64,000 nucleotides of DNA from Candidatus Woesearchaeota archaeon (GTDB lineage Archaea > Nanobdellota > Nanobdellia > Woesearchaeales > GCA-2687795), in assembly GCA_030753365.1 (NCBI GenBank), contig JASMCJ010000008.1, forward strand, positions 928 through 64,927. The letters are read 5' to 3'. The notes beneath the pieces were generated by a model. The model was not told the origin of the DNA, made no database searches, and saw only the letters and a program-made list of their open reading frames with translations. Positions 1-64,000 of the stretch are shown here, in pieces; positions within the stretch are counted from its first letter, which is position 1; every line of letters starts with the position of its first letter. The translations under genes were made by a program, and so were the position numbers.

Positions 1-2056
1 ATGCGAGTGTGAAATTACAAATGGAGGAGTTGAAATATGTGATGGGTTAGATAATGATTGTGATGGAAATGTTGATGAAGGAGTGAAGACAACTTATTAT
101 AGGGATTCGGATGGAGATAATTATGGGGTTACTTCTGATACAACACTAGCATGCACAGTTCCTACTGGCTATGCTGAATTGAGTGGTGATTGTAATGATG
201 GTGATGCAGCGATTAATCCAGGAGCAACTGAAGCATGCGATGGAGTTGATAGTGATTGTGATGGTGTATTGGATGGCTCTGAAGGTATTACTCAACCATG
301 CGGAACAACTGATGTAGGATTGTGCAGGTATGGAGATGAGAGCTGCACTAATGCAGGAGGATGGACTGGCTGCGATTCTGTTGAACCAACAACAGAAGTG
401 TGCGATGGTTATGACAGGAATTGTGATGGTTATAAGAATAAAAATAATGCAGGCATTACTTTGACTAGTAGCACTAGCTGCGGCACTGATGCATGTGTAG
501 GTACAAAGACCAAAACATGCTCCACTTCCGGAGCATGGAGAGCTTATGGAGACTGCTCTACAAAGAATAATTATGCTGGAATTAAATGCGGGAAGTGTGA
601 TGCAAGCGGAACTCCTGTTTATGATGAGACAAGGGATAGTGATTGCGGCACAAAGAATTGTGATGGGTTAGATAACTGTTATGCTTATGGAAATGGATGT
701 GAAATAAGAGATTATGATGCTATACAAAAAAGATGCACTGGGTTAGGAAAATGTGAGGATCCTACTTGTTCAAGGTATTTAGCTTCCAACCAGAAAGTAG
801 ATTATTGTGATGGTGATTGGAGTGCATACTGGAGCTGTGGTGATGATGGGAATCTTCATAAATATCAGACATGTTATTCTGTAGGTTGTTCAAATGGAGC
901 CTGTACTAGTACCCCTCATGCGAATACTAATAATGATCATTTCACAAGCTGTGGGGGAAGGAGTTGTGTAGCACCAAAGACTTTTAACATGGATGCTGCC
1001 TGTGTACCTGCACCACCAGCATGCGGAGCAACTGGCACTGCTTGCAGCACTAATGCTGACTGCTGCAATCAAAGAGAGAATAAATGCAATTGGCTTGGGA
1101 AATGTGTTCAAAAAGCAGGATGTCCTTACATATATGCTTGTTCAGAAGAAGATTGCAGCTATGTTCATGATGCATTTGCGATGAGTTTCATGAAATCATT
1201 AGAAGAATACAGTTATCAAACATACAAAGGAAACTTAGATTATATAAAGATAACAGAACCTTTCGAAGAAGAAACATCATACATCAATGATTTCAGAGTG
1301 TATGGGATTGAATCAGACGCATTCTTCCTTCCAGAAGAGAATACTGGCGTATTGCACTCTATAGATGATCCTCAACCTCCTTATAAGGTTGAAGACGATT
1401 CATACTATTTCAAGAAGCAGGGAGATTATGCAAAGATAATAATCAATGCAAGACATACAGGCTTATCAATAAAGACGTTAACATACTTATTAAGCAATTT
1501 AGGAGCAAACTGGTTTGAATTTTATGATAAACAATTTTCATTACCAATAATAAACAAAGTATGGAGAACATCAATTAACCAGTACAATATGCATATATTA
1601 CTGAATGGAGAAGATGTTGGAAATATAAGAGGAAAATCAGATATTATAAATGAAACCGGAGAAGATTTCCTGATATACGCAAAAGTAAGTGATGATCACG
1701 ATTACATAAACATAACGCTTGATTATATAGAGGACTGGTATGTTATCAACAATGTTACAGTTGATTTCTCAGAAGATGTTCCATACAGTATAAAAGAAAT
1801 AGAAACTGATTTCCTTCCTTTCAACATTTCCACAAATGAAGAAAGAATAATCAATATTAAGAATAACTCTTATGATAATTACTTGTTTTCAATAAAGGGC
1901 TGGTACAAACCTTACTGGGCTTTAAAACAAAACCAAAGCTTTGAACAGAGCACAAAGCACCTTTTAACTGAAGTGTTGCCTGCAACAACACTCTTTGGAT
2001 CATGGAATTATGTTGAGAAAAACTTAGAATCTATTAATGATATAGTGAAGGAATAG
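1..2056 (+). CDS. Large Cys-rich secreted/surface protein, 5'-truncated by the window edge. The frame is open from nt 2 and the first in-window start (GTG at 83) is probably internal. The Cys-rich N-terminal part carries repeated C-x-DG-x-D-x-DCDG motifs; the ~290 aa C-terminal part has no Cys.
   Basis: ORF 83..2056 has no in-frame stop back to position 2 (..CECEITNGGVEICDGLDNDCDGNVDEGVKT..). Repeated motifs CDGVDSDCDG, CDGYDRNCDG and CDGLDNDCDG match the widespread putative metal-binding Cys-Asp repeat. Composition switches to Cys-free after about aa 370. Confidence 0.6.
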   Translation, partial: CECEITNGGVEICDGLDNDCDGNVDEGVKTTYYRDSDGDNYGVTSDTTLACTVPTGYAELSGDCNDGDAAINPGATEACDGVDSDCDGVLDGSEGITQPCGTTDVGLCRYGDESCTNAGGWTGCDSVEPTTEVCDGYDRNCDGYKNKNNAGITLTSSTSCGTDACVGTKTKTCSTSGAWRAYGDCSTKNNYAGIKCGKCDASGTPVYDETRDSDCGTKNCDGLDNCYAYGNGCEIRDYDAIQKRCTGLGKCEDPTCSRYLASNQKVDYCDGDWSAYWSCGDDGNLHKYQTCYSVGCSNGACTSTPHANTNNDHFTSCGGRSCVAPKTFNMDAACVPAPPACGATGTACSTNADCCNQRENKCNWLGKCVQKAGCPYIYACSEEDCSYVHDAFAMSFMKSLEEYSYQTYKGNLDYIKITEPFEEETSYINDFRVYGIESDAFFLPEENTGVLHSIDDPQPPYKVEDDSYYFKKQGDYAKIIINARHTGLSIKTLTYLLSNLGANWFEFYDKQFSLPIINKVWRTSINQYNMHILLNGEDVGNIRGKSDIINETGEDFLIYAKVSDDHDYINITLDYIEDWYVINNVTVDFSEDVPYSIKEIETDFLPFNISTNEERIINIKNNSYDNYLFSIKGWYKPYWALKQNQSFEQSTKHLLTEVLPATTLFGSWNYVEKNLESINDIVKE

Positions 2057-2134
2057 ATTATATTTCTCTTAAAATTCTTGTTATGCTGAGCTCAAATCAA
2101 AGATTTTATAAATATATAATGCAAAAATCTTATT

Positions 2135-2488
2135 ATGCTACTTACAAAAAAATTAGAAATAGAATTGTTTTTTGAAATAATCCTATTTTTTGCAGGTGTT
2201 GTAATAATAACTATTTTCTTTAACAATAATATTCTTCTTACATTTCTGTTTATTGTAATAGGGGTAATAAGAAAAATATTTTGGCACAAAAAACATGATG
2301 TCTATTATTTTGTATGTGGAGCAATTATAGGTTCACTTGCGGAAATTATATGTGTCTATTTTGGAGTCTGGCAGTATGCAAATCCTTCTTTCTTGGGAGT
2401 TCCAATGTGGTCACCACTGGCATGGGGACTTGTTACAATGTTAGTTATACAAATTGCTGAAAAATTCATTAAGATGAAAATGAAGTAA
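2135..2488 (+). CDS. Small hydrophobic membrane protein (hypothetical)
   Basis: 117 aa with 3-4 predicted TM segments; no recognizable motif. Confidence 0.35.
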   Translation: MLLTKKLEIELFFEIILFFAGVVIITIFFNNNILLTFLFIVIGVIRKIFWHKKHDVYYFVCGAIIGSLAEIICVYFGVWQYANPSFLGVPMWSPLAWGLVTMLVIQIAEKFIKMKMK

Positions 2489-2505
2489 TATTCTGAACTT
2501 TTTTG

Positions 2506-4257
2506 CTAAGAGTAATACAGTTTCCCAGCACTTTTCTGCTCTCTGTCTTTGACGGAGTTGATTTTATTGATTCTTGGGCGATGGCTTGTGCCGTCTCTTC
2601 TTAGAGTGAGATTGAGCAGGGTTAGGAGGGAGTTCATGCCTTGTTCCATGGAGAAGGGGCCTTTGACCAGGCCATGTTTTGCTGGGGTTCCTTCAAATAC
2701 TAATAGTCTGTCTGATAAGTAGTCTAAGAATAATAAGTCATGGTCTACTATGATTGCTGAGATGTTTCTTTGCTCTATGATGTGTTTTATTACTTTGGAT
2801 ACTTTTAGCCTTTGTTCTACGTCAAGGTAGGCTGAGGGCTCGTCTAATAGGACAAGGTTGCAGTCTTTTGATAATGATAGGGCGATGGCTACCCTTTGGA
2901 GTTCTCCTCCTGAGAGCTGGTTGATTTGCTTTGTTAGTAAAGGCTTTATGGTTAGAGGGACTATGATTTCATTGTCATATTTCTTTATGGCATCTTTCAT
3001 GATGTTCATGACTAACTCGTTAGAGGTTGAGTCTATGTATTGAGGCTTGTAGGAGACTTTGACTTTTGTGTCAGGGCTGCCTTTGTCTGGCTTTATGACT
3101 CCTGCAAGGAGCTTGACAAAGGTGGTTTTTCCTATACCGTTTTCTCCTAGCACGCCTACTGCTTCGCCTTTGCTGACTTCGCCTGGCTCTGCTATGAGAT
3201 TGAAGTTTCCTAACTTCTTTTCCATGCTTTTCCAGCTGGTTAAAGGGTTTCGCTTTTTTTCTTTTTCTTTGGCTTTGATTTCAAATTCAATTTTTGAGTT
3301 ACGGAATCTTATGTTGTCTTCTTTTAGGAAGCCTTCAAGGTATGCGTTTATGCCGTTTTTTGTTGTTCTTGGAAGAGAGACTATTCCATAGCAGTCTTCT
3401 TTTCCGTACATGATATGGATTAGGTCTGTCATGTAGTCTAGTGCTATGAGATCGTGCTCTATTATCATGACTGAGGTGTTTTCGTCTGCTAGCACTCTTA
3501 TGAATCTTGAAACATTGAGCCTTTGCTTTATGTCAAGGTATGATGTGATTTCGTCAAAGATGTATACGTCAGCCTTTTTTAAGACTGTGGCTGCTATAGC
3601 AACTCTTTGCAATTCTCCACCGGATATGCTTTCTATTTTGCTGTTGAGTATTGGCGTTATGTCTAGCTGCTGGGCTGTTTCTTCTAGTTTGTTTTTTTCG
3701 TCTACTTTCTTTAATAGTTCTTTTACAGTGCCTTTGAATGTTTGAGGGATTAGGTCTACCTGTTGGGGCTTGTAAGAGATTTTGATGTTTTTGTCTCTTA
3801 CTTTTTCAAAGAAGGATTGGGCTTCTGTGCCTTTGAAGTATTCAATTAGCTCTTTGTGGGTTGCTGCTTTTCCTTTTTCCCCAAGGTTTGGCTTGAGCAT
3901 GCCTGCAAGGATTTTGATGGCTGTGGATTTTCCTATGCCGTTTACTCCCAGTATGCCTACTACTTTGCCGAATACTGGTATTGGAAGGCTGTAGAGTGAG
4001 AAACCGTTTACGCCGTAACGGTGGATTGGCTTTTGTTTTAGTTCTTCTGGGAGGTTTATGATTGAGATTGCTTCTATGGGGCATTTGACGCAGATGTTGC
4101 AGCCTATGCAGAGAGATTCATCTATTATTACCTTGTTGTCTGTGCCCATGGTTATGCATTCTTTGCCTGTTCTGTTTACTGGGCAGGCTTTTATGCAGAA
4201 CTTGCCAGAGCTTTCTGGCTTGCATTTCTCTTTACGGACTATTGCGATTCTTGCCAT
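2506..4257 (-). CDS. abcE1: ABCE1 / RNase L inhibitor-type ribosome recycling ATPase (twin-NBD ABC protein with N-terminal 4Fe-4S domain)
   Basis: N-terminal Cys clusters (CKPESSGKFCIKACP and CIGCNICVKCP). Two Walker A sites (GVNGIGKST, GENGIGKTT) and two LSGGELQRVAIA signatures. Length 583 aa. Confidence 0.9.
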   Translation of the reverse strand: MARIAIVRKEKCKPESSGKFCIKACPVNRTGKECITMGTDNKVIIDESLCIGCNICVKCPIEAISIINLPEELKQKPIHRYGVNGFSLYSLPIPVFGKVVGILGVNGIGKSTAIKILAGMLKPNLGEKGKAATHKELIEYFKGTEAQSFFEKVRDKNIKISYKPQQVDLIPQTFKGTVKELLKKVDEKNKLEETAQQLDITPILNSKIESISGGELQRVAIAATVLKKADVYIFDEITSYLDIKQRLNVSRFIRVLADENTSVMIIEHDLIALDYMTDLIHIMYGKEDCYGIVSLPRTTKNGINAYLEGFLKEDNIRFRNSKIEFEIKAKEKEKKRNPLTSWKSMEKKLGNFNLIAEPGEVSKGEAVGVLGENGIGKTTFVKLLAGVIKPDKGSPDTKVKVSYKPQYIDSTSNELVMNIMKDAIKKYDNEIIVPLTIKPLLTKQINQLSGGELQRVAIALSLSKDCNLVLLDEPSAYLDVEQRLKVSKVIKHIIEQRNISAIIVDHDLLFLDYLSDRLLVFEGTPAKHGLVKGPFSMEQGMNSLLTLLNLTLRRDGTSHRPRINKINSVKDREQKSAGKLYYS

Positions 4258-4293
4258 AGAAGCGTTAAAAGTAAGGGTTGTTTTTAAATGTTA

Positions 4294-5235
4294 TTAAGCA
4301 AAGAACATGATTTTCATAAAGAGGTATGAAAGGTAGAATAAAATAAGGGTTACTGCTTCAGGCTTGCCAAGTTTCATTTTCTTTTTGAAGAAGAAGATTA
4401 GGAGTAATGAGACAAAGAACCAGAATGGGATGTCAAAGAAGGTGATTACTTTGTCTACAGTGTAACCTGAGACCATTGCACCTATGCCTAATGCAAATAA
4501 AGGGTTGGTTATGTTTGAACCTATTAGTGTGCCTAATGACATGCCTGTGGAACCTTTTAGGATTGCTCGTATGGCAACTGTGAGTTCAGGCAGCGCAGTG
4601 ATTAATCCAATTATTATGCTTCCTATAAAAGAGTCTCTTACTCCCCAAAGAGCTGCTAATGTGTCTGCGTTTGTTACAACGACTTTTGCAGAATATAATA
4701 GCAGCGCTAAGCCTATGCATGTTAAGATAGAGTGCTTTAGTATGTTATCCTTAGACTTATGATGATTTCTGAATATTTTTTCGCCTTTTGTTAGGTAGAT
4801 TAGGTAGCCAATGTAAATAAAGGTTAGGATGAAGCCTTCAGTTCTTGATATTTTACCATCTAAGCACATTACAAAAAGAAGGATGATGCCAGAGAGCATT
4901 ACTATGGAGTCTATATTAAGTATTTTCTTATGGGATTTTACAAGAACCATTAGACCTATTAAGCCCATGATAAAGGTTATCTGGATTATGTTGGAGCCAA
5001 TGTTTGTGCCTATTGCTATGTTGCTTGTATCAATTCCCTTTAAGACGTCCATGCTGACTACAAGATGGGTAAAGATTTCTGGAAGAGAAGTGGCGATGGA
5101 GAGAACTGTGAGACCTATGAAGGCTTCTGTCATGTTGATGGCTTTTGCAATTTTCTGGAGGTTTATGACTGCTATGCCTGCACTTATCCAGATGCCTATT
5201 AGGCCTAACATAAGATATAATATCTGAAGGTCCAT
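4294..5235 (-). CDS. Na+/Ca2+ exchanger family (CaCA, YrbG-like) membrane protein
   Basis: Polytopic, with two alpha-repeat-like motifs (ATSLPEIFTH and ITALPELTVAI) typical of CaCA antiporters. Confidence 0.75.
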   Translation of the reverse strand: MDLQILYLMLGLIGIWISAGIAVINLQKIAKAINMTEAFIGLTVLSIATSLPEIFTHLVVSMDVLKGIDTSNIAIGTNIGSNIIQITFIMGLIGLMVLVKSHKKILNIDSIVMLSGIILLFVMCLDGKISRTEGFILTFIYIGYLIYLTKGEKIFRNHHKSKDNILKHSILTCIGLALLLYSAKVVVTNADTLAALWGVRDSFIGSIIIGLITALPELTVAIRAILKGSTGMSLGTLIGSNITNPLFALGIGAMVSGYTVDKVITFFDIPFWFFVSLLLIFFFKKKMKLGKPEAVTLILFYLSYLFMKIMFFA

Positions 5236-5282
5236 AGAGTATTGTTTTTAGGATAGAATGTATATAAAGATTGTTATTTAAT

Positions 5283-5322
5283 AAAAATCCCAATCACAGC
5301 AAGCTGTGAGGTACGAAAAAAC
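5283..5322. terminator. Terminator-like hairpin module HP1: A-tract, CCCAATCACAG-CAAG-CTGTGAGG stem-loop, then a second small hairpin AAAAACC-TTT-GGTTTTT. Member of the dispersed hairpin family.
   Basis: Stem CACAG/CTGTG with CAAG tetraloop, flanked by AAAAATCCC. Same architecture as the copies at 10715, 13601, 31921 and 53415, with compensatory stem changes. Confidence 0.45.
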
Positions 5323-5351
5323 CTTTGGTTTTTGGTATCCCTCTGGAATAT

Positions 5352-5492
5352 TGTCAAAAGTCCGTGACCACCACCAGTCAATAGACTGGTGGCATGCTCG
5401 CCCACTCAAGTGGGCTCGGGTCACTCCCTCTTGAGCACATTTTATTCCACTTTGAACCACCAGTCTAGACTGGTGGAATAAAATGTTTTAAA
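5352..5492 (+). repeat. Structured repeat core, copy 1 (~141 nt) with nested perfect palindromes; near-identical to 18823..18962
   Basis: Contains CCACCAGTC-AATA-GACTGGTGG, GCCCAC-TCAA-GTGGGC and the perfect 20 nt palindrome CCACCAGTCTAGACTGGTGG. The outer pairs GTGACC/GGTCAC and CATTTTATTCCAC/GTGGAATAAAATG compete with the inner palindrome. Matches 18823..18962 with about 3 mismatches. Confidence 0.7.
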
Positions 5493-5507
5493 CTTCATAT
5501 TTTAATC

Positions 5508-5540
5508 CAACCGTTGCAAGCAACGGGGTATTAAACCCAT
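5508..5540. other. Hairpin module HP2 (CCAACCGTTG-CAAG-CAACGGGG then TATTAAACCC), enclosed by inverted repeat ACTTCAT/ATGAAGT
   Basis: Stem CGTTG/CAACG with CAAG tetraloop followed by GGGGTATTAAACCC. Homologous to GCCGATG-CAAG-CATCGGGGTATAAAACCC in the 99 nt repeat unit. Confidence 0.4.
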
Positions 5541-5579
5541 GAAGTAATAAAAAGATTTATATAATTAATAAATTGATGA

Positions 5580-6425
5580 ATGGTTATGATTGATATTAGC
5601 GCGCTTAATATAAAACCTGAAATACTTATTAAGATAATCAGGGTTGCTGTAATGCTTGTTATTCTTGAGGTATTGTATCAGATTATTACAAAGAGTATTA
5701 AGAAAGTTTTGCTTAATAAGATTAAGAGCAAAAGACAAAGATCTAATGTTATTGTATTCTTTAATATATTAAGATATTTGTTTATATTCCTGATAATACT
5801 TATACTGATATTTACTTATACTGGCTCATGGACAGGGTTAGGGATTTCAGCAGGATTGTTGACTGCTGCATTGGGTTGGGCATTGCAAAGGCCAATTACA
5901 GGCATTGCTGCATGGATTATGGTTGTTACGAAGAAACCATTTAGTATTGGAGATAGGATTATTATTGGCTCTGTTAAGGGAGATGTGTCTGATATAACAT
6001 TGACGCATATTTATCTGAAAGAGATTGGTGGGACTGTTGGAGGAGAGGAGAGTTCAGGAAGGATAATATTGGTGCCTAATTCTGTGCTTTTTGAGCAGAA
6101 TATTGTTAATTATACGATGCAGGATGAGTTTATATTGAGCGAGGTTAGGACACTTGTGACTTATGAGTCTAATCTTGATGAGGCTGTTAAAATATGTAAG
6201 GAAGCTGCGGGAAAGGTTACAAGGGATGTTTTAAATGAAGTTCCAGAGAAACCTGTTGTAAGGACGTTTTTTAAGGATTCAGGGATTGTTGTTAAGGTGA
6301 GATTTTTTACAAAGACTGATGATAAAATAAAGGCGGAGAGTGATATTACACAAGCTATATTTGAGATGGTGAAAGAGTCTAAGAATGTTGATATTGCTTA
6401 TCCGCATATACAAATAGTTAAGTAA
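5580..6425 (+). CDS. mscS: Small-conductance mechanosensitive channel (MscS family)
   Basis: Three N-terminal TM helices followed by the MscS beta-domain region (GDRIIIGSVKGDVSDITLTHIYLKE..ILVPNS). Confidence 0.8.
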   Translation: MVMIDISALNIKPEILIKIIRVAVMLVILEVLYQIITKSIKKVLLNKIKSKRQRSNVIVFFNILRYLFIFLIILILIFTYTGSWTGLGISAGLLTAALGWALQRPITGIAAWIMVVTKKPFSIGDRIIIGSVKGDVSDITLTHIYLKEIGGTVGGEESSGRIILVPNSVLFEQNIVNYTMQDEFILSEVRTLVTYESNLDEAVKICKEAAGKVTRDVLNEVPEKPVVRTFFKDSGIVVKVRFFTKTDDKIKAESDITQAIFEMVKESKNVDIAYPHIQIVK

Positions 6426-6438
6426 AAAAGAGGTAAAA

Positions 6439-7377
6439 TTGGAATTTGTGTTCCCATTAATAACTGCTGTACTGAGCATTTTGGTTATTATGAAGTCTGC
6501 TTCTTATGCGATTAATGCTATTATAGATTATGCTAAGAAGACTGGCATTTCTGAGTATTTGATTGGGTTTTTGGTTGTTTCTATTGGTACAACGTTGCCT
6601 GATTTGTCTGCAGGGATTTTTGCGTCATTGTCTGGGCAAGGAGCTCTTATATTGGGAGATGTTATTGGTTCAAATATTCTTGATGTGACTGTTGTGTTGG
6701 GGATTGCTGCAGTGATTGCCAGAAAGGTTAAGGTTCATGGCAAGATAGTTGACAGGACGATGTTTACTACATTGTTTATGGTTTTATTGCCTTTACTACT
6801 TGGGTTAGATGGAATGATTTCAAGGCTTGATGGAATGATATTATTGACAGCTTTCCTTGTTTATTTATCGAGATTGCTTAAAAGAGAGGGTGAATTGGGA
6901 AAGGTCAAAAAGGATGTTAAGTGGAAGAATATATGGAAAGATATGTTTGTTTTTGTTGGCTCGTTGATTGCATTGCTGTTGAGCGCAAGATGGCTTGTGA
7001 TTTCCGCTTTAAGGTTGTCTTATATATTTAACATCCCTGTGTTTGTGATGGGACTTGTGTTTGTTGCTATTGGGAATACAACTCCTGAGCTTATGGTGCA
7101 GATTAAGGCTGTGATGAGTGGGCATACGACCATGGGATTTGGCAATATTCTGGGAGCGGTTGTTGCAAATTCAACGTTGGTGATTGGAATTTCTTCTATT
7201 ATAAATCCTATTCTTTTTGATAAGAAGGCTTTTATGATTCCTGCACTTTTTGCTGTGACTGCTGTGTATATTGGTATTCTGTTTATTAAGAAGAAAGAGG
7301 TTACATGGCAGGAAGGAATCGCATTGTTTTTAATATATGCTACATTCTTAGCTTCTGAGATATTCCTATTAAGATGA
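6439..7377 (+). CDS. Na+/Ca2+ exchanger family (CaCA) membrane protein, second paralog
   Basis: Alpha-repeat motifs GTTLPDLSAG and GNTTPELMVQ, about 10 TM segments. Its stop overlaps the next start (ATGA at 7374..7377). Confidence 0.75.
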   Translation: MEFVFPLITAVLSILVIMKSASYAINAIIDYAKKTGISEYLIGFLVVSIGTTLPDLSAGIFASLSGQGALILGDVIGSNILDVTVVLGIAAVIARKVKVHGKIVDRTMFTTLFMVLLPLLLGLDGMISRLDGMILLTAFLVYLSRLLKREGELGKVKKDVKWKNIWKDMFVFVGSLIALLLSARWLVISALRLSYIFNIPVFVMGLVFVAIGNTTPELMVQIKAVMSGHTTMGFGNILGAVVANSTLVIGISSIINPILFDKKAFMIPALFAVTAVYIGILFIKKKEVTWQEGIALFLIYATFLASEIFLLR

Positions 7378-8594
7378 AATTTGCGCATTTTGCTGACTGC
7401 CATATTGGATCATGGAGAGAGCCTAAGCTGAAAGAGATTAGTACAATGGCTTTTGTTAAGAGTGTTGATTTGTGTATTGAGAAGAGGGTTGATTTTGTTC
7501 TGATTGCAGGAGATTTGTTTAATACTTCATTGCCTTCTATTGATATGCTGAAGGAGACTGTTGTTAAGCTGAAGGAGCTTAAGGATAATAAGATTCCTGT
7601 GTATGTTATTGCTGGGTCGCATGATTATTCTCCTTCAGGGAAGACTATGCTGGATGTGCTTGAGAGCGCTGGATTGTTTGTTAATGTTGGGAAGGGTGAG
7701 GTTGTTGATGGCAAGATTAAATTGAATTTTACTGTTGATGAGAAGACTGGTGTTAAGATTACTGGCATGATGGGGAAGAAGGCTGGACTGGAGAGAGTGT
7801 ATTATGAGAATTTGATTAGAGAGAATCTTGAGAATGAAGAAGGGTATAAGATTTTCATGTTTCATTCTGCGATTACTGAGCTTAAGCCTAAAAGTATGGA
7901 GAAGATTGATTCCAGACCTTTGAGTTTTCTGCCTAAGAAGTTTGATTATTATGCGGGAGGGCATCCGCATTTTGTGTTTTCTGAGAAGATTGAGGGTTAT
8001 GGAACGATTGCTTATCCTGGACCGTTGTTTCCTAATAATTTTAAGGAACTTGAAGAGTTGAGCAAAGGAGGGTTTTTTATTGTTACAGATAATAATGTTG
8101 AGTGGCAGCCTGTGCAGATTTATAATACTGAACATATTAAGGTTGAGTGTGAGCATAGGAAGCCTGAAGATGTTGAAAGGGAAATTTTGGATGGTATTTC
8201 TAAGAAGGAGTTTATTAATACGATTGTTACTCTAAGATTGAGCGGGGTTTTGGAGTGTGGGAAGCCGTCTGATATTGATTTTAAGGAGATTTTTAAGAGG
8301 TTGTATGAGAAGTCTGCTTTTTTTGTTATGAAGAATACGAATGCTTTGAGCACTAAAGAGTTTGAGGAGGTTAAGGTGAGCGCTAGTTCTATAGAGGATA
8401 TTGAGGAAGATATTATTAAGGAGCATGCTGGCCAGATAGAGATTGAGGACTTTTCTCCTGAGCTGGTTACCAAAGAGCTGATGAATGTTATTAACAAGGA
8501 GAAGGATGAGGGCGAGAAGGTTGGTGATTTTGAGAAGAAGGTTAGCGATGAGGTTAAGAAGATTTTGGGTGTGGAGAAGGTGTTTGGAGGTTAA
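7374..8594 (+). CDS. Mre11/SbcD-family calcineurin-like metallophosphoesterase (putative DNA repair nuclease) with acidic C-terminal tail
   Basis: Motifs in Mre11 order: ADCHIG, AGDLFN, AGSHD, GGHPHF. N-terminus MKFAHFADCHIG resembles archaeal Mre11. No Rad50 partner is adjacent. Confidence 0.6.
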   Translation: MKFAHFADCHIGSWREPKLKEISTMAFVKSVDLCIEKRVDFVLIAGDLFNTSLPSIDMLKETVVKLKELKDNKIPVYVIAGSHDYSPSGKTMLDVLESAGLFVNVGKGEVVDGKIKLNFTVDEKTGVKITGMMGKKAGLERVYYENLIRENLENEEGYKIFMFHSAITELKPKSMEKIDSRPLSFLPKKFDYYAGGHPHFVFSEKIEGYGTIAYPGPLFPNNFKELEELSKGGFFIVTDNNVEWQPVQIYNTEHIKVECEHRKPEDVEREILDGISKKEFINTIVTLRLSGVLECGKPSDIDFKEIFKRLYEKSAFFVMKNTNALSTKEFEEVKVSASSIEDIEEDIIKEHAGQIEIEDFSPELVTKELMNVINKEKDEGEKVGDFEKKVSDEVKKILGVEKVFGG

Positions 8595-8596
8595 AA

Positions 8597-9073
8597 ATGG
8601 AAAAATTGTTTGAAACTGGATGTTGTAAAAGGTTTAAGCCTGAGCCTTGGGAGGATAAGGAGGTTACATGGCATGATAAATTATTTCTTAAGGATCGTGT
8701 GATAAGCTTCTTTCATATACCATTGAATTTTGGGAAGGTTATGGTTAAGAATATGAAGTTGATTAAGAAAACGGATGCTCTTGCTCCTGTGCCTGTGCTG
8801 CTTTCTGATGAGAATTCTTTGTGGGGAGCTGATGTTTATATTGCGGTTAGTAAGGAAGTGCCTGGAGCAAGGATGGAGAGGATTTCCGGAACGTTTCTTT
8901 CCAAGGTTTTTGAAGGGCCTTACAAGGATATGGGTAAATGGATTAGTGAAATGAAGACTTATGTTAGCTCAAAGGGTAAAGAGATTAAGAAGATGTATTT
9001 CTTTTATACTACATGCCCTAAGTGCGCTAAGGCTTATGGGAAGAATTATGTGGTTATTTTAGCAAAGGCTTAG
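8597..9073 (+). CDS. Hypothetical protein with C-terminal CPKC zinc-ribbon-like motif
   Basis: 158 aa with GCC near the N-terminus and TTCPKCAKAYG at the C-terminus. No confident family assignment. Confidence 0.35.
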   Translation: MEKLFETGCCKRFKPEPWEDKEVTWHDKLFLKDRVISFFHIPLNFGKVMVKNMKLIKKTDALAPVPVLLSDENSLWGADVYIAVSKEVPGARMERISGTFLSKVFEGPYKDMGKWISEMKTYVSSKGKEIKKMYFFYTTCPKCAKAYGKNYVVILAKA

Positions 9074-9130
9074 GGAATGATTATGAAGGTTGAAGCTGAA
9101 CTTAGAAGTTTCATTTCAATATACACCTAA

Positions 9131-10042
9131 TTAGAAGTCTAACTCGTCGAAATGACCTAAATTATAGGCTTTACGGAAGGCTAAGATGACTGCCTTTATT
9201 TTAGTTTCATCATATTTAGGTCTTAACTTCTTAACTATTTTATACATAATTTCGTCTTTTTTCATAATCCTGTTTATCAGTTTCATTCTTTCAGTGATAT
9301 CTTCTCCTTTAGGTAATGATTCATCTGCCATCTCGGTAAGTGTAAGAAATATATCCTCCCCGAGTTTTCTGTATCTGCGCCTTGATTCATCTGGATGCAT
9401 TTGTTGAGCTATTTCTCTGACAAATTTCTCTTCGTCGCTTTCCAGCTCTTCTTTTACCTCTTCTTCAAGGAGAATAGCTCTTGCAATTTTCATTATGCTT
9501 GTGTGTATATGCTTATTTTCTCCAAAGAAGGATTGTTCTCTAAAAACCCTATAAAGTTCTGGTTCGCTACGAAAGATAAGTTCAAAAAGCTTAAGCAAAA
9601 GGGCTTTTGAAGGTTTTTTTCTGATCAAGTGTATTAAATGCAGTTCCGCTTTGAGAACATTAAAGATTTCGTGAAAGAGTTTTAGAAGCGTTGACTGTTT
9701 TTGTTTGACTGATAAAATTGTTTTAGATAATTTTTCAAGCTCATTCGTACTTTTTAATTGTTCCAAGTCTGCTAGAATCTCTTCATCTGTTTTTTCCTCA
9801 TTAGCAATATTAATTAACTCTGGAGAAATTAAGGATTCAAGTTCTCTCAATATTTTATCCGTAGCTTTGAAATCCTGCAAGGCATTGTCAACGTTTTTAA
9901 AATTGAAATGTTTAGATAAGTTTTCTCTTAGCTTAGAATTAGCTATGTGTTTATTCCATAAAGCCATTCGCTTATTATCATCCATGACTAACTCTTTTAC
10001 AGTGCTCTTTTTACTTCCAAAAAGATGATTTAATAAGCTCAT
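9131..10042 (-). CDS. Hypothetical alpha-helical protein
   Basis: 303 aa, Glu/Lys/Leu-rich helical composition, no recognizable catalytic motif. Confidence 0.35.
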   Translation of the reverse strand: MSLLNHLFGSKKSTVKELVMDDNKRMALWNKHIANSKLRENLSKHFNFKNVDNALQDFKATDKILRELESLISPELINIANEEKTDEEILADLEQLKSTNELEKLSKTILSVKQKQSTLLKLFHEIFNVLKAELHLIHLIRKKPSKALLLKLFELIFRSEPELYRVFREQSFFGENKHIHTSIMKIARAILLEEEVKEELESDEEKFVREIAQQMHPDESRRRYRKLGEDIFLTLTEMADESLPKGEDITERMKLINRIMKKDEIMYKIVKKLRPKYDETKIKAVILAFRKAYNLGHFDELDF

Positions 10043-10162
10043 ATGATTGAAAAGATAGTATACATTAATAAATATTTGTTTCCTATGAATACCAAAGTCT
10101 TTGGGAACTGTGGTTGGATGAAAATGATAAGATTATTAAAGTTGTGAGTTATGTTTTGAGGT

Positions 10163-10552
10163 ATGATAACCAATAAGGAGCTTATCCGGATTGCTGAGGA
10201 TGCTGCTAAGAAGCATAAGTGTTCTAAGGATGTTGAGGTTGGTGACGTAGGGTGTGCGTTGGTTACTGATAAAAATAATGTTTATGTGGGTGTGAGTATC
10301 CAGGCTTGTTGCGGCATTGGGTTTTGCGCTGAAAGTGGAGCTATTTCAAGCATGGTGACTAACAGAGAGTATAGGATTAAAAGGATTGTGGCTGTTAATG
10401 ATAAAGGGAAAGTGCTGCCGCCCTGCGGAAGATGCAGAGAGTTGATGTTTCAGATTGATGAGAAGAATTATGATGCTGAGATTGTTCTTGGAGTGAGTAA
10501 GACGGTTAAACTTAGAAGGCTGCTGCCTGATGTCTGGCAGAGGAAGGTTTGA
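10163..10552 (+). CDS. cdd: Cytidine deaminase (homotetrameric CDA type)
   Basis: Zinc-ligand motifs CAESGAI and PCGRCRE in the spacing typical of small cytidine deaminases; 129 aa. Confidence 0.75.
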   Translation: MITNKELIRIAEDAAKKHKCSKDVEVGDVGCALVTDKNNVYVGVSIQACCGIGFCAESGAISSMVTNREYRIKRIVAVNDKGKVLPPCGRCRELMFQIDEKNYDAEIVLGVSKTVKLRRLLPDVWQRKV

Positions 10553-10714
10553 GGTTAAAAGGTGTTCAATTGAGAATTATCCCTTAGGTGTACTTTTCCA
10601 AAGATATGCTCCTATACCTGCAAAAACAAGTCCAACTATTATACTGATTATTTGACTCTTAGTATCAATTAAACTTGGTAGAAGAATTGGACCAATTATA
10701 CCTACAAGAAAAAT

Positions 10715-10813
10715 AAAAAATCCCAATCGCAGCAAGCTGCGGGGTATTTTTAGTATTTAGTTTGCGTATTAAGCCGATGCAAGCATCGGGGTATAAAACC
10801 CAAACTAAATAAT
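10715..10813. repeat. 99 nt structured repeat unit (HP1-spacer-HP2), 100% identical to 31921..32018
   Basis: Sequence ATAAAAAATCCCAATCGCAG-CAAG-CTGCGGGGTATTTTTAG ... TATTTAGTTTG CGTATTAA GCCGATG-CAAG-CATCGGGGTATAAAACCC CAAACTAAATA. HP1 is followed by a T-run. HP2 is enclosed by the 11 bp inverted repeat TATTTAGTTTG/CAAACTAAATA. Confidence 0.7.
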
Positions 10814-11167
10814 CAATAAAAATAATGAATGGTTATCAGACTTTATATCACAAGATAACAAAAAAACTGATAGAGATAAAGTTATTCATTTTACTATTCT
10901 GAATCTAGGAAATTTAAATGTAAATAAAAGAGAAGGAAAAATAAGAATCATTCTAAATTTAAAAAACAAAGATCTTGTTTTAAATAAATATATGAAAAAG
11001 AAACTTGAAAATTTGAAATTGTTTCTTAATAATTCCATCAATATACTTCTTGACTCTTAATGGAAATAGGAGCTTGCGTCATATTGTCGCTCCGTTTCAC
11101 TCCGTGACTTTTCCTTGCAGAAAAAAACATATAACAACCACTTTTAAAAGGAAATCAATAGAAGAAC

Positions 11168-12583
11168 TCAAACCCCTTCCTCAACAACTCTCCTCACGAC
11201 TTCAGCATCAGCCTTCCCCTGGGTCTTGCGCATCACTTGGCCTACAATGAAATTCAGCGCTTTGGCTTCTCCGGATTTGTAGTCTTTGACTGCCTGGGGG
11301 TTTTCTTTGATTGTTTCCAAGCAGATCTTTTCTATTTCATCGGAGTCAGATAGTTTGCCAAGGTTTTGTTTCTGGATGTATTCCTTGACATCAAATGGCT
11401 TTTCTATGAGCTTTTCAAGGATCTTTTTTGCTACATTATCAGTTATCTGCTTGTTTTCAACCAATCCTAACAAGTCTATCAAATGAGTTTCATCAAGTTC
11501 TATTTCATGGAGTTCTTTTTTGTTGTAATGAAGTACTCGCATGAGTTCTCTTCTTAGCCATTTTGCAGCCAACTCAGGATTTATTTCAGCAGCTACCTTT
11601 TCAAAGAGTTCTGCAAGGATCTTTTCTTTGGCTATTACTTCTGCGTCTAGTTTGTTGATTTTGTGTTTTGAGATAAACTTTTTTACTTTTGATTGGGCTA
11701 GTTCAGGGATGTCTTGCTTTATTTCGTTTACCCAGCTTTGTTTTAGTTCAATGGGTGTTAAGTCGCTTTCTATGATGTAGCCATAGTCTTCTTCTGTTTC
11801 TTTTGTTCTTAAGGAGAAGGTTGCGCCTTTTAGAGTGTCCCAGCCTCTTGTCTCCTGTATTATTTTCCTGCCTTCACTTGTTTCCTGCTTCTGCCTTTGA
11901 ATTTCATAGTTTAGTGCTTTTTCTATTTCTTTGAAGCCTGTGACGTTTTTGATTTCAACTCTTGTATAGTTGCTTTCTTTTATAGAAACATTGATGTCAG
12001 CTTTGACAGCGCTTTTGGATGGATCGCTTATTTCTAAGTATTGGACGATTTCAATCAATTTATTCATGAATTCTCTGGCTTCTTCAGGTGAGCTCATGTC
12101 TGGCTCAGTTACTACTTCGCATAGTGGGATGCCTGCTCTGTTATAGTCTACTAGCACATAAGAGCTTTTTTGAAGGCCTGAGGGATGGATTAGGGCTCCA
12201 GGGTCTTCTTCAAGGTGGACTCTTCTTAGATTGATTTTTTTTCCAGAGGAAAGTTTAACAAATCCACCAACTCCTAAAGGTATTTCATATTGGGTTCTTT
12301 GATAGCCTGAAGGTAAATCAGGATAGAGATATTGCTTTCTGGAGAATATAATCTCAGATTGAATCTTGCTGTTTAATGCTAATGCTAGTTTTACTGAATG
12401 TTCTACTGCTTTTTTGTTGGTTACTGGCTTTGAGCCTGGCATTGCAAGGCAGACTTCGCAGGTGTGAGTGTTTGGAGAACTGTCTGGTTGAGGAAGAGAA
12501 CAACCGCAGAAGAGCTTGCTATTTAGCTTGTTTAGTGAGAGATGCACTTCAATGCCGATGATTATGTAGCTTTTAGGAGTCAT
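11168..12583 (-). CDS. gatB: Aspartyl/glutamyl-tRNA amidotransferase subunit B (GatB)
   Basis: N-terminal IGIEVHLSLN..SKLFCGCS motif, 471 aa (GatB-sized, lacks the GatE insertion), C-terminal YqeY/GatB tail. Confidence 0.85.
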   Translation of the reverse strand: MTPKSYIIIGIEVHLSLNKLNSKLFCGCSLPQPDSSPNTHTCEVCLAMPGSKPVTNKKAVEHSVKLALALNSKIQSEIIFSRKQYLYPDLPSGYQRTQYEIPLGVGGFVKLSSGKKINLRRVHLEEDPGALIHPSGLQKSSYVLVDYNRAGIPLCEVVTEPDMSSPEEAREFMNKLIEIVQYLEISDPSKSAVKADINVSIKESNYTRVEIKNVTGFKEIEKALNYEIQRQKQETSEGRKIIQETRGWDTLKGATFSLRTKETEEDYGYIIESDLTPIELKQSWVNEIKQDIPELAQSKVKKFISKHKINKLDAEVIAKEKILAELFEKVAAEINPELAAKWLRRELMRVLHYNKKELHEIELDETHLIDLLGLVENKQITDNVAKKILEKLIEKPFDVKEYIQKQNLGKLSDSDEIEKICLETIKENPQAVKDYKSGEAKALNFIVGQVMRKTQGKADAEVVRRVVEEGV

Positions 12584-12810
12584 TTTAGGTATTCTAAATT
12601 TAAAACTGTTCTTGTTATTAAAACTTTCTTTGGAATGTAGTAAAAATAAGGATTAGAATAATAATATTTATATAACTGCAATAGTATTAAACAAGACATG
12701 GTTGATAAAAAGGAAGTGGAACGGATATTTCTAAAATTAAGGAAGATATAGCTAAAGAACTTAAGAAAGGAGCTTATAAGGCTGAGGATATAAAGAAGCA
12801 GAGAGCGCCT

Positions 12811-13596
12811 GTGTCTAAGATTATTAAGAAGGCTAAGTCTGCACCAAAGAGGATGAATAGCAATTTTATTAAAACAGGGATTCATGGCCTGGATGGTTTG
12901 ATGGATAAGGGGATTCCAAAAGGGACTGCTAATCTTGTTTGCGGTGGTCCAGGCTCTGGCAAGACTATATTGGGATTGCAGACTTTAAATTATGCTGCAA
13001 GCAAGGGGCAAAAATGCATTTATATGACTTTTGAGGAGTCTGAGGATAGGTTAAGAAAGCATATGAGGGATTTTGGATGGAGCCCTGAAAAGCTTGAGAA
13101 GAAAGGTTTATTGGTTATAAAGAGATATGACCCTTTTGCTGTTACAAGACAGGTGGAAGCTTTGCTGGAGAAGGCTAAGGGAGAATTGCTTATTGATGTT
13201 AACCCAATTTTGTTTCCTAAGGGATTTAAGCCTGACAGAGTGGTTGTTGACAGCTTGTCTGCTATTTCTGCGGCGTTTGTTGGCAAGGAAGAGACTTACA
13301 GGATATATATTGAGCAGTTGTTCAGGCTGCTTGAAAATATTGGAGCTACTTCTTTTTTGATTACTGAGTCTACTGATATTCCTACTAAGCTTACAGAGTC
13401 TGGTGTTGAAGAGTTCCTGGCAGATGGTGTTATTATTGTGTATAATGTGCAGAGAGGGAATACAAGGGAGTCTGCTATTGAAATTTTGAAGCTGAGAGGA
13501 GCTTCGTTTCAGAAGAAAATTGTTGCAATGCAGATACAAGGAAAGAAAGGTATTGTTGTTTATCCTGAGCATGAAGTTTTTGGAGGAATTCAGTAA
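12811..13596 (+). CDS. KaiC-like / RadA-paralog RecA-superfamily ATPase. GTG start at 12811; an ATG at 12853 is an alternative.
   Basis: GIHGLDGLMDKGIPKG..CGGPGSGKT Walker A and a KaiC-like single-domain layout, 261 aa. Confidence 0.65.
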   Translation: MSKIIKKAKSAPKRMNSNFIKTGIHGLDGLMDKGIPKGTANLVCGGPGSGKTILGLQTLNYAASKGQKCIYMTFEESEDRLRKHMRDFGWSPEKLEKKGLLVIKRYDPFAVTRQVEALLEKAKGELLIDVNPILFPKGFKPDRVVVDSLSAISAAFVGKEETYRIYIEQLFRLLENIGATSFLITESTDIPTKLTESGVEEFLADGVIIVYNVQRGNTRESAIEILKLRGASFQKKIVAMQIQGKKGIVVYPEHEVFGGIQ

Positions 13597-13600
13597 AGCG

Positions 13601-13652
13601 GAAAATCCTAAAAATCGCTATCCCCACAGCAAGCTGTGAGGTATTGAACCCA
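13601..13652. terminator. Bidirectional terminator-like hairpin (family member) at a convergent gene junction
   Basis: AAAATCCTAAAAATCGCTATCCCCACAG-CAAG-CTGTGAGGTATTGAACCC; stem CACAG/CTGTG. Lies between the 3' ends of the KaiC-like gene (+) and a membrane protein gene (-). Confidence 0.45.
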
Positions 13653-13665
13653 AGTTGTAATAATT

Positions 13666-14268
13666 CTAGATATGGTATTCAAATCTTATAATAGGCTTTA
13701 TGTTTTTGATGTTGTACCATATTAAGAATATAATCACACTTGTCATTGTGCCTAGTACAAGGGCTGTTAAGGAGAAGTTTAGGACATAAGGCATGATTTC
13801 TTTTTTACCAGAAGCAAGAAGGAACATGGTGAAGGGTATTGAGGCTGCTGATAGGCCTGCTCCCAGTATGACTGATAAAGGTATGTTTTTGAATTCTATG
13901 GTGAACAGTAGAGAGATTAGTTCAAAGACGAGCCCTGCTGCTGTTAGTATGATGACTTTGTTCCAGCCAAGGCCGCCAAAGTTGCTTATGTCAGAAGTGG
14001 CTAAGGCTCCTAAGAAGCTGAATATTAGTATGGCCCCGGGCCTGTTGATGAGTAAGGCTATGAATGCCATGAATGCGATTGTTAGTGCTAAGGATAACAT
14101 GAAGGTTAATGTGGTGTCTGACAGGCTGATGAAGTAGGTGAGAGTGGACCATAACAAGACTAGGATGATGACCGCTAATAGGTCAATCTTCCTTAAGCGC
14201 TTGAAGTTAGGGAATAACTGCTTGCTCTTTTTAGAGGTTTCTGGCTTGGTTTCTTTTTTCTTTTTCAT
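13666..14268 (-). CDS. Polytopic membrane protein (hypothetical); last gene of the MinD-containing operon
   Basis: 200 aa, Lys-rich N-terminal tail then 5-6 TM helices. Confidence 0.4.
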   Translation of the reverse strand: MKKKKETKPETSKKSKQLFPNFKRLRKIDLLAVIILVLLWSTLTYFISLSDTTLTFMLSLALTIAFMAFIALLINRPGAILIFSFLGALATSDISNFGGLGWNKVIILTAAGLVFELISLLFTIEFKNIPLSVILGAGLSAASIPFTMFLLASGKKEIMPYVLNFSLTALVLGTMTSVIIFLIWYNIKNIKPIIRFEYHI

Positions 14269-14272
14269 GGTA

Positions 14273-15349
14273 TTAAATGAGCCTCTTTAACTTTGAAAGT
14301 TTGTGAAGCCTTGCCTGAATTACAGGCAGTTTGTGTTTTATTTGCATTAAGCCTTCTTTGTATTTGTCTACTTTGACATCATAGGTGTGTTTTGGGAGGA
14401 TGCCTTTAGAGTAATAGTCAGACTGGGCTTTTACCATTAAATCTTCCAAAACTTTTTTCTCAATGGTGGTTTCTTTCACTTTGTCTTTTAGCAGTTTGAC
14501 CATGAACCTGTTATAGAATATGAAGGTTATAATGGATAAGATTATGATTAAAGCTATGAGCCATTTGTAGTATTGTTTTATAAAACTGAAGGTGGTTTCT
14601 GTGCCTGCTTTGTAGATTGCTTTTAGTACTGTGTTTTCTGCTTTGATTTTGCTTATTAAAGGACCTATTTCTGCAAGCAATGATTCTGCTTCTTCGTATC
14701 TTTCATCTTTAAATTCGGTTTCTGCTTCTGAGAAGATGCTATAAAGAGGGGAAACGTTTAATCTTAATTCTTCTATTTCTTTTATTCTCATTTCTGAGAC
14801 TTTGAAATTGTCTCTTAGTTCGTATGCTCGGAGTTTTCTTTCGTTTATTGACTGAGTTTTTTCTAGAACGGTTTTGTAGTCCACTGGGATGCCTATCTTT
14901 TCCTGAGCTTCTGCTAGTAGAATTCTTGCTTTTTCTCTTTTCTCAGTGTTGTTTATTGTTTCTATTTGTTCTAATAGAGAAGTGTAATCTTCCCCTTTAA
15001 AGTAGCTTTTGGCTTCTATTAGGGTGTCGTTTACCCAGGTTATGCTGAAGCCTTGTTCCTGCATTTCCTGCATGTCTGACTCTGCCTGAAGAATGGCGTT
15101 GAAGGCTAGTTCCTGACTGATGTTTTCAAGAGTGAGAGTATCATAATCTATTGCAGAAGGCTTGTCTTCAAAGATTCTTAGGTCTGAGATTATGTTGCCT
15201 GTTATTGAGGCAGAAGGGATTTGTATTTGGGCTATGTTTGCTGATAAAAATGTTAGTAGAACTATACATAATGCTAATATGCTAAAGCATATTGTGTACA
15301 TTTCAGCTTCCTGTTCTATGTCCAAAGTTTTCTTTTTTCTTTTAGTCAT
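14273..15349 (-). CDS. Bitopic coiled-coil protein (N-terminal signal-anchor, long extracytoplasmic coiled-coil, C-terminal TM plus cytoplasmic tail)
   Basis: 358 aa. Hydrophobic segments at aa ~18-38 and ~268-290 with heptad-rich Glu/Lys sequence between. Its start overlaps the MinD stop. Confidence 0.45.
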   Translation of the reverse strand: MTKRKKKTLDIEQEAEMYTICFSILALCIVLLTFLSANIAQIQIPSASITGNIISDLRIFEDKPSAIDYDTLTLENISQELAFNAILQAESDMQEMQEQGFSITWVNDTLIEAKSYFKGEDYTSLLEQIETINNTEKREKARILLAEAQEKIGIPVDYKTVLEKTQSINERKLRAYELRDNFKVSEMRIKEIEELRLNVSPLYSIFSEAETEFKDERYEEAESLLAEIGPLISKIKAENTVLKAIYKAGTETTFSFIKQYYKWLIALIIILSIITFIFYNRFMVKLLKDKVKETTIEKKVLEDLMVKAQSDYYSKGILPKHTYDVKVDKYKEGLMQIKHKLPVIQARLHKLSKLKRLI

Positions 15350-16145
15350 TCTGCATTAGCATTCTGTTTACATTTTCTGTTGATATGTTTTTTTTGAATA
15401 TGTCTTTTACCTTTTGAAAGATTCTTGGGTCTTTGTAGGTTTCTCCTATTAAGCTGGCTGCTAGTTTCTTGAATTCAATGGCACTGCTTGCTTTTTGGTT
15501 GTATAAGGTGACTGGTGTTGTGTAGTAGACTGATTCAGGCACTTTTATGTCTTCTCTGAGTACGCTTAGGACTGGCACGCCTGCTGCCTTTTCTATGTCT
15601 TCTATGCTTAGCTCAAATTTCTTGTTTCTTACCCTATTGATTATCATACCGGTTATGGGTGTTCGTTTTTGTTTTGCTAGTTTTACTGCTCGCAGTGTTG
15701 TGCTTAGAGTGGGATAGTCAGGAGAGGTTACTACTAAGAGCTCGTCTGAGGCTACCATTGCGGAGAGCATTTCGTCGTTTAGGCAGGGAGAGGAGTCTAT
15801 GAGGATTATGTCATAGTAGTCTTTTAGGTAGCTGATTTTCTTTTTTAGAGCGAAGGGATTTATCTGGCGAGAGATGTAGGCGGCTGGAATGAAGTGGAAG
15901 CCTGCTTCATGCTGGTAGATGGCTTCGTTTGCGTTGACTCTGTTGAGGAGCACGTCATGGATGGTTACTTCTGGGTTGACTAGGCCTAGATGCAGGCCAA
16001 GGTTGGGGGCTGAGAAGTTGGCGTCTATTACAAGGATTTTTTTGTTGAATTCAGTGGATAGGGCTGCGCCTAGGTTTGCTACAGTGGTTGTTTTTCCTAC
16101 TCCTCCTTTTAGACTTATTATTCCTATTATTTTTCCTTTAGTCAT
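15342..16145 (-). CDS. MinD/ParA-family P-loop ATPase
   Basis: Deviant Walker A IISLKGGVGKTTTVANLG, 267 aa, ParA/MinD topology. ATGA overlap with the upstream gene. Confidence 0.85.
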   Translation of the reverse strand: MTKGKIIGIISLKGGVGKTTTVANLGAALSTEFNKKILVIDANFSAPNLGLHLGLVNPEVTIHDVLLNRVNANEAIYQHEAGFHFIPAAYISRQINPFALKKKISYLKDYYDIILIDSSPCLNDEMLSAMVASDELLVVTSPDYPTLSTTLRAVKLAKQKRTPITGMIINRVRNKKFELSIEDIEKAAGVPVLSVLREDIKVPESVYYTTPVTLYNQKASSAIEFKKLAASLIGETYKDPRIFQKVKDIFKKNISTENVNRMLMQND

Positions 16146-17833
16146 CTTCCATATACCTCCTTAAGATTGTTGATTATTGATCTTGGTTTTGGCTTGAATA
16201 TGATTTTGAAGATTTTTGGGATGGGTTCCTGTTCCTTTCTCTCAGGTTTTTGCTGTAGATTGTTTATGTTGAACTCATCTGCTAAGATGCTGAGGATTTG
16301 CCTTTTGTCCTGCACTCTTGCAAATGTTTTTGTTTGCAAGACTAAGTCATTTACTGTGAGGCTTGTAGATGGTTCTCTCAGCGAAATATGATTTCCTATA
16401 GGGAAAGAGATGATGTCTTCAGAAGTGTTAGAAAGTGTAGGTTTTTCTTGGTTACTGGAAGATACTGCTTTTTTCTTGCTTTTGTTTTTGGTTCTATTTA
16501 ACAGATTTGTTATTGGGTTATAGTCCATTTTTAAGAGTGTTATGACTGAGATTATTATGAGCAGCGCGATTTTTGATTTGTTTTTTACTGCTTTTTTCTT
16601 TTTGATTGTTTTCTGAGATTGTTTTTTCTTGCTTTTGTTATAGATTATGAAGTTAGGCAGTGCGAATTTAGACAAATGTTTCTGTTTCTTCTTTGAGGTT
16701 TTCCTTGTTTTTTCTGCTTTCAGAGTTTTATGGGCTTTTGCCTGCGGCTTTTTCTTTCCTTTTAGGTGTTCTTTTTCTTTTAGCTTGTCTAGTTTCTTTT
16801 TCTTTCCTAACCTGGTTTCCATGACTGCTATGGCACGTTCTAGTTCTATTCTTCTTAGCTTGTATTCTTCTATTTTTCTTGTGTAAGCTTTTTTTGTTAT
16901 TGACTGCTTGTTGTAGTATGCTTCCTGAAGATGTTTGATTTTTGTTATTATGACCTTGTCTTCTTTTTTGAGCCTTTCTATTTCGTTTGAGACTTTTATT
17001 ATGCCTGCCCTTTTGTCTCTTAGCTTTGCTTTTTCTTTTCTTATTTCACCTAATCTTGTTTCATAGGAGTACATTTGTTTGTGATATTCAGTGGTGGAGA
17101 TTTTCTTTTTCTTGAATGTCTTTTCCTGGAGTTCAAGCATTAGGCTGTTGATTGAGGTTTCTTCTTTGGTAAGGTCTTCAAGCTTTCTTGATATTATTGT
17201 TAATGCAAATTTCTTCTTGATTATTACTCCGGTGGCTGAGATGATTATGGCAGAGAAGATTAAGGCCCACCAGTATTGCTGGAGCAGCCAAAGAATGTTT
17301 ATTCTTCCCTTAGAGAGTAATACATGTGTCATTTGGGCTTCTTTTGCACGTTGGATGGCTGCTTCATAGTCTTCTCTTTCGAATGCAGCGATTGCAAGAT
17401 TTAAGAGGTTTCTTGCTTCATCTATGTTAATGCCTCTGGATTCGGTTTCTGCCAAATTTCTTCTGAGAGCTTTTATGAGTTCGTCTGCTGTGAGAGCGTT
17501 TTTCCAGAGTGCGGTTATCTTTTCGCTTAACTCTTTGGATAGTTTGTAGTCTTTTTCTTCAAAGGCTTTTTTTGCCTGTCTTAGAAGACTTTCTATTTTT
17601 TCTGAAGGGATTCCTGCGTCTTTTATTTCAGTGTAGTGCTCTTCTGCAAGGGTTAACTGGTCTGCTGAGAGCTTTTCACTGACTTCATAGATGGAGAGAG
17701 TGATGAATCTTGTTTCTACCATGTCTTTTTCTGTGCGTGATGTTACTGTTACATTGTTGGAGAGAGTTTCCTTTTTTATGCCAATTAGCTTGCTTGCTTT
17801 GTTGTTGAATAACCTCATCTTTTTAGCTCCCAT
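16142..17833 (-). CDS. Large Lys-rich coiled-coil protein with two TM segments. Likely start is the internal Met at 17818, giving an ATGA overlap with the upstream wHTH gene.
   Basis: 563 aa. TM segments ILWLLQQYWWALIFSAIIISATGVII and IALLIIISVITLL, with long heptad-like K/E-rich stretches and poly-Lys tracts. Confidence 0.45.
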   Translation of the reverse strand: MGAKKMRLFNNKASKLIGIKKETLSNNVTVTSRTEKDMVETRFITLSIYEVSEKLSADQLTLAEEHYTEIKDAGIPSEKIESLLRQAKKAFEEKDYKLSKELSEKITALWKNALTADELIKALRRNLAETESRGINIDEARNLLNLAIAAFEREDYEAAIQRAKEAQMTHVLLSKGRINILWLLQQYWWALIFSAIIISATGVIIKKKFALTIISRKLEDLTKEETSINSLMLELQEKTFKKKKISTTEYHKQMYSYETRLGEIRKEKAKLRDKRAGIIKVSNEIERLKKEDKVIITKIKHLQEAYYNKQSITKKAYTRKIEEYKLRRIELERAIAVMETRLGKKKKLDKLKEKEHLKGKKKPQAKAHKTLKAEKTRKTSKKKQKHLSKFALPNFIIYNKSKKKQSQKTIKKKKAVKNKSKIALLIIISVITLLKMDYNPITNLLNRTKNKSKKKAVSSSNQEKPTLSNTSEDIISFPIGNHISLREPSTSLTVNDLVLQTKTFARVQDKRQILSILADEFNINNLQQKPERKEQEPIPKIFKIIFKPKPRSIINNLKEVYGR

Positions 17834-18030
17834 ACGTTGATATTGCTGATTTTGTAGCCGTCTATCTTACCGGCTAATTGAAGTTTGAGACAGTGAGTTT
17901 GAACAGAATGCCAGGCTCGGCCTATTTTCTGGCAGAGAACCCTTGTAGAAACTGGCCTGTTAGATGCATTTAGAACCTTGAGAATATCTCGATCTATCTT
18001 TTCAGCCCTTCTTTTTACGATAGTACCCAT
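17815..18030 (-). CDS. Small winged-helix DNA-binding protein (first gene of the MinD operon)
   Basis: 71 aa. RDILKVLNASNRPVSTRVLCQKIGRAWHSVQTHCLKLQLAGKI has an HTH/wHTH-like pattern. Confidence 0.5.
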   Translation of the reverse strand: MGTIVKRRAEKIDRDILKVLNASNRPVSTRVLCQKIGRAWHSVQTHCLKLQLAGKIDGYKISNINVWELKR

Positions 18031-18054
18031 AATTGTAGATAAATATGGGCTGAG

Positions 18055-18076
18055 CGTATATAAAGCTTTATAACTA
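18055..18076 (-). promoter_or_regulatory. Candidate archaeal TATA/BRE promoter for the wHTH-MinD operon (palindromic TATATAAAGCTTTATA)
   Basis: AT-rich TATA-like box about 30-40 nt upstream of the start codon at 18030 on the minus strand; short or absent leader. Confidence 0.4.
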
Positions 18077-18253
18077 CCGACGAGTAAGTGCGAACGTTGA
18101 GACTGATATTAGGACCGATGTTAGTCCGAACGTATAGTGATAGAATATATAGGTTGAAGGAGATAGTTAGAGAGGAATATAGGCGTTAAGAAAGTTGTTT
18201 TTAATAGAAGATGTTAAAATTAAGCAATAATTTTAAATACATCAAGTTCTAAA

Positions 18254-18805
18254 GTGGATTCTATGGCAGAAAGAACTATTGTTGTGGATCATATGCGGCT
18301 TACTTATGAAGGGTTGTTTGAGGTTAATGAGCTGTATAGGACTATAGATGAGTGGCTTAGAGGGAAGGGTTATGATAAGAAGGAGTCAAAGAATATAGAG
18401 AAGGTTACGCCTGAAGGCAAATATATAGAGCTTGAACTGGAGCCATGGAAGAAGATTACCTCTTATGCAAAGAATATCGTTAAGATGAGAATTATAATGA
18501 CTAATATCAAGGAAGTTGAGGTTGAGAAGGATAATGCGAAAGTAAAGATGAACCAGGGTAAGGTGCATATTGTGTTTGACGGCTTCCTTGAGACTGATTA
18601 TGAGAATAGGTGGGAGTCAGGACCTATGTATTATTTTATTAGGACTATTTTTAATAAGTATATTTATGGGTTTTATACGGATGGATATAAGAAGAATATA
18701 TTGGATGATGTTAATCATCTGCATTCTACGATAAAGTCTTTTCTGAATTTGTATAGGTATTCAGCAGAAGCATGGACTAAGCCTTCTGCGCAGCTTAGGC
18801 CTTAG
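18254..18805 (+). CDS. Hypothetical protein
   Basis: 183 aa, no recognizable motif. Confidence 0.35.
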   Translation: MDSMAERTIVVDHMRLTYEGLFEVNELYRTIDEWLRGKGYDKKESKNIEKVTPEGKYIELELEPWKKITSYAKNIVKMRIIMTNIKEVEVEKDNAKVKMNQGKVHIVFDGFLETDYENRWESGPMYYFIRTIFNKYIYGFYTDGYKKNILDDVNHLHSTIKSFLNLYRYSAEAWTKPSAQLRP

Positions 18806-18822
18806 ATTGACTGATTTTTTTC

Positions 18823-18962
18823 TGTCAAAAGTCCGTGACCACCACCAGTCAATAGACTGGTAGCATGCTCGCCCACTCAAGTGGGCTCGGGTCACTCCCT
18901 CTTGAGCACATTTTATTCCACTTTGAACCACCAATCTAGACTGGTGGAATAAAATGTTTTAA
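18823..18962 (+). repeat. Structured repeat core, copy 2 (near-identical to 5352..5492). Its 3' end supplies the last 8 codons and the stop of the DHH gene on the opposite strand.
   Basis: Same ~140 nt as copy 1, with G to A (GACTGGTAGC) and G to A (CCACCAATCTAGA) changes that break two palindromes. Overlaps 18936..18962 of CDS 18936..20024. Confidence 0.7.
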
Positions 18963-20024
18963 CAGTTTGATAAATTTTTCAAAATCCTTTGTCTTTACGC
19001 AGATACCGCAGGCATGCTCATGGCCTCCGCCATAACCTTCTACACTTTTAAATAATTCTTCAACTATAGGAGGAAGTATTATTTTAGTGGACCTTAGGCT
19101 GCATTTGACTTCTCCGCTTTTTTCCCTTCCGATTAGAACGACTTTGTCTGGAAAGAGGTAGATTAGCTCATTACTTAGGTCTGAGGTAAAAGAATTCCTG
19201 TTACTATAAATGTATGAAAGGAGTTTTTTACTTTTTTGGCTTGCTTGTTTTATGATTTTTAATAATTCCTGGTACTGCTGATTTACTTTTTGATATTTTT
19301 TGTAGATATACTTACCTTGAGGAGAGGTTTGCTCTAAGATTTCATCAGGATGTTTTATTCTTGTAATAACTTTGATACAGCTCATTGCTTCGTAGGAGTT
19401 TCCTTTTAAGATGAATGAGAAGATTCTTACTAATGTTCCTAGTTTGGTGGTGAATAATGCATCCTGAGGAGTTTTTATTTTTTCAGGGATTAAAGAAGGG
19501 TATGCTTTTTGAAATTCTGGAAGAAAATCTGGAAGTGTCCAGTCCCCTACGGTTCCAGTCATTGCTATCCATATGTCCTGTTTTACTACATTGTAGCAGA
19601 TTGATGAGACTGGTGAGTTGTCTTTAGGATCTTGTACCCGTGGATTGTAATAATCACAGTTTCTGTAAGGCTCTTTTGGAGGAGGATGGTGGTCTATTAT
19701 GACTACTTTTGATTTTATGCCATCTATGAAGTCCTGGCTTATTGTGGGCTTGTCAAGCACGAAGACTATGTCTGGCTGGTATTCGTCTACTTTTCTTAAC
19801 ATATCAGGCCCAAGTTCAGGGAAGGATTTGATGATTATTCCTTTTCCATCTCCTACAAACCGGTAGAACTGCAGGAAAGAGCATACACCATCAGGATCGT
19901 CATGGAAGAAGATTAATGGGTTTTTGTGCTCTTCCAATTCTTTTCTGATTTTTTTTAGTTGTGATGATGGTAACATTTTAGATTTTGTCAAATTCTGGTT
20001 TCCAAGAGATATTAGCTTTTTCAA
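18936..20024 (-). CDS. DHH/DHHA1-family phosphoesterase (NrnA/RecJ-like). The true start is probably the internal Met at ~19976 (MLPSSQ..), which abuts the HD gene stop.
   Basis: DHH motif VIIDHHPPP, Asp-rich N-terminal motifs (FFHDDPDGV), DHHA1 motif GGGHEHACG near the C-terminus. Confidence 0.7.
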   Translation of the reverse strand: MKKLISLGNQNLTKSKMLPSSQLKKIRKELEEHKNPLIFFHDDPDGVCSFLQFYRFVGDGKGIIIKSFPELGPDMLRKVDEYQPDIVFVLDKPTISQDFIDGIKSKVVIIDHHPPPKEPYRNCDYYNPRVQDPKDNSPVSSICYNVVKQDIWIAMTGTVGDWTLPDFLPEFQKAYPSLIPEKIKTPQDALFTTKLGTLVRIFSFILKGNSYEAMSCIKVITRIKHPDEILEQTSPQGKYIYKKYQKVNQQYQELLKIIKQASQKSKKLLSYIYSNRNSFTSDLSNELIYLFPDKVVLIGREKSGEVKCSLRSTKIILPPIVEELFKSVEGYGGGHEHACGICVKTKDFEKFIKLLKHFIPPV

Positions 20025-20607
20025 ACTCTGACTTTAATTTTGTTTTTACCAAGTTTAATACTGGTTTCAGTTGAGGAAAATTATTAACGTGTTTATCCGC
20101 ATAAGTTGCTGTGATTTCAGAGATATCATAATAAGCCTTTTTGCCATTTTCTATAAGGTAAGCCATGGTTTCAATCTTGTCTAAAGCTTTAATAAACTTT
20201 GCTTCTTCAGTTGCTGTAGCCTCATATTCAGTCCAGAGGTTATAAAGCTCAGTTCCCCTTCTAAGAGGCAAGTTTTTCCTTAGCTCATTAATCGCTCTTA
20301 ATTCACCCTGTTCTTTCTGCAGTTTAGCAGCCTCATTATTATGATATAACCTATAATCAATATCTCCTGTGAGTGATTCACCAATATCATGAATAAGAGC
20401 TAACTTGAGCGCGTGTTCTATGTTAATAGCTAAGTTTAATTCATTAGCTAGAACAAATGCCATTAAGGAAAGACGCCAGGTATGGTCTGCAGTTGATTCC
20501 TTGTTGCGGAGTAGTTCTGACTCACTAAACCTGTAAGTGTCTTTGAGCTTGCCTGCTTTTTGCAGAAAGTTGAAGATTTGTTCAAGATTTTCTTTGGTTT
20601 TATCCAT
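19978..20607 (-). CDS. HD-domain metal-dependent phosphohydrolase (YfbR-like nucleotidase type)
   Basis: H..HD motif (LALIHDIGE) with downstream conserved D residues, 209 aa. Confidence 0.7.
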   Translation of the reverse strand: MDKTKENLEQIFNFLQKAGKLKDTYRFSESELLRNKESTADHTWRLSLMAFVLANELNLAINIEHALKLALIHDIGESLTGDIDYRLYHNNEAAKLQKEQGELRAINELRKNLPLRRGTELYNLWTEYEATATEEAKFIKALDKIETMAYLIENGKKAYYDISEITATYADKHVNNFPQLKPVLNLVKTKLKSEFEKANISWKPEFDKI

Positions 20608-20657
20608 AAGAGAGATAATTGCTGTGATTTATATAAATGTTTTTGGTTAAATATACC

Positions 20658-20697
20658 AGATATCGGATAGGTCAAAATAAGAGTTATCCGATATATT
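20658..20697. promoter_or_regulatory. Candidate operator: 12 bp inverted repeat AGATATCGGATA-N16-TATCCGATATAT in the divergent HD/Fic promoter region, overlapping a TATA-like box
   Basis: 11/12 complementary arms centred at ~20677, 30-70 nt upstream of the Fic ATG (20726). On the other strand it lies upstream of the HD gene start (20607). Confidence 0.4.
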
Positions 20698-20725
20698 TAA
20701 AAGGAAAGAGTATTTACTATAATGA

Positions 20726-21661
20726 ATGATAGTAGATAAAGAATTATTTGAGAGAATTATTAAGAAAAAGAAGAAATTGGACAGTTTAAGACCTTTTTCT
20801 AAAGCTTCTTTAAGCAGGTTGAAGGAAAATTTTGATGTTGAATCTACGTATAACTCAAATGCTATCGAAGGAAATACTCTGACTAAATCTGAGACAAAAC
20901 TTGTTATTGAAAAAGGAATTACTATAGGTGGTAAGCCAATGAGAGAGTATTTTGAGGCTATAAACCATAAAAAAGCAATTGATTTTATTGAATCTATTGT
21001 AACAGAAAAGAAAGAAATCACAAAAGAGATTGTTTGTAAGATAAACTGGTTTGTTTTAGATAATATTGAAGAAGATGAGAAAGGAATTTACAGGTTAAGG
21101 AAAGTGCATATAGAAGGGGCATCCTTTGTTCCCCCTAAACCAGATTTAGTTCCTGAACAAATGGAAGAATTTCTTGAATGGCTCAAGGAAAATCAAAATA
21201 AGATGAATATTGTTGATTTTGCTGCTCTTGCTCATGAAAAATTTGTTTTTATACATCCTTTTATAGATGGAAACGGTAGATGTACTAGACTACTTATGAA
21301 CCTTCTTCTTATGCAAAAAGGATATCCTTCTACTATAATATTGAAAGCCGAAATAAAAAAGTATATAAGAACATTGGATCAAGCCCATTTAGACAATTAT
21401 GCTCCTTTTGTGAACTTTATTGCAAGGAGTATTGAAAGGTCTTTGGCTTTATGGATTGATGCCTTAAGAATCCCTTCAGAAAGCGATGAAGATGAGTTTA
21501 TTTCATTGGCCGAGGCTTCAAGACTTTGTTCTTATAGCCAAGAATATCTGAGTTTATTGGCAAGGAAAGGCAAGCTGGAAAGCATAAAAAAGGGAAGGAA
21601 CTGGGTTACTACGAGGAAGGCTGTTAGGGAGTATGTTGATAAAAATAAGGGCAAACTATAA
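20726..21661 (+). CDS. Fic/DOC-family protein (AMPylation-type) with C-terminal winged-helix domain
   Basis: Canonical Fic motif HPFIDGNGRCTRLL; 311 aa. Confidence 0.85.
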   Translation: MIVDKELFERIIKKKKKLDSLRPFSKASLSRLKENFDVESTYNSNAIEGNTLTKSETKLVIEKGITIGGKPMREYFEAINHKKAIDFIESIVTEKKEITKEIVCKINWFVLDNIEEDEKGIYRLRKVHIEGASFVPPKPDLVPEQMEEFLEWLKENQNKMNIVDFAALAHEKFVFIHPFIDGNGRCTRLLMNLLLMQKGYPSTIILKAEIKKYIRTLDQAHLDNYAPFVNFIARSIERSLALWIDALRIPSESDEDEFISLAEASRLCSYSQEYLSLLARKGKLESIKKGRNWVTTRKAVREYVDKNKGKL

Positions 21662-21688
21662 ATATAAACTTCAATCAATAGATATTAT

Positions 21689-22993
21689 ATGACTAATTCA
21701 ATGCTGCAGGTTACAAAGGGTATGAGGGATTTCATACCTGAAGAGAAGATTATGAGGGATGAGCCAGTTGGCACTATAAAGAAGGTATTTGAGGTTTATG
21801 GGTTTAACCCGATTGAGACTCCTATTATTGAGAAGTATGATACACTGGCTGCGAAGTTTGCTGCGGGAGAGGAGTCTGATGCGCTTAAAGAAACGTTTAA
21901 GCTGACTGACCAAGGTGGGAGGAATTTAGGGTTGAGGTTTGACCTTACTGTTCCTTTTTGCAGGTTTGTTGGGATGAATCCTAATTTTAAGATGCCGTTT
22001 AAGAAGTATGCTGCAGGGAATGTTTTTAGGGATGGGCCTATTAAGACTGGAAGGTATAGGCAGTTTATGCAGATGGATACTGATATTGTGGGGACTAAGT
22101 CTGTGCTTGCTGATGCTGAGATGTTGAGCTTAGCTGAGATGGTTTTTAAGAAGATTGGGTTTGAGGTTGTTATTGAGCTTAATAACAGGAAGATTATTGA
22201 TGGAATTATGGAGCTGGCTGAGATTAAGGAGAAGGATAGGTTTAGTGTTATTATTTCTATTGATAAGCTTAAGAAGATGGGAGAGGAGAGTGTTAAGGAA
22301 GAGTTGAAGGAGAAAAAGCTTAATGATAAACAGATTGGGATTATTATTAGCGGCTTTAAGGTGGGAGAAGATAATAAGAAGACTCTTGATAATCTTAAAG
22401 AGTTGTTGAGTAATGGTGCTGGGCAGGAGAGTGTTAAAGAGACTGAAGAACTGCTTGATTATCTTGATATGTTTGGGGTTAAGAGTGTGGTGTTTAATCC
22501 TTCACTGGCTAGAGGGCTGGCCTATTATACTGGACCAGTGTTTGAGGTGTTTATGAAGGATTCAGGGATTAAGTCTTCTGTTGCGGGAGGAGGAAGGTAT
22601 GATAAGATTATTGGGAATTATTTGCAGACTAAGTATGAGTTTCCTGCTACAGGGATTAGTTTTGGGATTGATGTTATTAGTGAGGCTTTGAAGGAGAAGA
22701 AGAAATTAGTTAGAAAGTCTGTTGTGAAAGCGTTTGTTATCCCGATTGGGACTTTGAAGGAGAGTATTAAGATTGTGCAGAGGTTGAGAGGGGAAGGGAT
22801 TAGCACTGATTTTGATGTTGCTGAGAAAGGTGTGGGTAAGAATATGGAGTTTGTTGATTCTTATGAGATTCCTTTTGCGATTTTTGTGGGTGAGGATGAA
22901 TTAAAGAAGAAGATGGTTAAGCTGAGGGATATGAAGTCTGGGAAGGAAGAGATGGTTAGTGTTGATGATGTTGTTAAAAGGTTGAAGGAGTAA
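21689..22993 (+). CDS. hisS: Histidyl-tRNA synthetase
   Basis: Class II aaRS motifs including GGGRYD, HisRS-like N-terminal KGMRDFIPEE, C-terminal anticodon-binding domain; 434 aa. Confidence 0.9.
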   Translation: MTNSMLQVTKGMRDFIPEEKIMRDEPVGTIKKVFEVYGFNPIETPIIEKYDTLAAKFAAGEESDALKETFKLTDQGGRNLGLRFDLTVPFCRFVGMNPNFKMPFKKYAAGNVFRDGPIKTGRYRQFMQMDTDIVGTKSVLADAEMLSLAEMVFKKIGFEVVIELNNRKIIDGIMELAEIKEKDRFSVIISIDKLKKMGEESVKEELKEKKLNDKQIGIIISGFKVGEDNKKTLDNLKELLSNGAGQESVKETEELLDYLDMFGVKSVVFNPSLARGLAYYTGPVFEVFMKDSGIKSSVAGGGRYDKIIGNYLQTKYEFPATGISFGIDVISEALKEKKKLVRKSVVKAFVIPIGTLKESIKIVQRLRGEGISTDFDVAEKGVGKNMEFVDSYEIPFAIFVGEDELKKKMVKLRDMKSGKEEMVSVDDVVKRLKE

Positions 22994-23008
22994 ATATCTA
23001 ATTTCTTA

Positions 23009-25666
23009 GTGAAATATATAAACAAAGAAGGGTTTTTGAGTGTTAGAATGGTTACTTATATAGAAAAGCCTAAAACTGAAAAGGAAATAAGGAATATCCT
23101 TAATCCGATTGTGGATAAGTGGTTTTTTAGTAGGTTTAAGGCTTTTAGTTTGCCGCAGCTTTATGGGGTTATGGAGATTCATTCAAGGAATAATATTCTT
23201 GTTAGCGCGCCTACTGGAGCTACTAAGACGCTTACTTCTTTCCTGAGTATATTGAATGAGTTGATTGATTCTTCAGAGAAAGGAATTCTTGAGGATAGGA
23301 TTTATGCTGTTTATATTTCCCCGCTTAAGGCGCTTAATGAAGATATTAAGGTTAATCTTGTGGAGCCTTTGAGAGAGATGGAGAAGATTGCTGGGAAAGA
23401 GCTGGGCATTAGGGTGGGTGTGAGGACTGGTGACACTTCTGCGTATGAGAAGCAGAAGATGTTGAAGAGTCCGCCGCATATTCTGATTACAACGCCTGAA
23501 AGTTTGGCAATTATTCTTTCTTCTTTTAAGTTTATTGAGCATTTGCAGAATGTTGAATGGTGTATTATTGATGAGATTCATGCGCTTGCAGAGAATAAGA
23601 GAGGAGTGCATCTTTCACTTTCTATGGAGAGGCTGAATGCGTTGTCTTCCCATATGACTAAGGTGGGGTTAAGTGCTACAGTTGCGCCTTTGGAGGAGGT
23701 TGCTAAGTTTCTTGTTGGTTATGAGGATGGCAAAGAGAGGGATTGCAAGGTTGTGGATGTACAGTTTCTTAAGAATATGGATTTGAAGGTGCTGAGCCCG
23801 GTTGCTAATCTGATTGATGTGGAGCAGGAGACTATGCACCATGAGATGTATAAACTTATTGACAAGTTAGTGCAGGAGCATAAGACTACTTTAATTTTTA
23901 CTAATACTAGAGCTGCTACTGAGAGAGTGGTTGACCATTTGAAGGATAAGTTTCCTAAGAATTATACGGAGAATGCTGAGGAGCCTGATGATTCTGATAA
24001 TAAAAGGATTGGAGCGCATCATGGGAGCTTGAGCAAGGAGCATAGGCATAGGATAGAGCAGGGGTTGAGAGATGGTAAGCTGAAAGCGGTTGTTACGAGC
24101 ACTTCTTTGGAGTTGGGTATTGATATTGGTTATATTGATTTGGTGATTTGTTTGGGAAGCCCTAAGAGTATTGCCAGGGCTGTGCAAAGGATTGGAAGGA
24201 GCGGGCATAAGCTGCATGAGACTGCTAAGGGAAGGATTGTTGTGCTTGATAGGGATGACCTTGTTGAGTGCGCTGTGCTGCTGAAGTCTGCAGTGGAGAA
24301 GAAGATTGATAAGATTGATATTCCTACTGATTGCCTTGATGTTCTGGCGCAGCAGATTGATGGGATGGCTATACAGGAGAGAATTCATATTGATGATATG
24401 TTTAAGATTATTAAGAGCAGTTATTGTTATAAGAATCTTAAGAGAAGAGATTTTATGGAGATTATTGATTATCTTAGCGGGAAGTTTGTTTCTTTGGAGG
24501 ATAGGTATATTTATGCTAAGATTTGGTATGATGAAGAGACTGGGATGATTGGCAAGAGAGGCAGGATGGGAAGGGTTATTTATATGACTAATATTGGCAC
24601 TATTCCTGATGAGAGTTTTATTACTGTGAAGACTGGGGAGCAGCCGATTGGGAAGATTGATGAGGGTTTTCTTGAGAAGTTAAAGAGAGGGGATGTGTTT
24701 GTTCTTGGAGGGGAGAAGTATGAGTTTTTGTATAGCAGAGGGATGGTTGCACAGGTTAAGGCTTCGGTTGTGAGACCGCCTACTATTCCTTCATGGTCTA
24801 GTGAGATGCTGCCACTGAGTTTTGATTTGGCTATGGATATTAGCAAGTTTAGAAGGAGGATGGATGATGCTTTTACTAAGCAGAAGAGTAAAAAGGAAAT
24901 TATGAAGTTTATTTATGATTATCTTTATCTTGATGAGAATGCTGCTAATTCTATTTATGAGTATTTTGATGAGCAGTTCCAGTATGCGCAGATTCCTTCT
25001 GATAAGAAGATTGTGGTGGAGTCGTATAATGATGGCAAGCAGAATTATTATTTGTTTCATACTTTGTTTGGGAGAAGGGTTAATGATGTTTTGTCAAGAG
25101 CAGTGGCGTTTGCTATCGCAAGGACTGAACATAAGGATGTTGAGATAGGGATTAATGATAATGGGTTTTATATTGGCTCAGAGAGGAAGCTGCCGATTAT
25201 GAAGGCAGTTAAGCTGTTGAAGTCAGAAGAACTTAGGAAGGTGTGCGAGATGGCGATTGAGAGGACTGAGGTGTTGAAGAGAAGGTTTAGGCATTGCGCT
25301 GGAAGAGCGTTGATGATTCTTAGGTCTTATAAGGGGAGACAGAAGAGGGTGGGGAGGCAGCAGGTTTCTTCTATGATTTTAATGAGCGCGTTGAAGAGGA
25401 TTAATCCCAATTTTACGATTCTTAAGGAGGCTAAGAGGGAAGTGTTAGAAGATTTAATGGATATTGATAATGCTGTGAAGATATTGAAGGGTGTAGAGAA
25501 TGGCAAGATTAGGGTTGTTGAGATTTCCACTAAGATTCCTTCACCGTTTGCGTTTAAGCTGATTGCGCAGGGGCATACTGATATTATGAAGATTGAGGAT
25601 AGGATTGAGTTTCTTAGAAGGATGCATCAGAATGTGCTGGCGAAGATTAGCTTGGGGAAGAAGTAG
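23009..25666 (+). CDS. lhr: Lhr-like large superfamily-2 helicase (DEAD/DEAH box core plus Lhr C-terminal domains)
   Basis: Motif II IDEIHAL, SAT motif, HRIGRSGH motif VI and a long C-terminal domain; 885 aa. Walker A reads APTGATKT, which is non-canonical. Confidence 0.75.
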   Translation: MKYINKEGFLSVRMVTYIEKPKTEKEIRNILNPIVDKWFFSRFKAFSLPQLYGVMEIHSRNNILVSAPTGATKTLTSFLSILNELIDSSEKGILEDRIYAVYISPLKALNEDIKVNLVEPLREMEKIAGKELGIRVGVRTGDTSAYEKQKMLKSPPHILITTPESLAIILSSFKFIEHLQNVEWCIIDEIHALAENKRGVHLSLSMERLNALSSHMTKVGLSATVAPLEEVAKFLVGYEDGKERDCKVVDVQFLKNMDLKVLSPVANLIDVEQETMHHEMYKLIDKLVQEHKTTLIFTNTRAATERVVDHLKDKFPKNYTENAEEPDDSDNKRIGAHHGSLSKEHRHRIEQGLRDGKLKAVVTSTSLELGIDIGYIDLVICLGSPKSIARAVQRIGRSGHKLHETAKGRIVVLDRDDLVECAVLLKSAVEKKIDKIDIPTDCLDVLAQQIDGMAIQERIHIDDMFKIIKSSYCYKNLKRRDFMEIIDYLSGKFVSLEDRYIYAKIWYDEETGMIGKRGRMGRVIYMTNIGTIPDESFITVKTGEQPIGKIDEGFLEKLKRGDVFVLGGEKYEFLYSRGMVAQVKASVVRPPTIPSWSSEMLPLSFDLAMDISKFRRRMDDAFTKQKSKKEIMKFIYDYLYLDENAANSIYEYFDEQFQYAQIPSDKKIVVESYNDGKQNYYLFHTLFGRRVNDVLSRAVAFAIARTEHKDVEIGINDNGFYIGSERKLPIMKAVKLLKSEELRKVCEMAIERTEVLKRRFRHCAGRALMILRSYKGRQKRVGRQQVSSMILMSALKRINPNFTILKEAKREVLEDLMDIDNAVKILKGVENGKIRVVEISTKIPSPFAFKLIAQGHTDIMKIEDRIEFLRRMHQNVLAKISLGKK

Positions 25667-25667
25667 A

Positions 25668-26285
25668 TTATTTCAACACTTTCCCTGTTTCCATGTACCA
25701 TAGGTATAAGTCAAGCTCTGCGAGAGTTAGTTGTGTGTTGGTTGCTATGTTTCTTAATGTGTCTTCAAGTTTGAAATATTCTTTTTTTGTTAAGGTTTTA
25801 GGTTTTTCTGTTAAGTTATGTTTTACAAGAAGGTCTATGATATGGAAGTCGATGATTGCAAGGTTTTGGTGGCCAATGTTTCTTAAGAAGTGACTGGATT
25901 CTTTGTAGCCTATGCCTTTGATATTTTTTACTAGCCATTCCCTTGCATTTTGGCTGTCTTGGTTGATTGTATTACTTAGCTCTTTTAGATGTTTTCTTGC
26001 TTCAATGATATAAGAAGCTCTTTTTGTATGGAACCTACAACTGTTTTCTTTTAGAGTAGAGATTAACTTTTCTTCGTTTAATTCTAAGAAGCCAGTGGTT
26101 ATTTTATTTTGGACAGAGATGCATCTTTCAGCGGATGAATTTGCTGTGAGAATGCAGAAGCAGAGTTCGCTGAAGATTTTGTTGATGGGTTGGTTGCCTG
26201 TTTTTTTGAATTGGCTTATTCTGAGGTTTACTGATTCTCTTATGTTGCTCTTTTTTAAACCTTCAATGAGTTCAAGTAGTTTCAT
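25668..26285 (-). CDS. ogg: Archaeal 8-oxoguanine DNA glycosylase/lyase (Ogg2 family, HhH-GPD)
   Basis: Blocks ELCFCILTAN, NIKGIGYKESSHFLRN and LDLYLWYMETGKVLK are near-identical to those of characterized archaeal Ogg; 205 aa. Confidence 0.85.
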   Translation of the reverse strand: MKLLELIEGLKKSNIRESVNLRISQFKKTGNQPINKIFSELCFCILTANSSAERCISVQNKITTGFLELNEEKLISTLKENSCRFHTKRASYIIEARKHLKELSNTINQDSQNAREWLVKNIKGIGYKESSHFLRNIGHQNLAIIDFHIIDLLVKHNLTEKPKTLTKKEYFKLEDTLRNIATNTQLTLAELDLYLWYMETGKVLK

Positions 26286-26303
26286 TAGTATTCATTTAAT
26301 GTT

Positions 26304-26819
26304 TCAAAGACATTCAGGCTCATAATATTCTCTTTCGTGCTTGCAAGAAGGACATTTCTTTGGTGGTTCAGTTCCTTCATAAATATAACCGCATTTGCTG
26401 CATTTCCAGTTTATTGGCTTGTCTCTTTTGAATAGGGTTCCGTTTTCAACCATTTCAAGGAGCTTTTTATATCTTTCTTCATGATGTTTCTCTACTTCGC
26501 TTATTTCTGTGAAGAGTTTCTTTGCTTCTTTATTGCCTTCTTCTTCTGCGTCTTTTGCAAAGCCTGGATACATTTCTGTGTTTTCATAGTGTTCTCCTGC
26601 GATAGCTACTTTTAGATTTTCTTTTGTGTTTCCTATTCCTTTTGATTGCTTGAATTCGTCTTTTGCATGCTGCATTTCGTTTAATGCGGTTTCTTCAAAG
26701 ATCTTTGCAATGTAATGATATCCTTCTTTTCTTGCGACTTTTGCAAAATAATCATATTTGTTTCTTGCCTGGCTTTCACCAGCAAAAGCAGTTTTTAGAT
26801 TTTCTTCAGTTTTAGTCAT
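26304..26819 (-). CDS. rbr: Rubrerythrin (di-iron ferritin-like domain plus C-terminal rubredoxin-like CxxC..CxxC)
   Basis: E..H di-iron motifs in two helices; C-terminal [16 protein letters not shown]. Confidence 0.85.
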
Positions 26820-26822
26820 TTT

Positions 26823-27914
26823 TTACCTCATCATTTTTTTAGTTATTCTTTCCTTTGCAATTTTCATTGCAGATTCTCTTGGCATTATACCTTTGCTTTT
26901 TGAGTCTTCTAATACAAGTTTAGTGTTTTTTGTTACTTTTTCTTCTACCATGGTGAACATGTCCTGTTCACTGCCGCCAGTGTATTCTATGTAAGAGCTT
27001 ATTACGCCGCCTGCGTTGGCTACGAAGTCTGGTACTACTAAAATTCCTTTTTTATGGCAGAGTTCTTCTGTTTCTATTGTCATGGGTATGTTGCTGCCTG
27101 CTACAATGAGCTTAAAGTTGAGATTGTCAACATCTTCTGAGCTGATAAGGTCAGGGATGGCTGCAGTGATTAGGATGTCTGCTTTTATGTCAAGTATATT
27201 GTCTGTAGGTTTACTTGGCTTGTAGTTTGTTACTGTGCCTGTTTCTTTTTTTGTTTTGGCTAGTTCGTTGAAGTCTATGCCTTCAGTGTTTGATATTACA
27301 CCTTTGCTGTCTGATACGGCTATTAGTTTTGCACCTTCTTCTGTGAGGAATTTGGCTGCAAACCAACCTACGTTTCCAAAGCCTTCTATGGCTATTGTTG
27401 AGTTTTTTAGGTCAAAGTTTAGATGCTCTGCTGCTACTTTTGTTGCATGGAATACGCCAAAGCCGGTAGAGCCCAGCTCATGAGGTATGCCTCCCATTGA
27501 AGAGGGTTTTCCTGTGCAGGATTTGTTGTCACCGTTTGCGTTGGAGAACCATTCCATTTCTTTTTCTGCCATGTTCATGTCAGGGGCTGCAACGTATAGC
27601 TCAGGGCAGACTATTTTCAGGGCTTTTGAGAAGTCTTTTACTATTTCTTCTTTTTTTTCTGGAGAGAGTTCTTTGCTGTTTGCTACTATACCTGATTTTG
27701 CTCCTCCAAAAGGAAGGTCTGCAAGAGCGCATTTCCAGGTCATTGCTCTTGCTAGTTTTGATACTTCTTCTTCGGTTACTGAAGGTGTCATTCTTATGCC
27801 ACCTTTGCCTGGGCCGAGCTTGGTGTTGTCTATTACAACAAAGCCTTTCATGCCTGATTTAGGATTGTAAACTGTTAGAATCTTTTCTGGTCCGAATTCA
27901 TCGTAGTTTATCAT
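26823..27914 (-). CDS. Glu/Leu/Phe/Val amino-acid dehydrogenase (short, LeuDH-like size)
   Basis: KGGIRM..FGGAKSGI catalytic-region motifs and a Rossmann GFGNVG NAD(P) site; 363 aa. Confidence 0.75.
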   Translation of the reverse strand: MINYDEFGPEKILTVYNPKSGMKGFVVIDNTKLGPGKGGIRMTPSVTEEEVSKLARAMTWKCALADLPFGGAKSGIVANSKELSPEKKEEIVKDFSKALKIVCPELYVAAPDMNMAEKEMEWFSNANGDNKSCTGKPSSMGGIPHELGSTGFGVFHATKVAAEHLNFDLKNSTIAIEGFGNVGWFAAKFLTEEGAKLIAVSDSKGVISNTEGIDFNELAKTKKETGTVTNYKPSKPTDNILDIKADILITAAIPDLISSEDVDNLNFKLIVAGSNIPMTIETEELCHKKGILVVPDFVANAGGVISSYIEYTGGSEQDMFTMVEEKVTKNTKLVLEDSKSKGIMPRESAMKIAKERITKKMMR

Positions 27915-27986
27915 TTGTGTTGCCCCCTTATTACTAAAAGAGAGGTTGGGAGGGTTATAAATTTCTTTCGGTGGGGAAATAGTGAG

Positions 27987-28262
27987 TTAATCATTATAAG
28001 GAGGTTCTTGGGAAGATGCATTTCGTTCTATTATATCTACTCTTTCTGAGAGAGCAATAAGTTTTTGTTCGTCAGAATTATCGAATTTCCTGTCCTGTCT
28101 TCTTTTATATTCTTCAAATCCTATACAAACAGAAATAAGTCCTTCAATAGCAGAAATAGCATAGTTTCCTTTTACTACATTGTGTATAGCATCAACAGCA
28201 AATCCTGAATAAATTAAGAATCCTGCAACATCTACAATCTTTTCAAGCTTAGCTTTGTCCAT
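27987..28262 (-). CDS. Small hypothetical protein
   Basis: 91 aa; no motif. Confidence 0.3.
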   Translation of the reverse strand: MDKAKLEKIVDVAGFLIYSGFAVDAIHNVVKGNYAISAIEGLISVCIGFEEYKRRQDRKFDNSDEQKLIALSERVDIIERNASSQEPPYND

Positions 28263-28295
28263 ATAATTGTATTGAAATGATTAATTCTTTTTAAA

Positions 28296-28850
28296 TTATT
28301 CCTTACTATATAATCCTATAAGCGTTGCTTCTGCAAGTACATGGTCCTGCATGGCTCTTTTTATGTCACCTTTCTTTGATTTTTCTTCTATGCCTAATTT
28401 TGTGTCTAGTGCAAATAGCTTGAAAAAATACCTATGGGTTCCTGAAGGAGGACATGGCCCGCCATATTCATGCTTATTGAAGTCGTTTAAGCCTTGGACT
28501 GCTCCATTGGGAGCTTTGCCTTCTTCTATTTTTGAGATAAGAGGGATGTTCCATATAAGCCAATGGTCCCATGTTCCCATAGGGGCATCAGGATCATCTA
28601 CTATTAATAATAAGCTTTTTGTGTTTTCTGGTATTTCTTCTATGTTTAAAGGGGGGCTTATATCTTTTCCCTGACAGGTGTATTTAGAAGGTATTTTACC
28701 ATTGTTTTCAAAGGCTGGGCTTGTTATTTTTAGTTCTGACATTTTTTCCACCTTGTTTGTTGTTGATGATTGTTTTTGTGAACAGGATGCAAGTAGGAAT
28801 AGAGCAGTTAATATTAATGTTTTGGTGAAAGTAAGGTGGAATGGTTTCAT
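28296..28850 (-). CDS. YbhB/YbcL (PEBP/RKIP) family protein with lipoprotein-type signal peptide
   Basis: DPDAP..WDHWLIWNIP PEBP motifs; N-terminal hydrophobic segment ending LLASCS. Confidence 0.75.
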   Translation of the reverse strand: MKPFHLTFTKTLILTALFLLASCSQKQSSTTNKVEKMSELKITSPAFENNGKIPSKYTCQGKDISPPLNIEEIPENTKSLLLIVDDPDAPMGTWDHWLIWNIPLISKIEEGKAPNGAVQGLNDFNKHEYGGPCPPSGTHRYFFKLFALDTKLGIEEKSKKGDIKRAMQDHVLAEATLIGLYSKE

Positions 28851-28901
28851 ATTATTCTGCTTTTAGTAAGGTTTATTAATCTGTGATTGTAGTTTGATGT
28901 T

Positions 28902-29291
28902 ATGAAACAAAAGGTTCCCCCATCATTAAGGGTATGGTTCTTGATACATTTTGTTGTTGATATGCTGTTTGCAATACCTTTAATTATAAATCCTGTTTGG
29001 TTTCTTAGATTGGTAGGATTTGGTGTTGTTGAGCCGTTTGCAACGAGATTGGTGGGTGCTGCATTGATTGGTATTGGAGGGGTGTCGCTTGCTGCGCATA
29101 AGGCAGGAGTTGAAACTTTTAATTCATTGCTTACATTGAAAATTTTGTGGTCTTTTAGCGCTATGCTGGGAATAATATTAACTTTGATACAGGGAGGGTC
29201 AAAGGTTGGATGGTTTATATTAGCAATGTTCTTTGTGTTTTCAGGTGTGTGGGTTTATTATAAGAAAAGAATAAATAAAAAAATTAACTAA
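28902..29291 (+). CDS. Small membrane protein (hypothetical)
   Basis: 129 aa, 4 predicted TM helices. Confidence 0.35.
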   Translation: MKQKVPPSLRVWFLIHFVVDMLFAIPLIINPVWFLRLVGFGVVEPFATRLVGAALIGIGGVSLAAHKAGVETFNSLLTLKILWSFSAMLGIILTLIQGGSKVGWFILAMFFVFSGVWVYYKKRINKKIN

Positions 29292-29667
29292 CCCATAAAC
29301 CATGAATGTTGCAAAGTTCTCTTGCTGTTATCTCTTCTGTGTTTTCAATTGTGAATTCCGCTTCTGGCTTTTCTCCTGGATAAAGTCTTTTGCATCCAAT
29401 AACCTTCCCTGCCCTGGCTATTTGGATAAGTCCGATGTAATGGCTTTCTTCCATGGGATGTTCTACTTCGCCAACTTTTACTTTTACCTTATTCCCTTTT
29501 ATTTCAACTACTGGAACATGCTTTTCATTGCCTTCCTGTTCCTTTGATTTTTCTTCAAGCAGAATCATTTCACTGCCACAGCAGGATAAGGTTCCTCCAC
29601 CCGCATGAATTATTGAAATTATGTTTCCACAAAGTTTGCATTTGTATATTTCATCTGTTTTTACCAT
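29284..29667 (-). CDS. dfx: Desulfoferrodoxin (2Fe superoxide reductase)
   Basis: N-terminal desulforedoxin Cys4 (CKLCGN..SCC) and C-terminal SOR domain with the HVPV..H..C..H iron site; 127 aa. Confidence 0.85.
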   Translation of the reverse strand: MVKTDEIYKCKLCGNIISIIHAGGGTLSCCGSEMILLEEKSKEQEGNEKHVPVVEIKGNKVKVKVGEVEHPMEESHYIGLIQIARAGKVIGCKRLYPGEKPEAEFTIENTEEITARELCNIHGLWVS

Positions 29668-29669
29668 AT

Positions 29670-30578
29670 TTAATCACCTTTTTTTGAAGCTAAATATCTT
29701 GCTGCCTTGATTAGTGCCATGCAGCCCTGCCCTGCAGCAATTATGTATTGATATTCATGACCTGATGCGCAGTCGCCTGCTGCAAAGATGCCTGGGGTGG
29801 TTGTATGTCCCTGACAGTCTATCTGAATATGTTTATGTTCGTCAAGCTTGACTATGTTTTTGAATGGTTCTGTGCTGGGGACTCTTCCAATCTCTATTAT
29901 TATGCCTTTGACGTTTAGTTGTTTTTCCTTTCCAGTTTGGCTATATTTTATTCCTGTTACGAATTTATTGCCTAAGATTTCTTTGGTTTCTGTGTTGAGG
30001 ATGATTTCTACTTTAGGGTTTTTCTTTACTCTTTCCTGTAGATATTCATGAGCTTTGAATTCGCTATCACGTAGAATAAGATAGATTTTTGAGGCTATGT
30101 CTTTCATAAAATCAACAGCTTCAAGAGCTGCATCTCCCCCGCCTATTACTGCTACTTCTTTATCTGAGAATAAGGGACCATCACAGATTGCACAGTAGGT
30201 TACACCCTTGTTTGCAAATTTCTGCTCTCCCGGAATGTTGAGCTTTCTTGCATTTGAGCCGGTAGCTATGATAACTGTCTTTGTCTCATATTGTTCTTTG
30301 TTTGTGATTACAAGGAAGTTTGAGGCTTTCTTTTTTATGTTCTTTACGGTTTCTAGTGAGACATTCACATTGTTGAATTTTGCCTGTTTTTCAAGAATTG
30401 AGCTAAATCCTACCCCTGTTGTTTTGACTATGCCAGGATAGTTGAGTACTTCTCCGCTTACCATGAACTGGCCACCAAAGATTGAAGAAAGAATCTTATA
30501 GTTCATCCTCTTTCTTGAAGCATAGATTGCTGCGGTTAAGCCTGATATGCCTGCACCGATTATTGTTGTGTCGTACAA
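29670..30578 (-). CDS. trxB: Thioredoxin-disulfide reductase
   Basis: FAD site GAGISGLTAA, redox-active CAICDG, NAD(P) site AVIGGGDAALE; 302 aa. Confidence 0.85.
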   Translation of the reverse strand: MYDTTIIGAGISGLTAAIYASRKRMNYKILSSIFGGQFMVSGEVLNYPGIVKTTGVGFSSILEKQAKFNNVNVSLETVKNIKKKASNFLVITNKEQYETKTVIIATGSNARKLNIPGEQKFANKGVTYCAICDGPLFSDKEVAVIGGGDAALEAVDFMKDIASKIYLILRDSEFKAHEYLQERVKKNPKVEIILNTETKEILGNKFVTGIKYSQTGKEKQLNVKGIIIEIGRVPSTEPFKNIVKLDEHKHIQIDCQGHTTTPGIFAAGDCASGHEYQYIIAAGQGCMALIKAARYLASKKGD

Positions 30579-30647
30579 ATTAGTTGCCTCTTTTATTAGG
30601 GAATTTATGATTAGAAGTATATTAGTAGATATAGTATAATAAAGTTA

Positions 30648-30911
30648 TTATTTTAGCTTTGAAGAGCGGTTTTTGCCTCCTGTTTTGTAAGGAGTATATT
30701 CACCTTTGGCTTTTTGTGATGTTCGTTCCTCAGGCGTTTCTTCATAGATTTCCCTTTCATCATAGCCGCAGTTGTCACAGACAATGCATTTGATTTGCTG
30801 ATAGTCGACAAGCTTTATTTTGCTTGATTTGCATTTTGGGCAGAGTTTCATTTGATCCATGTTTAAAGAGATTATCCTTTTTATATTTATCCAAAAAATA
30901 ATTAACCCCAT
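30648..30911 (-). CDS. Small zinc-ribbon protein
   Basis: CPKC..CIVCDNCG four-Cys ribbon; 87 aa. Confidence 0.4.
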   Translation of the reverse strand: MGLIIFWINIKRIISLNMDQMKLCPKCKSSKIKLVDYQQIKCIVCDNCGYDEREIYEETPEERTSQKAKGEYTPYKTGGKNRSSKLK

Positions 30912-31285
30912 ATTCCAAGGATTATTCCAATTATTTCAACAATAACATATAACCAGATTATGTAAGCCATTACCCCTATTATTAACGTTATTAAAACAAA
31001 GTTGAGGATCTTTCTTCTTTTCTTCTTTAGTTCATCAATTGTGCAAACTTTCTCCTTCTTATAAATATACCAAAACAACGCACCAATTAAGAAAAATAAA
31101 GCAATTCCCCTAAACGCCCATTTATACTGGCCATATAATGTATTTGATAAAGAGGCTGCAAAGCTTACTGTGCTTATCCCCAGAAGAACTAACACAACAG
31201 GTGTAAAACAGCATAAACCTCCAATAAAGGCCCCAATAGGGATTATTTTCTTAAGAAAAGACTTTTGTTGTTTGCTCAGTTTCAT
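30902..31285 (-). CDS. MerT-like membrane protein with vicinal Cys pair in TM1
   Basis: IGGLCCFTPVVLVLLGIS resembles the MerT CC-GPLVLxALG first-helix motif; 127 aa, 3 TM. Confidence 0.5.
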   Translation of the reverse strand: MKLSKQQKSFLKKIIPIGAFIGGLCCFTPVVLVLLGISTVSFAASLSNTLYGQYKWAFRGIALFFLIGALFWYIYKKEKVCTIDELKKKRRKILNFVLITLIIGVMAYIIWLYVIVEIIGIILGIWG

Positions 31286-31288
31286 TTT

Positions 31289-31606
31289 CTATTCACTTAA
31301 GCAAAGCAGTATAGCCAAATCTTCTTCTGCTTTTAATGAATGAGGAGCATCTTTGGGCATAAAGATAAAAACGCCTGGCTCCATCTTAATATCTTTGTCA
31401 AATAATTTGAAGGTACCTTTACCTTGTAAGACCTGGACACAACCATTCTTTGTTGATGTGTGAGAATCTATATCTGTCCCTTTAGCTAAGCACATTAAAG
31501 TGTAGTTGAAGGTGTCAGATTTGGCTAGAACTTTACTAAAGACACCATCTTTAGGAAATTCCATCATTTCATTAAGGTTCTTAGAGAAACCTTTGTTTTC
31601 TTCCAT
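31289..31606 (-). CDS. Cupin-fold small protein
   Basis: 105 aa with a conserved-barrel pattern (GTD.DSHTS..G..VQVLQG, PKDAPH). Confidence 0.55.
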   Translation of the reverse strand: MEENKGFSKNLNEMMEFPKDGVFSKVLAKSDTFNYTLMCLAKGTDIDSHTSTKNGCVQVLQGKGTFKLFDKDIKMEPGVFIFMPKDAPHSLKAEEDLAILLCLSE

Positions 31607-31609
31607 TTT

Positions 31610-31843
31610 TTATATATTTAAGAGACTTTTAATCTTTTCAACATCAAAACCTACTACAATCTCTCCATCTATGTCTATTACAGGAACGCCCATTTGGCCG
31701 GATTTGTCTATCATCTCTTTGCTAGCCTTCTGATCTTTGCTTACATCAATGTTTTCGAAATCGATATTATGTTCTTTTAGGAATTCTTTTGCCTTTATGC
31801 AGAAAGGGCAGGTTGGTGTACTGTATACTTTTACTTTTGCCAT
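31610..31843 (-). CDS. Glutaredoxin / NrdH-like small redoxin
   Basis: CPFC active site in a 77 aa thioredoxin fold (VYSTPTCPFCIKAK..GVPVI). Confidence 0.8.
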   Translation of the reverse strand: MAKVKVYSTPTCPFCIKAKEFLKEHNIDFENIDVSKDQKASKEMIDKSGQMGVPVIDIDGEIVVGFDVEKIKSLLNI

Positions 31844-31920
31844 TTTTTGCCTCCTTGAATTCGTTTGTTTTTAGTGTATTATATTATATGTGGTTATAAT
31901 AACCTTTTGATTATAATAAT

Positions 31921-32018
31921 AAAAAATCCCAATCGCAGCAAGCTGCGGGGTATTTTTAGTATTTAGTTTGCGTATTAAGCCGATGCAAGCATCGGGGTAT
32001 AAAACCCAAACTAAATAA
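31921..32018. repeat. 99 nt structured repeat unit, identical to 10715..10813; serves as the terminator region of the pentapeptide gene
   Basis: 100% identity to copy at 10715. On the minus strand the HP1 hairpin is followed by ATTTTTT immediately 3' of the stop at 32019. Confidence 0.7.
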
Positions 32019-32684
32019 TTAATATCCTGCCTGATAATAATTGCTTGGTCCTAGCCCATTATTACCCAAGAGAGGTCTTAAAGGATCAAATCCTCCGTAA
32101 AACATATATCCTTTTGGTTTTCTGCTATTTTCCTTTGTTGGAATTCCAAAGTAATTTATATTTACAGCATAAAGATTAGCGCTTCCTGTTATATTTGCCT
32201 GTCCAATATTTTGAACTTTGTACATGTTAGAACCTGAAAGATTTGTTTGCGATAAATAAGATCCGCCAAGATTTGAATATGCAAGGTTCGAGTTAGATAA
32301 ATTAGCTCCTCTAAAATCAGAGTTGCTTAAATTAACTCCACTAAAATCAACGCCTGACAGGTTTTTATTCCTGAAATTTGCTCCTTTTAACTCAACCTTT
32401 TCTTCTCTTCTCCTTGAAATGAAGTTGTTCCACAATTCCTTGTTCTCTGTTATGAATGAAACTAAACTCTCTATATCTCCTTCATTAATAAGGCTGATAA
32501 GCTCAACCAATGACTGCTTTTCTGGAATATCATTAAAGTTTTTATTTTGTGCGGTACCTTCCTCAAAATAAACCTCTGAAGTTTCATTATTCTTCTGGTC
32601 TGTTCGTTTCTTCTTCAATTTCACATTTGCAAGAGCCATCTTTACAACCACATACTTTACAGACTTTTTTACCTGCAAAATCAA
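32019..32684 (-). CDS. Pentapeptide-repeat protein (start possibly at the internal Met at ~32639)
   Basis: Tandem A(D/N)LSxx pentapeptide repeats (GANFRNKNLSGVDFSGVNLSNSDFRGANLSNSNLAYSNL). Confidence 0.65.
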   Translation of the reverse strand: MILQVKKSVKYVVVKMALANVKLKKKRTDQKNNETSEVYFEEGTAQNKNFNDIPEKQSLVELISLINEGDIESLVSFITENKELWNNFISRRREEKVELKGANFRNKNLSGVDFSGVNLSNSDFRGANLSNSNLAYSNLGGSYLSQTNLSGSNMYKVQNIGQANITGSANLYAVNINYFGIPTKENSRKPKGYMFYGGFDPLRPLLGNNGLGPSNYYQAGY

Positions 32685-32720
32685 AACATTCTTTTGTTTC
32701 TTTCATTATTACTACCTTTT

Positions 32721-33284
32721 TTATATTTTCCCAACAAGCTCCAAACTGGGTTTTAATGTTTTTTCTCCAGGTTGCCAGTTCATTGGACAAACTTGCCCTT
32801 TGTGTTCCCTTATGAATTTTGCTGCATTGATTTTTCTTAGCAATTCGTTAATGCTTCTGCCTATATCGTTGTCATGGAATTCGAATGCTTTGATAATGCC
32901 TTCGGGATTGATGATAAATGTCGCCCTTAGTGATAAGCCTTCTTCTTCAATGTATGTGCCATAACTTTTGCTTACTTTTCCTGTAGGGTCGGCTAACATA
33001 GGAAATGTTATTTTTTTAATAGTTTCTGAGTTGTCATGCCATGCTTTGTGCACAAATACAGTGTCAGTGCTTATGCTGATTATTTCTGCACCTATTTCTT
33101 TTATTTTGTTATAATTATCTGCCAGTTCTCCAAGTTCTGTGGGGCAGACAAATGTAAAGTCTGCAGGGTAGAAAAAAAGTATGATCCATTTGCCTTTGTA
33201 ATCGCTTAAACTGATTTTTTTTGTTTCATTATTAATTAAAGCATCTGATGTAAAGTCTGGTGCTTTTTCGTTTATTGTTACCAT
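32721..33284 (-). CDS. Peroxiredoxin (AhpC/TSA family)
   Basis: Peroxidatic Cys motif FTFVCPTE; 187 aa. Confidence 0.85.
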   Translation of the reverse strand: MVTINEKAPDFTSDALINNETKKISLSDYKGKWIILFFYPADFTFVCPTELGELADNYNKIKEIGAEIISISTDTVFVHKAWHDNSETIKKITFPMLADPTGKVSKSYGTYIEEEGLSLRATFIINPEGIIKAFEFHDNDIGRSINELLRKINAAKFIREHKGQVCPMNWQPGEKTLKPSLELVGKI

Positions 33285-33449
33285 TTTACCTTTTATACCA
33301 ATATTAATGGTTTATTCTTCTTATTTGTTTGAAATAGATAGTGAATATTATAATCCATACTTCCATTTAAATCTTTGTTTTAATTTAAGGAAAAAGAAAG
33401 ACAGCTCTGGGAAAAAAGGAGGGAAAACCCAGGGCTGCTTATAGTTAAA

Positions 33450-33610
33450 TGTCAAGAACCACCCATCACAGATGGGTGGCATGAAGGATTTACGCCTAGA
33501 GCCATCCCATTTTTCTTGGTGGTTCTTGAGCATGCTCAGAAATATAACACCTTCCAAAACTGGATTGTGGACTTCGTCCACTGGTTATAAAACCAGTGGT
33601 ATATTTCTGA
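33450..33610 (+). repeat. Diverged third member of the structured repeat family (hairpins preserved by compensatory substitutions)
   Basis: Hairpin CCACCCATC-ACA-GATGGGTGG (copy 1 has CCACCAGTC-AATA-GACTGGTGG). Shared GGTGGCATG and CTTGAGCA blocks. Hairpin CCACTGGTT-ATAAAA-AACCAGTGG (copy 1 has CCACCAGTCTAGACTGGTGG). Outer stem CAAGAACCACC/GGTGGTTCTTG. Confidence 0.55.
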
Positions 33611-33614
33611 CATA

Positions 33615-33752
33615 TTAACCCATTGTGTATTTCCATAAATCATGCTGGATTTGGTCAACTATGTTGGTATAATCAAACATGTTGTCAAACTTTGTTTCCA
33701 TTGAATCTTCCTCATAGCATTTGCCTTTACGGCAGATAATTTTCTGGTTCAT
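33615..33752 (-). CDS. Candidate small protein (45 aa) with GGTGA ribosome-binding site
   Basis: MNQKIICRKGKCYEEDSMETKFDNMFDYTNIVDQIQHDLWKYTMG, with GGTGAAATAA directly before the ATG. Below the 60 aa ORF-track cutoff and unsupported by homology. Confidence 0.25.
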   Translation of the reverse strand: MNQKIICRKGKCYEEDSMETKFDNMFDYTNIVDQIQHDLWKYTMG

Positions 33753-33891
33753 TTATTTCACCTCTAATGACTTAGTTAGAATGAAAAATATATAAAAGTG
33801 ATTACTTTAGAACATAAGAAAAAGGATAAAGAGAGATTTATATTAAAGGAAAAGTTTATTAAGTATTTATGTTAATCTTATATTATATAAA

Positions 33892-34464
33892 ATGACTAAT
33901 GACCCTGAAACGTTTATGAAACTGGAAGAATTTGATAAGAAGATACAGTTCTATGAGAAACTTGGGCTTGATAAGAGAGATAATGTTATACTTTCTATGG
34001 TTTCTAAAAATCCGAGAGTTTCGCAGGAAGAGATTGCAAAGAACATTAAGTTGAGCCAACCATCTGTTGGTGCAAGGATAAGGAAGCTTCAGCAGAAAGG
34101 AGTATTGCATAATGTTAATGGAGTTAATTTTAAGGTTGTAGACCTTAACTTAGCAAAAGTTGATGTTAATTCTACTGATACGAATGCTATAATAGAGGAG
34201 TTTAAGGATTGTCCCTTTTTTATTAATGCATTGATTACATCAGGAAGGCATAATCTTTGTTTGTTGTTTATGGCAACTGACCTTAAACGGCTGGAAGGGA
34301 TTGTGAATCATCATTTGAGAGGCAATCCTAAGGTTAAGGATGTTGAGATGAATATTGTTATTTCTACTGCAAAGGATTTGGTGCTGCCACTGAATATTGA
34401 TTATGAAAATAAAGAGCAAGCTGGTTGTAAACAGGATTGTAAAGATTGTGCTAATAAGTTTTGA
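33892..34464 (+). CDS. Lrp/AsnC-family transcriptional regulator (HTH plus RAM-like domain) with Cys-rich C-terminal tail. The start may be the downstream Met at ~33916.
   Basis: HTH region ILSMVSKNPRVSQEEIAKNIKLSQPSVGARIRKLQQKG, then a RAM-like domain. C-terminal CKQDCKDCANKF. Confidence 0.6.
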   Translation: MTNDPETFMKLEEFDKKIQFYEKLGLDKRDNVILSMVSKNPRVSQEEIAKNIKLSQPSVGARIRKLQQKGVLHNVNGVNFKVVDLNLAKVDVNSTDTNAIIEEFKDCPFFINALITSGRHNLCLLFMATDLKRLEGIVNHHLRGNPKVKDVEMNIVISTAKDLVLPLNIDYENKEQAGCKQDCKDCANKF

Positions 34465-34478
34465 GATTGTTAGTTAGT

Positions 34479-35951
34479 TTATTCTGAGAATACCTGCGCG
34501 CTGTATTTATAGATGTCAACGTTAGGAGATTTCCAACAGTCTTCTGGTGAGCCTTGTTTTAAGCATAGTCTTGATAAGAATCCTTCTTTGTCAGGCAATT
34601 GTTCCCAGACCTGAGGGAGATAGGTTGACTGCTTGTTGTTGTATACAATGATTACTCCATCTTCTAAAGGAGTTAGCTGGTCAAGGTATTCCTGCCAGTT
34701 GTTTGCTTTGATGAGAATTGGTATGTCCAAAACTGAAACTGTTATAGTGATTTTGTCTAGTTCATCTAGCTGGACTGGCTCAAACCTGGTATCTTTGGTG
34801 GCTGCGTTAATGGCATTATCTCTTACAGCAAGGTACATAGGCTGGACTGGCATAAGGCTGCCTATTGAACCTCTTAATATTCCATCTTTTTCTAAGCTGA
34901 CAAAAAGGCCTTTTTTTCTGAAAAGTTTTGGGAATGTAAAGATAAGCTTAGGCTCTAACATTTCATTATCTTTAACGTATAATTCAATGGTGTCTCTTGC
35001 TAAACTAAGCAGTAATGATTTTTCTGAATTACTTAAAGGAGTTTTGTTGTGAGCGACAACAGAACTGTAACCTACAACGCTTTCCTTGTTTCCTGTTGTG
35101 TCACCGCTATTTTTGTAATCAACCACACTGATGTCAAGATTTTTTTGGACGGCTAGCTGAAGGAATGCCAATAAGATGTTGTTGCCGTCAGTTATACATT
35201 GATTTATATTTTTATAGTTATAGGACATTAAAGAGCCTAAGCAGAACCCGTCAAGTTTAAGCGCTTCATTATAAGGATAGTAATGGGATAAGTCAATACT
35301 GAATACGTATAGTGTTTTTCCATCATCATATTCTAATAGTTTGTTTACAAATTCTTCAATTTGATTATCTGTTAATTTTCCCAAAATCATAGGGATGAGC
35401 TTAAAGTTAGGGTTTAATGCCTGGAGGAAGGGAAGCTCAACTTCTATCATTTGCATGTCATGCGCTCCTTCTACTGATTTGAATAAGCCGGATTTGGTGT
35501 TTAATAGTTCATAAGATGTTTTGGAAATTTCTGTTTCTCCAAGAGGAGTTTTATAGTGAGTATATTTGATTGGAAGGGATATGCCATTAAAGTTAATGTC
35601 GGAGTTATGGTTAGAGGCAATTACGAATACTCTTTCATATTGCCTGTCTAATTGTTTAAAGCTTTTAGCAGCTATTTCCCCTGAATATTGGTATCCGGCA
35701 TGAGGCACTATTATCGCATGGACTTCTTCTGATATAGTTTTTTCAGTATTGTCCAGAAAGGATTTGATCAGGCTGTAGAGTTCATTACTATTTTGAGGAT
35801 AGAATTGGCCTGCTGCTACTGGTTCTCTGACTGCTTTTTGCCTGGGTGCGCGGACTATTCCGCCTGTTATGCCACACCCTGAAATGAGTAAGAGGAGTAA
35901 GAGAATGGTGATTGTTAATGACTTTTTTTTATATAGCATAATTACCCCCAA
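34479..35951 (-). CDS. Fusion of MEMO1-family protein (AmmeMemoRadiSam system protein B-like) and AMMECR1 domain, with N-terminal lipoprotein-type signal peptide
   Basis: N-terminus ILLLLLLISGCGITGG. MEMO motif IIVPHAGYQYSG. AMMECR1 region GLFVSLEKDGILRGSIGSL, i.e. the conserved LRGCIG motif with Cys replaced by Ser. 490 aa. Confidence 0.7.
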   Translation of the reverse strand: MGVIMLYKKKSLTITILLLLLLISGCGITGGIVRAPRQKAVREPVAAGQFYPQNSNELYSLIKSFLDNTEKTISEEVHAIIVPHAGYQYSGEIAAKSFKQLDRQYERVFVIASNHNSDINFNGISLPIKYTHYKTPLGETEISKTSYELLNTKSGLFKSVEGAHDMQMIEVELPFLQALNPNFKLIPMILGKLTDNQIEEFVNKLLEYDDGKTLYVFSIDLSHYYPYNEALKLDGFCLGSLMSYNYKNINQCITDGNNILLAFLQLAVQKNLDISVVDYKNSGDTTGNKESVVGYSSVVAHNKTPLSNSEKSLLLSLARDTIELYVKDNEMLEPKLIFTFPKLFRKKGLFVSLEKDGILRGSIGSLMPVQPMYLAVRDNAINAATKDTRFEPVQLDELDKITITVSVLDIPILIKANNWQEYLDQLTPLEDGVIIVYNNKQSTYLPQVWEQLPDKEGFLSRLCLKQGSPEDCWKSPNVDIYKYSAQVFSE

Positions 35952-36089
35952 TACCTTTATACTGAATTTCCTTCTTTTTATATTTTGTGGAAATGGTTAT
36001 TGCAATTTCGACAGTTTAATAAATGAATTATGGTATGGAATAGATAAAAGGAGAAGTTAGGTTTTAGAAATGAGGTGAAATTGTAGGTT

Positions 36090-36764
36090 ATGATAGCAAT
36101 AATTTTTGGATTGGTAATGGGAATTACACATTATCTTAGTGAACATCTTAATTTGAAGGAGACAAAATATTATGCTCAATTAATCTCTTTTTCTGCAGGA
36201 ATTTCTATAACTTATATTTTTCTTGACTTGTTTCCACAGTTTAGTGAAGGGGCTATACAGATTAATAAGTTCTTGTTTATATTTGTGTTATTGGGATTTA
36301 TATCATTTCATTTGGTTGAGAAGTATATTTATTTGCATTCACCTAAAGATAAGTTAATAAGAGAGTTGGCTATAGAAGATACAGTGATTTCTTTTGTTTA
36401 TCATTTCATTGTTGGAATGATAATAGTCAGTTTTGTTGAACAAGGCTGGGTGAAAGGGACATTATTCTTTATTCCAGTATTGTTTTATACAGCTGTGAGT
36501 ACTTTGCCCGTAGATAAGACTAAGTTCATGGCTATTAGGTTTGTGTTATCAATGTCTACATTGTTAGGGGTTTTGTTTGCAAGCTTTGTAAATATAATTC
36601 CTATGATATATTATGCTTTGTTAGGGACTGTTATAGGAATATTGCTGTTCACGATTATCAGACATTCTATACCTTCAGGTAAGGAAGGAAAACCTTTATC
36701 CTTTACAATAGGAGTTATTGTTTATACTTTGATTATAATAACATTGAATTGGACGTTTATATAA
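36090..36764 (+). CDS. Polytopic membrane protein (hypothetical, 7-8 TM)
   Basis: 224 aa, hydrophobic throughout; no confident transporter signature. Confidence 0.35.
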   Translation: MIAIIFGLVMGITHYLSEHLNLKETKYYAQLISFSAGISITYIFLDLFPQFSEGAIQINKFLFIFVLLGFISFHLVEKYIYLHSPKDKLIRELAIEDTVISFVYHFIVGMIIVSFVEQGWVKGTLFFIPVLFYTAVSTLPVDKTKFMAIRFVLSMSTLLGVLFASFVNIIPMIYYALLGTVIGILLFTIIRHSIPSGKEGKPLSFTIGVIVYTLIIITLNWTFI

Positions 36765-36845
36765 GAAAAGAGGTGAAAAGGTTTTTAAAGGTAAAGGATT
36801 ATAAATGGCTTAATTGCATATTGATTTTAAAAAAGAGGTGAAAAA

Positions 36846-37091
36846 ATGTGCGGAAAATGTGGTGGTTTTTGTGTTATATCTGGAGTGGCAACATGGGGTT
36901 TCTTTGCTTTGTTGTTGAGTTTGTTGGGTGTTGGCAACGCTATGTTAAATGGGTTGTGGCTGACTATACTGATATTCTTGGCTTTTGTGTTCTGCCCTGT
37001 GCTGAATAAGAAGCTTGCAGAAAACTGTACGTGCGGTGTATGCAGTCCAAAAGCAGAAAAGCTTAAACCAAAGAAGGGAAAGAAGAAATAA
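36846..37091 (+). CDS. Small Cys-rich membrane protein
   Basis: 81 aa: MCGKCGGFC at the N-terminus, two TM helices, CTCGVCSP and a Lys-rich tail. Confidence 0.4.
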   Translation: MCGKCGGFCVISGVATWGFFALLLSLLGVGNAMLNGLWLTILIFLAFVFCPVLNKKLAENCTCGVCSPKAEKLKPKKGKKK

Positions 37092-37098
37092 AAATAGA

Positions 37099-39306
37099 CT
37101 ATAACCTTTTATGTTTGAGCAGTAAGGAGTTGCTTACAACGCTTACGCTGCTCATTGCCATTGCTGCTCCTGCAATTATAGGGGATAGGAGCCAGCCTGT
37201 GAAAGGGTAGAGGGCTCCTGCAGCTAACGGTATGCCTAAAGTATTATAGAATAATGCCCAGAACATGTTCTGCTTTATCTTTGACATTGTTAGTTTGCTT
37301 AATCTGATTGATCTTGGTACATCTAAGAGATCGTTTCTCATTAGTACAATGTTTCCTGTTTCCATAGCAACGTCTGTGCCAGATCCCATGGCGATGCCTA
37401 TGTCTGCCTGAGCTAGTGCTGGAGCATCGTTTATTCCATCACCTACCATAGCAACTTTTCCTTTCTTCTGAAGCTTTTTTACATATTTTGCTTTGTCTTC
37501 AGGTAAGACTTCTGCAAATACATGGTTTATGCCTGCCTGCTTGGCGATTGCATTGGCAGTTCTTTTATTGTCTCCGGTTATCATGTAAATAGAGATTTTC
37601 ATGTTTTGTAATTTTTTAACAGCAGCTTTGGATGTTTCTTTGATAGTGTCTGCTACTGTTATTATTCCAATAACTTTTTTTGAGTCTGAGAGGATCATAG
37701 CAGTTTTACCTTGTTCTTCAAGAGGTCCTATTTTGGATTTTAGTTTTTTTATGTTTATTTTGTTGTCTATCATTAACTTTGAATTGCCAAAGTAATACTG
37801 AGTTTTGTTTAGCTTGGCTTTTATGCCATGACCAGGGATTGCCCTGAATCCTTTAGGATTTCCTAAAGAAAGTTTGTTTTGTTTTGCTTTTTTTACAATT
37901 GCTTCTGCTAGTGGATGCTCAGAGTTTTTTTCTATGCTTGCTGCTAGTTGAAGCAATTTGTTTTCAGATTTGATGTTGATGGGAACTATGTCTGTTACTT
38001 CAGGCGTGCCTTTTGTTATTGTTCCTGTTTTATCGAAGATGATGGAGTTTAGCTTGTGTGCTGTTTCAAGGGCATCTCCTCCTTTGATGAGGATTCCTTT
38101 TTTAGCGCCTTTGCCTGTTCCTACCATTATGGCTGTGGGGGTTGCAAGGCCTAAAGCGCAGGGGCAAGCTATTACAAGGACAGAGACTGCAGCGATTAGA
38201 GCAAATTTTATGTCTTTTTCAAATAGAAAGAGCCAGGAAGAGAAGGTTAATATTGCAATGATTATTACGATTGGCACAAAATAAGAGGAGATTGTGTCGG
38301 CAAATCTCTGGATTGGAGCTTTCTTCCCCTGAGCTTCTTCTATGAGCTTTATTATTCTTGATAAAGTGGTGTTTTCTCCTACTTTTGTTGCCTTGAATTT
38401 AAAGCTACCCTGTTTGTTTATGGTGGCTCCGGTTACTATGTCACCTTCCTTCTTTTCAACTGGCATGCTTTCCCCGGTTACCATGCTTTCATCTATTGAT
38501 GAAGAGCCATCAGTTATTTTTCCGTCAACAGGGATTTTTTCTCCGGGTTTTACTAAGATTATATCTCCTTCAACAACATGGTCTATTTTTATTTTGATTT
38601 CTTTCCCATTTCGTATTACTGTTGCTGTTTTAGGAGATAAACCCATGAGCTTTTTTATTGCTTCAGAGGTTTTCCCTTTTGCTATGGCTTCAAGGAATTT
38701 TCCCATTATGACTAAGGTTATGAGGATTGCTGAGGTTTCAAAGTATTGGCCTAGTTCAGGGTTGAATAAGATAGCATATACGCTGAAGAAGTATGCAGCG
38801 CTTGTGCCTACTGCTATTAAAGTGTCCATGTTGGTTGTTTTGTTTTTTAATGCGTTCCATGCACCCCTATAGAATGACCAGCCTACTATGAACTGGACAG
38901 GTGTTGCTAAGAACCATAAAATATAATCTTGATAAGGAATTGTTATATCAAGCCACATGAAAACCATGCCGATTATGAAAGCAGGGATGGCGAAGAATAG
39001 GCTTAGAATGAATTTGTTTTTGAAAGTTTTTATTTCTTCTTTTTGCATTAGTTCATGTTTTTTTATGTTTTCTTCTTCTGAGCCTGGTGACGCTTTGTAG
39101 CCAGTGTTTTTGACTATGGTTATTAATTTTTTTTCTGAAATTAAAGTTTCATCATATAAGACAGAAGCATTGCTTGTAGAGAAGTTTACGTTGGCTTCTT
39201 TAACACCTTTAGACTTTGATAGGGATTTGTTGATTGTGACTGCGCAGGATGCGCATGTCATTCCAGCTATCTGAAGGTTTGTCTTTTTCATTTTTATTAC
39301 CTCCAT
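37099..39306 (-). CDS. copA: Copper-translocating P1B-type ATPase (CopA-like)
   Basis: N-terminal HMA domain GMTCASCAV, membrane CPC motif ([12 protein letters not shown]), DKTGTIT phosphorylation site, GDGINDAP hinge; 735 aa. Confidence 0.9.
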
Positions 39307-39449
39307 TTCTTTTTTATCTTTTGCTAATTTCTCTCAATATTAATGTATATATTAAAAATAATATGATACAGTACTATTTAGGGTTTTTCTTTTTATAGTT
39401 AGCCAAATATAAATAAAATAATAAAAAATAGTGAAAGAATAGGGGAAAA

Positions 39450-41225
39450 TCAGCTGATTATCCTTCTGCCAGAAGATGTTATTTTTATGGATTTAAACCG
39501 GCCTTTCTGCTCAACCTGTAATAATCCAATATTTTGAAGGTTGCTTATTTTGACTCGTGTTGTGGGTTTGGTGATTTTGAAGTTAATTGTGATGTCTTTG
39601 TAGGAGACTAATTTGTTAATCACATTGTTTTCATTAATGTATTTTAGAATGTTTAGTTCTAATTCAGATAGTTCTACTTTTTTCTTTAGGTGTTTTCCAT
39701 AGAGGTCTATGGTTTCTGCTTCTATTGCTTTAAGATGTGATTCTTGAATCAGTTCAGGGTTTACAGATAAGATGATTATGCAGTCGTGTTGTGTTGCAAG
39801 GTCTTTTAAGGCATGAATGTTCTTAAGTATGTCTTCAAACTGGTTTTCTGTTAAGAGGTAGTCTAACCTGTCCAGTAAAATAACGCTCTTTTCGCTCTTT
39901 TTAACAAATTCTGAGATTAACTTTGATAGATTCTCAATATTATTTTCGCAGGGTATTCCTTCTACTCTTGTGTATGTCAGCCAAACAAATGAAGTTTTAT
40001 GGAGATTATATCTCTTCTTGATGGCTCTTGGGTCTTCCCTAACAACACCTAAACCAGCAAAACCTCTGTTCAGAGAGCTGATGAATAACTCGTGCGCATG
40101 GTTTTCATCATCTTCTTTTACAAGATAAACTTTTCCCGCATCAAGGCTTATGTCTGCAAGAGTGTATTTGTCTTCTTCTGTCCCTATGTTTATTCCCAGC
40201 TTTTCCAAAGTAACATTGGTTTTATCTAATTCCATCTGAACTTTTTCTTTGGATTTGTATAAGGAGAAAATAAAGAAGAAAATTGTGGTTATAACTACTA
40301 TTACAAAGCCTAAACTAAAGAGATGCCTTCTTTGCATAATCCTTATCTCTTTTCCAACATTGTCTAAAGGAGTCAAAAGAATAAGCCTCCAGGTTTCTGA
40401 ACCAAGATATATGTCAGATGAAGTTATTATGGTTTCACCGAAGCCTTCAAAATGCGAAATAGTGTCCAAACCACCTTTCTTTAACAGATTATTGTAATTG
40501 TTTTCTAGTTCTGAGTAATCTTCTAATTGGCTGCTTTTTAGAATTGTTTCTTTAGAACTCATATCAATTAATAAAAAATAGTTTTCACCAGTTCTTATAA
40601 TTGGATGAAAATAAAGATCATATAATTTGTTAAGTTCAACAATGCTTAGTAGCGTTCCTTTGAATTCTCCAACGAAATTTGGATAAGGGGTGTATTTTGT
40701 TGTTTCAAATAAGGGAGCGGAAACAATAATCTGTAGATTACTGCCTTGATTGACTGAGCCTGCTATGAAGGGCTCGCTTGTTTCTTTGGGTATCTTAAAA
40801 TAGTCCTTGTTTTGGATGTTCATGCCCAAATAATCTGAAAATGAAGGTGAAGAACATTCTACTACATTACCAGCTTTATCTACTCTTATGAGTGAATCGA
40901 TTTTTCCTTCGATTTTTTCATGGACTAGTTTCATATTATCATTGCATTTGGTGATGTCAAATGTTTCCATTACTGGAAATTTGCTAAGAGTGATAAGTTC
41001 ATCTTTTACCTGAAGAATGTGGTTTTCTGTCTGGCTTGCAATATGTTCTGTTTTTATTAATTGATTTTCCTTTAACTGGTTTATTATTACCTCTTCAATA
41101 TCTGAAAATGAAAGATAATTGACTAATATAATTGATCCTATTATGACTAATGAAATTAGCGTAATTAACAATAACTTGTTGCTTTTCAGTATTTTTACCC
41201 TTTCAAAGAATATTGAAGACATCAT
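39450..41225 (-). CDS. Membrane-anchored sensor/regulator: TM1, a large extracytoplasmic Cache-like domain, TM2, a cytoplasmic RecA-fold-like (DUF835-type) domain and a C-terminal winged-helix DNA-binding domain
   Basis: Hydrophobic segments at aa ~17-38 and ~297-320. The C-terminal region ELNILKYINENNVINKLVSYKDITINFKITKPTTRVKISNLQNIGLLQVEQKG is wHTH-like. No histidine kinase or MCP motifs. Confidence 0.45.
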   Translation of the reverse strand: MMSSIFFERVKILKSNKLLLITLISLVIIGSIILVNYLSFSDIEEVIINQLKENQLIKTEHIASQTENHILQVKDELITLSKFPVMETFDITKCNDNMKLVHEKIEGKIDSLIRVDKAGNVVECSSPSFSDYLGMNIQNKDYFKIPKETSEPFIAGSVNQGSNLQIIVSAPLFETTKYTPYPNFVGEFKGTLLSIVELNKLYDLYFHPIIRTGENYFLLIDMSSKETILKSSQLEDYSELENNYNNLLKKGGLDTISHFEGFGETIITSSDIYLGSETWRLILLTPLDNVGKEIRIMQRRHLFSLGFVIVVITTIFFFIFSLYKSKEKVQMELDKTNVTLEKLGINIGTEEDKYTLADISLDAGKVYLVKEDDENHAHELFISSLNRGFAGLGVVREDPRAIKKRYNLHKTSFVWLTYTRVEGIPCENNIENLSKLISEFVKKSEKSVILLDRLDYLLTENQFEDILKNIHALKDLATQHDCIIILSVNPELIQESHLKAIEAETIDLYGKHLKKKVELSELELNILKYINENNVINKLVSYKDITINFKITKPTTRVKISNLQNIGLLQVEQKGRFKSIKITSSGRRIIS

Positions 41226-41433
41226 GATACCCGATTATAGGCTATATATAGCATTATTTTAAAAATTTCCCCTGTTTTTTCACTAATATTTGTCCTTATT
41301 TATATAGAAGATTAATAATCTAAGAGATATAAAGAAAGAATTGTTGTAGTTAAAAATAAATATTTAATAGAAAAGTTAATAAAAACAACTAACATTATCA
41401 AATATAATAATAAGATTATAGGAGGTAATAAAC

Positions 41434-42255
41434 ATGGAAGAAGACAGGAAAGATGAAGAAAAACATGGTACAGAACACCATCACATTAAACATGAACATC
41501 ATCATAGGCATGATAATGAAGGGAAGTTAATCACTAAATCTATTGTTACATTAATCGTAGCTTTGGTATTGATTCTGTTGTTTAATGAGGTTCAGATGAA
41601 TGCTATTTCAGGCATGGTAACTACTGGCGTTTCTGCTGGAGGAGTTAATCAGGCATCAAACTCAGAAACTAAAACAAGCAGCGGATCAACAAGTCTTTCA
41701 CAGAATAAGGACTTATCAGATATAAACTTAGAAGAAATAAAATCAACAGCTCATACGATCGCAGCAGTTTTCCCATTAGAAGGGTTAGATGGAGATGGTG
41801 TTATGGAAGTAATGTTCCCTATAGGAACACCGGAGTATGGTGAAGAGCTTGGAGTAAGTTTTGATGATCCTGTTACAGCTTTAAACGTATTAGCAAAAAT
41901 GTATAGGGGATTAAAAGCAGAAGTAGAAAAAAGCAATCCTGAAGCATTCCAAAGATTTGTAAACTTGGCTTCAAACCCTTATGGTATATCATGTGAATAC
42001 TGTTGTGGAATAGGTCCAGCTGGCGCAGATAAAAAAGGAAATTCTAAATGTGGTTGTGCGCATAATCCAGGAATACTAAGCTTGTCTTTATATCTCTCAG
42101 CATATACAGATTATAGTGATGGTGAAATTCTTAGAGAGGCTATGAGATGGAAAACTCTTTGGTTCCCAAAGAATATGATAGGACTAGGAGCAGATCTTGC
42201 TGGAGGAGACACGTCATCATTAGATAACCTGCCTGGAATGGTAGGAGGTTGTTAA
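41434..42255 (+). CDS. His-rich, Cys-rich membrane-anchored secreted protein ending in LPGMVGGC; strong SD (AGGAGGT)
   Basis: N-terminus HGTEHHHIKHEHHHRHD then one TM. Cys clusters CEYCCG and CGCAHN. C-terminus DNLPGMVGGC followed by stop. Confidence 0.45.
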   Translation: MEEDRKDEEKHGTEHHHIKHEHHHRHDNEGKLITKSIVTLIVALVLILLFNEVQMNAISGMVTTGVSAGGVNQASNSETKTSSGSTSLSQNKDLSDINLEEIKSTAHTIAAVFPLEGLDGDGVMEVMFPIGTPEYGEELGVSFDDPVTALNVLAKMYRGLKAEVEKSNPEAFQRFVNLASNPYGISCEYCCGIGPAGADKKGNSKCGCAHNPGILSLSLYLSAYTDYSDGEILREAMRWKTLWFPKNMIGLGADLAGGDTSSLDNLPGMVGGC

Positions 42256-42277
42256 GAATAAGTTAGGAGGACAAAAA

Positions 42278-42397
42278 ATGAAAAAAAGCACAATGATTTT
42301 TATTTTATTGTTGTTAGTAGTTGTTATATTTGTAGTAGGTTGTTCAACTCAAGGCAGCTATCCAGCACCATCAGGCCCAATAGGAGGCGGATGTTAG
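42278..42397 (+). CDS. Candidate 39 aa lipoprotein-type peptide (lipobox VVGC), Cys at both ends of the predicted mature peptide, ends GGGC
   Basis: AGGAGG 7 nt upstream of the ATG. Sequence MKKSTMIFILLLLVVVIFVVGCSTQGSYPAPSGPIGGGC. Below the ORF-track cutoff. Confidence 0.35.
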   Translation: MKKSTMIFILLLLVVVIFVVGCSTQGSYPAPSGPIGGGC

Positions 42398-42410
42398 ATT
42401 AACAAAGAAA

Positions 42411-42827
42411 ATGCAGTATGTACCAAAAGAAGAGAATAAGGAAGAGGTTTTAAAAGAGCACCAACATAGAGAGGATAATTTAAGGCTGGATAAAGAAAAG
42501 GCTGCTAAGAAAAAAAAAGGAGTGATTATTATTGCTCTGGTATTCTTTTCAGTCATTGCTGCTGTGGTTACCTATGGATTGCTTTCACCTGGAAGGTATG
42601 ATAACTTTGCAAAGTGCCTTACAGAGAAAGGTGCTGTTATGTATGGAGAGGATTGGTGCCAGTATACAAACGCGCAAAAGAATATGTTTGGAAAGTCTTT
42701 CAAATATATTCATTATGAAGTAAATGAGAATCTTAATAAAAGACCTACATGGGTTATTAATGGGAAGAGTTATGAGACTGTGCAGTCTTTTGAAAGATTG
42801 GCTTCATTAACAGGATGTGAAATTTGA
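42411..42827 (+). CDS. Membrane-anchored thioredoxin-fold protein with monothiol CxxT motif (paralog of 45406..45774)
   Basis: YDNFAKCLTEKGAVMYGEDWCQYTNAQKNMFG aligns with YDSFAQCLTEKGVKMYGGYWCPHCANQKDMFG of the downstream paralog. The active site reads WCQYT here and WCPHC there. Confidence 0.5.
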   Translation: MQYVPKEENKEEVLKEHQHREDNLRLDKEKAAKKKKGVIIIALVFFSVIAAVVTYGLLSPGRYDNFAKCLTEKGAVMYGEDWCQYTNAQKNMFGKSFKYIHYEVNENLNKRPTWVINGKSYETVQSFERLASLTGCEI

Positions 42828-42872
42828 GTAAAAGATGATTTTTGAAACATATAAACTTAGGAGGTAAATAGA

Positions 42873-43109
42873 ATGAAACAAACAACAATTGTTACAGTAA
42901 TATTGGCTGTGCTTGTGCTTATTTCAGTTGTTCAAGCAGTTCAGTTGAATGGACTTAAAGCAAAATTGACAGGAGGAGAATTAGGTGTAATAAGTTCTTC
43001 TTCAGGGAACACAGCTCTTACTACCACTCCTTCTTCTGGAAGTGGCAAGAGAGTGTCCAGTCTGCCTAGCAGTATAAAGGATTTGCCACAGATGGTTGGC
43101 GGCTGTTAA
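42873..43109 (+). CDS. Small secreted Ser/Thr/Gly-rich protein ending in LPQMVGGC
   Basis: 78 aa; N-terminal signal/TM, low-complexity SSSSGNTALTTTPSSGSG, C-terminus KDLPQMVGGC then stop; SD AGGAGGT upstream. Confidence 0.4.
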   Translation: MKQTTIVTVILAVLVLISVVQAVQLNGLKAKLTGGELGVISSSSGNTALTTTPSSGSGKRVSSLPSSIKDLPQMVGGC

Positions 43110-43178
43110 GTTCAACCGTTATTTTATCTTTTTATATTTGTGAGAATGTCATAAAAGAGATTAAAGGAGGAATAAAGA

Positions 43179-44423
43179 ATGGAAGAACATCATGAGCATA
43201 AAGAACACCATAAACAAAGTCACCACCATGAATCTGAAGAGCATCATGAACATAGAAAACATCATAAAACTCATCATAAGAAGAGGAGAGTTCCAAATAG
43301 ATCGTTTTATAATAGAATGTATATAACTTTAGGAGTAGTTTTGATTCTATTTATGTTATATAACCTTTCACAGACATTGTCTATTAATATTACACTTGAT
43401 CAAAAGATTGCTAATGTAAAAGAGGCTGCAAAGCCTGCTGAGATTAGTTTAACAGTGATTTCTACAAGCTCATGTAAAGATTGTTATGATATTAATTCAG
43501 CTGTGGAAGTTATTGAGTCAATTGGTGTGAGTGTGACAAGCAAAGAGATTGATTTTTCTTCTGAAGAGGCTAAAGCGCTTATTGCAGAGCATACTATTGA
43601 GAAGGTTCCTACAGTAATCGTGACTGGAGAGATTGATAAGTCTTCTTCATTGAAAAGGACTCTTGGAGAGATAGGAAAAGAGAGCGGTGATGCATATGTG
43701 TTTACCAGTTTAGAACCACCGTTTATTGAAACTAAGACTGGAATGGTTAGAGGGAAGATATCATTGGTGCATCTTAAGAAAGAGAGTTGCGATGATTGCA
43801 TTGATTTAGCTCCGTTAATAAGCCAGTTAAGCGCATCAGGATTAATCCTTGAAGAGAGCGAAGAGATAGATGTTGATAGCACAAAAGGGAAGGAATTAGT
43901 GAAGAAGTATAGTGTTGAAAAGATTCCTACAATTATAATGGATAAGGAAGCTGAGGTTTATCCTAATATTGTACAGAGCTGGAGCCAGCTTGGAAGTGTT
44001 GAAGGAGATGGATCATATGTTATGAGGGAGGTTAGTTCTCCTTATTATAGCATTGAAGAAGAGGCTATTAAGGGATTAATTTCTATGATAATATTAAGTG
44101 ATGAAACTTGTGAGGAATGTTATGATGGAGGAGAATTTCACAGCCCTGTTTTACAAAGGATGGGAATCACATTCAAAGAAGAGGATGAGTTAGATGTTTC
44201 CAGTGAAGAAGGGAAGGAATTGGTGGAGAAATATAGTATAAATCTTGTTCCTACTATAATAATTACAGGAGATATTGAGGAATATCCTGTGTTAGTAAGC
44301 GCATGGGTAGAAGTTGGAACTGAAGAGTCTGATGGAAACTATGTGTTTAGAAAGGTTGAGATTGCTAACCAACCTTATAAGAATCTGACTGATGGAAAGG
44401 TTGTTGGAAGTAGAACAGAATAA
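43179..44423 (+). CDS. His-rich N-terminal tail, one TM, then three tandem thioredoxin/glutaredoxin-fold modules each carrying CxxC (protein-disulfide-oxidoreductase-like)
   Basis: N-terminus MEEHHEHKEHHKQSHHHESEEHHEHRKHHKTHHKK. Three ~100 aa repeats with SCKDCYD, SCDDCID and TCEECYD, each followed by a VPT(V/I)I(V/M) beta-strand motif. Confidence 0.55.
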   Translation: MEEHHEHKEHHKQSHHHESEEHHEHRKHHKTHHKKRRVPNRSFYNRMYITLGVVLILFMLYNLSQTLSINITLDQKIANVKEAAKPAEISLTVISTSSCKDCYDINSAVEVIESIGVSVTSKEIDFSSEEAKALIAEHTIEKVPTVIVTGEIDKSSSLKRTLGEIGKESGDAYVFTSLEPPFIETKTGMVRGKISLVHLKKESCDDCIDLAPLISQLSASGLILEESEEIDVDSTKGKELVKKYSVEKIPTIIMDKEAEVYPNIVQSWSQLGSVEGDGSYVMREVSSPYYSIEEEAIKGLISMIILSDETCEECYDGGEFHSPVLQRMGITFKEEDELDVSSEEGKELVEKYSINLVPTIIITGDIEEYPVLVSAWVEVGTEESDGNYVFRKVEIANQPYKNLTDGKVVGSRTE

Positions 44424-44492
44424 AATGATTATTCAGAAAAGTCTTTGGATTCTTTCTTGTTTTCTCTTTATTGTATGTAGAGGTGATAAAAT

Positions 44493-44732
44493 ATGAATAA
44501 GATTTTAGTTATTATTGGATTAGTAGTTGGAATTGGAGGGATTATTTTTTCGTTGCTGCCTCCTGATATGCATATGGCTCTTTTTGGCGGGAGTGACCAA
44601 ATGAAATCTGAAATGAGTGGTATGAATAATATGGATTCGGGACATCACAATCATGGAGCATTTGTTACATATGGACTTGTTGTAGCTGTAGTAGGACTTG
44701 GTGCTGCTGTGGCAGGATGGAAAATCTTTTGA
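44493..44732 (+). CDS. Small two-TM protein with Met/His-rich loop (candidate metal-binding)
   Basis: 79 aa; loop MKSEMSGMNNMDSGHHNHG between two hydrophobic helices. Confidence 0.35.
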   Translation: MNKILVIIGLVVGIGGIIFSLLPPDMHMALFGGSDQMKSEMSGMNNMDSGHHNHGAFVTYGLVVAVVGLGAAVAGWKIF

Positions 44733-44737
44733 TTTAA

Positions 44738-45409
44738 ATGAAAGAAGGTAAAAAGAATTATTTATGGGCAGGGGTCGTAGGAGGGTTTACTGCAACAACT
44801 TGTTGCATTGCTCCTATTATTCTTGTTTTGTTAGGCTTTGGAACAGCTGTTAGTATGGCAGTGATGCATCAATTCCATATAGTTAGTATTGTTTCAGGAA
44901 TTGTTCTTATGATACTGATAAGCCTATATCTTGTAAAACGTAAATCCGGAACTTGCAGTATTAATGCAGTTAAACAGAACTGGAAAAGTATTGTGATTGC
45001 AATAATAATCATGGGAGGATCATGGGCAGTCATTAATTATCTTGTTATTGCTCCAGTTGCAGCATCTGTGTATAATAAATTGCCTGTTGAGCAAAAGCCT
45101 TTAGGCAATCTTAAAGAGATGGCTGAATCTCATGGTATGCCTGAGATGGCTAATATTAAGGTTGAGCCTGAGCAGGAAGGAAAGAAATTGATTGTGTTAG
45201 AGATTGAGGGGGTATTCTGCGGCTCTTGCGGCCCTTCTATAGAGTATGATGTTAAAAGTGTTTTAGGGGTCTTGGAAGTAGAAACTTCAGGAACAACTAT
45301 GAGTGTTACATATGATTCTGATGTTACAAGCAAGGATGTGATTGTTGCGAGTATTCATGATCCTTATTCAGCTACAATTATTGAAGAAGAAAAATTATTA
45401 TCTAAGTGA
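44738..45409 (+). CDS. MerT-like membrane domain (vicinal CC) fused to a C-terminal heavy-metal-associated (HMA, MerP/CopZ-like) domain
   Basis: TM1 FTATTCCIAPIILVLLGFG (MerT-like CC motif); C-terminal IVLEIEGVFCGSCG HMA metal-binding motif; 223 aa. Confidence 0.6.
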   Translation: MKEGKKNYLWAGVVGGFTATTCCIAPIILVLLGFGTAVSMAVMHQFHIVSIVSGIVLMILISLYLVKRKSGTCSINAVKQNWKSIVIAIIIMGGSWAVINYLVIAPVAASVYNKLPVEQKPLGNLKEMAESHGMPEMANIKVEPEQEGKKLIVLEIEGVFCGSCGPSIEYDVKSVLGVLEVETSGTTMSVTYDSDVTSKDVIVASIHDPYSATIIEEEKLLSK

Positions 45410-45774
45410 GATGGTTAAAGATGAATATTAAACAAATATTAGGAATTGTTTTGATTTGTTCAGTCTTGGTTATGGTTGGATGCTCAAGCATTAATTATGA
45501 TAGTTTTGCACAATGCCTTACAGAGAAAGGTGTTAAGATGTATGGGGGATATTGGTGTCCGCATTGCGCTAACCAAAAGGATATGTTTGGAAATTCTTTT
45601 GGTTATGTGAATTATATTGAATGTTCGCTTCCTAATAGAGAAGGAAAAACAGAAATATGTATAGAAGAGGATATAAAAGTTTATCCTACATGGGAGTTTG
45701 CAGACGGAAGCAGGAAAGAAAGAGTACATTCATTGGAACAATTGAGCGCGTTTAGCGGATGTAGCATAGAATAA
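45406..45774 (+). CDS. Membrane-anchored/secreted thioredoxin-like protein (WCPHC active site)
   Basis: 122 aa; N-terminal hydrophobic anchor, WCPHC, thioredoxin-fold spacing. Confidence 0.7.
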   Translation: MRWLKMNIKQILGIVLICSVLVMVGCSSINYDSFAQCLTEKGVKMYGGYWCPHCANQKDMFGNSFGYVNYIECSLPNREGKTEICIEEDIKVYPTWEFADGSRKERVHSLEQLSAFSGCSIE

Positions 45775-45798
45775 AAAATATTACGGAGGAAAAACAAA

Positions 45799-46335
45799 AT
45801 GACTTTAACATCAAATGTTACAAATATTTTATCTTTATTGACTATTTTTGGAAATATTTTGATAGGGTATTTCCTTATTCTTTTTATCTTTAAGAAAGAG
45901 ATTAAAGTTTCCGGATTTTTAAAGAAAAATGCTTTACTCTTTGCTTTTATTGTTGCACTAATCGCTACAACTGGGAGTTTATTTTATTCTGAGATTGCTG
46001 GTTATGAACCCTGTAAATTATGTTGGTTTCAAAGAATCTTTATGTATCCACTGGTTATTTTGTTTGGGACAGCTTTAATTAAAAAAACACGTAGTGTTGT
46101 TCACTATGCAATACCTATGAGCATAATAGGAGGATTTATTGCTGCATATCATTATGCTATTCAAAGGTTGACTTATTCAGCTTCTTGTTCAGCAGATGGA
46201 ACTTCATGTACTGCTAAATACTTTTTTCATTATGGTTATATTACTATTCCAATGATGGCTTTGACTGCTTTTATATTAATAATTATTTTATGTTTTATTC
46301 TGAAGAGTAAAAAAATAAAAAGTGATGAAAAGTGA
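45799..46335 (+). CDS. DsbB/BdbC-family disulfide bond formation protein B
   Basis: EPCKLCWFQRIFMYP first-loop CxxC motif and a second Cys pair in the later periplasmic loop (SCSADGTSC); 4 TM; SD GGAGG upstream. Confidence 0.7.
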   Translation: MTLTSNVTNILSLLTIFGNILIGYFLILFIFKKEIKVSGFLKKNALLFAFIVALIATTGSLFYSEIAGYEPCKLCWFQRIFMYPLVILFGTALIKKTRSVVHYAIPMSIIGGFIAAYHYAIQRLTYSASCSADGTSCTAKYFFHYGYITIPMMALTAFILIIILCFILKSKKIKSDEK

Positions 46336-47300
46336 AGACTAAAAAACTTCTTATTTTTTTTATATTTCTTGTTATTATTTCATCTTATGTTTTTGCACAG
46401 TCTGAGATACCTATTGGATTACAGAGGATTATTGATTTTAATAAGCAAAGCACTATGGATTTTGCTGTTAAGATTTCATTTTTTGTGGCTTTTGTTGCAG
46501 GAATTTTAGGGATTTTATCTCCTTGTATATTACCATTTCTGCCTGCTTATTTTTCTTATACGTTTAAAGAGAAGAAGAATATTACAAAGATGACTTTGGT
46601 TTTCTTTTTAGGGTTTTCAACAGTGTTTGTTGCAATGGGCTTGATTGCAGGATATATTGGAGAGAGGTCTTTGATGATTGTACAAAGCAGCTGGCTGGTT
46701 AGTATTGCTGGATTGTTTTTGATAGTATTGGGTGTTATGTCTTTGTTGGGTAAAGGATTTTCTTCTTTTATTAAGTTTCATCATAAGTTTAAGAATGACG
46801 TTATAGGAACTTTTCTGTTTGGAGTGTTTTTTGCTATTGGATGGACTGCTTGCTTAGGTCCAATATTGGGAGGTATCTTGGGGATTGGAGCGATCCTTCA
46901 TAATATGTTTTATTCAGGTTTGCTACTGTTCTTTTATTCTTTAGGTAATCTTGTGCCTTTGTTTCTTTTTTCAGTGTTCTATGATAAGTTTAAGCTTTCT
47001 GAGAGCAAGCTCATTAAAGGGAAGATGTTTAAGTTTTCAGTTTTAGGAAAAGAGTTCAATGTGCATTCTACTAATCTTATTTCTGGGTCTTTGTTTATAA
47101 TAATAGGGAGTATACTAATTATTTTTAAAGGGACTGCTATATTCAATACATGGGATTTTCTTGGAACAAAACAATACTTCTATTCATTCCAGGACCTGCT
47201 TATTGACTGGAAGTATGCAAATATTCTTGGGGTGACTATTTTTGCTTTGTTTGTTGTGATTGTTGGAAGGTTTTTGTGGAAGAATAAGAACAAGAAATAA
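46332..47300 (+). CDS. ccdA: CcdA/DsbD-family transmembrane thiol:disulfide electron-transfer protein, with C-terminal extension
   Basis: LSPCILPFLPAYFSY and GWTACLGPILG conserved-Cys motifs; 322 aa. Confidence 0.75.
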   Translation: MKTKKLLIFFIFLVIISSYVFAQSEIPIGLQRIIDFNKQSTMDFAVKISFFVAFVAGILGILSPCILPFLPAYFSYTFKEKKNITKMTLVFFLGFSTVFVAMGLIAGYIGERSLMIVQSSWLVSIAGLFLIVLGVMSLLGKGFSSFIKFHHKFKNDVIGTFLFGVFFAIGWTACLGPILGGILGIGAILHNMFYSGLLLFFYSLGNLVPLFLFSVFYDKFKLSESKLIKGKMFKFSVLGKEFNVHSTNLISGSLFIIIGSILIIFKGTAIFNTWDFLGTKQYFYSFQDLLIDWKYANILGVTIFALFVVIVGRFLWKNKNKK

Positions 47301-48119
47301 TTATTCTTTAATATGTCCATCAACCCCAACAGTTATCTGTTTTAGAGTTATTCTTTTACCTGATTCATTTAATGCTTCTTCAACAATACTGTATAGTCCA
47401 TAGCAACATGGCACTTCCATGATTGCAACGGTTATTGTGTTAAGATTGTTCATTTCTATTATTCCTTTTATTTTTTCTTTGTATTCTTCTATATCATCAA
47501 GTTTAGGGCAGCCTATTGCTAGTGATCTTCCTTTGATTAATTGGCTTTGTAGGTTTGGGTTTGCAAAGCCAACACAGTCTGCTGCTATTAATAAGTCTGA
47601 GTCCTGAAAGAATGGTGCAGATGGTGGGAGAAGGTTGAGTTGGATAGGCCATTGCCTTAGTTCTGATTCTTGTTCAGAAGAAGGTTGGTTATTTTTGGGT
47701 TTTAATTCTCTTAGTTGTGTTCCTGGACAGCCGCAGGGTAAATCTTCTTTCATTTTAGTTTCCTCCATTGTGATTTTTATATTGTTTTCATTGAGATATT
47801 CTACCGCTTCATTGAGCAGTTTTGTTTCTCCATGATCTTTGAGATGTTTTAGATGCGCTTTGATTGTGTTTTCTCCATGTTTTACAATGTTTTCCATTGT
47901 TTTCTTTTCATCATAGGGTTCTGCTTCTCTCTCTTCTATGGTTATTGCGCCTTCAGGGCAGTGACCTATGCAAGCGCCTAAGCCATCACAGAATAAGTCA
48001 CTGATTAATCTTACTTTGCCATCTATTATTTGCAATGCGCCTTCTGGGCAGTTGGGGATGCATTTGCCGCAACCGTTGCATTTGGTTTCGTCTATTTTGA
48101 TTATACTTCTTTTTACCAT
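47301..48119 (-). CDS. 4Fe-4S dicluster-domain protein with Cys-rich C-terminal domain
   Basis: CNGCGKCIPNCP and CDGLGACIGHCP ferredoxin motifs; further Cys pairs (CGCPG, CPKL, PCCYG). Confidence 0.5.
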   Translation of the reverse strand: MVKRSIIKIDETKCNGCGKCIPNCPEGALQIIDGKVRLISDLFCDGLGACIGHCPEGAITIEEREAEPYDEKKTMENIVKHGENTIKAHLKHLKDHGETKLLNEAVEYLNENNIKITMEETKMKEDLPCGCPGTQLRELKPKNNQPSSEQESELRQWPIQLNLLPPSAPFFQDSDLLIAADCVGFANPNLQSQLIKGRSLAIGCPKLDDIEEYKEKIKGIIEMNNLNTITVAIMEVPCCYGLYSIVEEALNESGKRITLKQITVGVDGHIKE

Positions 48120-48152
48120 TGTTTTGTTGAGAATTAATGTGGCTATATAAAA

Positions 48153-49400
48153 GTGATGGTTTTAGAATATAAGTTTAAGTCTCTGAATCGTTTATTTAAT
48201 AATTACAGTTTAAAACAAAAACCTTATATTCTTGTTAAACCAGTAATTATCTTTATGGTATATCAACCTTTAGAAGATTCACTTTTGTTAATGAAGTATA
48301 TTGACAAGTATTCAAAAGGAAGTGTGTTAGATATTGGTACAGGCTCTGGTGTATTAGCTGTTGAGGCTGCTAAGAATGCTGAGACGGTTGTTGGTGTTGA
48401 TATTGATGAGAAGGCTATTAAGTATTGTAAGAAAAATGTTAAGGATGAGAAGATTAGGTTTTTTAAGGGTAATTTGTTTAAGGATGTTAAGGGTAAGTTT
48501 GATTTGATTGTGTTTAATCCGCCGTATCTTCCTAAAGATAAGGAGGATAAAGATATTGCGCATTGCGGCGGGAAGCATGGGTATGAAGTTGTTGAGAGAT
48601 TTATTAGAGAAGTTGGCGATTATCTTGAGCCTGATGGGAAGGTTTTGTTGTTGTTTTCTTCGCTTACTAATAAAGAGAAGGTTGATGGGTTTGTTAAAGA
48701 GAATTTGCTTGGATTTGAGTTGTTGGAGGAGAAGAGCTTCTTTTTTGAGAAGCTGTATGTTTATCTTTTATGGAAGTCAGAGATTCTTGTTGAGCTGGAG
48801 AAGAGGTTTGAGAAGATTAAGTTTTTGGAGAGAGGACATAGAGGAATGTTGTTTACTGGGAAGTTTGATGGCAAGAAGGTTGCGATTAAAGTGAAGAATC
48901 CTGAGAGTGAAGCGATTGAGAGGATTGGGAATGAAAGGAACTGGCTTGAAAGGCTGAATAATCGAGGGATTGGGCCTAAACTTTTGGTTAAGGAGAAGGA
49001 ATACTTTGCTTATAGGTTTGTTGAAGGAGAGTTTATTCTTGACTTTTTGGGGAGAGCTTGTAAGAGAGATATTGTTAAGGTTATAACAGCAGTGTTTGAG
49101 CAGCTTTTTGTTTTGGATAAACTGGGTGTTAATAAGGAAGAGATGCATCATCCAGTTAAGCATGTTATTGTTGGGAAGAATTTGAAAGTTACTTTGTTGG
49201 ATTTTGAGAGATGCCATAGAAGTTTGAAGCCGAAGAATGTTACACAGTTTTGTCAGTTTGTTTGTTTGAAGAAGGTTTCTGAGTTGCTGAAGAAGAAGAA
49301 AATTAAGATTAGTATGAAGAAGATGATTAAGAGCGCTAAGATGTATAAAGGGGAGATGAGTGAGGAGAGTTTGGAGGGGATTTTGGAGAATATTAAGTAA
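48153..49400 (+). CDS. Fusion of an Mtq2/HemK-type SAM-dependent methyltransferase (NPPY motif) with a C-terminal Bud32/RIO-like kinase-fold domain that lacks canonical catalytic motifs
   Basis: N-terminus EDSLLLMKY..LDIGTGSGVLAV..LIVFNPPYLP. C-terminus LERGHRGMLFTGKFDGKKVAIKV (Gly-loop/VAIK-like). HGD is replaced by HPVKH and DFG by DFE. Confidence 0.55.
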   Translation: MMVLEYKFKSLNRLFNNYSLKQKPYILVKPVIIFMVYQPLEDSLLLMKYIDKYSKGSVLDIGTGSGVLAVEAAKNAETVVGVDIDEKAIKYCKKNVKDEKIRFFKGNLFKDVKGKFDLIVFNPPYLPKDKEDKDIAHCGGKHGYEVVERFIREVGDYLEPDGKVLLLFSSLTNKEKVDGFVKENLLGFELLEEKSFFFEKLYVYLLWKSEILVELEKRFEKIKFLERGHRGMLFTGKFDGKKVAIKVKNPESEAIERIGNERNWLERLNNRGIGPKLLVKEKEYFAYRFVEGEFILDFLGRACKRDIVKVITAVFEQLFVLDKLGVNKEEMHHPVKHVIVGKNLKVTLLDFERCHRSLKPKNVTQFCQFVCLKKVSELLKKKKIKISMKKMIKSAKMYKGEMSEESLEGILENIK

Positions 49401-50205
49401 AAACATAAATTATATTAACAACCCTATCTTACCTTTTTCTAAAATGTCGCTTTTCCCTAACATAAGCATTCCGTTTATTGTTGTGGTCGTTTCTATTATA
49501 TTTGCAAGTTTAAAGGTTGTTAAACAGTATGAGAGAGGTGTTCTGTTTACTTTAGGTAAGTATTCCGGTGTTCTTAATCCTGGATTGAAGCTGGTTATCC
49601 CCCTTATACAGACATGGGAAAGGATTGATATGAGGGTTAAAGCTGTTGACGTGCCTAGCCAGGAATGTGTTTCTAAGGATAATGTTAGTTTGAAGGTTAA
49701 TGCTGTGCTGTATTATAAGGTTGAGCATTCTGAGAAGGCTGTGATTGAGGTTGAGCATTTTGGGTATGCGGTTTCACAGTTGGCACAGACCACGATGAGA
49801 AATATTGTGGGTGAGTTTGAGCTTGATGAGATTCTACAGAAAAGAGAGGTTCTTTCAAATAAGATACAGCAGATTGTTGATAAGGATACTGACCCTTGGG
49901 GTATTAAGGTTAAGAAGATTGAGATTAAGGATATTGAATTACCTGAGACAATGAAAAGGGCTATGGCTCACCAGGCTGAATCTGAAAGAGACAGGAGGGC
50001 AAGGATTATTCTTGCAACAGGTGAACAGCAGGCTGCGCAGAAGCTTGCTGAAGCTGGAAAGACGATTGCATCAGAGCCTGTGGCTTTGCAGTTGAGATTG
50101 TTCCAGACTATTAGCGATATCTCAACTGAGAAGAATAGCACTATTATTATGCCGATACCTATGGAGTTTATAGAGTATATTAAAGGGATTACTAAGAAGA
50201 AATAA
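49360..50205 (+). CDS. SPFH/Band-7 (stomatin/prohibitin-like) membrane protein
   Basis: N-terminal TM then the stomatin core YERGVLFTLGKYSGVLNPGLKLVIPLIQ..., with a coiled-coil tail. Confidence 0.8.
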   Translation: MRRVWRGFWRILSKNINYINNPILPFSKMSLFPNISIPFIVVVVSIIFASLKVVKQYERGVLFTLGKYSGVLNPGLKLVIPLIQTWERIDMRVKAVDVPSQECVSKDNVSLKVNAVLYYKVEHSEKAVIEVEHFGYAVSQLAQTTMRNIVGEFELDEILQKREVLSNKIQQIVDKDTDPWGIKVKKIEIKDIELPETMKRAMAHQAESERDRRARIILATGEQQAAQKLAEAGKTIASEPVALQLRLFQTISDISTEKNSTIIMPIPMEFIEYIKGITKKK

Positions 50206-50237
50206 GTTTTATATAGACAACGCTAATTCTTTTTCTT

Positions 50238-50867
50238 ATGGCATATAAAGCTGTTGTTTTTGATTTGGATGGGACTCTTGTGCATACAATGCCTGAGTAT
50301 AGATATAAGATTGTTGGGCAAACACTAAAAGAATTGGGAACTAGTTCTTCTAAACATTACATTGATAGGTTCTGGTTTGAAACAAGAAGAGATGATATTA
50401 TCAAAGAACATTTTGAAGTAGATGTTGACTTATTCTGGAAAACATTTAGACAGTGTGATACCATAGATCTAAGAAAACAGCTTACAAGAGTGTATGATGA
50501 TGTTGGTTTTGTTAAGGAGTTAAAGCAGAAGGGTTACAAAGTAGGGATAGTTACAGGAGCCCCATTGCATATTATGTCGCTTGAAGTGGATATGATAGGG
50601 GAAGAATATTTTGATGCTTTTGTGAGAGCGCAGCTTTCTAGTGGAATAAAGCCAAAACCTGACCCTCATGGGATTGAAGAATGCTTAAGCATTCTTGGAG
50701 TAAAGAAGGAGGAAGCTGTTTATGTGGGGAATGCTGATGAAGATGTTTCGGCTGCAAAGAATGCTCAGGTGTTTGATGTATTAGTGTTAAGGAATGAGCA
50801 TGAATTTCCTGATATTCAGGCTTCTTTGACTGTTAACTCCTTATATGAACTTAGGGAGTTGTTATGA
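50238..50867 (+). CDS. HAD-superfamily hydrolase
   Basis: Motif I VVFDLDGTL; downstream GNADEDV motif IV region. Confidence 0.75.
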   Translation: MAYKAVVFDLDGTLVHTMPEYRYKIVGQTLKELGTSSSKHYIDRFWFETRRDDIIKEHFEVDVDLFWKTFRQCDTIDLRKQLTRVYDDVGFVKELKQKGYKVGIVTGAPLHIMSLEVDMIGEEYFDAFVRAQLSSGIKPKPDPHGIEECLSILGVKKEEAVYVGNADEDVSAAKNAQVFDVLVLRNEHEFPDIQASLTVNSLYELRELL

Positions 50868-50899
50868 TTTATTCCAATACACTTAAATATTAATTTAGC

Positions 50900-51235
50900 T
50901 TGTTCTCTTTGATGGTTACTAAAAAGGATTTTAAGTGCAAGCAGTGCGGTGAATGCTGTAAATTGATTGTTAAGCTTTCTAAGAAGGATGTTGAGAAGAT
51001 TGAAAAGGCTGGGTATGGAAAGGAGGAGTTTGCTGCGCTTGACCCGTTGGAGCCTAAGTCTAAGGTGAAGGATGCTATGAAGAGGAGGAATAGCAGATGT
51101 GTGTTTTCTGATTTAAAGGACGATAAGTATTGGTGCAGAATCTATAAGATTAGACCGGAGAATTGCAAGATTTTTCCCTTTTTTAATGATGAGGTTGAGA
51201 GCTGCAAGCCTGATAGGCTGCTTAAATGGTGGTAA
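50900..51235 (+). CDS. YkgJ/UPF0153-family Cys-cluster protein
   Basis: CKQCGECCK at the N-terminus plus C-terminal Cys residues; 111 aa. Confidence 0.5.
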   Translation: MFSLMVTKKDFKCKQCGECCKLIVKLSKKDVEKIEKAGYGKEEFAALDPLEPKSKVKDAMKRRNSRCVFSDLKDDKYWCRIYKIRPENCKIFPFFNDEVESCKPDRLLKWW

Positions 51236-51287
51236 ATCCCAAAACTATTTAAATGAATGTTGAATTTCTATACTTGGTGATTATATA

Positions 51288-51857
51288 ATGGTGGATTTCA
51301 AACTTACAATTTCGGAAAAAGCTGGAAAGAGCTATCAAACAGTTATTAATGACCCTGACAGTAAGATGTTTATGGGTAAGAAGATAGGAGATAAAGTTAG
51401 CGGTGAGACTATTAACCTTGCTGGTTATGAGCTGTTGATTACAGGAGGCTCTGATTCTGCAGGCTTTCCTATGAGAAAGGATGTTAGTGGTTCAGCAAGG
51501 AAGAAGATATTGGCTGTTAAGGGTATTGGGCTTAAGAAGAAAGGGAAGGGTACAAGGCAGAGAAAGACTGTGTGCGGCAATACTATTCATGAAAGCATTT
51601 CTCAGATTAATCTTCAGGTTGTTAAGGAAGGCAGTAAGAAGTTAGCTGACGCTTTTGGAAGTAAAGAGGGTGAAGGAAAGGAAGGCGAAGAGAAAGCGCC
51701 TGAGAAGAAAGAAGCTGCTAAGGAAAAGAAAGCAGAAGAAAAGCCAGCTGAGAAGAAGGAAGAAGCACCAAAAGAGGAAGTAAAGAATGCTCTGACTACG
51801 TCCAGCACCAACTCCGTTGGAGAAGATAAACAGCCTGAAGAGAAAAAGGCTGAGTAA
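51288..51857 (+). CDS. rps6e: 30S ribosomal protein S6e with Lys/Glu/Ala-rich C-terminal extension
   Basis: GGSDSAGFPMRKDVSGSARKKILAVKGIGLKK block typical of S6e. Confidence 0.85.
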   Translation: MVDFKLTISEKAGKSYQTVINDPDSKMFMGKKIGDKVSGETINLAGYELLITGGSDSAGFPMRKDVSGSARKKILAVKGIGLKKKGKGTRQRKTVCGNTIHESISQINLQVVKEGSKKLADAFGSKEGEGKEGEEKAPEKKEAAKEKKAEEKPAEKKEEAPKEEVKNALTTSSTNSVGEDKQPEEKKAE

Positions 51858-52388
51858 ATGCCTGACAGATTTTCTTTGATTGTTGATAAGTATAGAGAGT
51901 TTACTGATTCTTTGTTGAATAAGGGTGTACTTCCATTAAGGGAAACTTCTAATGGTTTTTGGGGGATTTCTGTTTGTGAAGAGGTTTTTGAATTGTTTAG
52001 GAAGATTAGGCTGCAATGTTATAGGAGTTTTATTGATGTTGGCTCAGGAGATGGAAGGGTTACTGCGATTGCTTCTTTGTTTACAAATGCTGTAGGGATA
52101 GAATCTGATAAAGAGCTTTATGAGATGAGTGTGAAGATTAAAGAAGAGTTGGGGTTGAACTGTGAGTTTGTTAACAAAGATTTTTATGAGTATGATGTGT
52201 CAAGGTTTGAGGTTGTTTATTGCTTTCCTGATAATTTGAGCTATAGATTTGAGAAGAAGATGGTGGAAGAGTTGAAGGGGAAACTTGTTATGAGCGGTGC
52301 GAATTCAGGGCTTAGTGGGCTTAAGGAAGATAAAAGAATGGTGATTTTAGGAAATAGGTTTTTGGTGTATTCTAAGGGAAAGGATTAA
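51858..52388 (+). CDS. Small class-I SAM-methyltransferase-like protein (hypothetical)
   Basis: IDVGSGDGRV glycine-rich SAM-binding-like motif; 176 aa. Confidence 0.4.
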   Translation: MPDRFSLIVDKYREFTDSLLNKGVLPLRETSNGFWGISVCEEVFELFRKIRLQCYRSFIDVGSGDGRVTAIASLFTNAVGIESDKELYEMSVKIKEELGLNCEFVNKDFYEYDVSRFEVVYCFPDNLSYRFEKKMVEELKGKLVMSGANSGLSGLKEDKRMVILGNRFLVYSKGKD

Positions 52389-52391
52389 CAT

Positions 52392-53417
52392 TTGGAAAAA
52401 GATATATTTTTAAAATACGCTAGGTTTACAAATCTTAAGATGAAAAAGTATGATGTTTATGCAATTGGTAATGCATTGATGGATGTTTATACTAAAGTGG
52501 AGAATGAGAAATTAGTAGAGATTAATCTAAAGAAAGGGGATATGCATCTTGTTGATGAGGAACAGTCAAAAAGGTTTTTTGAAGGTGTTAAAGATAATAT
52601 ATTAAAGACTGGGCCTGGTGGCTCTTCTGTGAATGTTGCTGCTGGTGTTGCTATGTTAGGTGGTAGTGTAGCGTTCTGCGGGGTTGTAGGAAATGATGAA
52701 CAAGGTAGAATGTTTGAGGATATCCTTGTTAAAGAGGGAGTTATTGCTAACCTTGCTAAGAGCAGCAAGATGACTGGGAATGTTATTTCGTTTATTACAG
52801 ACGATAGTGAGAGGACATTTGCAACTCATCTGGGGGCGGCTCTCGAGCTGAAGAAGGAAGATGTTAGTGAAGAGGATATTATCGCAAGTAAGGTTCTTCA
52901 TATAGAGGCATATCAATTGGAGGATCCTAAGCTTAAAGAGGTTTGTTTTCATGCAATGGATGTTGCTAAGAGTAATGGTGTTAAAGTTTCTATTGATTTG
53001 AGCGACCCTGCATTGATTATGAGGAATCTTGAAGAGTTTAAGAAGGTTGTTAAGGATTATGCAGATATTGTTTTTGCTAATGAGGAAGAGGCTAAGGCGT
53101 TTACTGGTTTAGAGCCTGAAGAGGCATTGCATAAGATTGCTGAGGATGCTGAGGATGCTGTTGTTAAGTTGGGGAGCAAAGGTTCTATTATTAAGAATGG
53201 AGAAGATGTTTTTAAGATTGAGGCTGTTGAAGCTAATGCTATTGATACTACTGGGGCAGGTGATAGTTTTGCTGCAGGGTTCCTTTATGGATTTTGCAAT
53301 GAGTTGGGGATAGAAAAGTCAGGGAAGCTTGGCTCTTTTCTTGGAAGCAAGGTTGTGGAAGAGATTGGCACAAGGATTGAACAAGATGTTAAAGAGGAGA
53401 TTGAGCAATTAAAATAA
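52392..53417 (+). CDS. PfkB-family carbohydrate/nucleoside kinase (ribokinase superfamily)
   Basis: N-terminal GG motif region and C-terminal DTTGAGDSFAAGFLYG anion-hole motif. Confidence 0.75.
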   Translation: MEKDIFLKYARFTNLKMKKYDVYAIGNALMDVYTKVENEKLVEINLKKGDMHLVDEEQSKRFFEGVKDNILKTGPGGSSVNVAAGVAMLGGSVAFCGVVGNDEQGRMFEDILVKEGVIANLAKSSKMTGNVISFITDDSERTFATHLGAALELKKEDVSEEDIIASKVLHIEAYQLEDPKLKEVCFHAMDVAKSNGVKVSIDLSDPALIMRNLEEFKKVVKDYADIVFANEEEAKAFTGLEPEEALHKIAEDAEDAVVKLGSKGSIIKNGEDVFKIEAVEANAIDTTGAGDSFAAGFLYGFCNELGIEKSGKLGSFLGSKVVEEIGTRIEQDVKEEIEQLK

Positions 53418-53452
53418 AAATCCCAACCATCCAAAAGGATGGGGTATTTTTA
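53415..53452. terminator. Terminator-like hairpin (family member) immediately after the PfkB kinase stop
   Basis: AAAATAAAAATCCCAACCATCC-AAAA-GGATGGGGTATTTTTAGT; stem CCATCC/GGATGG then T-run. Shares the GGGGTATTTTTAGT tail with the 99 nt unit. Confidence 0.5.
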
Positions 53453-53519
53453 GTGTTCCAAATACCCTAAATAACTTGTATTGATAATATGAACACAACC
53501 ACCACAAGCGAAGGAGTAT

Positions 53520-54020
53520 TTGAAACAAATGAAACCTGAAGAGATTTATGAAAAACTGGAAAAGAGTTCTGAATTTAAAGAATGGAAAAAAGATAATAAG
53601 GGCTGTTTCTTGTCATATATGTTTAAGGTTACTCCTGGTGATGAAGATTGGCAGGTTGGATTTTATGATAAGGGAAAGGATAGCATTACAACTTTTAAGT
53701 TTGTGAATGATAAAGTAGAAATTATAGAGGATCAGAAAGTGTTTAAGAAGGAAGAGAGCAATGTCAATAAGTTAGAGCTTAATGATGTGAAGGTTGAGCT
53801 TGAAGAGGCTTTGAAAACTGCTAATAAAGTTAGGTCAGAGAAGTATAAAGTGGATTATTCTAAGATTATTGTACTTTTGCAGAGGCTTGATGTTGGGCAG
53901 ATATGGAATATTACGTATATTACTAATACATTGTCAACGTTGAATATTAAGCTTAGTTGTGACTCTGGGGATGTGTTGAGCGAAGAGCTTATCCCTTTGA
54001 CTAATTATAAGGGTGGTTGA
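53520..54020 (+). CDS. Hypothetical protein
   Basis: 166 aa, no motif recognized. Confidence 0.35.
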   Translation: MKQMKPEEIYEKLEKSSEFKEWKKDNKGCFLSYMFKVTPGDEDWQVGFYDKGKDSITTFKFVNDKVEIIEDQKVFKKEESNVNKLELNDVKVELEEALKTANKVRSEKYKVDYSKIIVLLQRLDVGQIWNITYITNTLSTLNIKLSCDSGDVLSEELIPLTNYKGG

Positions 54021-54084
54021 GGTTGTGTTTTATATATTTTCTAGTATAGTATTATTTATATAATTCTTATTTTTCTAAAAGTGG

Positions 54085-55776
54085 ATGAATGTTAAGATTG
54101 AGGAGATAAAATCCTTAGAAGGCAGCGATGGCAGTAAAGGTTGGCCTGTAGCTGTTAAGGATAGAGTAGCTTATCATTGTTTTAAAGATGATGAAGGAAG
54201 TGATTGTCCTAATGTTGCGGTGACTTTCTTATGGACTATGAGGGATGCTGTTATTCCTAAGCTTGATAAGGAGAATCTTGCGATTGCTACTAACTTTTAT
54301 ACGCCATCAGGGCTTACTGGGATGTTGAGGAATATTTTAGGGAATCCTTACATAAGATATATTATATTGTTAGGAGAAGAGTATTCTTCTAAGTCTGGAG
54401 ATGGCACTGCCAAAAGTGAAGAAGGTGTTGAACTTACAAGTGCTAATGCACTAAGGGCTTTTTTTGAGAAAGGGATTGATGAGAACAGGAAGGTTCCAGG
54501 ATTTGAAAATGCTATTTATATTGATAAGAATATTCCTTCTGAAATGGTTATAAAGGTTAAAGATAATGTTAAACTTATTGATTTGAATAAGGATATGCCT
54601 GATGCAAGTTTTGAAGAGAAGGTGGAGAAAGCTAATGATTTGATTAGGATGCTTGAGAGAAAAGAGCCGTTTATTGATAAACCTTGCACTTTTGAGTATG
54701 AGAAGTCTAAGGTTTCTATGAATTATGAAGGAGGGCCTTTGGTTGTGCATGGGAATAGTATTCCAGAGATCTGGGTTGATGTTATTCATAATATTTACAG
54801 GTATGGAAGGGATAATCTGATGAATGCTGAGACTGACAGATGGGTTAAGGAGATTAATAATATGGTGGCTGTTATTCATGAGCCGCAGAATGTTGATTTA
54901 TCTTTTAATCCGTTTTTGGTTCCACTGACTGAAGAGAAGATCGAGGCTTATAAGAAAGAGATTTTGTCTCCTATATTGCCTGAAGGGAAGGCTTATACCT
55001 ATGGGAATAAGCTGAGGGCTTATTATTATCCTTCTGCTGAGGAGATTAAGGAGTTGGTTAACTCTAAAGAGTATAAGGATTTTGAGTTTGGAAAAGGAGT
55101 TCACCTTGATGCTAATGTTAGTTATAAGAAAGAATACTGTGAGATTGACCAGCTGCAGGATATGATTGAGGTGCTTAAGAGAGATCCTTATTCTAAGGCT
55201 GTTGTTGGGATTACATGGCATGCACAAGATGAGTTGATGAGGAAACATAAGAGCAGCCCATGCCTTGCTATGCTGCAAGCTATGATACAGGATGAGAAAT
55301 TAAATTTGTTTGTGTTTTTCAGGAGCCATGATATGACTCAAGGATGGCCAGAGAATGCTTATGGGTGTGCTGCAATACAGAAGAAGATTGCTGATGAAGT
55401 AGGGGTTGAGGCTGGTATCCTTACTATTGTTTCTGGGAGCGCGCAGATTTATAATCATTATTATCAGCAGATTGAGGATATGCTTGCTAAGCATAGGAAG
55501 CAGAAGATTGATTATAAAGATTCAAGAGGGAATTATGTTATTGAGGTTAAGGAAGGTAAGATTGTTGTTTGCCATGTTGATGGGCAGAGCAATCAGGAGC
55601 TTGAGAGGTTTGAAGGTGGTAGTGCATCTAGTGTTGGGTTGAAGATTTCTCATGCTGGGCAGATTCATAAGACTGACCATGCGATTTATTTAGGAAGAGA
55701 GTTGCAGAAGGCTGAGCATGCTTTGAAGTCAGGGAAGAAGTATGAGCAGGATGTTGAAATTATAAAAGAAAAATAA
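54085..55776 (+). CDS. Thymidylate-synthase-fold (ThyA family) protein with a ~200 aa N-terminal extension and insertions
   Basis: The C-terminal half aligns block-by-block with ThyA: DQLQDMIEVLKRDPYSKAVVGITWH, SPCLAMLQAMIQDEKLNLFVFFRSHD (PCH/QRSxD equivalents), GWPENAYGCAAI, GILTIVSGSAQIYNHY. 563 aa. Confidence 0.65.
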   Translation: MNVKIEEIKSLEGSDGSKGWPVAVKDRVAYHCFKDDEGSDCPNVAVTFLWTMRDAVIPKLDKENLAIATNFYTPSGLTGMLRNILGNPYIRYIILLGEEYSSKSGDGTAKSEEGVELTSANALRAFFEKGIDENRKVPGFENAIYIDKNIPSEMVIKVKDNVKLIDLNKDMPDASFEEKVEKANDLIRMLERKEPFIDKPCTFEYEKSKVSMNYEGGPLVVHGNSIPEIWVDVIHNIYRYGRDNLMNAETDRWVKEINNMVAVIHEPQNVDLSFNPFLVPLTEEKIEAYKKEILSPILPEGKAYTYGNKLRAYYYPSAEEIKELVNSKEYKDFEFGKGVHLDANVSYKKEYCEIDQLQDMIEVLKRDPYSKAVVGITWHAQDELMRKHKSSPCLAMLQAMIQDEKLNLFVFFRSHDMTQGWPENAYGCAAIQKKIADEVGVEAGILTIVSGSAQIYNHYYQQIEDMLAKHRKQKIDYKDSRGNYVIEVKEGKIVVCHVDGQSNQELERFEGGSASSVGLKISHAGQIHKTDHAIYLGRELQKAEHALKSGKKYEQDVEIIKEK

Positions 55777-55788
55777 AAGAAAAAAAGA

Positions 55789-56802
55789 CTAAACGTCTTT
55801 TATCCCGCCTTCTGTTATGTTGAAGGTTGCTTCGTTTTCTGGCAGGTTTGGGCTGTCTACAAGCTTAGCAACTCTTGTGCCTTTCTTGCCTCTTCTTAAA
55901 TAAATCCTGAAAGCGCTGTTATGGCCTACAATATGACCGCCGATTGCTTCAGTTGGGTCGCCAAAGAAGGTGTCAGGCTTTGCCATGACCTGGTTGGTTA
56001 CATATACACATAGGTTGTGCATGTCAGCAAGCTTTGATAATACTTTCATGTGCCTGTTGATTTTCTGCTGCCTTTCTGCTAGTGTTCCCCGGCCTATGAA
56101 TTCTGCCCTGAAATGAGCTGTTAGTGAGTCAATTATGACTAGCTTTACATTAAGACTTTTATTGATTAGCTCTTCAATCTTTTCTGCTAATAACATTTGG
56201 TGGTCTGAGTTGAATGCTTTTGCTACCTTGATGTTTTCAAGGGCTTTTTTGGAGTCAATGCCCATACCTTCAGCAAACTGAATTATTCTTTCAGGCCTGA
56301 ATGTATTTTCCGTGTCAATGTAGACAACGGTGCCTTCTGCTCCTTTCTTGCTTATAGGGAGTTGGGCATTTACGGCTAACTGATGCGCTATTTGGGTTTT
56401 GCTGCTTCCATAAGCGCCATAGGCTTCTATTATTGAGCCTGTTTCAAAGCCACCGCCTAAGATTTCATCAACTGCGGTGGAGCCAGTGGTTATTTTAATA
56501 ACCTTTTTCCTTCTTTCTAATAAGTCTGTACCGGATTCAAAACCCATCTCCATCATGCTTCTTGCAGCTTGGATGACTTTTCTTGCTGAGGCTTCGTTTA
56601 TGCCTGTTGCATCGCATAATTGTCCCGGAGATGCTACTGCAATGTTTAGAATCTCAGAATAGCCGCTTTCTTTTAGCTTTTCAGCGGTTGCAGAGCCAAT
56701 GCCTGGAAGGTCTTCTATGTCCTGCCCTTTTTTTTCTTGTTTTTCCTGAGTTTTTTGCTCAGGAACTGGGTCTGTATTTTCTTCTTTTTCCATGATTATC
56801 AC
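55789..56802 (-). CDS. radA: DNA repair and recombination protein RadA
   Basis: N-terminal HhH domain (EDLPGIGSATAEKLKESGY), RecA core with Walker A GAYGSSKTQ and Walker B VKLVIIDS; 337 aa. Confidence 0.9.
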   Translation of the reverse strand: MIIMEKEENTDPVPEQKTQEKQEKKGQDIEDLPGIGSATAEKLKESGYSEILNIAVASPGQLCDATGINEASARKVIQAARSMMEMGFESGTDLLERRKKVIKITTGSTAVDEILGGGFETGSIIEAYGAYGSSKTQIAHQLAVNAQLPISKKGAEGTVVYIDTENTFRPERIIQFAEGMGIDSKKALENIKVAKAFNSDHQMLLAEKIEELINKSLNVKLVIIDSLTAHFRAEFIGRGTLAERQQKINRHMKVLSKLADMHNLCVYVTNQVMAKPDTFFGDPTEAIGGHIVGHNSAFRIYLRRGKKGTRVAKLVDSPNLPENEATFNITEGGIKDV

Positions 56803-56871
56803 CTTTTGGTTTTAGTAGATTTAATTTTATATATTAAAAAATAAAAAAATAAAAAAATAAAATGTTAGGGT

Positions 56872-57195
56872 TTATGCAAGGGCATCTGAAGTCATGTCTT
56901 TTAAAGCTACATGCTCATATGCTTTGCTTAAGACTAAAGACAGTTTTGGCAAATCATTGACTCTGAAAGAGTTTGTTGATTTCCATTCGTCATTCTTGTC
57001 TTTATAATTTCTTTCTACAGAAATCGTTTTGTATGTGGCACGCTCACCTTCTTTGGTTTGGCCATGGTTTTCCCATACTGTGGCGCATACACCACCGGCT
57101 CTAAACTTTTTTTCAGGCATATTCTTGCCTGTATCTTCTTCTATATTTTTGGTCTCCATTTGAGACACCTCCTTGCTTTTCGCATTTTTTTTCAA
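56872..57195 (-). CDS. Small PC4-like/DUF3276-like putative ssDNA-binding protein
   Basis: The pattern RAGGVCATVWEN..ERATYKTISVERNYKDKNDEWKSTNSFRVNDLPKLSLVLSKAYEHV resembles PC4/YdbC-type folds; weak. Confidence 0.35.
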   Translation of the reverse strand: MKKNAKSKEVSQMETKNIEEDTGKNMPEKKFRAGGVCATVWENHGQTKEGERATYKTISVERNYKDKNDEWKSTNSFRVNDLPKLSLVLSKAYEHVALKDMTSDALA

Positions 57196-57307
57196 ATCCC
57201 CTTATTTATGGACACAGGAAGAGAATTCCTGATCCCAAGGATTGGAGTGGTTGCATTCAAGCAACGAAAGTAGGGTAGTGGCAGTTGTTTATATATTTTG
57301 TGCGGAC

Positions 57308-57400
57308 CTGACCAGTGACCAGTGGGTATGCTTAAATGAGAAATTTTTAAGATAGAGGGGTTGCAAAGAGGTTTTGCACTGGTCAAAGTGGAAAAATGAT
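57308..57400 (-). repeat. Degenerate, inverted partial relative of the structured repeat family inside the divergent promoter region
   Basis: The reverse complement of 57370..57400 reads CATTTTTCCACTTTGACCAGTGC, versus CATTTTATTCCACTTTGAACCACCAGTC in the copy 1 core. Also GACCAGTG/CACTGGTC inverted repeats. Confidence 0.35.
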
Positions 57401-57485
57401 TGTTTAATGGAAGTTATTAGAAAATAATGTATTATATATTAAAAAGGAAGGTTTTTATAAAAGAAGAAGATTTCTAAAACATAAG

Positions 57486-59249
57486 ATGGTAATAGAAATA
57501 GATTCTAAATATGAAGAGAAGAAAGCTACGATTGTAGGTATTATGCCAAGACTTCCTGAACATTCCAAACAGAGTGTGTTTGGCAAGGTGAGAATGTTCT
57601 CAATTGGATTAGATTCTGTTCTTAGTCAGATAGAAGGACATGATGTTTATATTGTTGATGAAAATAATTATAAAGGTCCTATTGATGCTGATGGTCTGCC
57701 TGATTATTATGAATTAGGAAATAGGCGGCATGCTATAATATCAATGATTTATGGAGGAATGAGCATTTTGGCTCCAAGGCTTTATTCTATTGCTAAGGAA
57801 AATCAAAAAAGAGGTATAGTGACTGTTGCAGGCGGTAAGCATGTGGAAAACATGCCGTTGGAAGCTTTAGCTTCAGGTGTTGATATTGTTGTACATGGTG
57901 AGGGAGAAAAGGCAGCACAGGAAATATCTAGTGCAATTATAAGATATGGCAAGGTCGTAGAAGGATATAAAAAGAATCTTGAGCAGATTCTTGGGATTAG
58001 CTTTCTTAGAGAGGATGGAGAGTATAGGTTTACTGGAGAAAGAGAACCTATGACTGTGGAAGAGCTGGACGGGTTAAAGGACCCTAACATGAAATTAATA
58101 AAATATATGAATAAGAAATGGACTACTATACCTGTTACTTGGGGTAGAGGTTGTAATTATGCATGTGAATTTTGCACTGTTAATGGAAAGCATAGGGCAG
58201 GAGGCGCTGAAAAAGTTATAAGACAGATAGATGCAAGCATTAAGTTAGGATATCATAATTTCTTTATTACAGATGATCATGTTGCTCAGAATTCTGATAA
58301 AGCAATAGAGATGTTTACTGCGTTAGGTGATTATATTAAAAAAACAAAGAAGAAGATAAGTGTAATTGTACAGTCGAGAACTGAGTTAGCAGAGAATGAA
58401 GAGCTTAAAAAAGCAATGAAATATGGTGGAGTGAATACTATTTGCATCGGTTATGAAAGCCCTATAGATGAAGAGTTGAGGGCTATGCATAAGGGAATTA
58501 CTGTTAAAAAGATGGTTGAAAGGTCAAGAGAATTGTCAAAGGACTTTTACATCCATGGAATGTTCATATTTGGTTATCCTACTTTTAAGGATTCAGAGTA
58601 TAAATCTAATTTAACATTAGAAGAAAGAGCTAAAAGATATGAACAATTTTTCAGAGATGCAAAAATAACCACTGTGCAGGTGTTTAAGGCAATACCTTTA
58701 GTAGGGTCTGAACTTAGAAAAAGGCTTGACAAAGAAGGAAGGCTTATACCTTTGGATAAGGTTGGCTGGGACAAGTATGATGGAGCTTTTTTGCCTTATG
58801 ACCCGACTCCAGAAGGGATAAATGCTCATGAGCTTCAGGATATTCCAATAAAACTTATGGAAAGGAGATATTCAGGTAATGCCTTGGGGAAGATATTGAA
58901 TTATGGCAGATGGATTGACTGGACTGCTAATACTTTAGGATTTCCTGTTACATTTGGGAGTTCTTATGTGAAGAATTTTGTAAGGAATTTGAATGAGAAG
59001 AAGAGAGTATTTAAGGGTAAATTTATGACAGGGAAAGATGTTTTCTATGAGCCATTGCAAAAGACATGGAAGGTGTTTAAAAAAAATTGGAGAACAACTT
59101 TCTTTAACACAATGGGAGGAGGTATAATTAGAAAATGGAAGTCTATTTATAGGAAAGGGGATTATAAGCCTTTGCTTAGTAGAATGTATCAACGAAAGGA
59201 AGAACAAGATAAGAGAACAATAACTAAAGATTATATTGCCTTAAAATAA
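57486..59249 (+). CDS. B12-binding-domain radical SAM protein (class B-like) with long C-terminal extension
   Basis: The N-terminal ~200 aa has a Rossmann-like B12-binding pattern, followed by the radical SAM CNYACEFC (CX3CX2C) motif; 587 aa. Confidence 0.75.
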   Translation: MVIEIDSKYEEKKATIVGIMPRLPEHSKQSVFGKVRMFSIGLDSVLSQIEGHDVYIVDENNYKGPIDADGLPDYYELGNRRHAIISMIYGGMSILAPRLYSIAKENQKRGIVTVAGGKHVENMPLEALASGVDIVVHGEGEKAAQEISSAIIRYGKVVEGYKKNLEQILGISFLREDGEYRFTGEREPMTVEELDGLKDPNMKLIKYMNKKWTTIPVTWGRGCNYACEFCTVNGKHRAGGAEKVIRQIDASIKLGYHNFFITDDHVAQNSDKAIEMFTALGDYIKKTKKKISVIVQSRTELAENEELKKAMKYGGVNTICIGYESPIDEELRAMHKGITVKKMVERSRELSKDFYIHGMFIFGYPTFKDSEYKSNLTLEERAKRYEQFFRDAKITTVQVFKAIPLVGSELRKRLDKEGRLIPLDKVGWDKYDGAFLPYDPTPEGINAHELQDIPIKLMERRYSGNALGKILNYGRWIDWTANTLGFPVTFGSSYVKNFVRNLNEKKRVFKGKFMTGKDVFYEPLQKTWKVFKKNWRTTFFNTMGGGIIRKWKSIYRKGDYKPLLSRMYQRKEEQDKRTITKDYIALK

Positions 59250-59696
59250 GATAGTTATGATAATAGTCCCTATAATAGTTAATAAGAAAATTGTTTCTAA
59301 TAAAGAGCCTGTTTCAATAAAGCCGGCTATTCTAAATTGAGATACGGGGTATAGGAAGTTTATGCCTTGCTTTGTAAGAGCATCTGCTATTAAGTGAGAT
59401 GATATACCCAGTAAGGTTATTATAGCGTAGGGTTTGCCTGCATAACGCCAAATGAGTGCTGAGATAACTGTCCAGAAAAGCAGGCTGTGGAATAGTTTTC
59501 TATGACCGAAGAGTTTTTCTATGATGAATGAGATGGGCTTTATTTTTTTTCCTAACAATGAATTGCTTTTGTCTATGTCTGGGAGAAGGCTGGTTAATAT
59601 GATTATACTTAAGAATAGATAGTTATTAATATTAAAGTAAGGCTTTATGATTAACCAGAGCAAGATTCCAAATGCTAAATGAGTTTTGAACAGCAT
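59241..59696 (-). CDS. YdjM/DUF457-family membrane-bound metal-dependent hydrolase
   Basis: 151 aa; 4 TM with conserved His/Asp positions (FGHRKLFHS, SHLIADALT). Confidence 0.5.
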   Translation of the reverse strand: MLFKTHLAFGILLWLIIKPYFNINNYLFLSIIILTSLLPDIDKSNSLLGKKIKPISFIIEKLFGHRKLFHSLLFWTVISALIWRYAGKPYAIITLLGISSHLIADALTKQGINFLYPVSQFRIAGFIETGSLLETIFLLTIIGTIIITILF

Positions 59697-60074
59697 GGAA
59701 TTATTTTAATTGATGTGATATTTAATGTTTTGCAAATGATTGTTAACAAAACAAAAAGAATAATAATTTCAGAGAAAGAGAAGTGTTGTAAGAGCATATT
59801 CTCAAAGGCTAAGGGGCTGATGTTTTCAAGGAGAATGTGGAGACCACTTGTATTTTTCTTTGATAGAGAGCAGAAGGTTTCTATTCATATGTTTTTTGTA
59901 TTTTTTCCTATTGATGTGGTTTATCTTGATGAAAGTAGAAAAGTGGTTTGTGTTAAGGAGAATGTAAAACCTTTTAGAGTGGTTGAGCCTGTAAATTGCA
60001 GGTATATTGTTGAGCTTGCTGAAAATAGTGTTAAAAAGTATAAGATAGAGAAAGAGGATATGATTGGATTTTAG
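59679..60074 (+). CDS. DUF192-family protein
   Basis: MWRPLVFFFD..FPIDVVYLDESRKVV..IVELAEN matches the DUF192 pattern; 131 aa. Confidence 0.5.
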   Translation: MSFEQHGIILIDVIFNVLQMIVNKTKRIIISEKEKCCKSIFSKAKGLMFSRRMWRPLVFFFDREQKVSIHMFFVFFPIDVVYLDESRKVVCVKENVKPFRVVEPVNCRYIVELAENSVKKYKIEKEDMIGF

Positions 60075-60079
60075 TATGT

Positions 60080-61693
60080 TTAACCGCCTAAAGCTGCAAG
60101 CTTTACATCTGTCTTTAGCTCCATAATATCGTAATTAATCTTTCTTTTTTCTTCGTCTTCAGTGCTTAAGTTTTTATGAAGGTTTTCTATCTGAGATATT
60201 ACTTTCATGGCTTCTGCTGTGTCTCGCATCTGGATTAATTGCCTTGCTTTTGTAATGAGAGGATTTATTTCAGGGTGAGTGAGTGAAGACTCTTCTTCCG
60301 CTGCACCAAAGCTTATTGGTGGGAGCTTGCCCTGTTCTTTGATGTATAAGTGAAACTTTTCTTCGTTTGCATAGTTTTCCTTATTTGAGATATTGGATTC
60401 TCTTTGCTTTAATTCATGTGATGTTTTTTTTATGAGTGTTTCTTTTTCTCTTAGATCAATTTCTTTGTCTTTTAAGAATCCTAATTTTGCTGCGCCTTCC
60501 CGAGTGAGCTTTTCTAATCTTTTTGTTTCCAACTGTTGTTCTTTTTGGAGTTTGGAAATGGCTTGTCTTATCTCAGGCATTTTCTTTTCATATTCTTTTG
60601 CCTTGTTGACAATGTCTTCTCTCTTTCTGATTTCTTTTTCTTTACTTAGTATGCTATTTTCCTTTTCTTTAAGGAAGAGTTTTGCTTCTCCAATCTGGTT
60701 TATTTTGTTTATTATTCCCTGTTCTTTGTCATCTAAGGCTTTTTTGCCTTTTTCTAAAAGAGTGATTTTATCAATGACTGCTTGTTCTTCTTTCTTTAAG
60801 TCTTTTACACCAGATTCAATGACTTTTGAACGGTTTAGGAATATGCCTTTTATGCCTCCTAAGAATGCAAGGTCTTTTCTTAGATGTTTTTCTTTTTCGA
60901 GCCATTGGCTTTCAAGCTTTTCAAGCTGTACCTGTTTTTTGATGAAGCCTCTCTCGATTTCTTTTTTGTTTTCCATCAATGCTGCCATGCCGTCGCTTAT
61001 TTCCTGTTTTGTTGTTTGGAGCAGTTTTAGTTTGATTTCTACCTTCTTTTCTTCTTTTTGAAGTATTTTCTTATTTGTTGTAATTTCTTTGGCTGTGATG
61101 ACTAATTCTTTTTCCTTTTTTGATAATAAAACCTGGTCAGCTTCAAGCTGATTGACACTTTTGATGATTTCTTCTTCTTTTTTATAGAGAGCCTGTTCGT
61201 CATCATTGAATAGTCCACCTTTTGATTCAAAGTCCTGAGATTGTTGGAGCAGTTGGTTTTGTTTTTTGGTTAAGAGGTTTAGTTTTCTTTCTACATTTTT
61301 CCTGTCTTTTGCTAATAACTTTCTTCTTTCCGCTAAATCTTTTTGTAGATTAGAAAGGGATTTTTCTTTTTCAATTAATTGTGGTTCCCGTGAGGTTAGG
61401 TTCTTTGGTATTTTATTTAGTTTTTTAGATATTTTTATTTTTTTCTGTAAGGCTCTCTTTTGGGCCTGTAGCTCTTTTGTTTCCTTTTTGAGCTTTGCCT
61501 TCTGCTCATTGAACTTGGTGAGCTTTCTGTTAAAAATCTTATTAAGAGGTGATAAAGAAACAGTCGGAGCTATCTTTTTTCCGCCAATCTTGAATATTTT
61601 TTTTACTTTGCCCAGATTAAGTCTTCTTAATTCCGGCGGTGGTTCTGGCGGTTTCTCTAATACTGCGTCTAACCCCCGTTTTCTAGCTCCCAT
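60080..61693 (-). CDS. Large coiled-coil protein (Lys/Glu-rich)
   Basis: 537 aa of almost continuous heptad-type sequence; basic, Pro-rich N-terminus. Confidence 0.45.
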   Translation of the reverse strand: MGARKRGLDAVLEKPPEPPPELRRLNLGKVKKIFKIGGKKIAPTVSLSPLNKIFNRKLTKFNEQKAKLKKETKELQAQKRALQKKIKISKKLNKIPKNLTSREPQLIEKEKSLSNLQKDLAERRKLLAKDRKNVERKLNLLTKKQNQLLQQSQDFESKGGLFNDDEQALYKKEEEIIKSVNQLEADQVLLSKKEKELVITAKEITTNKKILQKEEKKVEIKLKLLQTTKQEISDGMAALMENKKEIERGFIKKQVQLEKLESQWLEKEKHLRKDLAFLGGIKGIFLNRSKVIESGVKDLKKEEQAVIDKITLLEKGKKALDDKEQGIINKINQIGEAKLFLKEKENSILSKEKEIRKREDIVNKAKEYEKKMPEIRQAISKLQKEQQLETKRLEKLTREGAAKLGFLKDKEIDLREKETLIKKTSHELKQRESNISNKENYANEEKFHLYIKEQGKLPPISFGAAEEESSLTHPEINPLITKARQLIQMRDTAEAMKVISQIENLHKNLSTEDEEKRKINYDIMELKTDVKLAALGG

Positions 61694-61819
61694 TCCAATA
61701 CTGTTTTAGTTGATGATTGTTTATAAAGTTTTGTTGTATCTGTGTAATAGTTAGTGAATATAATAAGATATATGTTACAACAAACTTTATATACACAATA
61801 TAATTAGAAGTATATTAAA

Positions 61820-63136
61820 ATGGCAAATGTAGGGGATAATGTGATAGTTAAGACCGATAAAGAGGTTTTTGAAGGAGTTCTTATGCCAAGGCCTGATATT
61901 CTTGATAAAGATGTTACAGTGGTTAAGCTGGATAATGGTTATAATGTGGGTGTTGAGAATAAGAGGATTAAGAAGGTTGAGGTTGTTAAGAAGAATAATG
62001 GGAGAGGTATGAAGAAAGGGAAGGTGAGTTATAAGAAAGGATTGCCTAAGATTTCTATATTGCATACTGGAGGCACTATGGCTTCTAAGGTGGATTATAG
62101 GACTGGAGGGGTTGTTGCTATGTTTACTCCTGAAGATATTGTGTCTATGTTTCCTGAGCTTGCAGAGATTGTAAATATTGATTCTGAGCTGGTTGCTAAT
62201 ATGTGGAGCGATGATTTGAGGTTTGCTCATTTTAAGATGATTGCTAAGGCTGTTGAGAAAAAGGTGAAAGGCGGAGCAGAAGGAGTTATTATTAGCATGG
62301 GTACTGATAATCTTGCAGTTGCGTCTGCTGCGTTGGCTTTTATTATTGAGGATAGTCCTGTGCCAATTATGCTGGTTGGGGCACAAAGAAGTTCTGACAG
62401 AGGAAGTTCTGATGCAGGAATGAATTTGATTTGCGCTGCTGAGTTTATTGCAAAGAGTGATTTTGCTGGTGTGGCTGTGTGCATGCATGAAGATAGCAGT
62501 GATAGGACGTGTGCTATATTGCCTGCTGCCAAGACTAAGAAATTGCATAGCTCAAGAAGGGATGCTTTTAAGGCTGTTAATGATATGAAGATTGCTGATG
62601 TGAATTATGATTCAAGGAAGGTGCATTTCTTTAAAGGAAATTATACTAAGAAGGATAAGAAGAGGAAAATTATTGTGAGGCCTAATATGGAAGATAAGAT
62701 TGGGTTGTTGAAGGTTTCTGTTAATATGTTTCCTGAGCAGTTTGAGTTTTATAAGGGTTGGAAGGGATTGATTATAGAAGGTACTGGGCTAGGACATACA
62801 CCTGGGCATGCGCCTAATGAGATGGCTAAGATACATGAAAAGATGTTTCCTGCGATTAAGAAAGTTGTTGATTCTGGATGCATGGTTGTTATGACTACTA
62901 CTTGCCTGTTTGGAAAGGTTGATATGAAAGTTTATAGCAAGGGAAGAGATTTATTGGATTTAGGTGTGATTTCAGGAGAGGATATGCTGCCTGAGACTGC
63001 GTTTGTTAAATTGGCATGGCTACTTGGTAATTATAAGAAGGAAAAGGCTGAAGAGTTGGTTGGCAAAGATTTGAGAGGAGAGATTAATAGTAGGATTACA
63101 CCAAAAGAGTTTGTTAAAGAATCTTTGTTTTCTTGA
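61820..63136 (+). CDS. gatD: Glutamyl-tRNA(Gln) amidotransferase subunit D (GatD, asparaginase-like)
   Basis: ISILHTGGTMASKVDYRTGGV asparaginase-type threonine motif, archaeal GatD N-terminal domain, 438 aa. Confidence 0.85.
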   Translation: MANVGDNVIVKTDKEVFEGVLMPRPDILDKDVTVVKLDNGYNVGVENKRIKKVEVVKKNNGRGMKKGKVSYKKGLPKISILHTGGTMASKVDYRTGGVVAMFTPEDIVSMFPELAEIVNIDSELVANMWSDDLRFAHFKMIAKAVEKKVKGGAEGVIISMGTDNLAVASAALAFIIEDSPVPIMLVGAQRSSDRGSSDAGMNLICAAEFIAKSDFAGVAVCMHEDSSDRTCAILPAAKTKKLHSSRRDAFKAVNDMKIADVNYDSRKVHFFKGNYTKKDKKRKIIVRPNMEDKIGLLKVSVNMFPEQFEFYKGWKGLIIEGTGLGHTPGHAPNEMAKIHEKMFPAIKKVVDSGCMVVMTTTCLFGKVDMKVYSKGRDLLDLGVISGEDMLPETAFVKLAWLLGNYKKEKAEELVGKDLRGEINSRITPKEFVKESLFS

Positions 63137-63693
63137 ATATGGGATATACAGAAAAGATTGTTGATAAAGTTTATAAGATTAAAGCAGATTCTAATCTTTA
63201 TTTTCTTGATTTTGATGAGAAGATGGTTATTGATACTGGAAGTGATTCTAATAAAGATATTGTTAAGAGAGAGTTAGGGAAACTGGTTGAGCTGAAAGAG
63301 ATTAAGAAGATTATTTTTACCCATCTTCATTATGATCATATTGGGAATTATGATTTGTTTCCTAACGCTAAATTTTTTGCTTCTCTTTCTGAGATTGAGG
63401 ATTTTAAGAAAGACCCTGTTGGTACTACTGTTAGTGAAGAGAAGGTTGATGTTGATTTGAAGCTTTTGGGAAAGATGAAGGAGTTTGAGATTATTGATAC
63501 TCCTGGGCATACAAGGGGCTCTATCTGCTTGTTCTTTTTGAAGGAGAAAATATTGTTTTCAGGAGATACATTGTTTTATAAGGGATTTGGTCGTATTGAT
63601 CTTCCTACTTCTGTGCCTGAAGAGATGAAAGGATCTTTGGATAAGTTGAAGAAATTAGAGTATAAGGTTTTGTGTCCTGGGCATGAGTATTGA
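63133..63693 (+). CDS. MBL-fold metallo-hydrolase (start probably at ATG 63139)
   Basis: HLHYDHIGN (HxHxDH) motif plus downstream His/Asp ligands; 186 aa. Confidence 0.75.
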   Translation: MNMGYTEKIVDKVYKIKADSNLYFLDFDEKMVIDTGSDSNKDIVKRELGKLVELKEIKKIIFTHLHYDHIGNYDLFPNAKFFASLSEIEDFKKDPVGTTVSEEKVDVDLKLLGKMKEFEIIDTPGHTRGSICLFFLKEKILFSGDTLFYKGFGRIDLPTSVPEEMKGSLDKLKKLEYKVLCPGHEY

Positions 63694-63715
63694 TTTGGAA
63701 ATAGATAATGAACTA

Positions 63716-64000
63716 TCAATAGGTATCTGATCTTTCATAGTTTAGAGTTACTTCTCTTTGTCCATCAGACCCTTCAATTATTGTTAAAACGGGTTTGCCA
63801 GTGATAACAGCCGGTGATTCCATTCCTATCACAACCTCCGCTAATGAATCAGGATTGACATGAACTCCTATATTTTCTCTCAGTCTGAGGTATTCACTCT
63901 TTTGACCTTCAGATTCCATTGCGGCAGGGATTTGGTCCTCTAATGGAATAGGAACTAGGACTATTTGATTTAATCCTCTTTCTGGATCACCTACTGTGCT
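63716..64000 (-). CDS. 3' end of a gene that continues beyond the window (product unknown)
   Basis: The minus-strand frame stays open from 63716 to the window edge. The 63919 Met is likely internal. Confidence 0.3.
   Translation of the reverse strand, partial: STVGDPERGLNQIVLVPIPLEDQIPAAMESEGQKSEYLRLRENIGVHVNPDSLAEVVIGMESPAVITGKPVLTIIEGSDGQREVTLNYERSDTY

What the first reader, a model, noticed from the sequence alone, without database searches (positions are those of the whole stretch)
13666..18076. Tightly coupled five-gene operon: small wHTH protein, 563 aa TM coiled-coil protein, MinD/ParA ATPase, 358 aa bitopic coiled-coil protein, polytopic membrane protein
All five genes are on the minus strand, with ATGA or 8 nt start/stop overlaps at three junctions and a 4 nt gap at the fourth. 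A palindromic TATA-like box lies upstream of the first gene. A ParA/MinD ATPase bracketed by two large membrane-anchored coiled-coil proteins and led by a DNA-binding protein does not correspond to any named archaeal system that I can place it in. It is not archaella/che-associated MinD, not SegAB (no SegB-like partner) and not a Min system (no MinC or MinE). It could be a membrane-tethered positioning system for the chromosome or a plasmid, for a surface structure, or for the division site.
Basis: partly seen in the sequence, partly recalled or inferred. Interest (0 to 1): 0.6.

Follow-up and report, generated by a model that had tools for sequence, protein, structure and literature searches.

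The report
MinD operon built on adhesin anchors
A marine DPANN archaeon (Woesearchaeota) has a five-gene operon in which a MinD-type positioning ATPase sits between two related membrane proteins that elsewhere anchor giant surface adhesins, which suggests an undescribed way of organising surface proteins from inside the cell.

Summary
Five minus-strand genes (13666-18030) are joined by ATGA, ATGA and 8-nt overlaps and a 4-nt gap, behind a palindromic TATA-like box. All five have homologues, and the gene order recurs in at least 10 related loci.

- **The two coiled-coil proteins (g2, g4) are paralogues.** They share an extracellular helical stalk, one membrane helix and a cytoplasmic helical hairpin. 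This module defines a large family with no Pfam model (1,949 representative clusters), found almost only in DPANN MAGs.
- **g2 is normally a giant surface protein.** In relatives it is 1,100-2,800 aa with a signal peptide and LamG, Ig-like and CARDB-like domains. Here it is "headless", lacking both signal peptide and ectodomain. Nine independent assemblies show the same form.
- **The old core is g2-g4 plus a KaiC-like ATPase.** In the window that ATPase is at 12811-13596, outside the reported coordinates.
- **MinD is a late addition in one Woesearchaeota clade.** There, g2 carries a long basic tail ending in an LKEVY-type peptide: 9 of 9 MinD+ loci against 0 of 18 MinD- loci.
- **g5 has the fold of an ECF-transporter S-component.**

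Best reading (inferred, not shown): membrane-bound MinD organises the g2/g4 anchor complex through the g2 tail. I found no named system that matches. This is a new variant of a known kind; interest 0.6.

The parts
18059..18072 (-). Palindromic TATA-like box, TATAAAGCTTTATA, 28 nt upstream of the g1 ATG.
   Evidence: a single occurrence in 64 kb, against 0.07 expected. Its role as a promoter is inferred.
18084..18133 (.). Two 14-nt direct repeats, GTAAGTGCGAACGT and GTTAGTCCGAACGT, 36 nt apart in the g1 upstream region. They could be an operator, but this is weak.
   Evidence: Only two copies, which could be chance. This is not a centromere-like array.
17815..18030 (-). g1: a 71-aa small winged-helix protein, probably the operon regulator.
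   Evidence: Sub-threshold hits to HTH_24, HTH_12, HTH_11 and others. It is 80% identical to L001 g1. It is also found upstream of g2 in the MinD-less loci L005 and L031.
16142..17818 (-). g2: a 558-aa 'headless' anchor protein (563 aa if translation starts at 17833). It has a remnant beta-strand, a helical stalk, a membrane helix, a cytoplasmic hairpin and a basic tail.
   Evidence: residues 11-342 match residues 1080-1411 of the 1,655-aa L001 g2, E = 6e-106; the same form appears in 9 independent assemblies.
17297..17686 (-). g2 helical stalk domain with two 'F-E-x-x-D-Y' hairpin repeats. It is predicted to lie outside the cell.
   Evidence: It is homologous to the juxtamembrane stalk of signal-peptide-bearing giant g2 proteins. 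Net charge is 0, against +16 and +29 on the segments after the membrane helix.
17219..17296 (-). g2 membrane helix (ILWLLQQYWWALIFSAIIISATGVII).
16808..17218 (-). g2 cytoplasmic helical hairpin. This is the module shared with g4 and with all family members.
16574..16807 (-). g2 lysine-rich segment: 41% K, net charge +29.
16529..16573 (-). A short second hydrophobic segment in the g2 tail (KIALLIIISVITLLK). Its status is uncertain, and it is not seen in L014 or L001.
16265..16339 (-). g2 internal tail motif, LQTKTFARVQDKRQILSILADEFNI.
   Evidence: 12 of 25 residues identical to the L001 tail; also present in L014 and P0064.
16151..16177 (-). g2 C-terminal peptide motif IINNLKEVY, the candidate MinD-interaction peptide.
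   Evidence: present in 9 of 9 MinD+ loci and 0 of 18 MinD- loci. The interaction itself is inferred.
15342..16145 (-). g3: a 267-aa archaeal MinD-like ATPase with a clade-specific C-terminal extension of about 40 aa.
15393..15425 (-). MinD C-terminal amphipathic helix RIFQKVKDIFK, the candidate membrane-targeting sequence.
   Evidence: hydrophobic moment 0.87, the highest in the protein (mean 0.26, sd 0.15); conserved in cluster orthologues and absent from the second MinD paralogues.
14273..15349 (-). g4: a 358-aa small paralogue of the g2 anchor. It has an N-terminal signal peptide or signal anchor, a helical stalk, a membrane helix (14504-14560) and a cytoplasmic hairpin.
   Evidence: The AF2 model has pLDDT 77.6 and is all-helical. 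The invariant VND[TS]L sequon is at 15020-15034.
13666..14268 (-). g5: a 200-aa six-helix membrane protein with the fold of an ECF-transporter S-component.
13622..13641 (.). A hairpin, CCTCACAGCTTGCTGTGGGG, followed by T-runs, in the convergent gap between g5 and the KaiC-like gene. It is a putative terminator.
   Evidence: folding energy -14.7 kcal/mol for the 69-nt gap. The consensus scan did not call it.
12811..13596 (+). A 261-aa KaiC-like single-domain ATPase.
   Evidence: PF06745, E = 1.4e-50; an orthologue within 5.2 kb of g2/g4 in 22 loci, and sitting between g2 and g4 in L034.

Best explanation
**What it is.** The operon is a lineage-specific elaboration of a DPANN-wide surface-protein anchor module.

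- g2 and g4 are paralogous membrane proteins. Each has an extracellular helical stalk, one membrane helix and a cytoplasmic helical hairpin. They probably pair to form a membrane-spanning stalk.
- In most relatives that stalk carries a giant, fast-evolving lectin/Ig-like ectodomain, that is, an adhesin or cell-surface protein.
- The ancient cytoplasmic partner is a KaiC-like ATPase encoded next door.

**What changed in this clade.**
- A MinD-type ATPase gene was inserted exactly between g2 and g4.
- The ATPase carries its own C-terminal amphipathic helix.
- g2 carries a long basic, probably disordered tail with conserved short peptides. The last of these is LKEVY at the extreme C-terminus.

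**Proposed mechanism (inferred).**
1. ATP-bound MinD dimers bind the membrane through the amphipathic helix.
2. The g2 tail peptides bind MinD and probably stimulate its ATPase, as partner peptides do in other ParA/MinD systems.
3. MinD thereby controls where the g2/g4 complexes sit in the membrane: clustered, polar, or excluded from a zone.

**Other genes.**
- g1 is the operon's transcription regulator.
- g5 is an S-component-like membrane subunit, either docked to the complex or simply a co-expressed transporter.

**In the window organism.** g2 has lost its ectodomain and signal peptide. Only the stalk, membrane and cytoplasmic scaffold remains, with g4 as the sole secreted partner.
For: **Shown.**
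- g2/g4 paralogy. BLASTP of window g2 against L005 g4 gives E = 4e-21; window g4 against L005 g2 gives E = 2e-14. The g4 profile hits the C-termini of 1,400-2,100-aa proteins, for example E = 5e-91.
- Relatives of g2 have a signal peptide and a large ectodomain with Laminin_G_3, Big_7, Big_13, NPCBM_assoc and DUF11 domains.
- The g2-g4 pair is adjacent in 24 loci across Woese-, Pace-, Aenigmat- and other DPANN MAGs. A KaiC-like orthologue lies within 5.2 kb in 22 loci and sits between g2 and g4 in L034.
- MinD is found only in the closest clade, and always between g2 and g4.
- A long tail with the C-terminal motif is present in 9 of 9 MinD+ loci and 0 of 18 MinD- loci. The MinD- set includes L052, a close relative whose g2 ends about 30 aa after the hairpin.
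- The cluster MinD has intact Walker motifs and a conserved extension of about 40 aa that the second MinD paralogues of the same genomes lack. That extension contains the most amphipathic 11-mer of the protein.
- Charge distribution places the g2 C-terminal part in the cytoplasm.
- The headless g2 is the same in 9 independent assemblies. Its retained part is as conserved as g4: 54% against 52% identity to L001.

**From established knowledge.** ParA/MinD ATPases position envelope machines (FlhG, TadZ, ParC, Haloferax MinD4). Their partners act through short, often basic peptides (reviews PMC11407121 and PMC10241942, seen only in the search listing and not read).
Against: - No interaction has been tested.
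- The co-occurrence of MinD with the tail may rest on a single evolutionary event. The position of the MinD-less L052 relative to the MinD+ loci is unresolved (41% and 34% bootstrap).
- In the window organism the 'cargo' has no ectodomain, so what is displayed or positioned is unclear. Without a signal peptide, export of the 174-aa N-terminal domain is uncertain.
- The tail's lysine richness is not conserved: net charge is +40 in the window, +17 in L010 and +6 in P0064.
- The window tail contains a short second hydrophobic segment of unknown meaning.
- The membrane-targeting helix of MinD is predicted only.
- DPANN genomes are compact, so tight operons can join unrelated genes. g5 in particular may be an ordinary vitamin-type transporter subunit.
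Confidence: 0.4

Rival explanations
1. S-layer-type lattice. g2 would be the S-layer or outer sheath protein and g4 its membrane stalk, as with SlaA/SlaB of Sulfolobales. KaiC and MinD would assist insertion or patterning of new lattice.
For: - The architecture is a large secreted beta-rich protein followed by a smaller membrane-anchored helical stalk protein in one operon.
- CARDB, Ig and DUF11 domains are common in archaeal surface-layer proteins (PMC5498576).
Against: - Both g2 and g4 carry their own membrane anchor.
- g2 length ranges from 265 to 2,767 aa. The ectodomain has been lost outright in the window, L014, L017 and L021 while the anchor is kept. That is hard to reconcile with a main wall protein.
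- No S-layer family was hit in Pfam or NCBIfam.
Confidence: 0.15
2. Transmembrane signalling module. The helical ectodomains of g4 and g2 would sense an external cue such as host contact. The cytoplasmic hairpins would pass the signal to KaiC-like and MinD ATPases and finally to the g1 winged-helix regulator.
For: - g4 has the topology of a sensor: a helical ectodomain of about 190 aa, then a membrane helix, then a coiled-coil hairpin.
- KaiC-like ATPases are proposed signalling hubs in archaea. I did not read that paper; it appeared only as a search phrase.
- A histidine kinase and a response regulator lie between g5 and KaiC in L001.
- g1 travels with g2 even where MinD is absent (L005, L031).
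Against: - There is no recognisable signalling output domain.
- MinD-family proteins are not known as signal relays.
- This rival partly overlaps the best explanation rather than excluding it.
Confidence: 0.15
3. Membrane-tethered DNA segregation or anchoring. g1 would bind a centromere, the basic g2 tail would bind DNA or g1, and the Walker ATPase would move or tether the chromosome. The gene order would match AspA-ParB-ParA of pNOB8.
For: - The order small winged-helix protein, adaptor-like protein, ParA/MinD ATPase is present.
- The g2 tail has 41% lysine over 78 residues.
Against: - The ATPase is closest to MinD, not ParA (TIGR01969 at 186 bits against ParA_partition at 58 bits), and it has a membrane-type amphipathic C-terminus.
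- There is no repeat array upstream of g1.
- The g1-g2 linkage exists without MinD.
- g2 derives from a surface adhesin.
- The tail's basic character is not conserved.
- The context is chromosomal and housekeeping.
Confidence: 0.08
4. The linkage is only apparent. The genes are packed together by genome streamlining but act separately: MinD in division or general membrane organisation, g5 as a solitary vitamin or precursor transporter, and g2 as a decaying remnant.
For: - DPANN genomes are compact.
- g5 has a transporter fold.
- g2 has lost its ectodomain, and the few population variants in g2 are all non-synonymous: 1-2 differences per assembly in 6 of 9 assemblies, none synonymous.
Against: - MinD is inserted at exactly the same point, with start/stop overlaps on both sides, in every MinD+ locus.
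- Genomes keep a second, ordinary MinD paralogue elsewhere (L008, L014).
- The g2 tail motif tracks MinD.
- The retained part of g2 is intact and as conserved as g4.
Confidence: 0.12

Closest known systems
Archaeal MinD proteins (Pyrococcus MinD, PDB 1G3Q and 1ION; Haloferax volcanii MinD4 and MinD2)
   Same: g3 has the deviant Walker A KGGVGKT. Its best sequence matches are TIGR01969 and 1G3Q. It has a C-terminal extension with an amphipathic helix. MinD4 positions archaella and chemosensory arrays rather than the divisome (bioRxiv 10.1101/2020.04.03.021790, abstract).
   Different: g3 scores just below the TIGR01969 cut-off. It sits between two membrane-anchor genes. Its C-terminal extension is clade-specific. 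The organism is a DPANN archaeon, and no archaellum or che genes lie in the locus.
Bacterial ParA/MinD ATPases that position envelope machines (FlhG/FleN, TadZ/CpaE, ParC)
   Same: The proposed logic is the same: a membrane- or pole-associated Walker ATPase sets the place or number of a membrane-spanning structure through short partner peptides. FleN structures appear among the PDB hits.
   Different: The similarity goes no further than the shared ATPase fold. The partners (g2, g4, KaiC-like, g5) are unrelated to flagellar, pilus or chemotaxis proteins.
ArlX-ArlH of the crenarchaeal archaellum (a membrane-anchored coiled-coil scaffold that binds a KaiC-like ATPase)
   Same: A single-pass membrane protein with a cytoplasmic coiled coil is encoded next to a single-domain KaiC-like ATPase. 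The window KaiC-like protein gives weak ArlH/FlaH hits (NF004723, E = 8e-13).
   Different: Homology between the g2/g4 hairpin and ArlX was not tested. There is no ArlI/ArlJ motor or archaellin nearby. g2 and g4 have extracellular stalks and, ancestrally, giant ectodomains.
SlaA/SlaB S-layer pair of Sulfolobales
   Same: A large secreted protein and a smaller membrane-anchored helical stalk protein are encoded in tandem.
   Different: There is no sequence or profile match. Both g2 and g4 are anchored and are paralogues of each other. Both have conserved cytoplasmic domains linked to ATPases. The ectodomain is dispensable in several lineages.
AspA-ParB-ParA of pNOB8, and SegAB
   Same: The gene order is the same: a small DNA-binding protein, a larger adaptor, then a Walker ATPase.
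   Different: The ATPase is MinD-like. The 'adaptor' is an integral membrane protein derived from an adhesin. There is no centromere-like repeat. The setting is chromosomal housekeeping.
ECF-transporter S-components (YkoE, PanT, ThiT, RibU, FolT, BioY)
   Different: Sequence identity is only 9-15%. There is no Pfam or NCBIfam hit. No EcfT or EcfA genes were seen in the operon, nor among the window ORFs of 150 aa or more that I scanned. The gene is translationally linked to g4 rather than to a transporter operon.

Membership tests
ParA/MinD (deviant Walker A) ATPase superfamily | The deviant Walker A motif KGGxxGK[ST] with the signature lysine, plus Walker A' and Walker B aspartates. | tested here: met
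   SLKGGVGKTT, VIDANF and ILIDSSP are present and conserved in all cluster orthologues. PF13614 scores E = 9e-24 and PF01656 E = 2e-20, both above their cut-offs.
Archaeal MinD subfamily (TIGR01969) | The whole-protein score reaches the curated cut-off. | tested here: not met
   The score is 186.5 bits against a cut-off of 201.75. It is the best-scoring family by far, with bacterial MinD next at 115 bits. g3 is therefore a close relative just outside the curated boundary.
Min system (MinCDE) | MinC and/or MinE partners are encoded with MinD. | tested here: not met
   None of the four co-operonic genes, nor any conserved neighbour, matches MinC or MinE in Pfam or NCBIfam. Small ORFs elsewhere in the window were not scanned.
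MinD-type membrane association | A C-terminal amphipathic membrane-targeting helix. | tested here: inconclusive
   RIFQKVKDIFK (residues 241-251) has the highest helical hydrophobic moment in the protein, 0.87 against a mean of 0.26. It is conserved in orthologues. Membrane binding itself cannot be tested with these tools.
SegAB / AspA-ParB-ParA DNA partition systems | A centromere-like repeat array next to the operon, and a ParA-type (DNA-binding) ATPase. | tested here: not met
   There is no repeat array in 17800-18300, only one two-copy 14-mer. ParA_partition scores 58 bits against a cut-off of 180.
BY-kinase / polysaccharide co-polymerase (Wzc, CapAB) | A C-terminal tyrosine cluster on the ATPase, and a Wzz-type membrane partner. 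| tested here: not met
   The C-terminus ...NISTENVNRMLMQND has no tyrosine cluster. The eps_fam family scores 43.7 bits against a cut-off of 108. g2 and g4 give no Wzz hit.
ECF-transporter S-component | The six-helix S-component fold. | tested here: met
ECF-transporter S-component | Membership of a curated S-component sequence family, and the presence of an EcfT/EcfAA' module. | tested here: not met
   g5 gives no Pfam or NCBIfam hit. No EcfT/CbiQ was found among the scanned window ORFs. The rest of the genome was not available.
Known archaeal S-layer or motility components | A match of g2 or g4 to S-layer, archaellum or pilus families. | tested here: not met
KaiC-like single-domain ATPases (PF06745) | The Pfam gathering score is reached. 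| tested here: met
   The ORF at 12811-13596 scores 172.3 bits against a cut-off of 26.6. It falls below the cut-offs of every specific NCBIfam KaiC or ArlH equivalog.

The most novel reading that the evidence does not exclude
The g2/g4 stalk-membrane-hairpin family, with its KaiC-like ATPase and (in this clade) MinD, may be a DPANN-wide transmembrane coupling system. It would link giant host-binding adhesins to cytoplasmic ATPases. In effect this would be an attachment apparatus whose position or activity is controlled from inside the cell. Headless variants such as this one would reveal the minimal cytoplasmic machinery.
Probability: 0.25. Interest if true: 0.85.

Novelty: new variant of a known kind. 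Interest (0 to 1): 0.6.

Why it matters
All cultivated DPANN archaea depend on contact with a host cell, and how they build and place their attachment surface is unknown.

- **A testable partner set for an archaeal MinD.** Partner proteins of archaeal MinD homologues are poorly defined. This operon offers a concrete, testable set: the cytoplasmic tails of adhesin anchors.
- **A large uncharacterised family.** The g2/g4 module has 1,949 representative clusters and no Pfam model. It is consistently tied to a KaiC-like ATPase.
- **Direct experiments become possible if the link is real.** It would show how very small cells organise surface proteins. Peptide-ATPase assays, liposome binding and multimer models could all be run without culturing the organism.

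Tried and rejected
- **SHOCT domain idea.** The cytoplasmic hairpin consensus looked like a SHOCT domain to me, but a Pfam scan of 27 members at E <= 1 gave no SHOCT hit. I dropped it.
- **PDB sequence profile searches.** Searches with the g4 and g1 alignments found nothing significant.
- **PADLOC defence models.** No hit for g2, g4 or g5.
- **RNA genes.** The Rfam and tRNA scans of the window were empty.
- **Centromere-like repeats.** None found near 18031-18253.
- **Promoter and terminator consensus scan.** It stayed at shuffle level, as expected for an archaeon.
- **Homology search with full-length g2.** Its lysine-rich tail swamped the search, which returned only 3 hits.
- **afdb50 fold library.** Not available.
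- **Literature.** The Dip divisome-positioning system is GTPase-based and unrelated. The arCOG02487/MoxR-vWA 'secretion system' is also unrelated.
- **Single-gene NJ trees.** Trees of g4 and g5 were unresolved. The concatenated tree resolves the ingroup but not the position of the MinD-less L052.
- **Shared ancestry of the headless state.** I first thought the window and L014 shared one ancestral deletion. The tree groups L014 with L011 at 92%, and the deletion end-points differ, so independent deletions are more likely.
- **Selection on g2.** Population variation was too low (0-4 differences in 4,365 nt) to measure it.

Full report
**1. The observation**

The window carries five consecutive minus-strand ORFs.

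| Gene | Coordinates | Length |
|---|---|---|
| g1 | 17815-18030 | 71 aa |
| g2 | 16142-17833 | 563 aa (558 aa from the ATG at 17818) |
| g3 | 15342-16145 | 267 aa |
| g4 | 14273-15349 | 358 aa |
| g5 | 13666-14268 | 200 aa |

The junctions, read from the sequence, are:
- g1/g2: an ATGA overlap, using the 17818 start. Several of the gene calls use that start, and it aligns with the start of the L001 homologue.
- g2/g3: an ATGA overlap.
- g3/g4: an 8-nt overlap.
- g4/g5: a 4-nt gap.

The palindrome TATAAAGCTTTATA lies at 18059-18072, 28 nt upstream of the g1 ATG. It is unique in the window, against 0.07 expected. A hairpin with T-runs fills the 69-nt gap between g5 and a convergent gene.

**2. 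The organism and its setting**

The g5 protein is identical to an NCBI entry from a 'Candidatus Woesearchaeota archaeon' and occurs in many marine assemblies, Tara included. The rest of the window holds ordinary archaeal chromosomal genes: RLI/ABCE1, GatB, GatD, HisRS, RadA, an Lhr helicase, Ogg and glutamate dehydrogenase. This is not a mobile element. Nine independent assemblies carry the same operon with 0-4 differences in 4,365 nt.

**3. The ATPase**

- g3 has the deviant Walker A KGGVGKT and intact A' and B motifs.
- Its best family is archaeal MinD (TIGR01969), at 186.5 bits and just under the 201.75 cut-off. ParA partition models score far lower.
- The nearest solved structures are Pyrococcus and Archaeoglobus MinD.
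- Cluster orthologues share a C-terminal extension of about 40 aa that the second MinD paralogues of the same genomes lack.
- That extension includes RIFQKVKDIFK, the most amphipathic 11-mer in the protein. I read it as a candidate membrane-targeting helix; this is inference.

**4. The two coiled-coil proteins are paralogues, and g2 is a beheaded giant**

*Paralogy.*
- Window g2 against the g4 of L005 gives E = 4e-21.
- Window g4 against the g2 of L005 gives E = 2e-14.

*The shared module.* It consists of a helical stalk with two hairpin repeats, one membrane helix and a cytoplasmic helical hairpin. The AF2 model of g4 (pLDDT 77.6) is all-helical, with one very long helix crossing the membrane.

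*g2 in related loci.*
- It is 1,100-2,800 aa long, with a signal peptide, a large beta-rich ectodomain, a poly-glycine linker and a CARDB-like domain, followed by this module.
- Five giant family members carry Laminin_G_3, Big_7, Big_13, NPCBM_assoc and DUF11 domains.
- These are domain types that others have proposed as DPANN host-interaction proteins (PMC5498576).

*g2 in the window.*
- Residues 11-342 match residues 1080-1411 of the 1,655-aa L001 protein (E = 6e-106).
- Its first 12 residues resemble the L001 N-terminus. That similarity is 7 of 12 identical and not significant on its own.
- The signal peptide and about 1,070 residues of ectodomain are missing.
- This is not an assembly error.

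*Other headless forms.* L014, L017 and L021 also have headless g2 genes. The concatenated tree and the different deletion end-points suggest that the window and L014 lost the ectodomain independently. The retained part of window g2 is as conserved as g4: 54% against 52% identity to L001. I therefore take it to be functional.

**5. How widespread the module is, and what travels with it**

- A profile of g4 finds 1,949 representative clusters in 1.84 billion proteins, 579 of them below 1e-30. They include both g4-sized proteins and giant ones.
- There is no Pfam or NCBIfam model and no PDB relative.
- In 35 genome loci, nearly all from DPANN MAGs, the constant feature is g2 immediately followed by g4.
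- A KaiC-like ATPase orthologue lies within 5.2 kb in 22 loci, often within 700 nt. In L034 it sits between g2 and g4.
- In the window this gene is at 12811-13596, convergent with g5 and outside the reported interval.
- g5 follows g4 in the closest clade and in L013, L021, L028 and L033.
- g1 precedes g2 in the closest clade and in the MinD-less loci L005 and L031.
- MinD occurs only in the closest clade, and always between g2 and g4 with overlapping or near-abutting stops and starts.

MinD is therefore a late insertion into an older module.

**6. A feature that tracks MinD**

- In every MinD+ locus with a complete g2 3' end (9 of 9), g2 has a cytoplasmic tail of about 65 to about 650 aa beyond the hairpin.
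- The tail ends in [IL][IL]xx[LF][KR]EV[YH]; L014 has a variant. The window version is IINNLKEVY.
- Most of these tails also carry an L[EK]x[HY]GFxV motif and an internal LQTK..F......[IV]L..L...F motif.
- In all 18 MinD- loci g2 stops shortly after the hairpin.
- That includes L052, a close relative (55% g4 identity) with g5 and KaiC but no MinD.
- The concatenated g4+g5+KaiC tree puts L052 inside a 100% supported ingroup with all MinD+ loci, but its exact position is unresolved. I cannot say whether the association reflects one event or two.

**7. g5 and g1**

- g5 has no sequence-family hit, and no EcfT or EcfA gene was seen among the scanned ORFs.
- g1 is a highly conserved minimal winged-helix protein with only sub-threshold family hits.
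- The region upstream of g1 has no centromere-like array.

**8. Interpretation**

*Shown:* the operon structure, the homologies, the domain loss, the synteny layers and the MinD-tail co-occurrence.

*Inferred:*
- g2 and g4 form a membrane-spanning stalk that ancestrally displays an adhesin.
- Their cytoplasmic hairpins serve the KaiC-like ATPase.
- In this clade, membrane-bound MinD engages the g2 tail peptides to organise the complexes in the membrane. This follows the general logic of ParA/MinD positioning systems.
- g1 regulates the operon.

I put this at 0.4.

*Rivals:*
- an S-layer-like pair (0.15);
- a contact-sensing signalling module (0.15);
- unrelated genes packed together (0.12);
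- a membrane-tethered DNA partition system (0.08). This last one is the least supported, because the ATPase is MinD-like, there is no centromere-like repeat, and g2 derives from a surface protein.

**9. Comparison with known systems**

The ATPase is a near-member of archaeal MinD. The system as a whole matches none of the following: Min, SegAB or AspA-ParB-ParA, BY-kinase/PCP, SlaA/SlaB, archaellum or pilus systems. The literature searches I ran returned no description of it. The nearest functional analogies are:
- bacterial ParA/MinD ATPases that place envelope machines;
- the ArlX-ArlH pairing of a membrane coiled-coil scaffold with a KaiC-like ATPase.

**10. Verdict**

The operon is real, conserved and unnamed. 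It is best classed as a new variant of a known kind: a MinD-type ATPase recruited to a previously undescribed DPANN surface-anchor module. Interest is 0.6. The mechanism remains inferential, but it can be tested directly with peptides and recombinant MinD.

Noticed in passing
window 12811-13596 (+): A KaiC-like ATPase lies convergent with g5. Its orthologues are the most widely conserved neighbours of the g2-g4 pair across DPANN lineages. In L034 the gene sits between g2 and g4, the position MinD occupies here.
   Followed up: yes
window 16142-17818 (-); L014 5168-8041; L017 1894-2691; L021 9057-9989: g2 has lost its signal peptide and ectodomain in this population, and similar 'headless' forms occur in three other loci, probably independently. 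In L014 the cytoplasmic tail has instead grown to about 650 aa, with five copies of the [IV]L..L...[FI] motif.
   Followed up: yes
window 20726-21661 (+); L003 11224-12453; L053 13378-14619: A Fic/DOC-domain gene (with an HTH_17 domain in the window) lies within about 6 kb of the cluster in three different loci. This may be coincidence or a further linked gene.
   Followed up: no
window 15020-15034 (g4 residues 106-110): The motif VND[TS]L is invariant in the g4 alignment and contains an N-x-S/T sequon. That fits an extracellular, N-glycosylated stalk.
   Followed up: partly
window 18254-18805 (+): A 183-aa ORF is transcribed divergently from g1 and has no family hit. It is conserved next to the operon only within this population.
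   Followed up: no
window 39450-41225 (-): A 591-aa protein combines DUF835 with a C-terminal winged-helix domain. DUF835 is also recorded (as a weak hit) on a KaiC-like gene cut off at the start of L005.
   Followed up: no
window 54085-55776 (+): A 563-aa protein combines an MtrA-like region, a thymidylate-synthase domain and PterinBD-DUF4346. This is an unusual fusion.
   Followed up: no
window 34479-35951 (-): A Memo-like domain and an AMMECR1 domain are fused in one 490-aa ORF.
   Followed up: no
window 83-2056 (+), 9131-10042 (-), 60080-61693 (-): Three sizeable ORFs have little or no annotation. The 657-aa ORF has only a MopE-type metal-binding motif. The 303-aa and 537-aa ORFs have no Pfam hit.
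   Followed up: no
L001 9656-11749: In L001, a HAMP-HisKA histidine kinase, a response regulator and a 176-aa protein with no Pfam hit lie between g5 and the KaiC-like gene. This hints at a signalling link in some lineages.
   Followed up: no
L007-L014 record titles: The closest loci come from MAGs labelled Methanosarcinales, Methanobacteriota or Thermoplasmatota. Their gene content and similarity place them with Woesearchaeota/Nanoarchaeota, so the record taxonomy is probably wrong.
   Followed up: partly

Follow-up and report, generated by a model that had tools for sequence, protein, structure and literature searches.

The window, by which we mean the whole 64,000-nt stretch of a Woesearchaeota contig analysed here, contains three copies of an element built of several hairpins. 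The third copy, which begins at position 33450, raises the question of what its hairpins are for. The original prediction, made from the letters of this DNA, described it as a diverged copy in which the hairpins had changed by base-pair-preserving substitutions. It proposed either a functional RNA or a DNA hairpin recognized by a protein, such as a transposon end, and pointed to a candidate open reading frame (ORF) of 45 aa beside the copy. We compared the three copies with one another, with related elements in other genomes and metagenomes, and with the corresponding sites of sister species.

Results

Structure of the three copies in the window

A covariance-model search detected exactly three copies in the window, with scores of 144.5, 73.3 and 62.8 bits, and the family also occurs in other genomes and metagenomes. 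The score of 144.5 bits belongs to copy 3. The coordinates of the copies and of the parts of copy 3 are summarized in Table 1. We followed the IS200/IS605 convention, in which the top strand corresponds to the minus strand of the window because of the orientation of the transposase gene and of the ends in the full-length IS copies described below. The left end (LE) is the side of hairpin 3 (H3) beside the target TTNAW, the right end (RE) consists of hairpin 1 (H1) followed by TTCTTGACA, and the gene direction is from LE to RE.

Table 1 Coordinates of the repeat copies and of the parts of copy 3 in the window.
Feature	Position	Strand	Sequence and remarks
Copy 1, 134-nt sub-variant	5352..5485	-	P1 = CAAAAG..GTGACC / GGTCAC..CTCTTG; followed by target TTTTAA, 5486-5491
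Copy 2	18823..18956	-	Between convergent genes; followed by target TTTTAA, 18957-18962
Copy 3, complete non-coding element (probable MITE)	33450..33612	-	163 nt; TGTCAAGAA...TTTCTGACA; ends +/-1 nt
RE tail	33450..33458	-	Top strand TTCTTGACA; its terminus is the putative RE cleavage point
Outer stem P1	33452-33463 with 33518-33529		TCAAGAACCACC paired with GGTGGTTCTTGA; read in the sequence
H1, RE subterminal palindrome	33459..33479	-	CCACCCATC-ACA-GATGGGTGG; arms 33459-33467/33471-33479
GGTGGCATG block	33475..33483	-	Top strand CATG directly 5' of the RE hairpin foot
Internal complement of the RE tail (3' strand of P1)	33518..33529	-	GGTGGTTCTTGA; partner 33452-33463; missing from full-length IS
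CTTGAGCA block	33525-33532		Read in the sequence
Central palindrome	33527..33538		TGAGCATGCTCA; joins the two domains; kept in canonical copies
Internal complement of the LE tail (5' strand of P2)	33536..33546	-	TCAGAAATATA; partner 33600-33610
H3, LE subterminal palindrome	33578..33599	-	CCACTGGTT-ATAA-AACCAGTGG; arms 33578-33586/33591-33599
LE tail	33600..33612	-	TATATTTCTGACA; the first base, beside the hairpin foot, covaries with the target
Target motif	33613..33618		TATTAA; host DNA outside the element; holds the TAA stop of the 45-aa ORF

The outer stem, the shared blocks, H1 and H3, which the original prediction had listed for copy 3, were all found in the sequence. The outer stem and H1 cannot both be fully formed because CCACC is common to both. 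The minimum-energy fold of copy 3 retained the outer stem and paired GATGGGTGGC with GCCATCCCAT. When the window copies were folded as RNA, z values of -6.6 to -8.3 relative to shuffled sequence were obtained on either strand, and folding as DNA gave z = -6.6. The RE tail showed no variation in any copy, nor in the transposase-bearing IS copies. The GGTGGCATG block was kept in copies 1, 2 and 3 of the window and in the IS copies. Its location is that of the RE guide in IS608-type elements, by analogy with which it may have a guide role. The extent first given for the element was corrected, as it ends at 33612 (+/-1 nt) and positions 33613-33618 are target DNA.

Copies 1 and 2 shared 99% identity over 140 nt and differed at two bases within the 134-nt element. 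Both differences were G>A changes. These copies carry CCACCAGTC..GACTGGTGG, and the same sub-variant was found in a distant genome (L015:5822-5967). The description of copy 3 as diverged was not borne out: dozens of genomes carry this form, which is the canonical one, and it is copies 1 and 2 that make up a sub-variant. One population contig showed the left flank of copy 2 fused to the right flank of copy 1.

Distribution of the family and covariation of its stems

A gapped pattern made from the three blocks common to the window copies was searched against contigs representing one genome per species, and 44 loci were obtained. Thirty-nine of them were archaeal, from MAGs labelled Woesearchaeota, Nanoarchaeota, Pacearchaeota or Methanosarcinales. 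The remaining five were bacterial chance matches, which the covariance model did not recognise. A metagenome scan with the H1-side end alone yielded more than 120 further stretches, most of which were MITEs with small variations or nested hairpin modules. In addition to these stretches, about 40 copies were found in about 25 Woesearchaeota/Nanoarchaeota MAGs. Several genomes were multi-copy, several copies lay at contig ends, and one 784-kb metagenome contig (Ga0210057_1000003) carried at least 10 copies. A scan of viral contigs gave 0 matches, and isolated terminal motifs were not found beyond chance in the first 44 loci. An apparent loss of domain B in four loci (L030, L040, L012 and L027) was in fact due to longer or nested interiors. 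Full-text literature searching found no description of the element family; as far as we found, this pair of an IS200-type element and its MITE is previously undescribed, and its kind is already known.

The order of the parts was constant across the family. TGTCAAGAACCACC is followed by H1 (CCACCnGTC-loop-GACnGGTGG), CATG, a variable segment, GGTGGTTCTTGA, which closes P1, and GCAYRC. After GCAYRC comes the long stem P2, which has one to three hairpins inside it, H3 being the last and H1-like, and then a short tail. Every full copy had both H1 and H3. The reverse strand of copy 3 scored 55 bits with the covariance model, indicating that the two halves of the element are inverted relatives. In the canonical subfamily, the tails TGTCAAGAA / TTCTGACA are mutual inverted repeats. 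The tails of copies 1 and 2, of the ..CCGATG types and of the full-length IS copies are without inverted repeats.

Pairing was evaluated on two alignments. Among 28 copies aligned with MAFFT, 88.2% of the pair cells were standard pairs versus 35-43% with slid partners, and two-sided changes were found in 128 cells versus 20-34. Among 72 distinct independent metagenome copies, whose alignment was fitted to the model, 96.8% of the cells were paired versus 29-42%, and two-sided changes, in the same fitted alignment, were found in 246 cells versus 9-36. Compensatory change was detected in 13 of the 14 pairs of P2 and in 7 of the 9 pairs of H3; the stem of H1 also covaried across the family, and P1 was almost invariant. 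The base-pair-preserving substitutions noticed among the window copies were therefore upheld on large alignments (88-97% of cells paired versus 29-43% in slid controls). Covariation in the closing stems P1 and P2 could partly reflect the genesis of MITE subfamilies from the parent IS instead of selection for pairing.

A Y1 transposase gene flanked by the same end

The same end (TGTCAAGAACCACC, the hairpin and GGTGGCATG) flanked a Y1 transposase in five metagenome loci (L138, L157, L161, L171 and L198). ORFs of 133-154 aa on the opposite strand stopped 37-51 nt from the TGTCA terminus in these five loci, and partly in L116 and L199; in the full-length IS copies, the distance from the tnpA stop to the H1 hairpin downstream of it is 37-51 nt. 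The four proteins scanned against Pfam all matched Y1_Tnp (E 1e-13 to 1e-23), and the three scanned against NCBIfam (those of L138, L161 and L198) scored 63-84 bits with transpos_IS200 (cut-off 55). One transposase gave a weak match of 33 bits to REP_Tyr_transpos (RAYT; cut-off 80). The transposases carry an HUH motif (e.g. DHVHF or DHIHM) and a Y-I-x-x-Q motif.

Similarity to the MITEs, and not comparison with empty sites, defined the left-end limits of these full-length copies (586-680 bp). The far end, 586-680 bp away, has an H3-like hairpin (e.g. CCACTAGTC-AAA-GACTAGTGG), the counterpart of H3, with a tail of 9-12 nt. The motif after this tail was TTTAAA, TATAAA or TTAAAT. The closing strands of P1 and P2 were absent from the full-length IS copies. 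Transposase homologues were mostly located on contigs shorter than 3 kb, as expected of a multi-copy IS that breaks assemblies. Transposase-bearing copies accounted for 7 of roughly 120 metagenome matches, so that MITEs were ahead by roughly 15 to 1. The 64-kb window yielded no transposase, and Pfam scans of 19 of its ORFs found none either. In L012, L044 and L015, ordinary genes account for the ORFs that lie between paired copies.

An excess of MITE copies of this size is also what might be seen in a system like that of REPINs and RAYTs, in which a domesticated, vertically inherited single-copy Y1 transposase would maintain inverted-repeat hairpin doublets. The two inverted, hairpin-bearing halves of the element and the weak REP_Tyr_transpos match point in the same direction. 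However, the three scanned transposases lay above the IS200 equivalog cut-off and far under the 80 bits of RAYT. The transposase is contained in a compact unit with the LE/RE layout and the target of the MITE, and its homologues occur on many IS-sized contigs, suggesting a multi-copy IS. No GTAG/CGTC REP tag was seen among the element sequences inspected by eye. We consider a REPIN/RAYT-like system very unlikely and regard the transposase-bearing copies as the probable IS200-type parent of the MITEs.

Empty and occupied sites

The site of copy 3 was empty in the sister species L091, whose AsnC regulator is 96% identical and whose 45-aa ORF is 100% identical to those of the window. The sequence of L091 is GCTGCTTATAGTTAAAT^ATTAACCCATAG where the window has a 163-nt insert. 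At this position, the window reads ..GTTAAA, then the element (TGTCAAGAA...TTTCTGACA) and then TATTAACCCATTG, and the empty site reads GTTAAAT^ATTAAC. Copy 3 is therefore a clean insertion of 163 nt that left the target unduplicated, and its boundaries can be placed to within 1 nt. L091 has a copy of its own about 50 nt from the copy-3 site, which is absent from the window.

The site of copy 2 was empty in three sister species, in which the DHH proteins are 81, 75 and 70% identical. The DHH gene and the 180-aa gene are convergent and overlap by 4-11 nt in those species; in the window, the 134-nt element separates them and is flanked by ..TTC on one side and TTTTAA on the other. No target-site duplication was found at the three sites at which occupied and empty states were compared, and for copy 2, as for copy 3, the comparison left just 1 nt of uncertainty in the boundaries. 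Population contigs were retrieved via four flanking proteins, and all of them carried the window copies. Copy 3 varied across the population contigs by two SNPs only, both of which were pair-breaking.

The repeat is mobile DNA rather than a gene for an RNA. A functional RNA and a protein-recognized DNA hairpin had both been proposed originally, and it is the transposon end that stands, as the same hairpin-bearing end flanks a Y1 transposase gene and sister species lack copies 3 and 2 at the corresponding sites. If the copies were structured non-coding RNA genes or cis-regulatory RNAs, with the fold as the functional unit, their very stable fold, covarying stems and conserved unpaired blocks would be expected, and the presence of two subfamilies together in two distant genomes (the window and L015) would also fit. 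However, no match to Rfam 15 was obtained at the gathering threshold on the window, and a search at E <= 10 on both element regions gave just sub-threshold chance matches to miRNA, CRISPR-DR and snoRNA models. On the modelled strand, 26 G-U pairs were counted versus 42 A-C mismatches. Stems in which G-U pairs do not exceed A-C mismatches are what neutral decay of individual copies would produce, as opposed to selection on a transcript. The orientation to the flanking genes was random, with all four arrangements represented (11, 11, 7 and 5 cases), and a tally of the left flanks showed nothing conserved upstream of TGTCA. Clustering of the ORFs around 39 copies gave no recurrent neighbour protein, and a tRNA/tmRNA scan found nothing. 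Precise presence or absence between sister species and the occurrence of the same end on transposase-bearing IS likewise argue against an RNA, which we regard as extremely unlikely.

Target motif and guide base

Beyond the H3 side, the flank of 36 copies showed the motif T-W-T-N-A-A (T 35/36, T 36/36, A 31/36 and A 35/36). The opposite flank of the same copies was random, and the target motif is thus one-sided. The base N differed among near-identical copies of one genome (TTTAAA, TTTGAA and TTTCAA), and the motif was present in empty sites. TWTNAA therefore represents target DNA outside the element.

Target position 2 was matched by a complementary base beside the foot of H3 in 98 of 100 copies and in 36 of 37 distinct tails. 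Complementarity between the foot base and this position was 96% versus 51% in shuffled pairs, and 0 of 2000 shuffles reached the observed score. The position next to the covarying one is an invariant A:T pair, and target positions 3-5 were at the shuffle level. Examples of foot and target are AATTT with TTAAA and TATTT with ATAAA. In IS608, the cleavage site TTAC is reportedly read by AAAG, a guide/cleavage-site rule that Barabas and colleagues are said to have described in 2008 and Guynet and colleagues in 2009. Judged by sequence comparison, the target-guide covariation of the present family resembles this rule.

The 45-aa ORF beside copy 3 is a real conserved gene, found in three species with the element present or not. 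Its proximity to the element is incidental, as the ORF is kept with or without the element and its stop lies in the TATTAA target.

Mobilization by a DDE transposase acting on double-stranded TGTCAAGAA / TTCTGACA repeats, as in a classical TIR-type MITE, would account for the 55-bit score of the reverse strand of copy 3, and the size, AT-rich target and intergenic place of the element are MITE-typical, but the probability of this reading is next to negligible, since there is no target-site duplication at three sites, the target motif is one-sided, copies 1 and 2 and the ..CCGATG subfamilies are without inverted tails, and the transposase of the linked gene is a Y1 HUH enzyme and not of the DDE type. 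Further candidates were rejected, namely H/ACA or C/D sRNA (the ACA and CUGA motifs covary away), integron attC (an R'/R'' consensus and a cassette array are both missing), a DGR TR/VR pair (just two G>A changes separate copies 1 and 2), and a hammerhead-type ribozyme and Helitron or IS91 ends, both of which were considered from the sequence and dropped.

Discussion

The repeat is best explained as a non-autonomous MITE from an IS200-group IS (IS200/IS605 family) that circulates in Woesearchaeota/Nanoarchaeota. We estimate the probability of this reading at about 0.88. It is based on copies that are multi-copy, intergenic and non-coding, on empty sites without duplication, on TWTNAA at one end, and on ends that are linked to a transposase. 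Some observations speak against it. No Y1 transposase gene was found in the window or tied to its species, and the window copies are fixed in all population contigs examined. The inverted-repeat tails of the canonical subfamily are atypical of IS200/IS605 ends, and covariation with the guide is confined to one position of the target.

The TnpA of IS608 and ISDra2 recognises subterminal secondary structures (PMC6006769). By analogy with these elements, a Y1 transposase acting in trans would bind H3 at LE and H1 at RE on the single-stranded top strand. The left end would be cut 3' of its TTNAW target, and the right end after ..TTGACA. The element would be excised as a single-stranded circle and then inserted 3' of another TTNAW without duplication. 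A dimer of the Y1 transposase would read the cleavage site through pairing with the bases beside the hairpin foot. If the cleavage site is read at the hairpin foot, the hairpins must stay paired, which would explain why the substitutions are compensatory and why the GGTGGCATG and TGTCAAG blocks are conserved. In this model, the GGTGGCATG block would represent the RE hairpin foot with the flanking guide position, and TGTCAAG the RE tail with the cleavage point.

Inverted copies of the two tails make up the centre of the MITE (GGTGGTTCTTGA-GCATGC-TCAGAAAT..), and P1 and P2 are specific to the MITE. With inverted copies of the tails at its centre, a single strand would fold as two adjacent stem-loops with both termini at their bases, and such a fold might bring the two cleavage sites together. 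P1 and P2 might be a 'cis-synapsis' adaptation of the MITE, by which a gene-less element competes for scarce transposase, hence the excess of MITEs; on balance we think this unlikely. In a variant of this proposal, read-through transcripts of the fold would also be RNA-active, e.g. as terminators or stabilisers at gene ends. The sequestering of the tails that the transposase must read, which P1 and P2 would bring about, argues against cis-synapsis as well as against the IS200 MITE itself.

The family resembles IS200/IS605 elements such as IS608 and ISDra2 in its Y1 HUH transposase of about 150 aa, the hairpins at both ends, the lack of target duplication, the fixed 5-6 nt motif on the LE side, the gene direction from LE to RE, and the complementarity of the LE foot base to the target. 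It differs from them in the gene-less window copies, the inverted tails of the canonical subfamily, the target TTNAW(A) and the DPANN host. PATEs are palindrome-associated transposable elements, MITE-like IS200/IS605 derivatives of haloarchaea and cyanobacteria, which derive from IS1341-type (tnpB) elements. Like PATEs, the present MITEs are short, non-coding and multi-copy, keep structured IS200/IS605 ends and would depend on a transposase in trans. Unlike PATEs, they have a tnpA-only parent of the IS200 type and added internal complements of the tails (P1/P2), which are absent in the parent IS. Correia, ERIC and RUP elements are characterized by TIRs, target duplications (TA for Correia) and DDE partners. 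The Woesearchaeota family shares with them its small size, intergenic location, strong fold and frequent position at gene ends, where gene termini are rewritten as by copy 2 at the DHH gene, but it is without target duplications and DDE features, and inverted tails are found in its canonical subfamily but not in copies 1 and 2 or the ..CCGATG types. The REPINs and RAYTs of bacteria (PMC3116915) are similar in their inverted hairpin doublets, compensatory change and transposase of the Y1 superfamily. In contrast to them, the transposases of the present family score as IS200, LE and RE are distinct, the target is one-sided and the hosts are archaeal. In a MITE census, a Woesearchaea genome with 105 MITEs per Mb was described (PMC11602168).

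The identification explains a conspicuous, strongly folding repeat of DPANN archaea that is easily mistaken for a new class of RNA, and masking of these elements is advisable in screens for non-coding RNA. It defines a pair of an IS200-type IS and its MITE, with ends, target and covarying guide base, for a lineage without cultured genetics. The covariation of target and guide over natural subfamilies provides comparative data on the target choice of HUH transposases. The small genomes of the lineage tolerate ten or more copies per megabase. The elements break assemblies, as indicated by the several copies at contig ends, and are substrates of recombination, as in the population contig that joins the flanks of copies 2 and 1. 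They also rewrite gene termini: copy 2 contributes the final 8 codons and the stop of the DHH gene, and the C-terminal residues LKHFIPPV of the DHH protein are encoded by the element.

Small gene and variable gene block adjacent to copy 3

The 45-aa ORF beside copy 3 of the MITE (the IS200-type derived hairpin element of Woesearchaeota) is a real conserved small gene. It is arranged divergently with a gene for an AsnC-type regulator. Compared with the window product, that of one sister species shows 100% identity and that of a third species 67%; a C-x4-C motif and the core DYTNIVDxIQHDLWKY are conserved, and a Pfam scan of the product gave no match.

In the window, this ORF is separated from the glutaredoxin gene by the peroxiredoxin and pentapeptide-repeat genes. 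Both are missing at the matching position (1692-2362) in L091, a contig of the sister species, where a separate MITE copy is present instead. In the window, the block is flanked by copy 3 on one side and by a copy of a 110-nt repeat on the other.

Coordinates of the features in the window.
Feature	Position (nt)	Strand	Remarks
Direct repeats	23-430		Period 165-198 nt
657-aa ORF	83-2056		Cys-/Asp-rich repeat units at its start
Second-family hairpin repeats	5283-5313, 5500-5540, 10716-10746, 13613-13643, 31922-31952, 53416-53446
Longer units of the second family	10709-10818, 31915-32024
MITE copies 1 and 2	5352-5485, 18823-18956		Compared with L078
Peroxiredoxin and pentapeptide-repeat genes	32019-33284		Compared with L091
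45-aa ORF	33615-33752	Minus	MNQKIICRKGKCYEED...; conserved in sister species

Variation of the MITE copies within the population

A33595C and T33606C were found in copy 3 in a minority of the population contigs (L050/L059 and L054/L064). Each substitution disrupts a base pair, one in the subterminal hairpin H3 and one in the closing stem P2, a pattern compatible with a fixed copy undergoing neutral decay.

In the 25-kb population contig L078 (ERZ4231626 NODE_878), the left flank of copy 2 (a 180-aa gene) is joined with the one on the right of copy 1 (MscS and Na/Ca-exchanger genes), and the normal copy-2 junction is also present 13.5 kb further along. The joined flanks reflect either tandem duplication or a circle of the intervening 13.5-kb segment, formed via the two direct 134-nt copies, or an assembler loop through the repeat.

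Diversity of the MITE family

Both MITE subfamilies of the window are present in a groundwater Woesearchaeota MAG (L015), at 5822-5967 and 7585-7742. One of these copies resembles copies 1 and 2, except that the P1b part of closing stem P1 is GCAGCC/GGCTGC instead of GTGACC/GGTCAC; in the other, domain B (the half carrying P2 and H3) is closely similar to that of copy 3, as judged by eye. As L015 (50% GC) and the marine window (36% GC) carry both subfamilies, old coexisting lineages or horizontal spread is suggested.

Some family members (L100, L104, L113, L118, L163, L186, L203, L211, and L214) contain additional small hairpin modules in tandem arrays. The modules have the form TCA(A/G)(A/G)AA..loop..TT(C/T)(C/T)TGA and are located within or beside the P1 3' strand or centre, as in GGTTC[CCAAGAAAATCC..GGATTTTCTGGG CCAGAAAATGC..GCATTTTCTTGG]CTTGAGCA. 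Nested insertion and module duplication are both possible origins.

Other repeats in the window

The window also contains a second hairpin repeat family, unrelated to the MITE of copies 1-3. Its layout is AAAAATCCCAAT-[stem]-GCAAGC-[stem']-GGGTA, with a variable stem and conserved flanks. Repeat comparison within the window showed that two of these hairpins are contained in the 110-nt repeat (98% identical), which additionally carries a hairpin with a 23-bp stem. Since most second-family hairpins are located just beyond gene 3' ends, they may act as terminators or represent a further MITE.

The direct repeats at the start of the window encode a Cys-/Asp-rich unit (..CDG.D.DCDG..).

What the first reader, a model, noticed from the sequence alone, without database searches (positions are those of the whole stretch)
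34479..35951. Secreted or lipoprotein-type fusion of MEMO1-like and AMMECR1 domains with LRGCIG changed to LRGSIG and no radical SAM partner nearby
AmmeMemoRadiSam components are normally cytoplasmic. They are encoded as separate AMMECR1, MEMO-like and radical SAM genes. Here the MEMO-like (VPHAGYQYSG) and AMMECR1 domains are fused behind a lipoprotein-type signal peptide (LLLISGCG). The conserved AMMECR1 Cys is replaced by Ser. The only radical SAM gene in the window (57486) is a different, B12-binding type 22 kb away. An extracytoplasmic location would be new for this family.
Basis: partly seen in the sequence, partly recalled or inferred. Interest (0 to 1): 0.5.

Follow-up and report, generated by a model that had tools for sequence, protein, structure and literature searches.

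The report
Exported cysteine-free Memo–AMMECR1 fusion lipoprotein
A marine DPANN archaeon encodes a surface-anchored fusion of two enigmatic, disease-linked enzyme domains (Memo and AMMECR1) that has lost both active-site cysteines and its usual partner genes; its relatives show that this whole enzyme system, including its radical SAM enzyme, has a widespread branch that carries export signals.

Summary
ORF 34479-35951 (-), probably starting at the ATG at 35939, encodes a lipobox signal peptide (MLYKKKSLTITILLLLLLISG|C), a Memo domain and an AMMECR1 domain with LRGSIG in place of LRGCIG. No AmmeMemoRadiSam-type radical SAM gene lies in the 64 kb.

- The fusion is common, and was noted in 2007.
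- 107 of the 120 closest homologs also carry an N-terminal signal or anchor.
- In relatives 51-62% identical, a true TIGR04337 radical SAM gene sits next to the fusion and itself carries a twin-arginine (Tat) signal. So do 115 of its 120 closest homologs.
- These clusters also hold a polytopic "fused MFS/spermidine synthase" protein, often a NapH-like Fer4_5 protein, and in archaea TatA and TatC.

The window gene therefore belongs to a conserved branch of the system that is predicted to be exported. I found no description of this branch in the literature I could read.

Three things are particular to this marine Woesearchaeota lineage. All partner genes are absent locally. The Memo metal-ligand cysteine (human C244) is Asp. 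The AMMECR1 cysteine is Ser. The gene is under strong purifying selection (dN/dS about 0.08-0.09). Function and substrate remain inferred.

The parts
34479..35951 (-). Whole ORF: signal peptide + Memo (AmrB-like) + AMMECR1 (AmrA-like) fusion. 490 aa from the TTG; the likely true start is ATG 35939 (486 aa).
35877..35939 (-). Predicted Sec-type signal peptide MLYKKKSLTITILLLLLLISG: KKK n-region and Leu/Ile h-region.
   Evidence: The h-region varies while the lipobox is kept in orthologs L083 and L089. The AF2 model shows an isolated helix at residues 7-25 followed by a lower-confidence linker.
35874..35885 (-). Lipobox I-S-G-C. The Cys is residue 26 of the 490-aa ORF and would be the lipidated +1 residue.
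   Evidence: Sequence. It matches the [L/V/I][A/S/T/V/I][G/A/S]C definition quoted in PMC12462473. Two other lipobox ORFs lie in the window.
35055..35822 (-). Memo / AmmeMemoRadiSam protein B domain (residues 44-299).
   Evidence: PF01875 at 145.6 bits and TIGR04336 at 191 bits. Foldseek to MEMO1 gives TM 0.80.
35184..35198 (-). CITDG. Asp255 occupies the position of the MEMO1 metal-ligand Cys244 (family consensus C-E-x-C-G).
34488..35006 (-). AMMECR1 / AmmeMemoRadiSam protein A domain (residues 316-488).
   Evidence: PF01871 at 144 bits and TIGR04335 at 175 bits. Foldseek to 1vaj gives TM 0.80.
34860..34877 (-). LRGSIG: the RGChG active-site motif with the predicted catalytic Cys replaced by Ser362.
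35940..35990 (-). Upstream region with a GGGGT Shine-Dalgarno-like motif and an A/T-rich TATA-like box (AAAATATAAAAAG).
   Evidence: Read directly from the sequence. Inference only.

Best explanation
The gene encodes a Sec-exported, lipobox-anchored Memo-AMMECR1 fusion displayed on the outer face of the membrane of a marine Woesearchaeota (DPANN) cell.

It descends from a conserved export-signal-bearing branch of the AmmeMemoRadiSam system. In relatives that branch consists of:
- a Tat-signal radical SAM enzyme (TIGR04337);
- the signal-bearing Memo-AMMECR1 fusion;
- a roughly 700-aa polytopic "fused MFS/spermidine synthase" protein;
- often a NapH-like Fer4_5 membrane iron-sulfur protein;
- in archaea, TatA and TatC.

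In the window's lineage the fusion gene has been separated from all of these. It now lies in a metal and redox-stress neighbourhood (CopA, peroxiredoxin, thioredoxin reductase-like protein, desulfoferrodoxin). Both active-site thiols have been replaced by oxygen ligands: the Memo Cys244 equivalent is Asp and the AMMECR1 RGChG Cys is Ser. All other catalytic-site residues are kept.

Inferred mechanism: the two domains act together on an extracytoplasmic substrate, meaning an envelope, lipid or small-molecule substrate and not RNA. The Memo domain would use a His/His/Asp-type metal site and the AMMECR1 cleft a Ser hydroxyl.

Shown: domain identity, the signal sequence, the residue replacements, purifying selection, the gene clusters in relatives and the local absence of partners.

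Inferred: export itself, lipidation, the kind of substrate, and whether a radical SAM partner is encoded elsewhere in the genome.
For: Domains and fold.

Signal and lipobox. The lipobox is conserved in orthologs while the h-region drifts. Three lipobox ORFs lie in the 64 kb. Lipoproteins are reported as prevalent in DPANN archaea (PMC12462473).

Organism: exact protein matches to Candidatus Woesearchaeota MAG proteins and Tara contigs. Archaeal RadA and RLI are present.

The signal is a branch-wide trait: 107 of 120 homologs carry an N-terminal signal or anchor.

Partner radical SAM genes in relatives are true TIGR04337 members (358-392 bits, cutoff 220) with [ST]RRxF[LI]K motifs. 115 of the 120 closest homologs carry the motif. 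The Pfam TAT_signal model hits the same N-terminal position in 5 of the 10 proteins scanned, at scores below its threshold.

Co-variation across loci:
- fusion signal against Tat-signal radical SAM: 14/5/1/20, p=7.5e-6;
- fusion signal against an MFS/SpeE-like neighbour: 24/5/2/31, p=3e-10.

Six-gene archaeal clusters occur in L001, L086 and L098/L099. A radical SAM gene next to a Fer4_5 gene also occurs in L100 and L101.

Local absence of the radical SAM, MFS/SpeE-like, TatA/TatC and Fer4_5 genes. The marine orthologs share this partner-less synteny.

Residue replacements.

Purifying selection: dN/dS 0.078-0.094.
Against: - No signal-peptide or topology predictor (SignalP, LipoP, DeepTMHMM) was available. 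The calls rest on motif and hydropathy rules.
- Archaeal lipidation has been shown only in Haloferax.
- A radical SAM enzyme working outside the cytoplasm has, to my knowledge, no precedent. It would need SAM and a reductant there.
- The co-variation may reflect a single ancestral event and not repeated independent events.
- Omnitrophota loci (L021, L031) pair a signal-bearing fusion with a signal-less radical SAM enzyme.
- Only 64 kb of a roughly 1 Mb genome was seen, so loss of the partners is not shown.
- No biochemical function is known for any member of either family.
Confidence: 0.7

Rival explanations
1. The complete exported system is still present, with the partners encoded elsewhere. 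The Tat-signal radical SAM, MFS/SpeE-like and Tat genes lie outside the 64-kb window, and the Ser/Asp fusion works with them exactly as in L001 and L086.
For: Ser-clade relatives L001 (62% identity) and L086 (51%) keep the radical SAM gene adjacent, so Ser/Asp is compatible with the partner. Other signal-bearing fusions also lack the radical SAM and MFS/SpeE-like neighbours within their sequenced flanks, for example L014 and L035. Strong purifying selection applies.
Against: No radical SAM, MFS/SpeE-like, TatA/TatC or Fer4_5 gene lies within about 34 kb on one side or about 28 kb on the other. None of the NCBI-sourced radical SAM hits I traced came from the assemblies that hold the window's proteins. 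This is a weak test, because only some of the best 120 hits were checked and the MAGs are incomplete.
Confidence: 0.45
2. Partner loss. The marine lineage has lost the oxygen-sensitive radical SAM enzyme and its accessory genes, and the thiol-free Memo-AMMECR1 carries out a radical-SAM-independent reaction. Eukaryotes likewise have MEMO1 and AMMECR1 without this radical SAM enzyme.
For: The partner-less synteny is conserved across orthologs with 81-91% nucleotide identity from several marine samples. Both thiols are replaced. The neighbourhood is rich in oxidative-stress genes: peroxiredoxin, thioredoxin reductase-like protein and desulfoferrodoxin.
Against: The Ser/Asp state predates the separation, because L001 and L086 have it together with the radical SAM gene. 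Absence from the genome is not shown. The oxygen regime of the habitat is unknown; some of the Tara samples are mesopelagic.
Confidence: 0.35
3. The N-terminal helix is only a membrane anchor, or a mis-called start, and leaves both domains in the cytoplasm. That would be the canonical location.
For: No dedicated predictor was run. Several homologs have uncleaved-looking K/R-rich anchors and no lipobox. Four basic residues follow within 15 residues after the Cys.
Against: The KKK n-region precedes the h-region, which by the positive-inside rule places the C-terminus outside. A canonical lipobox follows the h-region directly. Bacterial homologs have textbook cleavable signals, for example ...VEHVEA|QQ in P0011 and LAGC in P0094. 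The partner radical SAM enzymes carry Tat signals, and TatA/TatC genes are clustered with them. Homologs without a signal start exactly at the conserved VRxP motif.
Confidence: 0.1
4. Inactive relic or pseudoenzyme. Loss of both catalytic cysteines and of the partner genes marks a decaying or purely structural surface protein.
For: Two predicted catalytic or metal-ligand cysteines are replaced, and His167 is Gln in the window. No partners lie nearby.
Against: dN/dS is 0.078-0.094. All other invariant residues are kept: H84, H115, E170, D220, H223, R360, G361, D387, R389, F390 and C463. Asp at the Memo site occurs in 39 of 121 sequences and is therefore a normal variant. The AF2 model is high-confidence.
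Confidence: 0.07

Closest known systems
AmmeMemoRadiSam system proteins B and A (TIGR04336 / TIGR04335), fused form annotated by JGI as 'AmmeMemoRadiSam system protein B/AmmeMemoRadiSam system protein A'
   Same: Both domain models match above their cutoffs. The domain order is the same as in thousands of database fusions. Relatives are clustered with the TIGR04337 radical SAM enzyme.
   Different: No radical SAM gene lies within 64 kb. The protein has a lipobox signal. The RGChG Cys is Ser and the Memo Cys is Asp.
Human MEMO1 (PDB 3bcz, 7kq8 iron-bound, 7l5c copper-bound)
   Same: Same fold (Foldseek TM 0.80, 24-25% identity). The equivalents of His49, His81, Asp189 and His192 are conserved as H84, H115, D220 and H223.
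   Different: The metal-ligand Cys244 is Asp255 here. The protein has an export signal. It is fused to AMMECR1.
Archaeal AMMECR1 proteins PH0010 (1vaj), MM0484 (1zq7), ST0229 (1wsc)
   Same: Same two-RAGNYA-domain fold (TM 0.80 to 1vaj, 37% identity). The DxRa motif and the C-terminal Cys pair are conserved.
   Different: Those proteins are stand-alone chains with no signal peptide and carry LRGCIG; cytoplasmic location is my inference. The literature predicts an RNA base-modification role for AMMECR1 through the Cys (PMC2034487, PMC4075521). That role is hard to reconcile with an exported protein that has Ser.
Exported AmmeMemoRadiSam cluster seen here in relatives (Fer4_5, Tat-signal radical SAM, fused MFS/spermidine synthase, signal-bearing Memo-AMMECR1, TatC/TatA); I found no published name for it
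   Same: The window protein is 51-62% identical to the fusions in L086 and L001 and shares their lipobox, Ser and Asp states.
   Different: The window and its marine orthologs lack every other component locally.
Ser-type versus Cys-type sulfatases matured by radical SAM enzymes (AtsB / anSME); analogy from my own knowledge only
   Same: A conserved Cys that can be exchanged for Ser, in a protein family associated with a radical SAM enzyme, with the target protein exported.
   Different: There is no sequence or fold relationship. No evidence shows that the AMMECR1 Cys/Ser is a modification target. This was not tested.

Membership tests
Memo / AmmeMemoRadiSam system protein B (PF01875, TIGR04336) | Profile match above the curated cutoff | tested here: met
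   PF01875 145.6 bits (cutoff 27); TIGR04336 191 bits (cutoff 26)
Memo / AmmeMemoRadiSam system protein B (PF01875, TIGR04336) | LigB-like fold as in MEMO1 | tested here: met
   AF2 pLDDT 93.2; Foldseek to 7kq8/3bcz E about 1e-22, TM (target) 0.80
Memo / AmmeMemoRadiSam system protein B (PF01875, TIGR04336) | Metal-site residues equivalent to MEMO1 His49, His81, Asp189/His192 | tested here: met
   H84, H115, D220 and H223 are invariant in 121 sequences
Memo / AmmeMemoRadiSam system protein B (PF01875, TIGR04336) | Metal-ligand Cys equivalent to MEMO1 Cys244 | tested here: not met
   Asp255 (CITDG). The column holds C in 82 and D in 39 sequences. The equivalence is fixed by the profile alignment to 7kq8 (ICG) and to the C244S mutant 7m8h (ISG)
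AMMECR1 / AmmeMemoRadiSam system protein A (PF01871, TIGR04335) | Profile match above the curated cutoff | tested here: met
   PF01871 144.1 bits (cutoff 25); TIGR04335 175.4 bits (cutoff 99)
AMMECR1 / AmmeMemoRadiSam system protein A (PF01871, TIGR04335) | RGChG motif with the 'absolutely conserved' cysteine (PMC2034487) | tested here: not met
   LRGSIG. The column holds C in 111 and S in 10 sequences
AMMECR1 / AmmeMemoRadiSam system protein A (PF01871, TIGR04335) | DxRa motif | tested here: met
   D387-T-R389-F390; D, R and F are invariant
AmmeMemoRadiSam three-component system | Co-encoded TIGR04337 radical SAM enzyme | tested here: not met
   None in the 64-kb window. The rest of the genome could not be searched. 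Relatives L001 and L086 have it adjacent
Prokaryotic lipoprotein (lipobox) precursor | Positively charged n-region, hydrophobic h-region, then [LVI][ASTVI][GAS]C | tested here: met
   MLYKKK / SLTITILLLLLL / ISGC; conserved in L083 and L089
Prokaryotic lipoprotein (lipobox) precursor | Call by a trained predictor (SignalP 6 / LipoP) and actual lipidation | not testable with these tools
   No predictor is available. Archaeal lipidation enzymes AliA/AliB are known from Haloferax and reported as present in DPANN archaea (PMC12462473). They were not searched for in this genome.
Exported AmmeMemoRadiSam cluster (defined here from relatives) | Signal-bearing Memo-AMMECR1 fusion | tested here: met
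Exported AmmeMemoRadiSam cluster (defined here from relatives) | Neighbouring Tat-signal radical SAM, fused MFS/spermidine synthase (NF037959) and TatA/TatC genes | tested here: not met
   tblastn of the L001 and L086 components against the window at E<=1e-3 found only CopA

The most novel reading that the evidence does not exclude
The AmmeMemoRadiSam system has a whole extracytoplasmic branch. In it a radical SAM enzyme is exported folded by the Tat pathway and works outside the cytoplasm, together with a surface-anchored Memo-AMMECR1 fusion and a polytopic MFS/SpeE-like protein. A NapH-like Fer4_5 membrane protein may supply electrons. As far as I know this would be the first radical SAM chemistry outside the cytoplasm. 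It would also mean that the conserved job of the Memo/AMMECR1 pair concerns an envelope, lipid or small-molecule substrate and not RNA. On this reading the window's thiol-free, partner-less gene is a radical-SAM-independent derivative of that branch in a marine DPANN lineage.
Probability: 0.35. Interest if true: 0.85.

Novelty: new variant of a known kind. Interest (0 to 1): 0.6.

Why it matters
MEMO1 and AMMECR1 are conserved from archaea to humans and are linked to human disease, yet neither has an established biochemical function. The standing prediction for AMMECR1 is RNA base modification through its conserved cysteine (PMC2034487).

A large branch in which the Memo-AMMECR1 fusion carries a Sec or lipoprotein signal, and its radical SAM partner carries a Tat signal, restricts the possible substrates for that branch to things available outside the membrane. 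It also offers a concrete, testable gene set: the radical SAM enzyme, the fusion, the MFS/SpeE-like protein and the Fer4_5 protein.

If the Tat-signal radical SAM enzymes are truly exported, radical SAM chemistry would extend beyond the cytoplasm. That raises the question of how SAM and electrons reach the enzyme.

The window's own variant (Asp and Ser in place of the two cysteines, no partners, strong purifying selection) is a natural experiment on whether the thiols and the radical SAM enzyme are needed for the core reaction.

Tried and rejected
- Literature. "AmmeMemoRadiSam" occurs only in passing in 6 papers. No paper combines a Tat signal with this radical SAM family, and none combines spermidine synthase, Memo and AMMECR1. 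Burroughs et al. 2019 (PMC6664185), the most relevant comparative study, is not held. My novelty statement is limited by this.
- Radical SAM partner elsewhere in the same organism. I looked for exact-sequence clusters and contigs of ten candidate hits. None came from the assemblies that carry the window's proteins. This is inconclusive.
- Extending beyond the window ends. The terminal ORFs are not on record. The RLI contigs add only a MopE-like gene.
- Metagenome scan for close relatives. It gave a single locus, L089, with the same synteny.
- Topology of the MFS/SpeE-like protein. One member gave 7 TMs before the soluble domain, with loop charges that place the domain outside. A crude count over 24 orthologs gave mostly 6 or 7 TMs. 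The side the SpeE-like domain faces is left unresolved.
- Pfam TAT_signal model. It hits the right N-terminal positions but only below threshold (11-20 bits, cutoff 22.7). I rely on the motif census instead.
- CopA proximity as a functional link. CopA lies near the fusion in both the window and L001, and MEMO1 binds Cu or Fe. But CopA is not near the fusion in most loci, and the soft Cys ligand is replaced here. I treat the proximity as lineage synteny and not as evidence of function.
- rRNA, tRNA and Rfam scans of the window gave nothing relevant.
Full report
**1. The observation**

The minus-strand ORF 34479-35951 (490 aa from a TTG) is real. Its orthologs start four codons further in, at ATG 35939. 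That ATG is preceded by GGGGT and an A/T-rich TATA-like box, so the likely product is 486 aa.

The N-terminus reads MLYKKKSLTITILLLLLLISG|CGITGG. It has a basic n-region, a Leu/Ile h-region and a canonical lipobox, I-S-G-C.

The domains are unambiguous:
- Pfam Memo, residues 44-299, E=2e-42, and Pfam AMMECR1, residues 316-488, E=4e-42.
- NCBIfam TIGR04336 (191 bits) and TIGR04335 (175 bits), both above their cutoffs.
- An AlphaFold2 model built on 42 homologs has mean pLDDT 93.2. It shows an isolated N-terminal helix (residues 7-25), a lower-confidence linker and two well-defined domains.
- Foldseek matches human MEMO1 (TM 0.80) and Pyrococcus PH0010 AMMECR1 (TM 0.80).

LRGSIG lies at 34860-34877 and aligns with LRGCIG of PH0010.

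The only enzyme-sized ORF in the window with a CxxxCxxC motif is 57486-59249. It is a B12-binding radical SAM with weak, sub-threshold matches to HpnJ and TIGR04013 and no match to TIGR04337. All elements of the observation are therefore confirmed.

**2. The organism**

RadA, RLI/ABCE1 and DUF835 show that the organism is an archaeon. Exact matches of GatB, RLI and peroxiredoxin to GenBank MAG proteins (MDP7505896, MDP7505888, MDP7505922) and to Tara Oceans contigs identify a marine Candidatus Woesearchaeota, a DPANN archaeon.

Two further ORFs in the window have lipobox signals: a PEBP-family protein at 28296-28850 and an ORF at 45406-45774. A recent survey reports that lipoproteins are prevalent in DPANN archaea and mostly Sec-dependent (PMC12462473).

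**3. The fusion and the signal are not peculiar to this locus**

All 120 best homologs are Memo+AMMECR1 fusions of 425-549 aa. They come from Woesearchaeota, Nanoarchaeota, Altiarchaeota, Deltaproteobacteria, Patescibacteria and other groups. Some sources already name them "AmmeMemoRadiSam system protein B/A".

AMMECR1 fusions with the "ring-opening dioxygenase" were noted in 2007 (PMC2034487).

Of the 120 homologs, 107 carry an N-terminal hydrophobic segment and 18 of these have a lipobox. The signals include textbook bacterial Sec signals (P0011...VEHVEA|QQ) and lipoprotein signals (P0094, LAGC). Thirteen lack a signal and begin right at the conserved VRxP..AG.FYP motif.

**4. What the relatives show**

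In L001 (fusion P0005, 62% identical, LRGSIG), the gene directly upstream of the fusion is a radical SAM gene. Its N-terminus, cut by the contig end, reads ...KLTRREFIKKSFIGLSSLALG, a twin-arginine motif followed by a hydrophobic region.

In L086 (P0006, 51% identical, LRGSIG) the neighbouring radical SAM protein begins MPKKKTFFDKKISRREFIKKSVIVIGGVSLG.

These proteins, and those of Altiarchaeota and Acidobacteria loci, score 358-392 bits on TIGR04337 (cutoff 220). The model match starts only after the 50-70-residue extension.

Of the 120 closest homologs of the L086 enzyme, 115 have [ST]RR[EDQ]F[LIV]K followed by a hydrophobic stretch. Four of the exceptions look like truncated gene calls. One has a lipoprotein signal instead.

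Across the fetched loci, a signal on the fusion goes together with two other features:
- a Tat motif on the adjacent radical SAM enzyme (14/5/1/20, Fisher p=7.5e-6);
- a neighbouring roughly 700-aa polytopic protein that matches "fused MFS/spermidine synthase" NF037959 (24/5/2/31, p=3e-10).

At least two of the discordant cells in the first table are threshold artefacts: L001, and the L039 fusion signal at a hydropathy of 2.0.

Proteobacterial loci show the opposite state: a fusion of about 450 aa without a signal, a radical SAM enzyme without a Tat motif and no MFS/SpeE-like gene.

In archaeal loci, TatA and TatC lie in the cluster (L001, L003, L004, L006, L086, L098/L099). A NapH-like Fer4_5 membrane protein is adjacent or fused in L001, L086, L098/L099, L100 and L101.

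Caveats:
- The loci are not phylogenetically independent, so the pattern may go back to one or a few events.
- Omnitrophota loci (L021, L031) pair a signal-bearing fusion with a signal-less radical SAM enzyme. L042 has a radical SAM enzyme with an N-terminal TM segment.
- No trained signal predictor was available. The Pfam TAT_signal model hits the right position, but below its threshold.

**5. What is particular to the window**

tblastn with the L001 and L086 radical SAM, MFS/SpeE-like, Fer4_5, TatA and TatC proteins finds nothing in the 64 kb. Only the CopA-type ATPase is shared with L001, at 55% identity.

The closest relatives (L083-L085 with an 87% identical protein, L089 with 94%) have the same partner-less synteny. 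A 224-aa membrane protein is divergent upstream, and in L089 the match continues through the Lrp-family regulator that lies convergent downstream in the window.

The gene is under strong purifying selection, with dN/dS 0.078 against L089 and 0.094 against L083.

The AMMECR1 Cys-to-Ser change is shared by a small clade (P0001-P0008) and by P0103 (10 of 121 sequences). The Ser clade also has Asp where the family consensus has C-E-x-C-G. A profile alignment to wild-type MEMO1 (7kq8, TICGRHP) and to the C244S mutant (7m8h, TISGRHP) shows that this column is the MEMO1 metal ligand Cys244. The window has Asp255 there. Asp occupies this column in 39 of 121 sequences, and the Ser state is nested within the Asp group (9 D+S, 1 C+S, 30 D+C).

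The window also has Gln for the usually conserved His167. All other invariant residues are retained: H84, H115, E170, D220, H223, R360, G361, D387, R389, F390 and C463.

A Cys-to-Ser AMMECR1 has been reported before, in Vulcanisaeta (PMC4075521).

**6. Neighbourhood**

The gene sits among metal and redox functions:
- desulfoferrodoxin, 29284-29667;
- thioredoxin reductase-like protein, 29670-30578;
- MerT-like protein, 30902-31285;
- peroxiredoxin, 32721-33284;
- an Lrp/AsnC regulator with a C-terminal CKQDCKDC, 33892-34464;
- an 81-aa Cys-rich membrane protein, 36846-37091;
- a CopA-type ATPase, 37099-39306.

None of these is a conserved neighbour of the fusion across phyla, so I do not count them as parts of the system.

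**7. How it most likely works**

*Shown.* The protein has intact Memo and AMMECR1 folds behind a lipoprotein-type signal. It belongs to a branch whose other components carry export signals or are membrane proteins. It lacks both active-site thiols. It is maintained by selection without local partners.

*Inferred.* The protein is exported by Sec and lipid-anchored on the outer face of the membrane. There the Memo metal site (His/His/Asp plus Asp255) and the AMMECR1 cleft (Ser362, D387, R389) act on an extracytoplasmic substrate. For this branch an RNA substrate, as predicted in the literature for AMMECR1, is unlikely. An envelope, lipid or small-molecule substrate is more plausible.

*Speculative.*
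- In complete clusters, the Tat-exported radical SAM enzyme may be loaded with its clusters, and perhaps with SAM, before export.
- It may be reduced through the Fer4_5 membrane protein.
- The Cys/Ser residue could be a target of the PFL-activase-like radical SAM enzyme, by analogy with Cys-type and Ser-type sulfatases. This analogy comes from my own knowledge and was not tested.

Two readings remain open for the window's lineage: it keeps a radical SAM partner elsewhere in the genome (about 0.45), or it has lost it (about 0.35).

**8. Verdict**

The claim of uniqueness is not. The gene is a thiol-free, locally partner-less variant of a widespread branch of the AmmeMemoRadiSam system that carries export signals.

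The more interesting result is the branch itself, in particular Tat-signal radical SAM enzymes clustered with TatA/TatC, an MFS/SpeE-like protein and a NapH-like protein. I found no description of this in the literature I could search. I could not read the one paper most likely to contain it.

Noticed in passing
L001:1-1203, L086:6504-7712, L003:8830-9963, L004:1048-2244, L005:1522-2742, L019:8774-9946, L098:10001-11233; proteins P0136-P0255: TIGR04337 AmmeMemoRadiSam radical SAM enzymes carry a canonical twin-arginine signal ([ST]RRxF[LI]K plus an h-region), followed by a conserved APxxLWKWSKEAxxY extension. 115 of 120 closest homologs have it. To my knowledge a Tat-exported radical SAM enzyme has no precedent.
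   Followed up: partly
L098:9104-15996 (the same cluster in L099); L001:1-6459; L086:5065-11699: A conserved archaeal six-gene cluster: Fer4_5 (NapH-like), Tat-signal radical SAM, a roughly 715-aa fused MFS/spermidine-synthase-like protein, signal-bearing Memo-AMMECR1, TatC and TatA. The MFS/SpeE-like gene also accompanies signal-bearing fusions in Acidobacteria, Verrucomicrobia, Omnitrophota and Bacteroidota, but never the signal-less Proteobacterial type.
   Followed up: partly
L021:8796-9770 and L031:7626-8600 (Omnitrophota); L042:8779-9909: Exceptions to the co-variation. A signal-bearing fusion and an MFS/SpeE-like neighbour occur with a 324-aa radical SAM enzyme that has no N-terminal extension (L021, L031), or with one that has an N-terminal TM segment in place of a Tat motif (L042).
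   Followed up: no
window 29284-33284 and 36846-39306: A redox and metal-stress neighbourhood: desulfoferrodoxin, thioredoxin reductase-like protein, MerT-like protein, 2-Cys peroxiredoxin, an 81-aa Cys-rich membrane protein (MCGKCGGFC...CTCGVCSPK) and a CopA-type ATPase with an HMA domain. A CopA ortholog (55% identity) also lies near the fusion in L001.
   Followed up: partly
window 33892-34464 (+): An Lrp/AsnC-family regulator, convergent with the fusion gene, carrying an unusual C-terminal Cys cluster (GCKQDCKDCANKF). It may sense a metal or redox state.
   Followed up: no
window 83-2056 (+); L087:11655-14027: A large protein with MopE-type Cu-binding motifs (PF11617) at the start of the window. 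It is called as a 736-790-aa protein on related contigs.
   Followed up: no
window 28296-28850 (-) and 45406-45774 (+): Two more ORFs with lipobox-type signals (LLASC on a PEBP-family protein; MVGC on a 122-aa ORF). This suggests that the archaeon uses lipoprotein anchoring routinely.
   Followed up: partly
window 54085-55776 (+): A 563-aa ORF in which a methanogen-type thymidylate synthase match (TIGR03283, residues 220-462) is flanked by segments like MtrA and dihydropteroate synthase-like protein (residues 40-182 and 479-558). This is an unusual composite.
   Followed up: no
window 57486-59249 (+): A B12-binding radical SAM protein whose best family matches (HpnJ, TIGR04013; about 65 bits) lie far below every curated cutoff. 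Its subfamily is uncharacterized, and it is unrelated to the AmmeMemoRadiSam enzyme.
   Followed up: partly
window 1-64000: GC skew is positive in almost every 2-kb bin, up to 0.49, and the cumulative skew rises nearly monotonically across the whole window regardless of gene orientation.
   Followed up: no
P0103 (15-kb Tara/JGI contig): A second LRGSIG fusion. Its AMMECR1 domain resembles the Ser clade, but its Memo domain is of a different, eukaryote-like type (SSDFTHYGPNYGY insert) and keeps the Cys at the C244 position. This suggests domain shuffling or an independent change.
   Followed up: no
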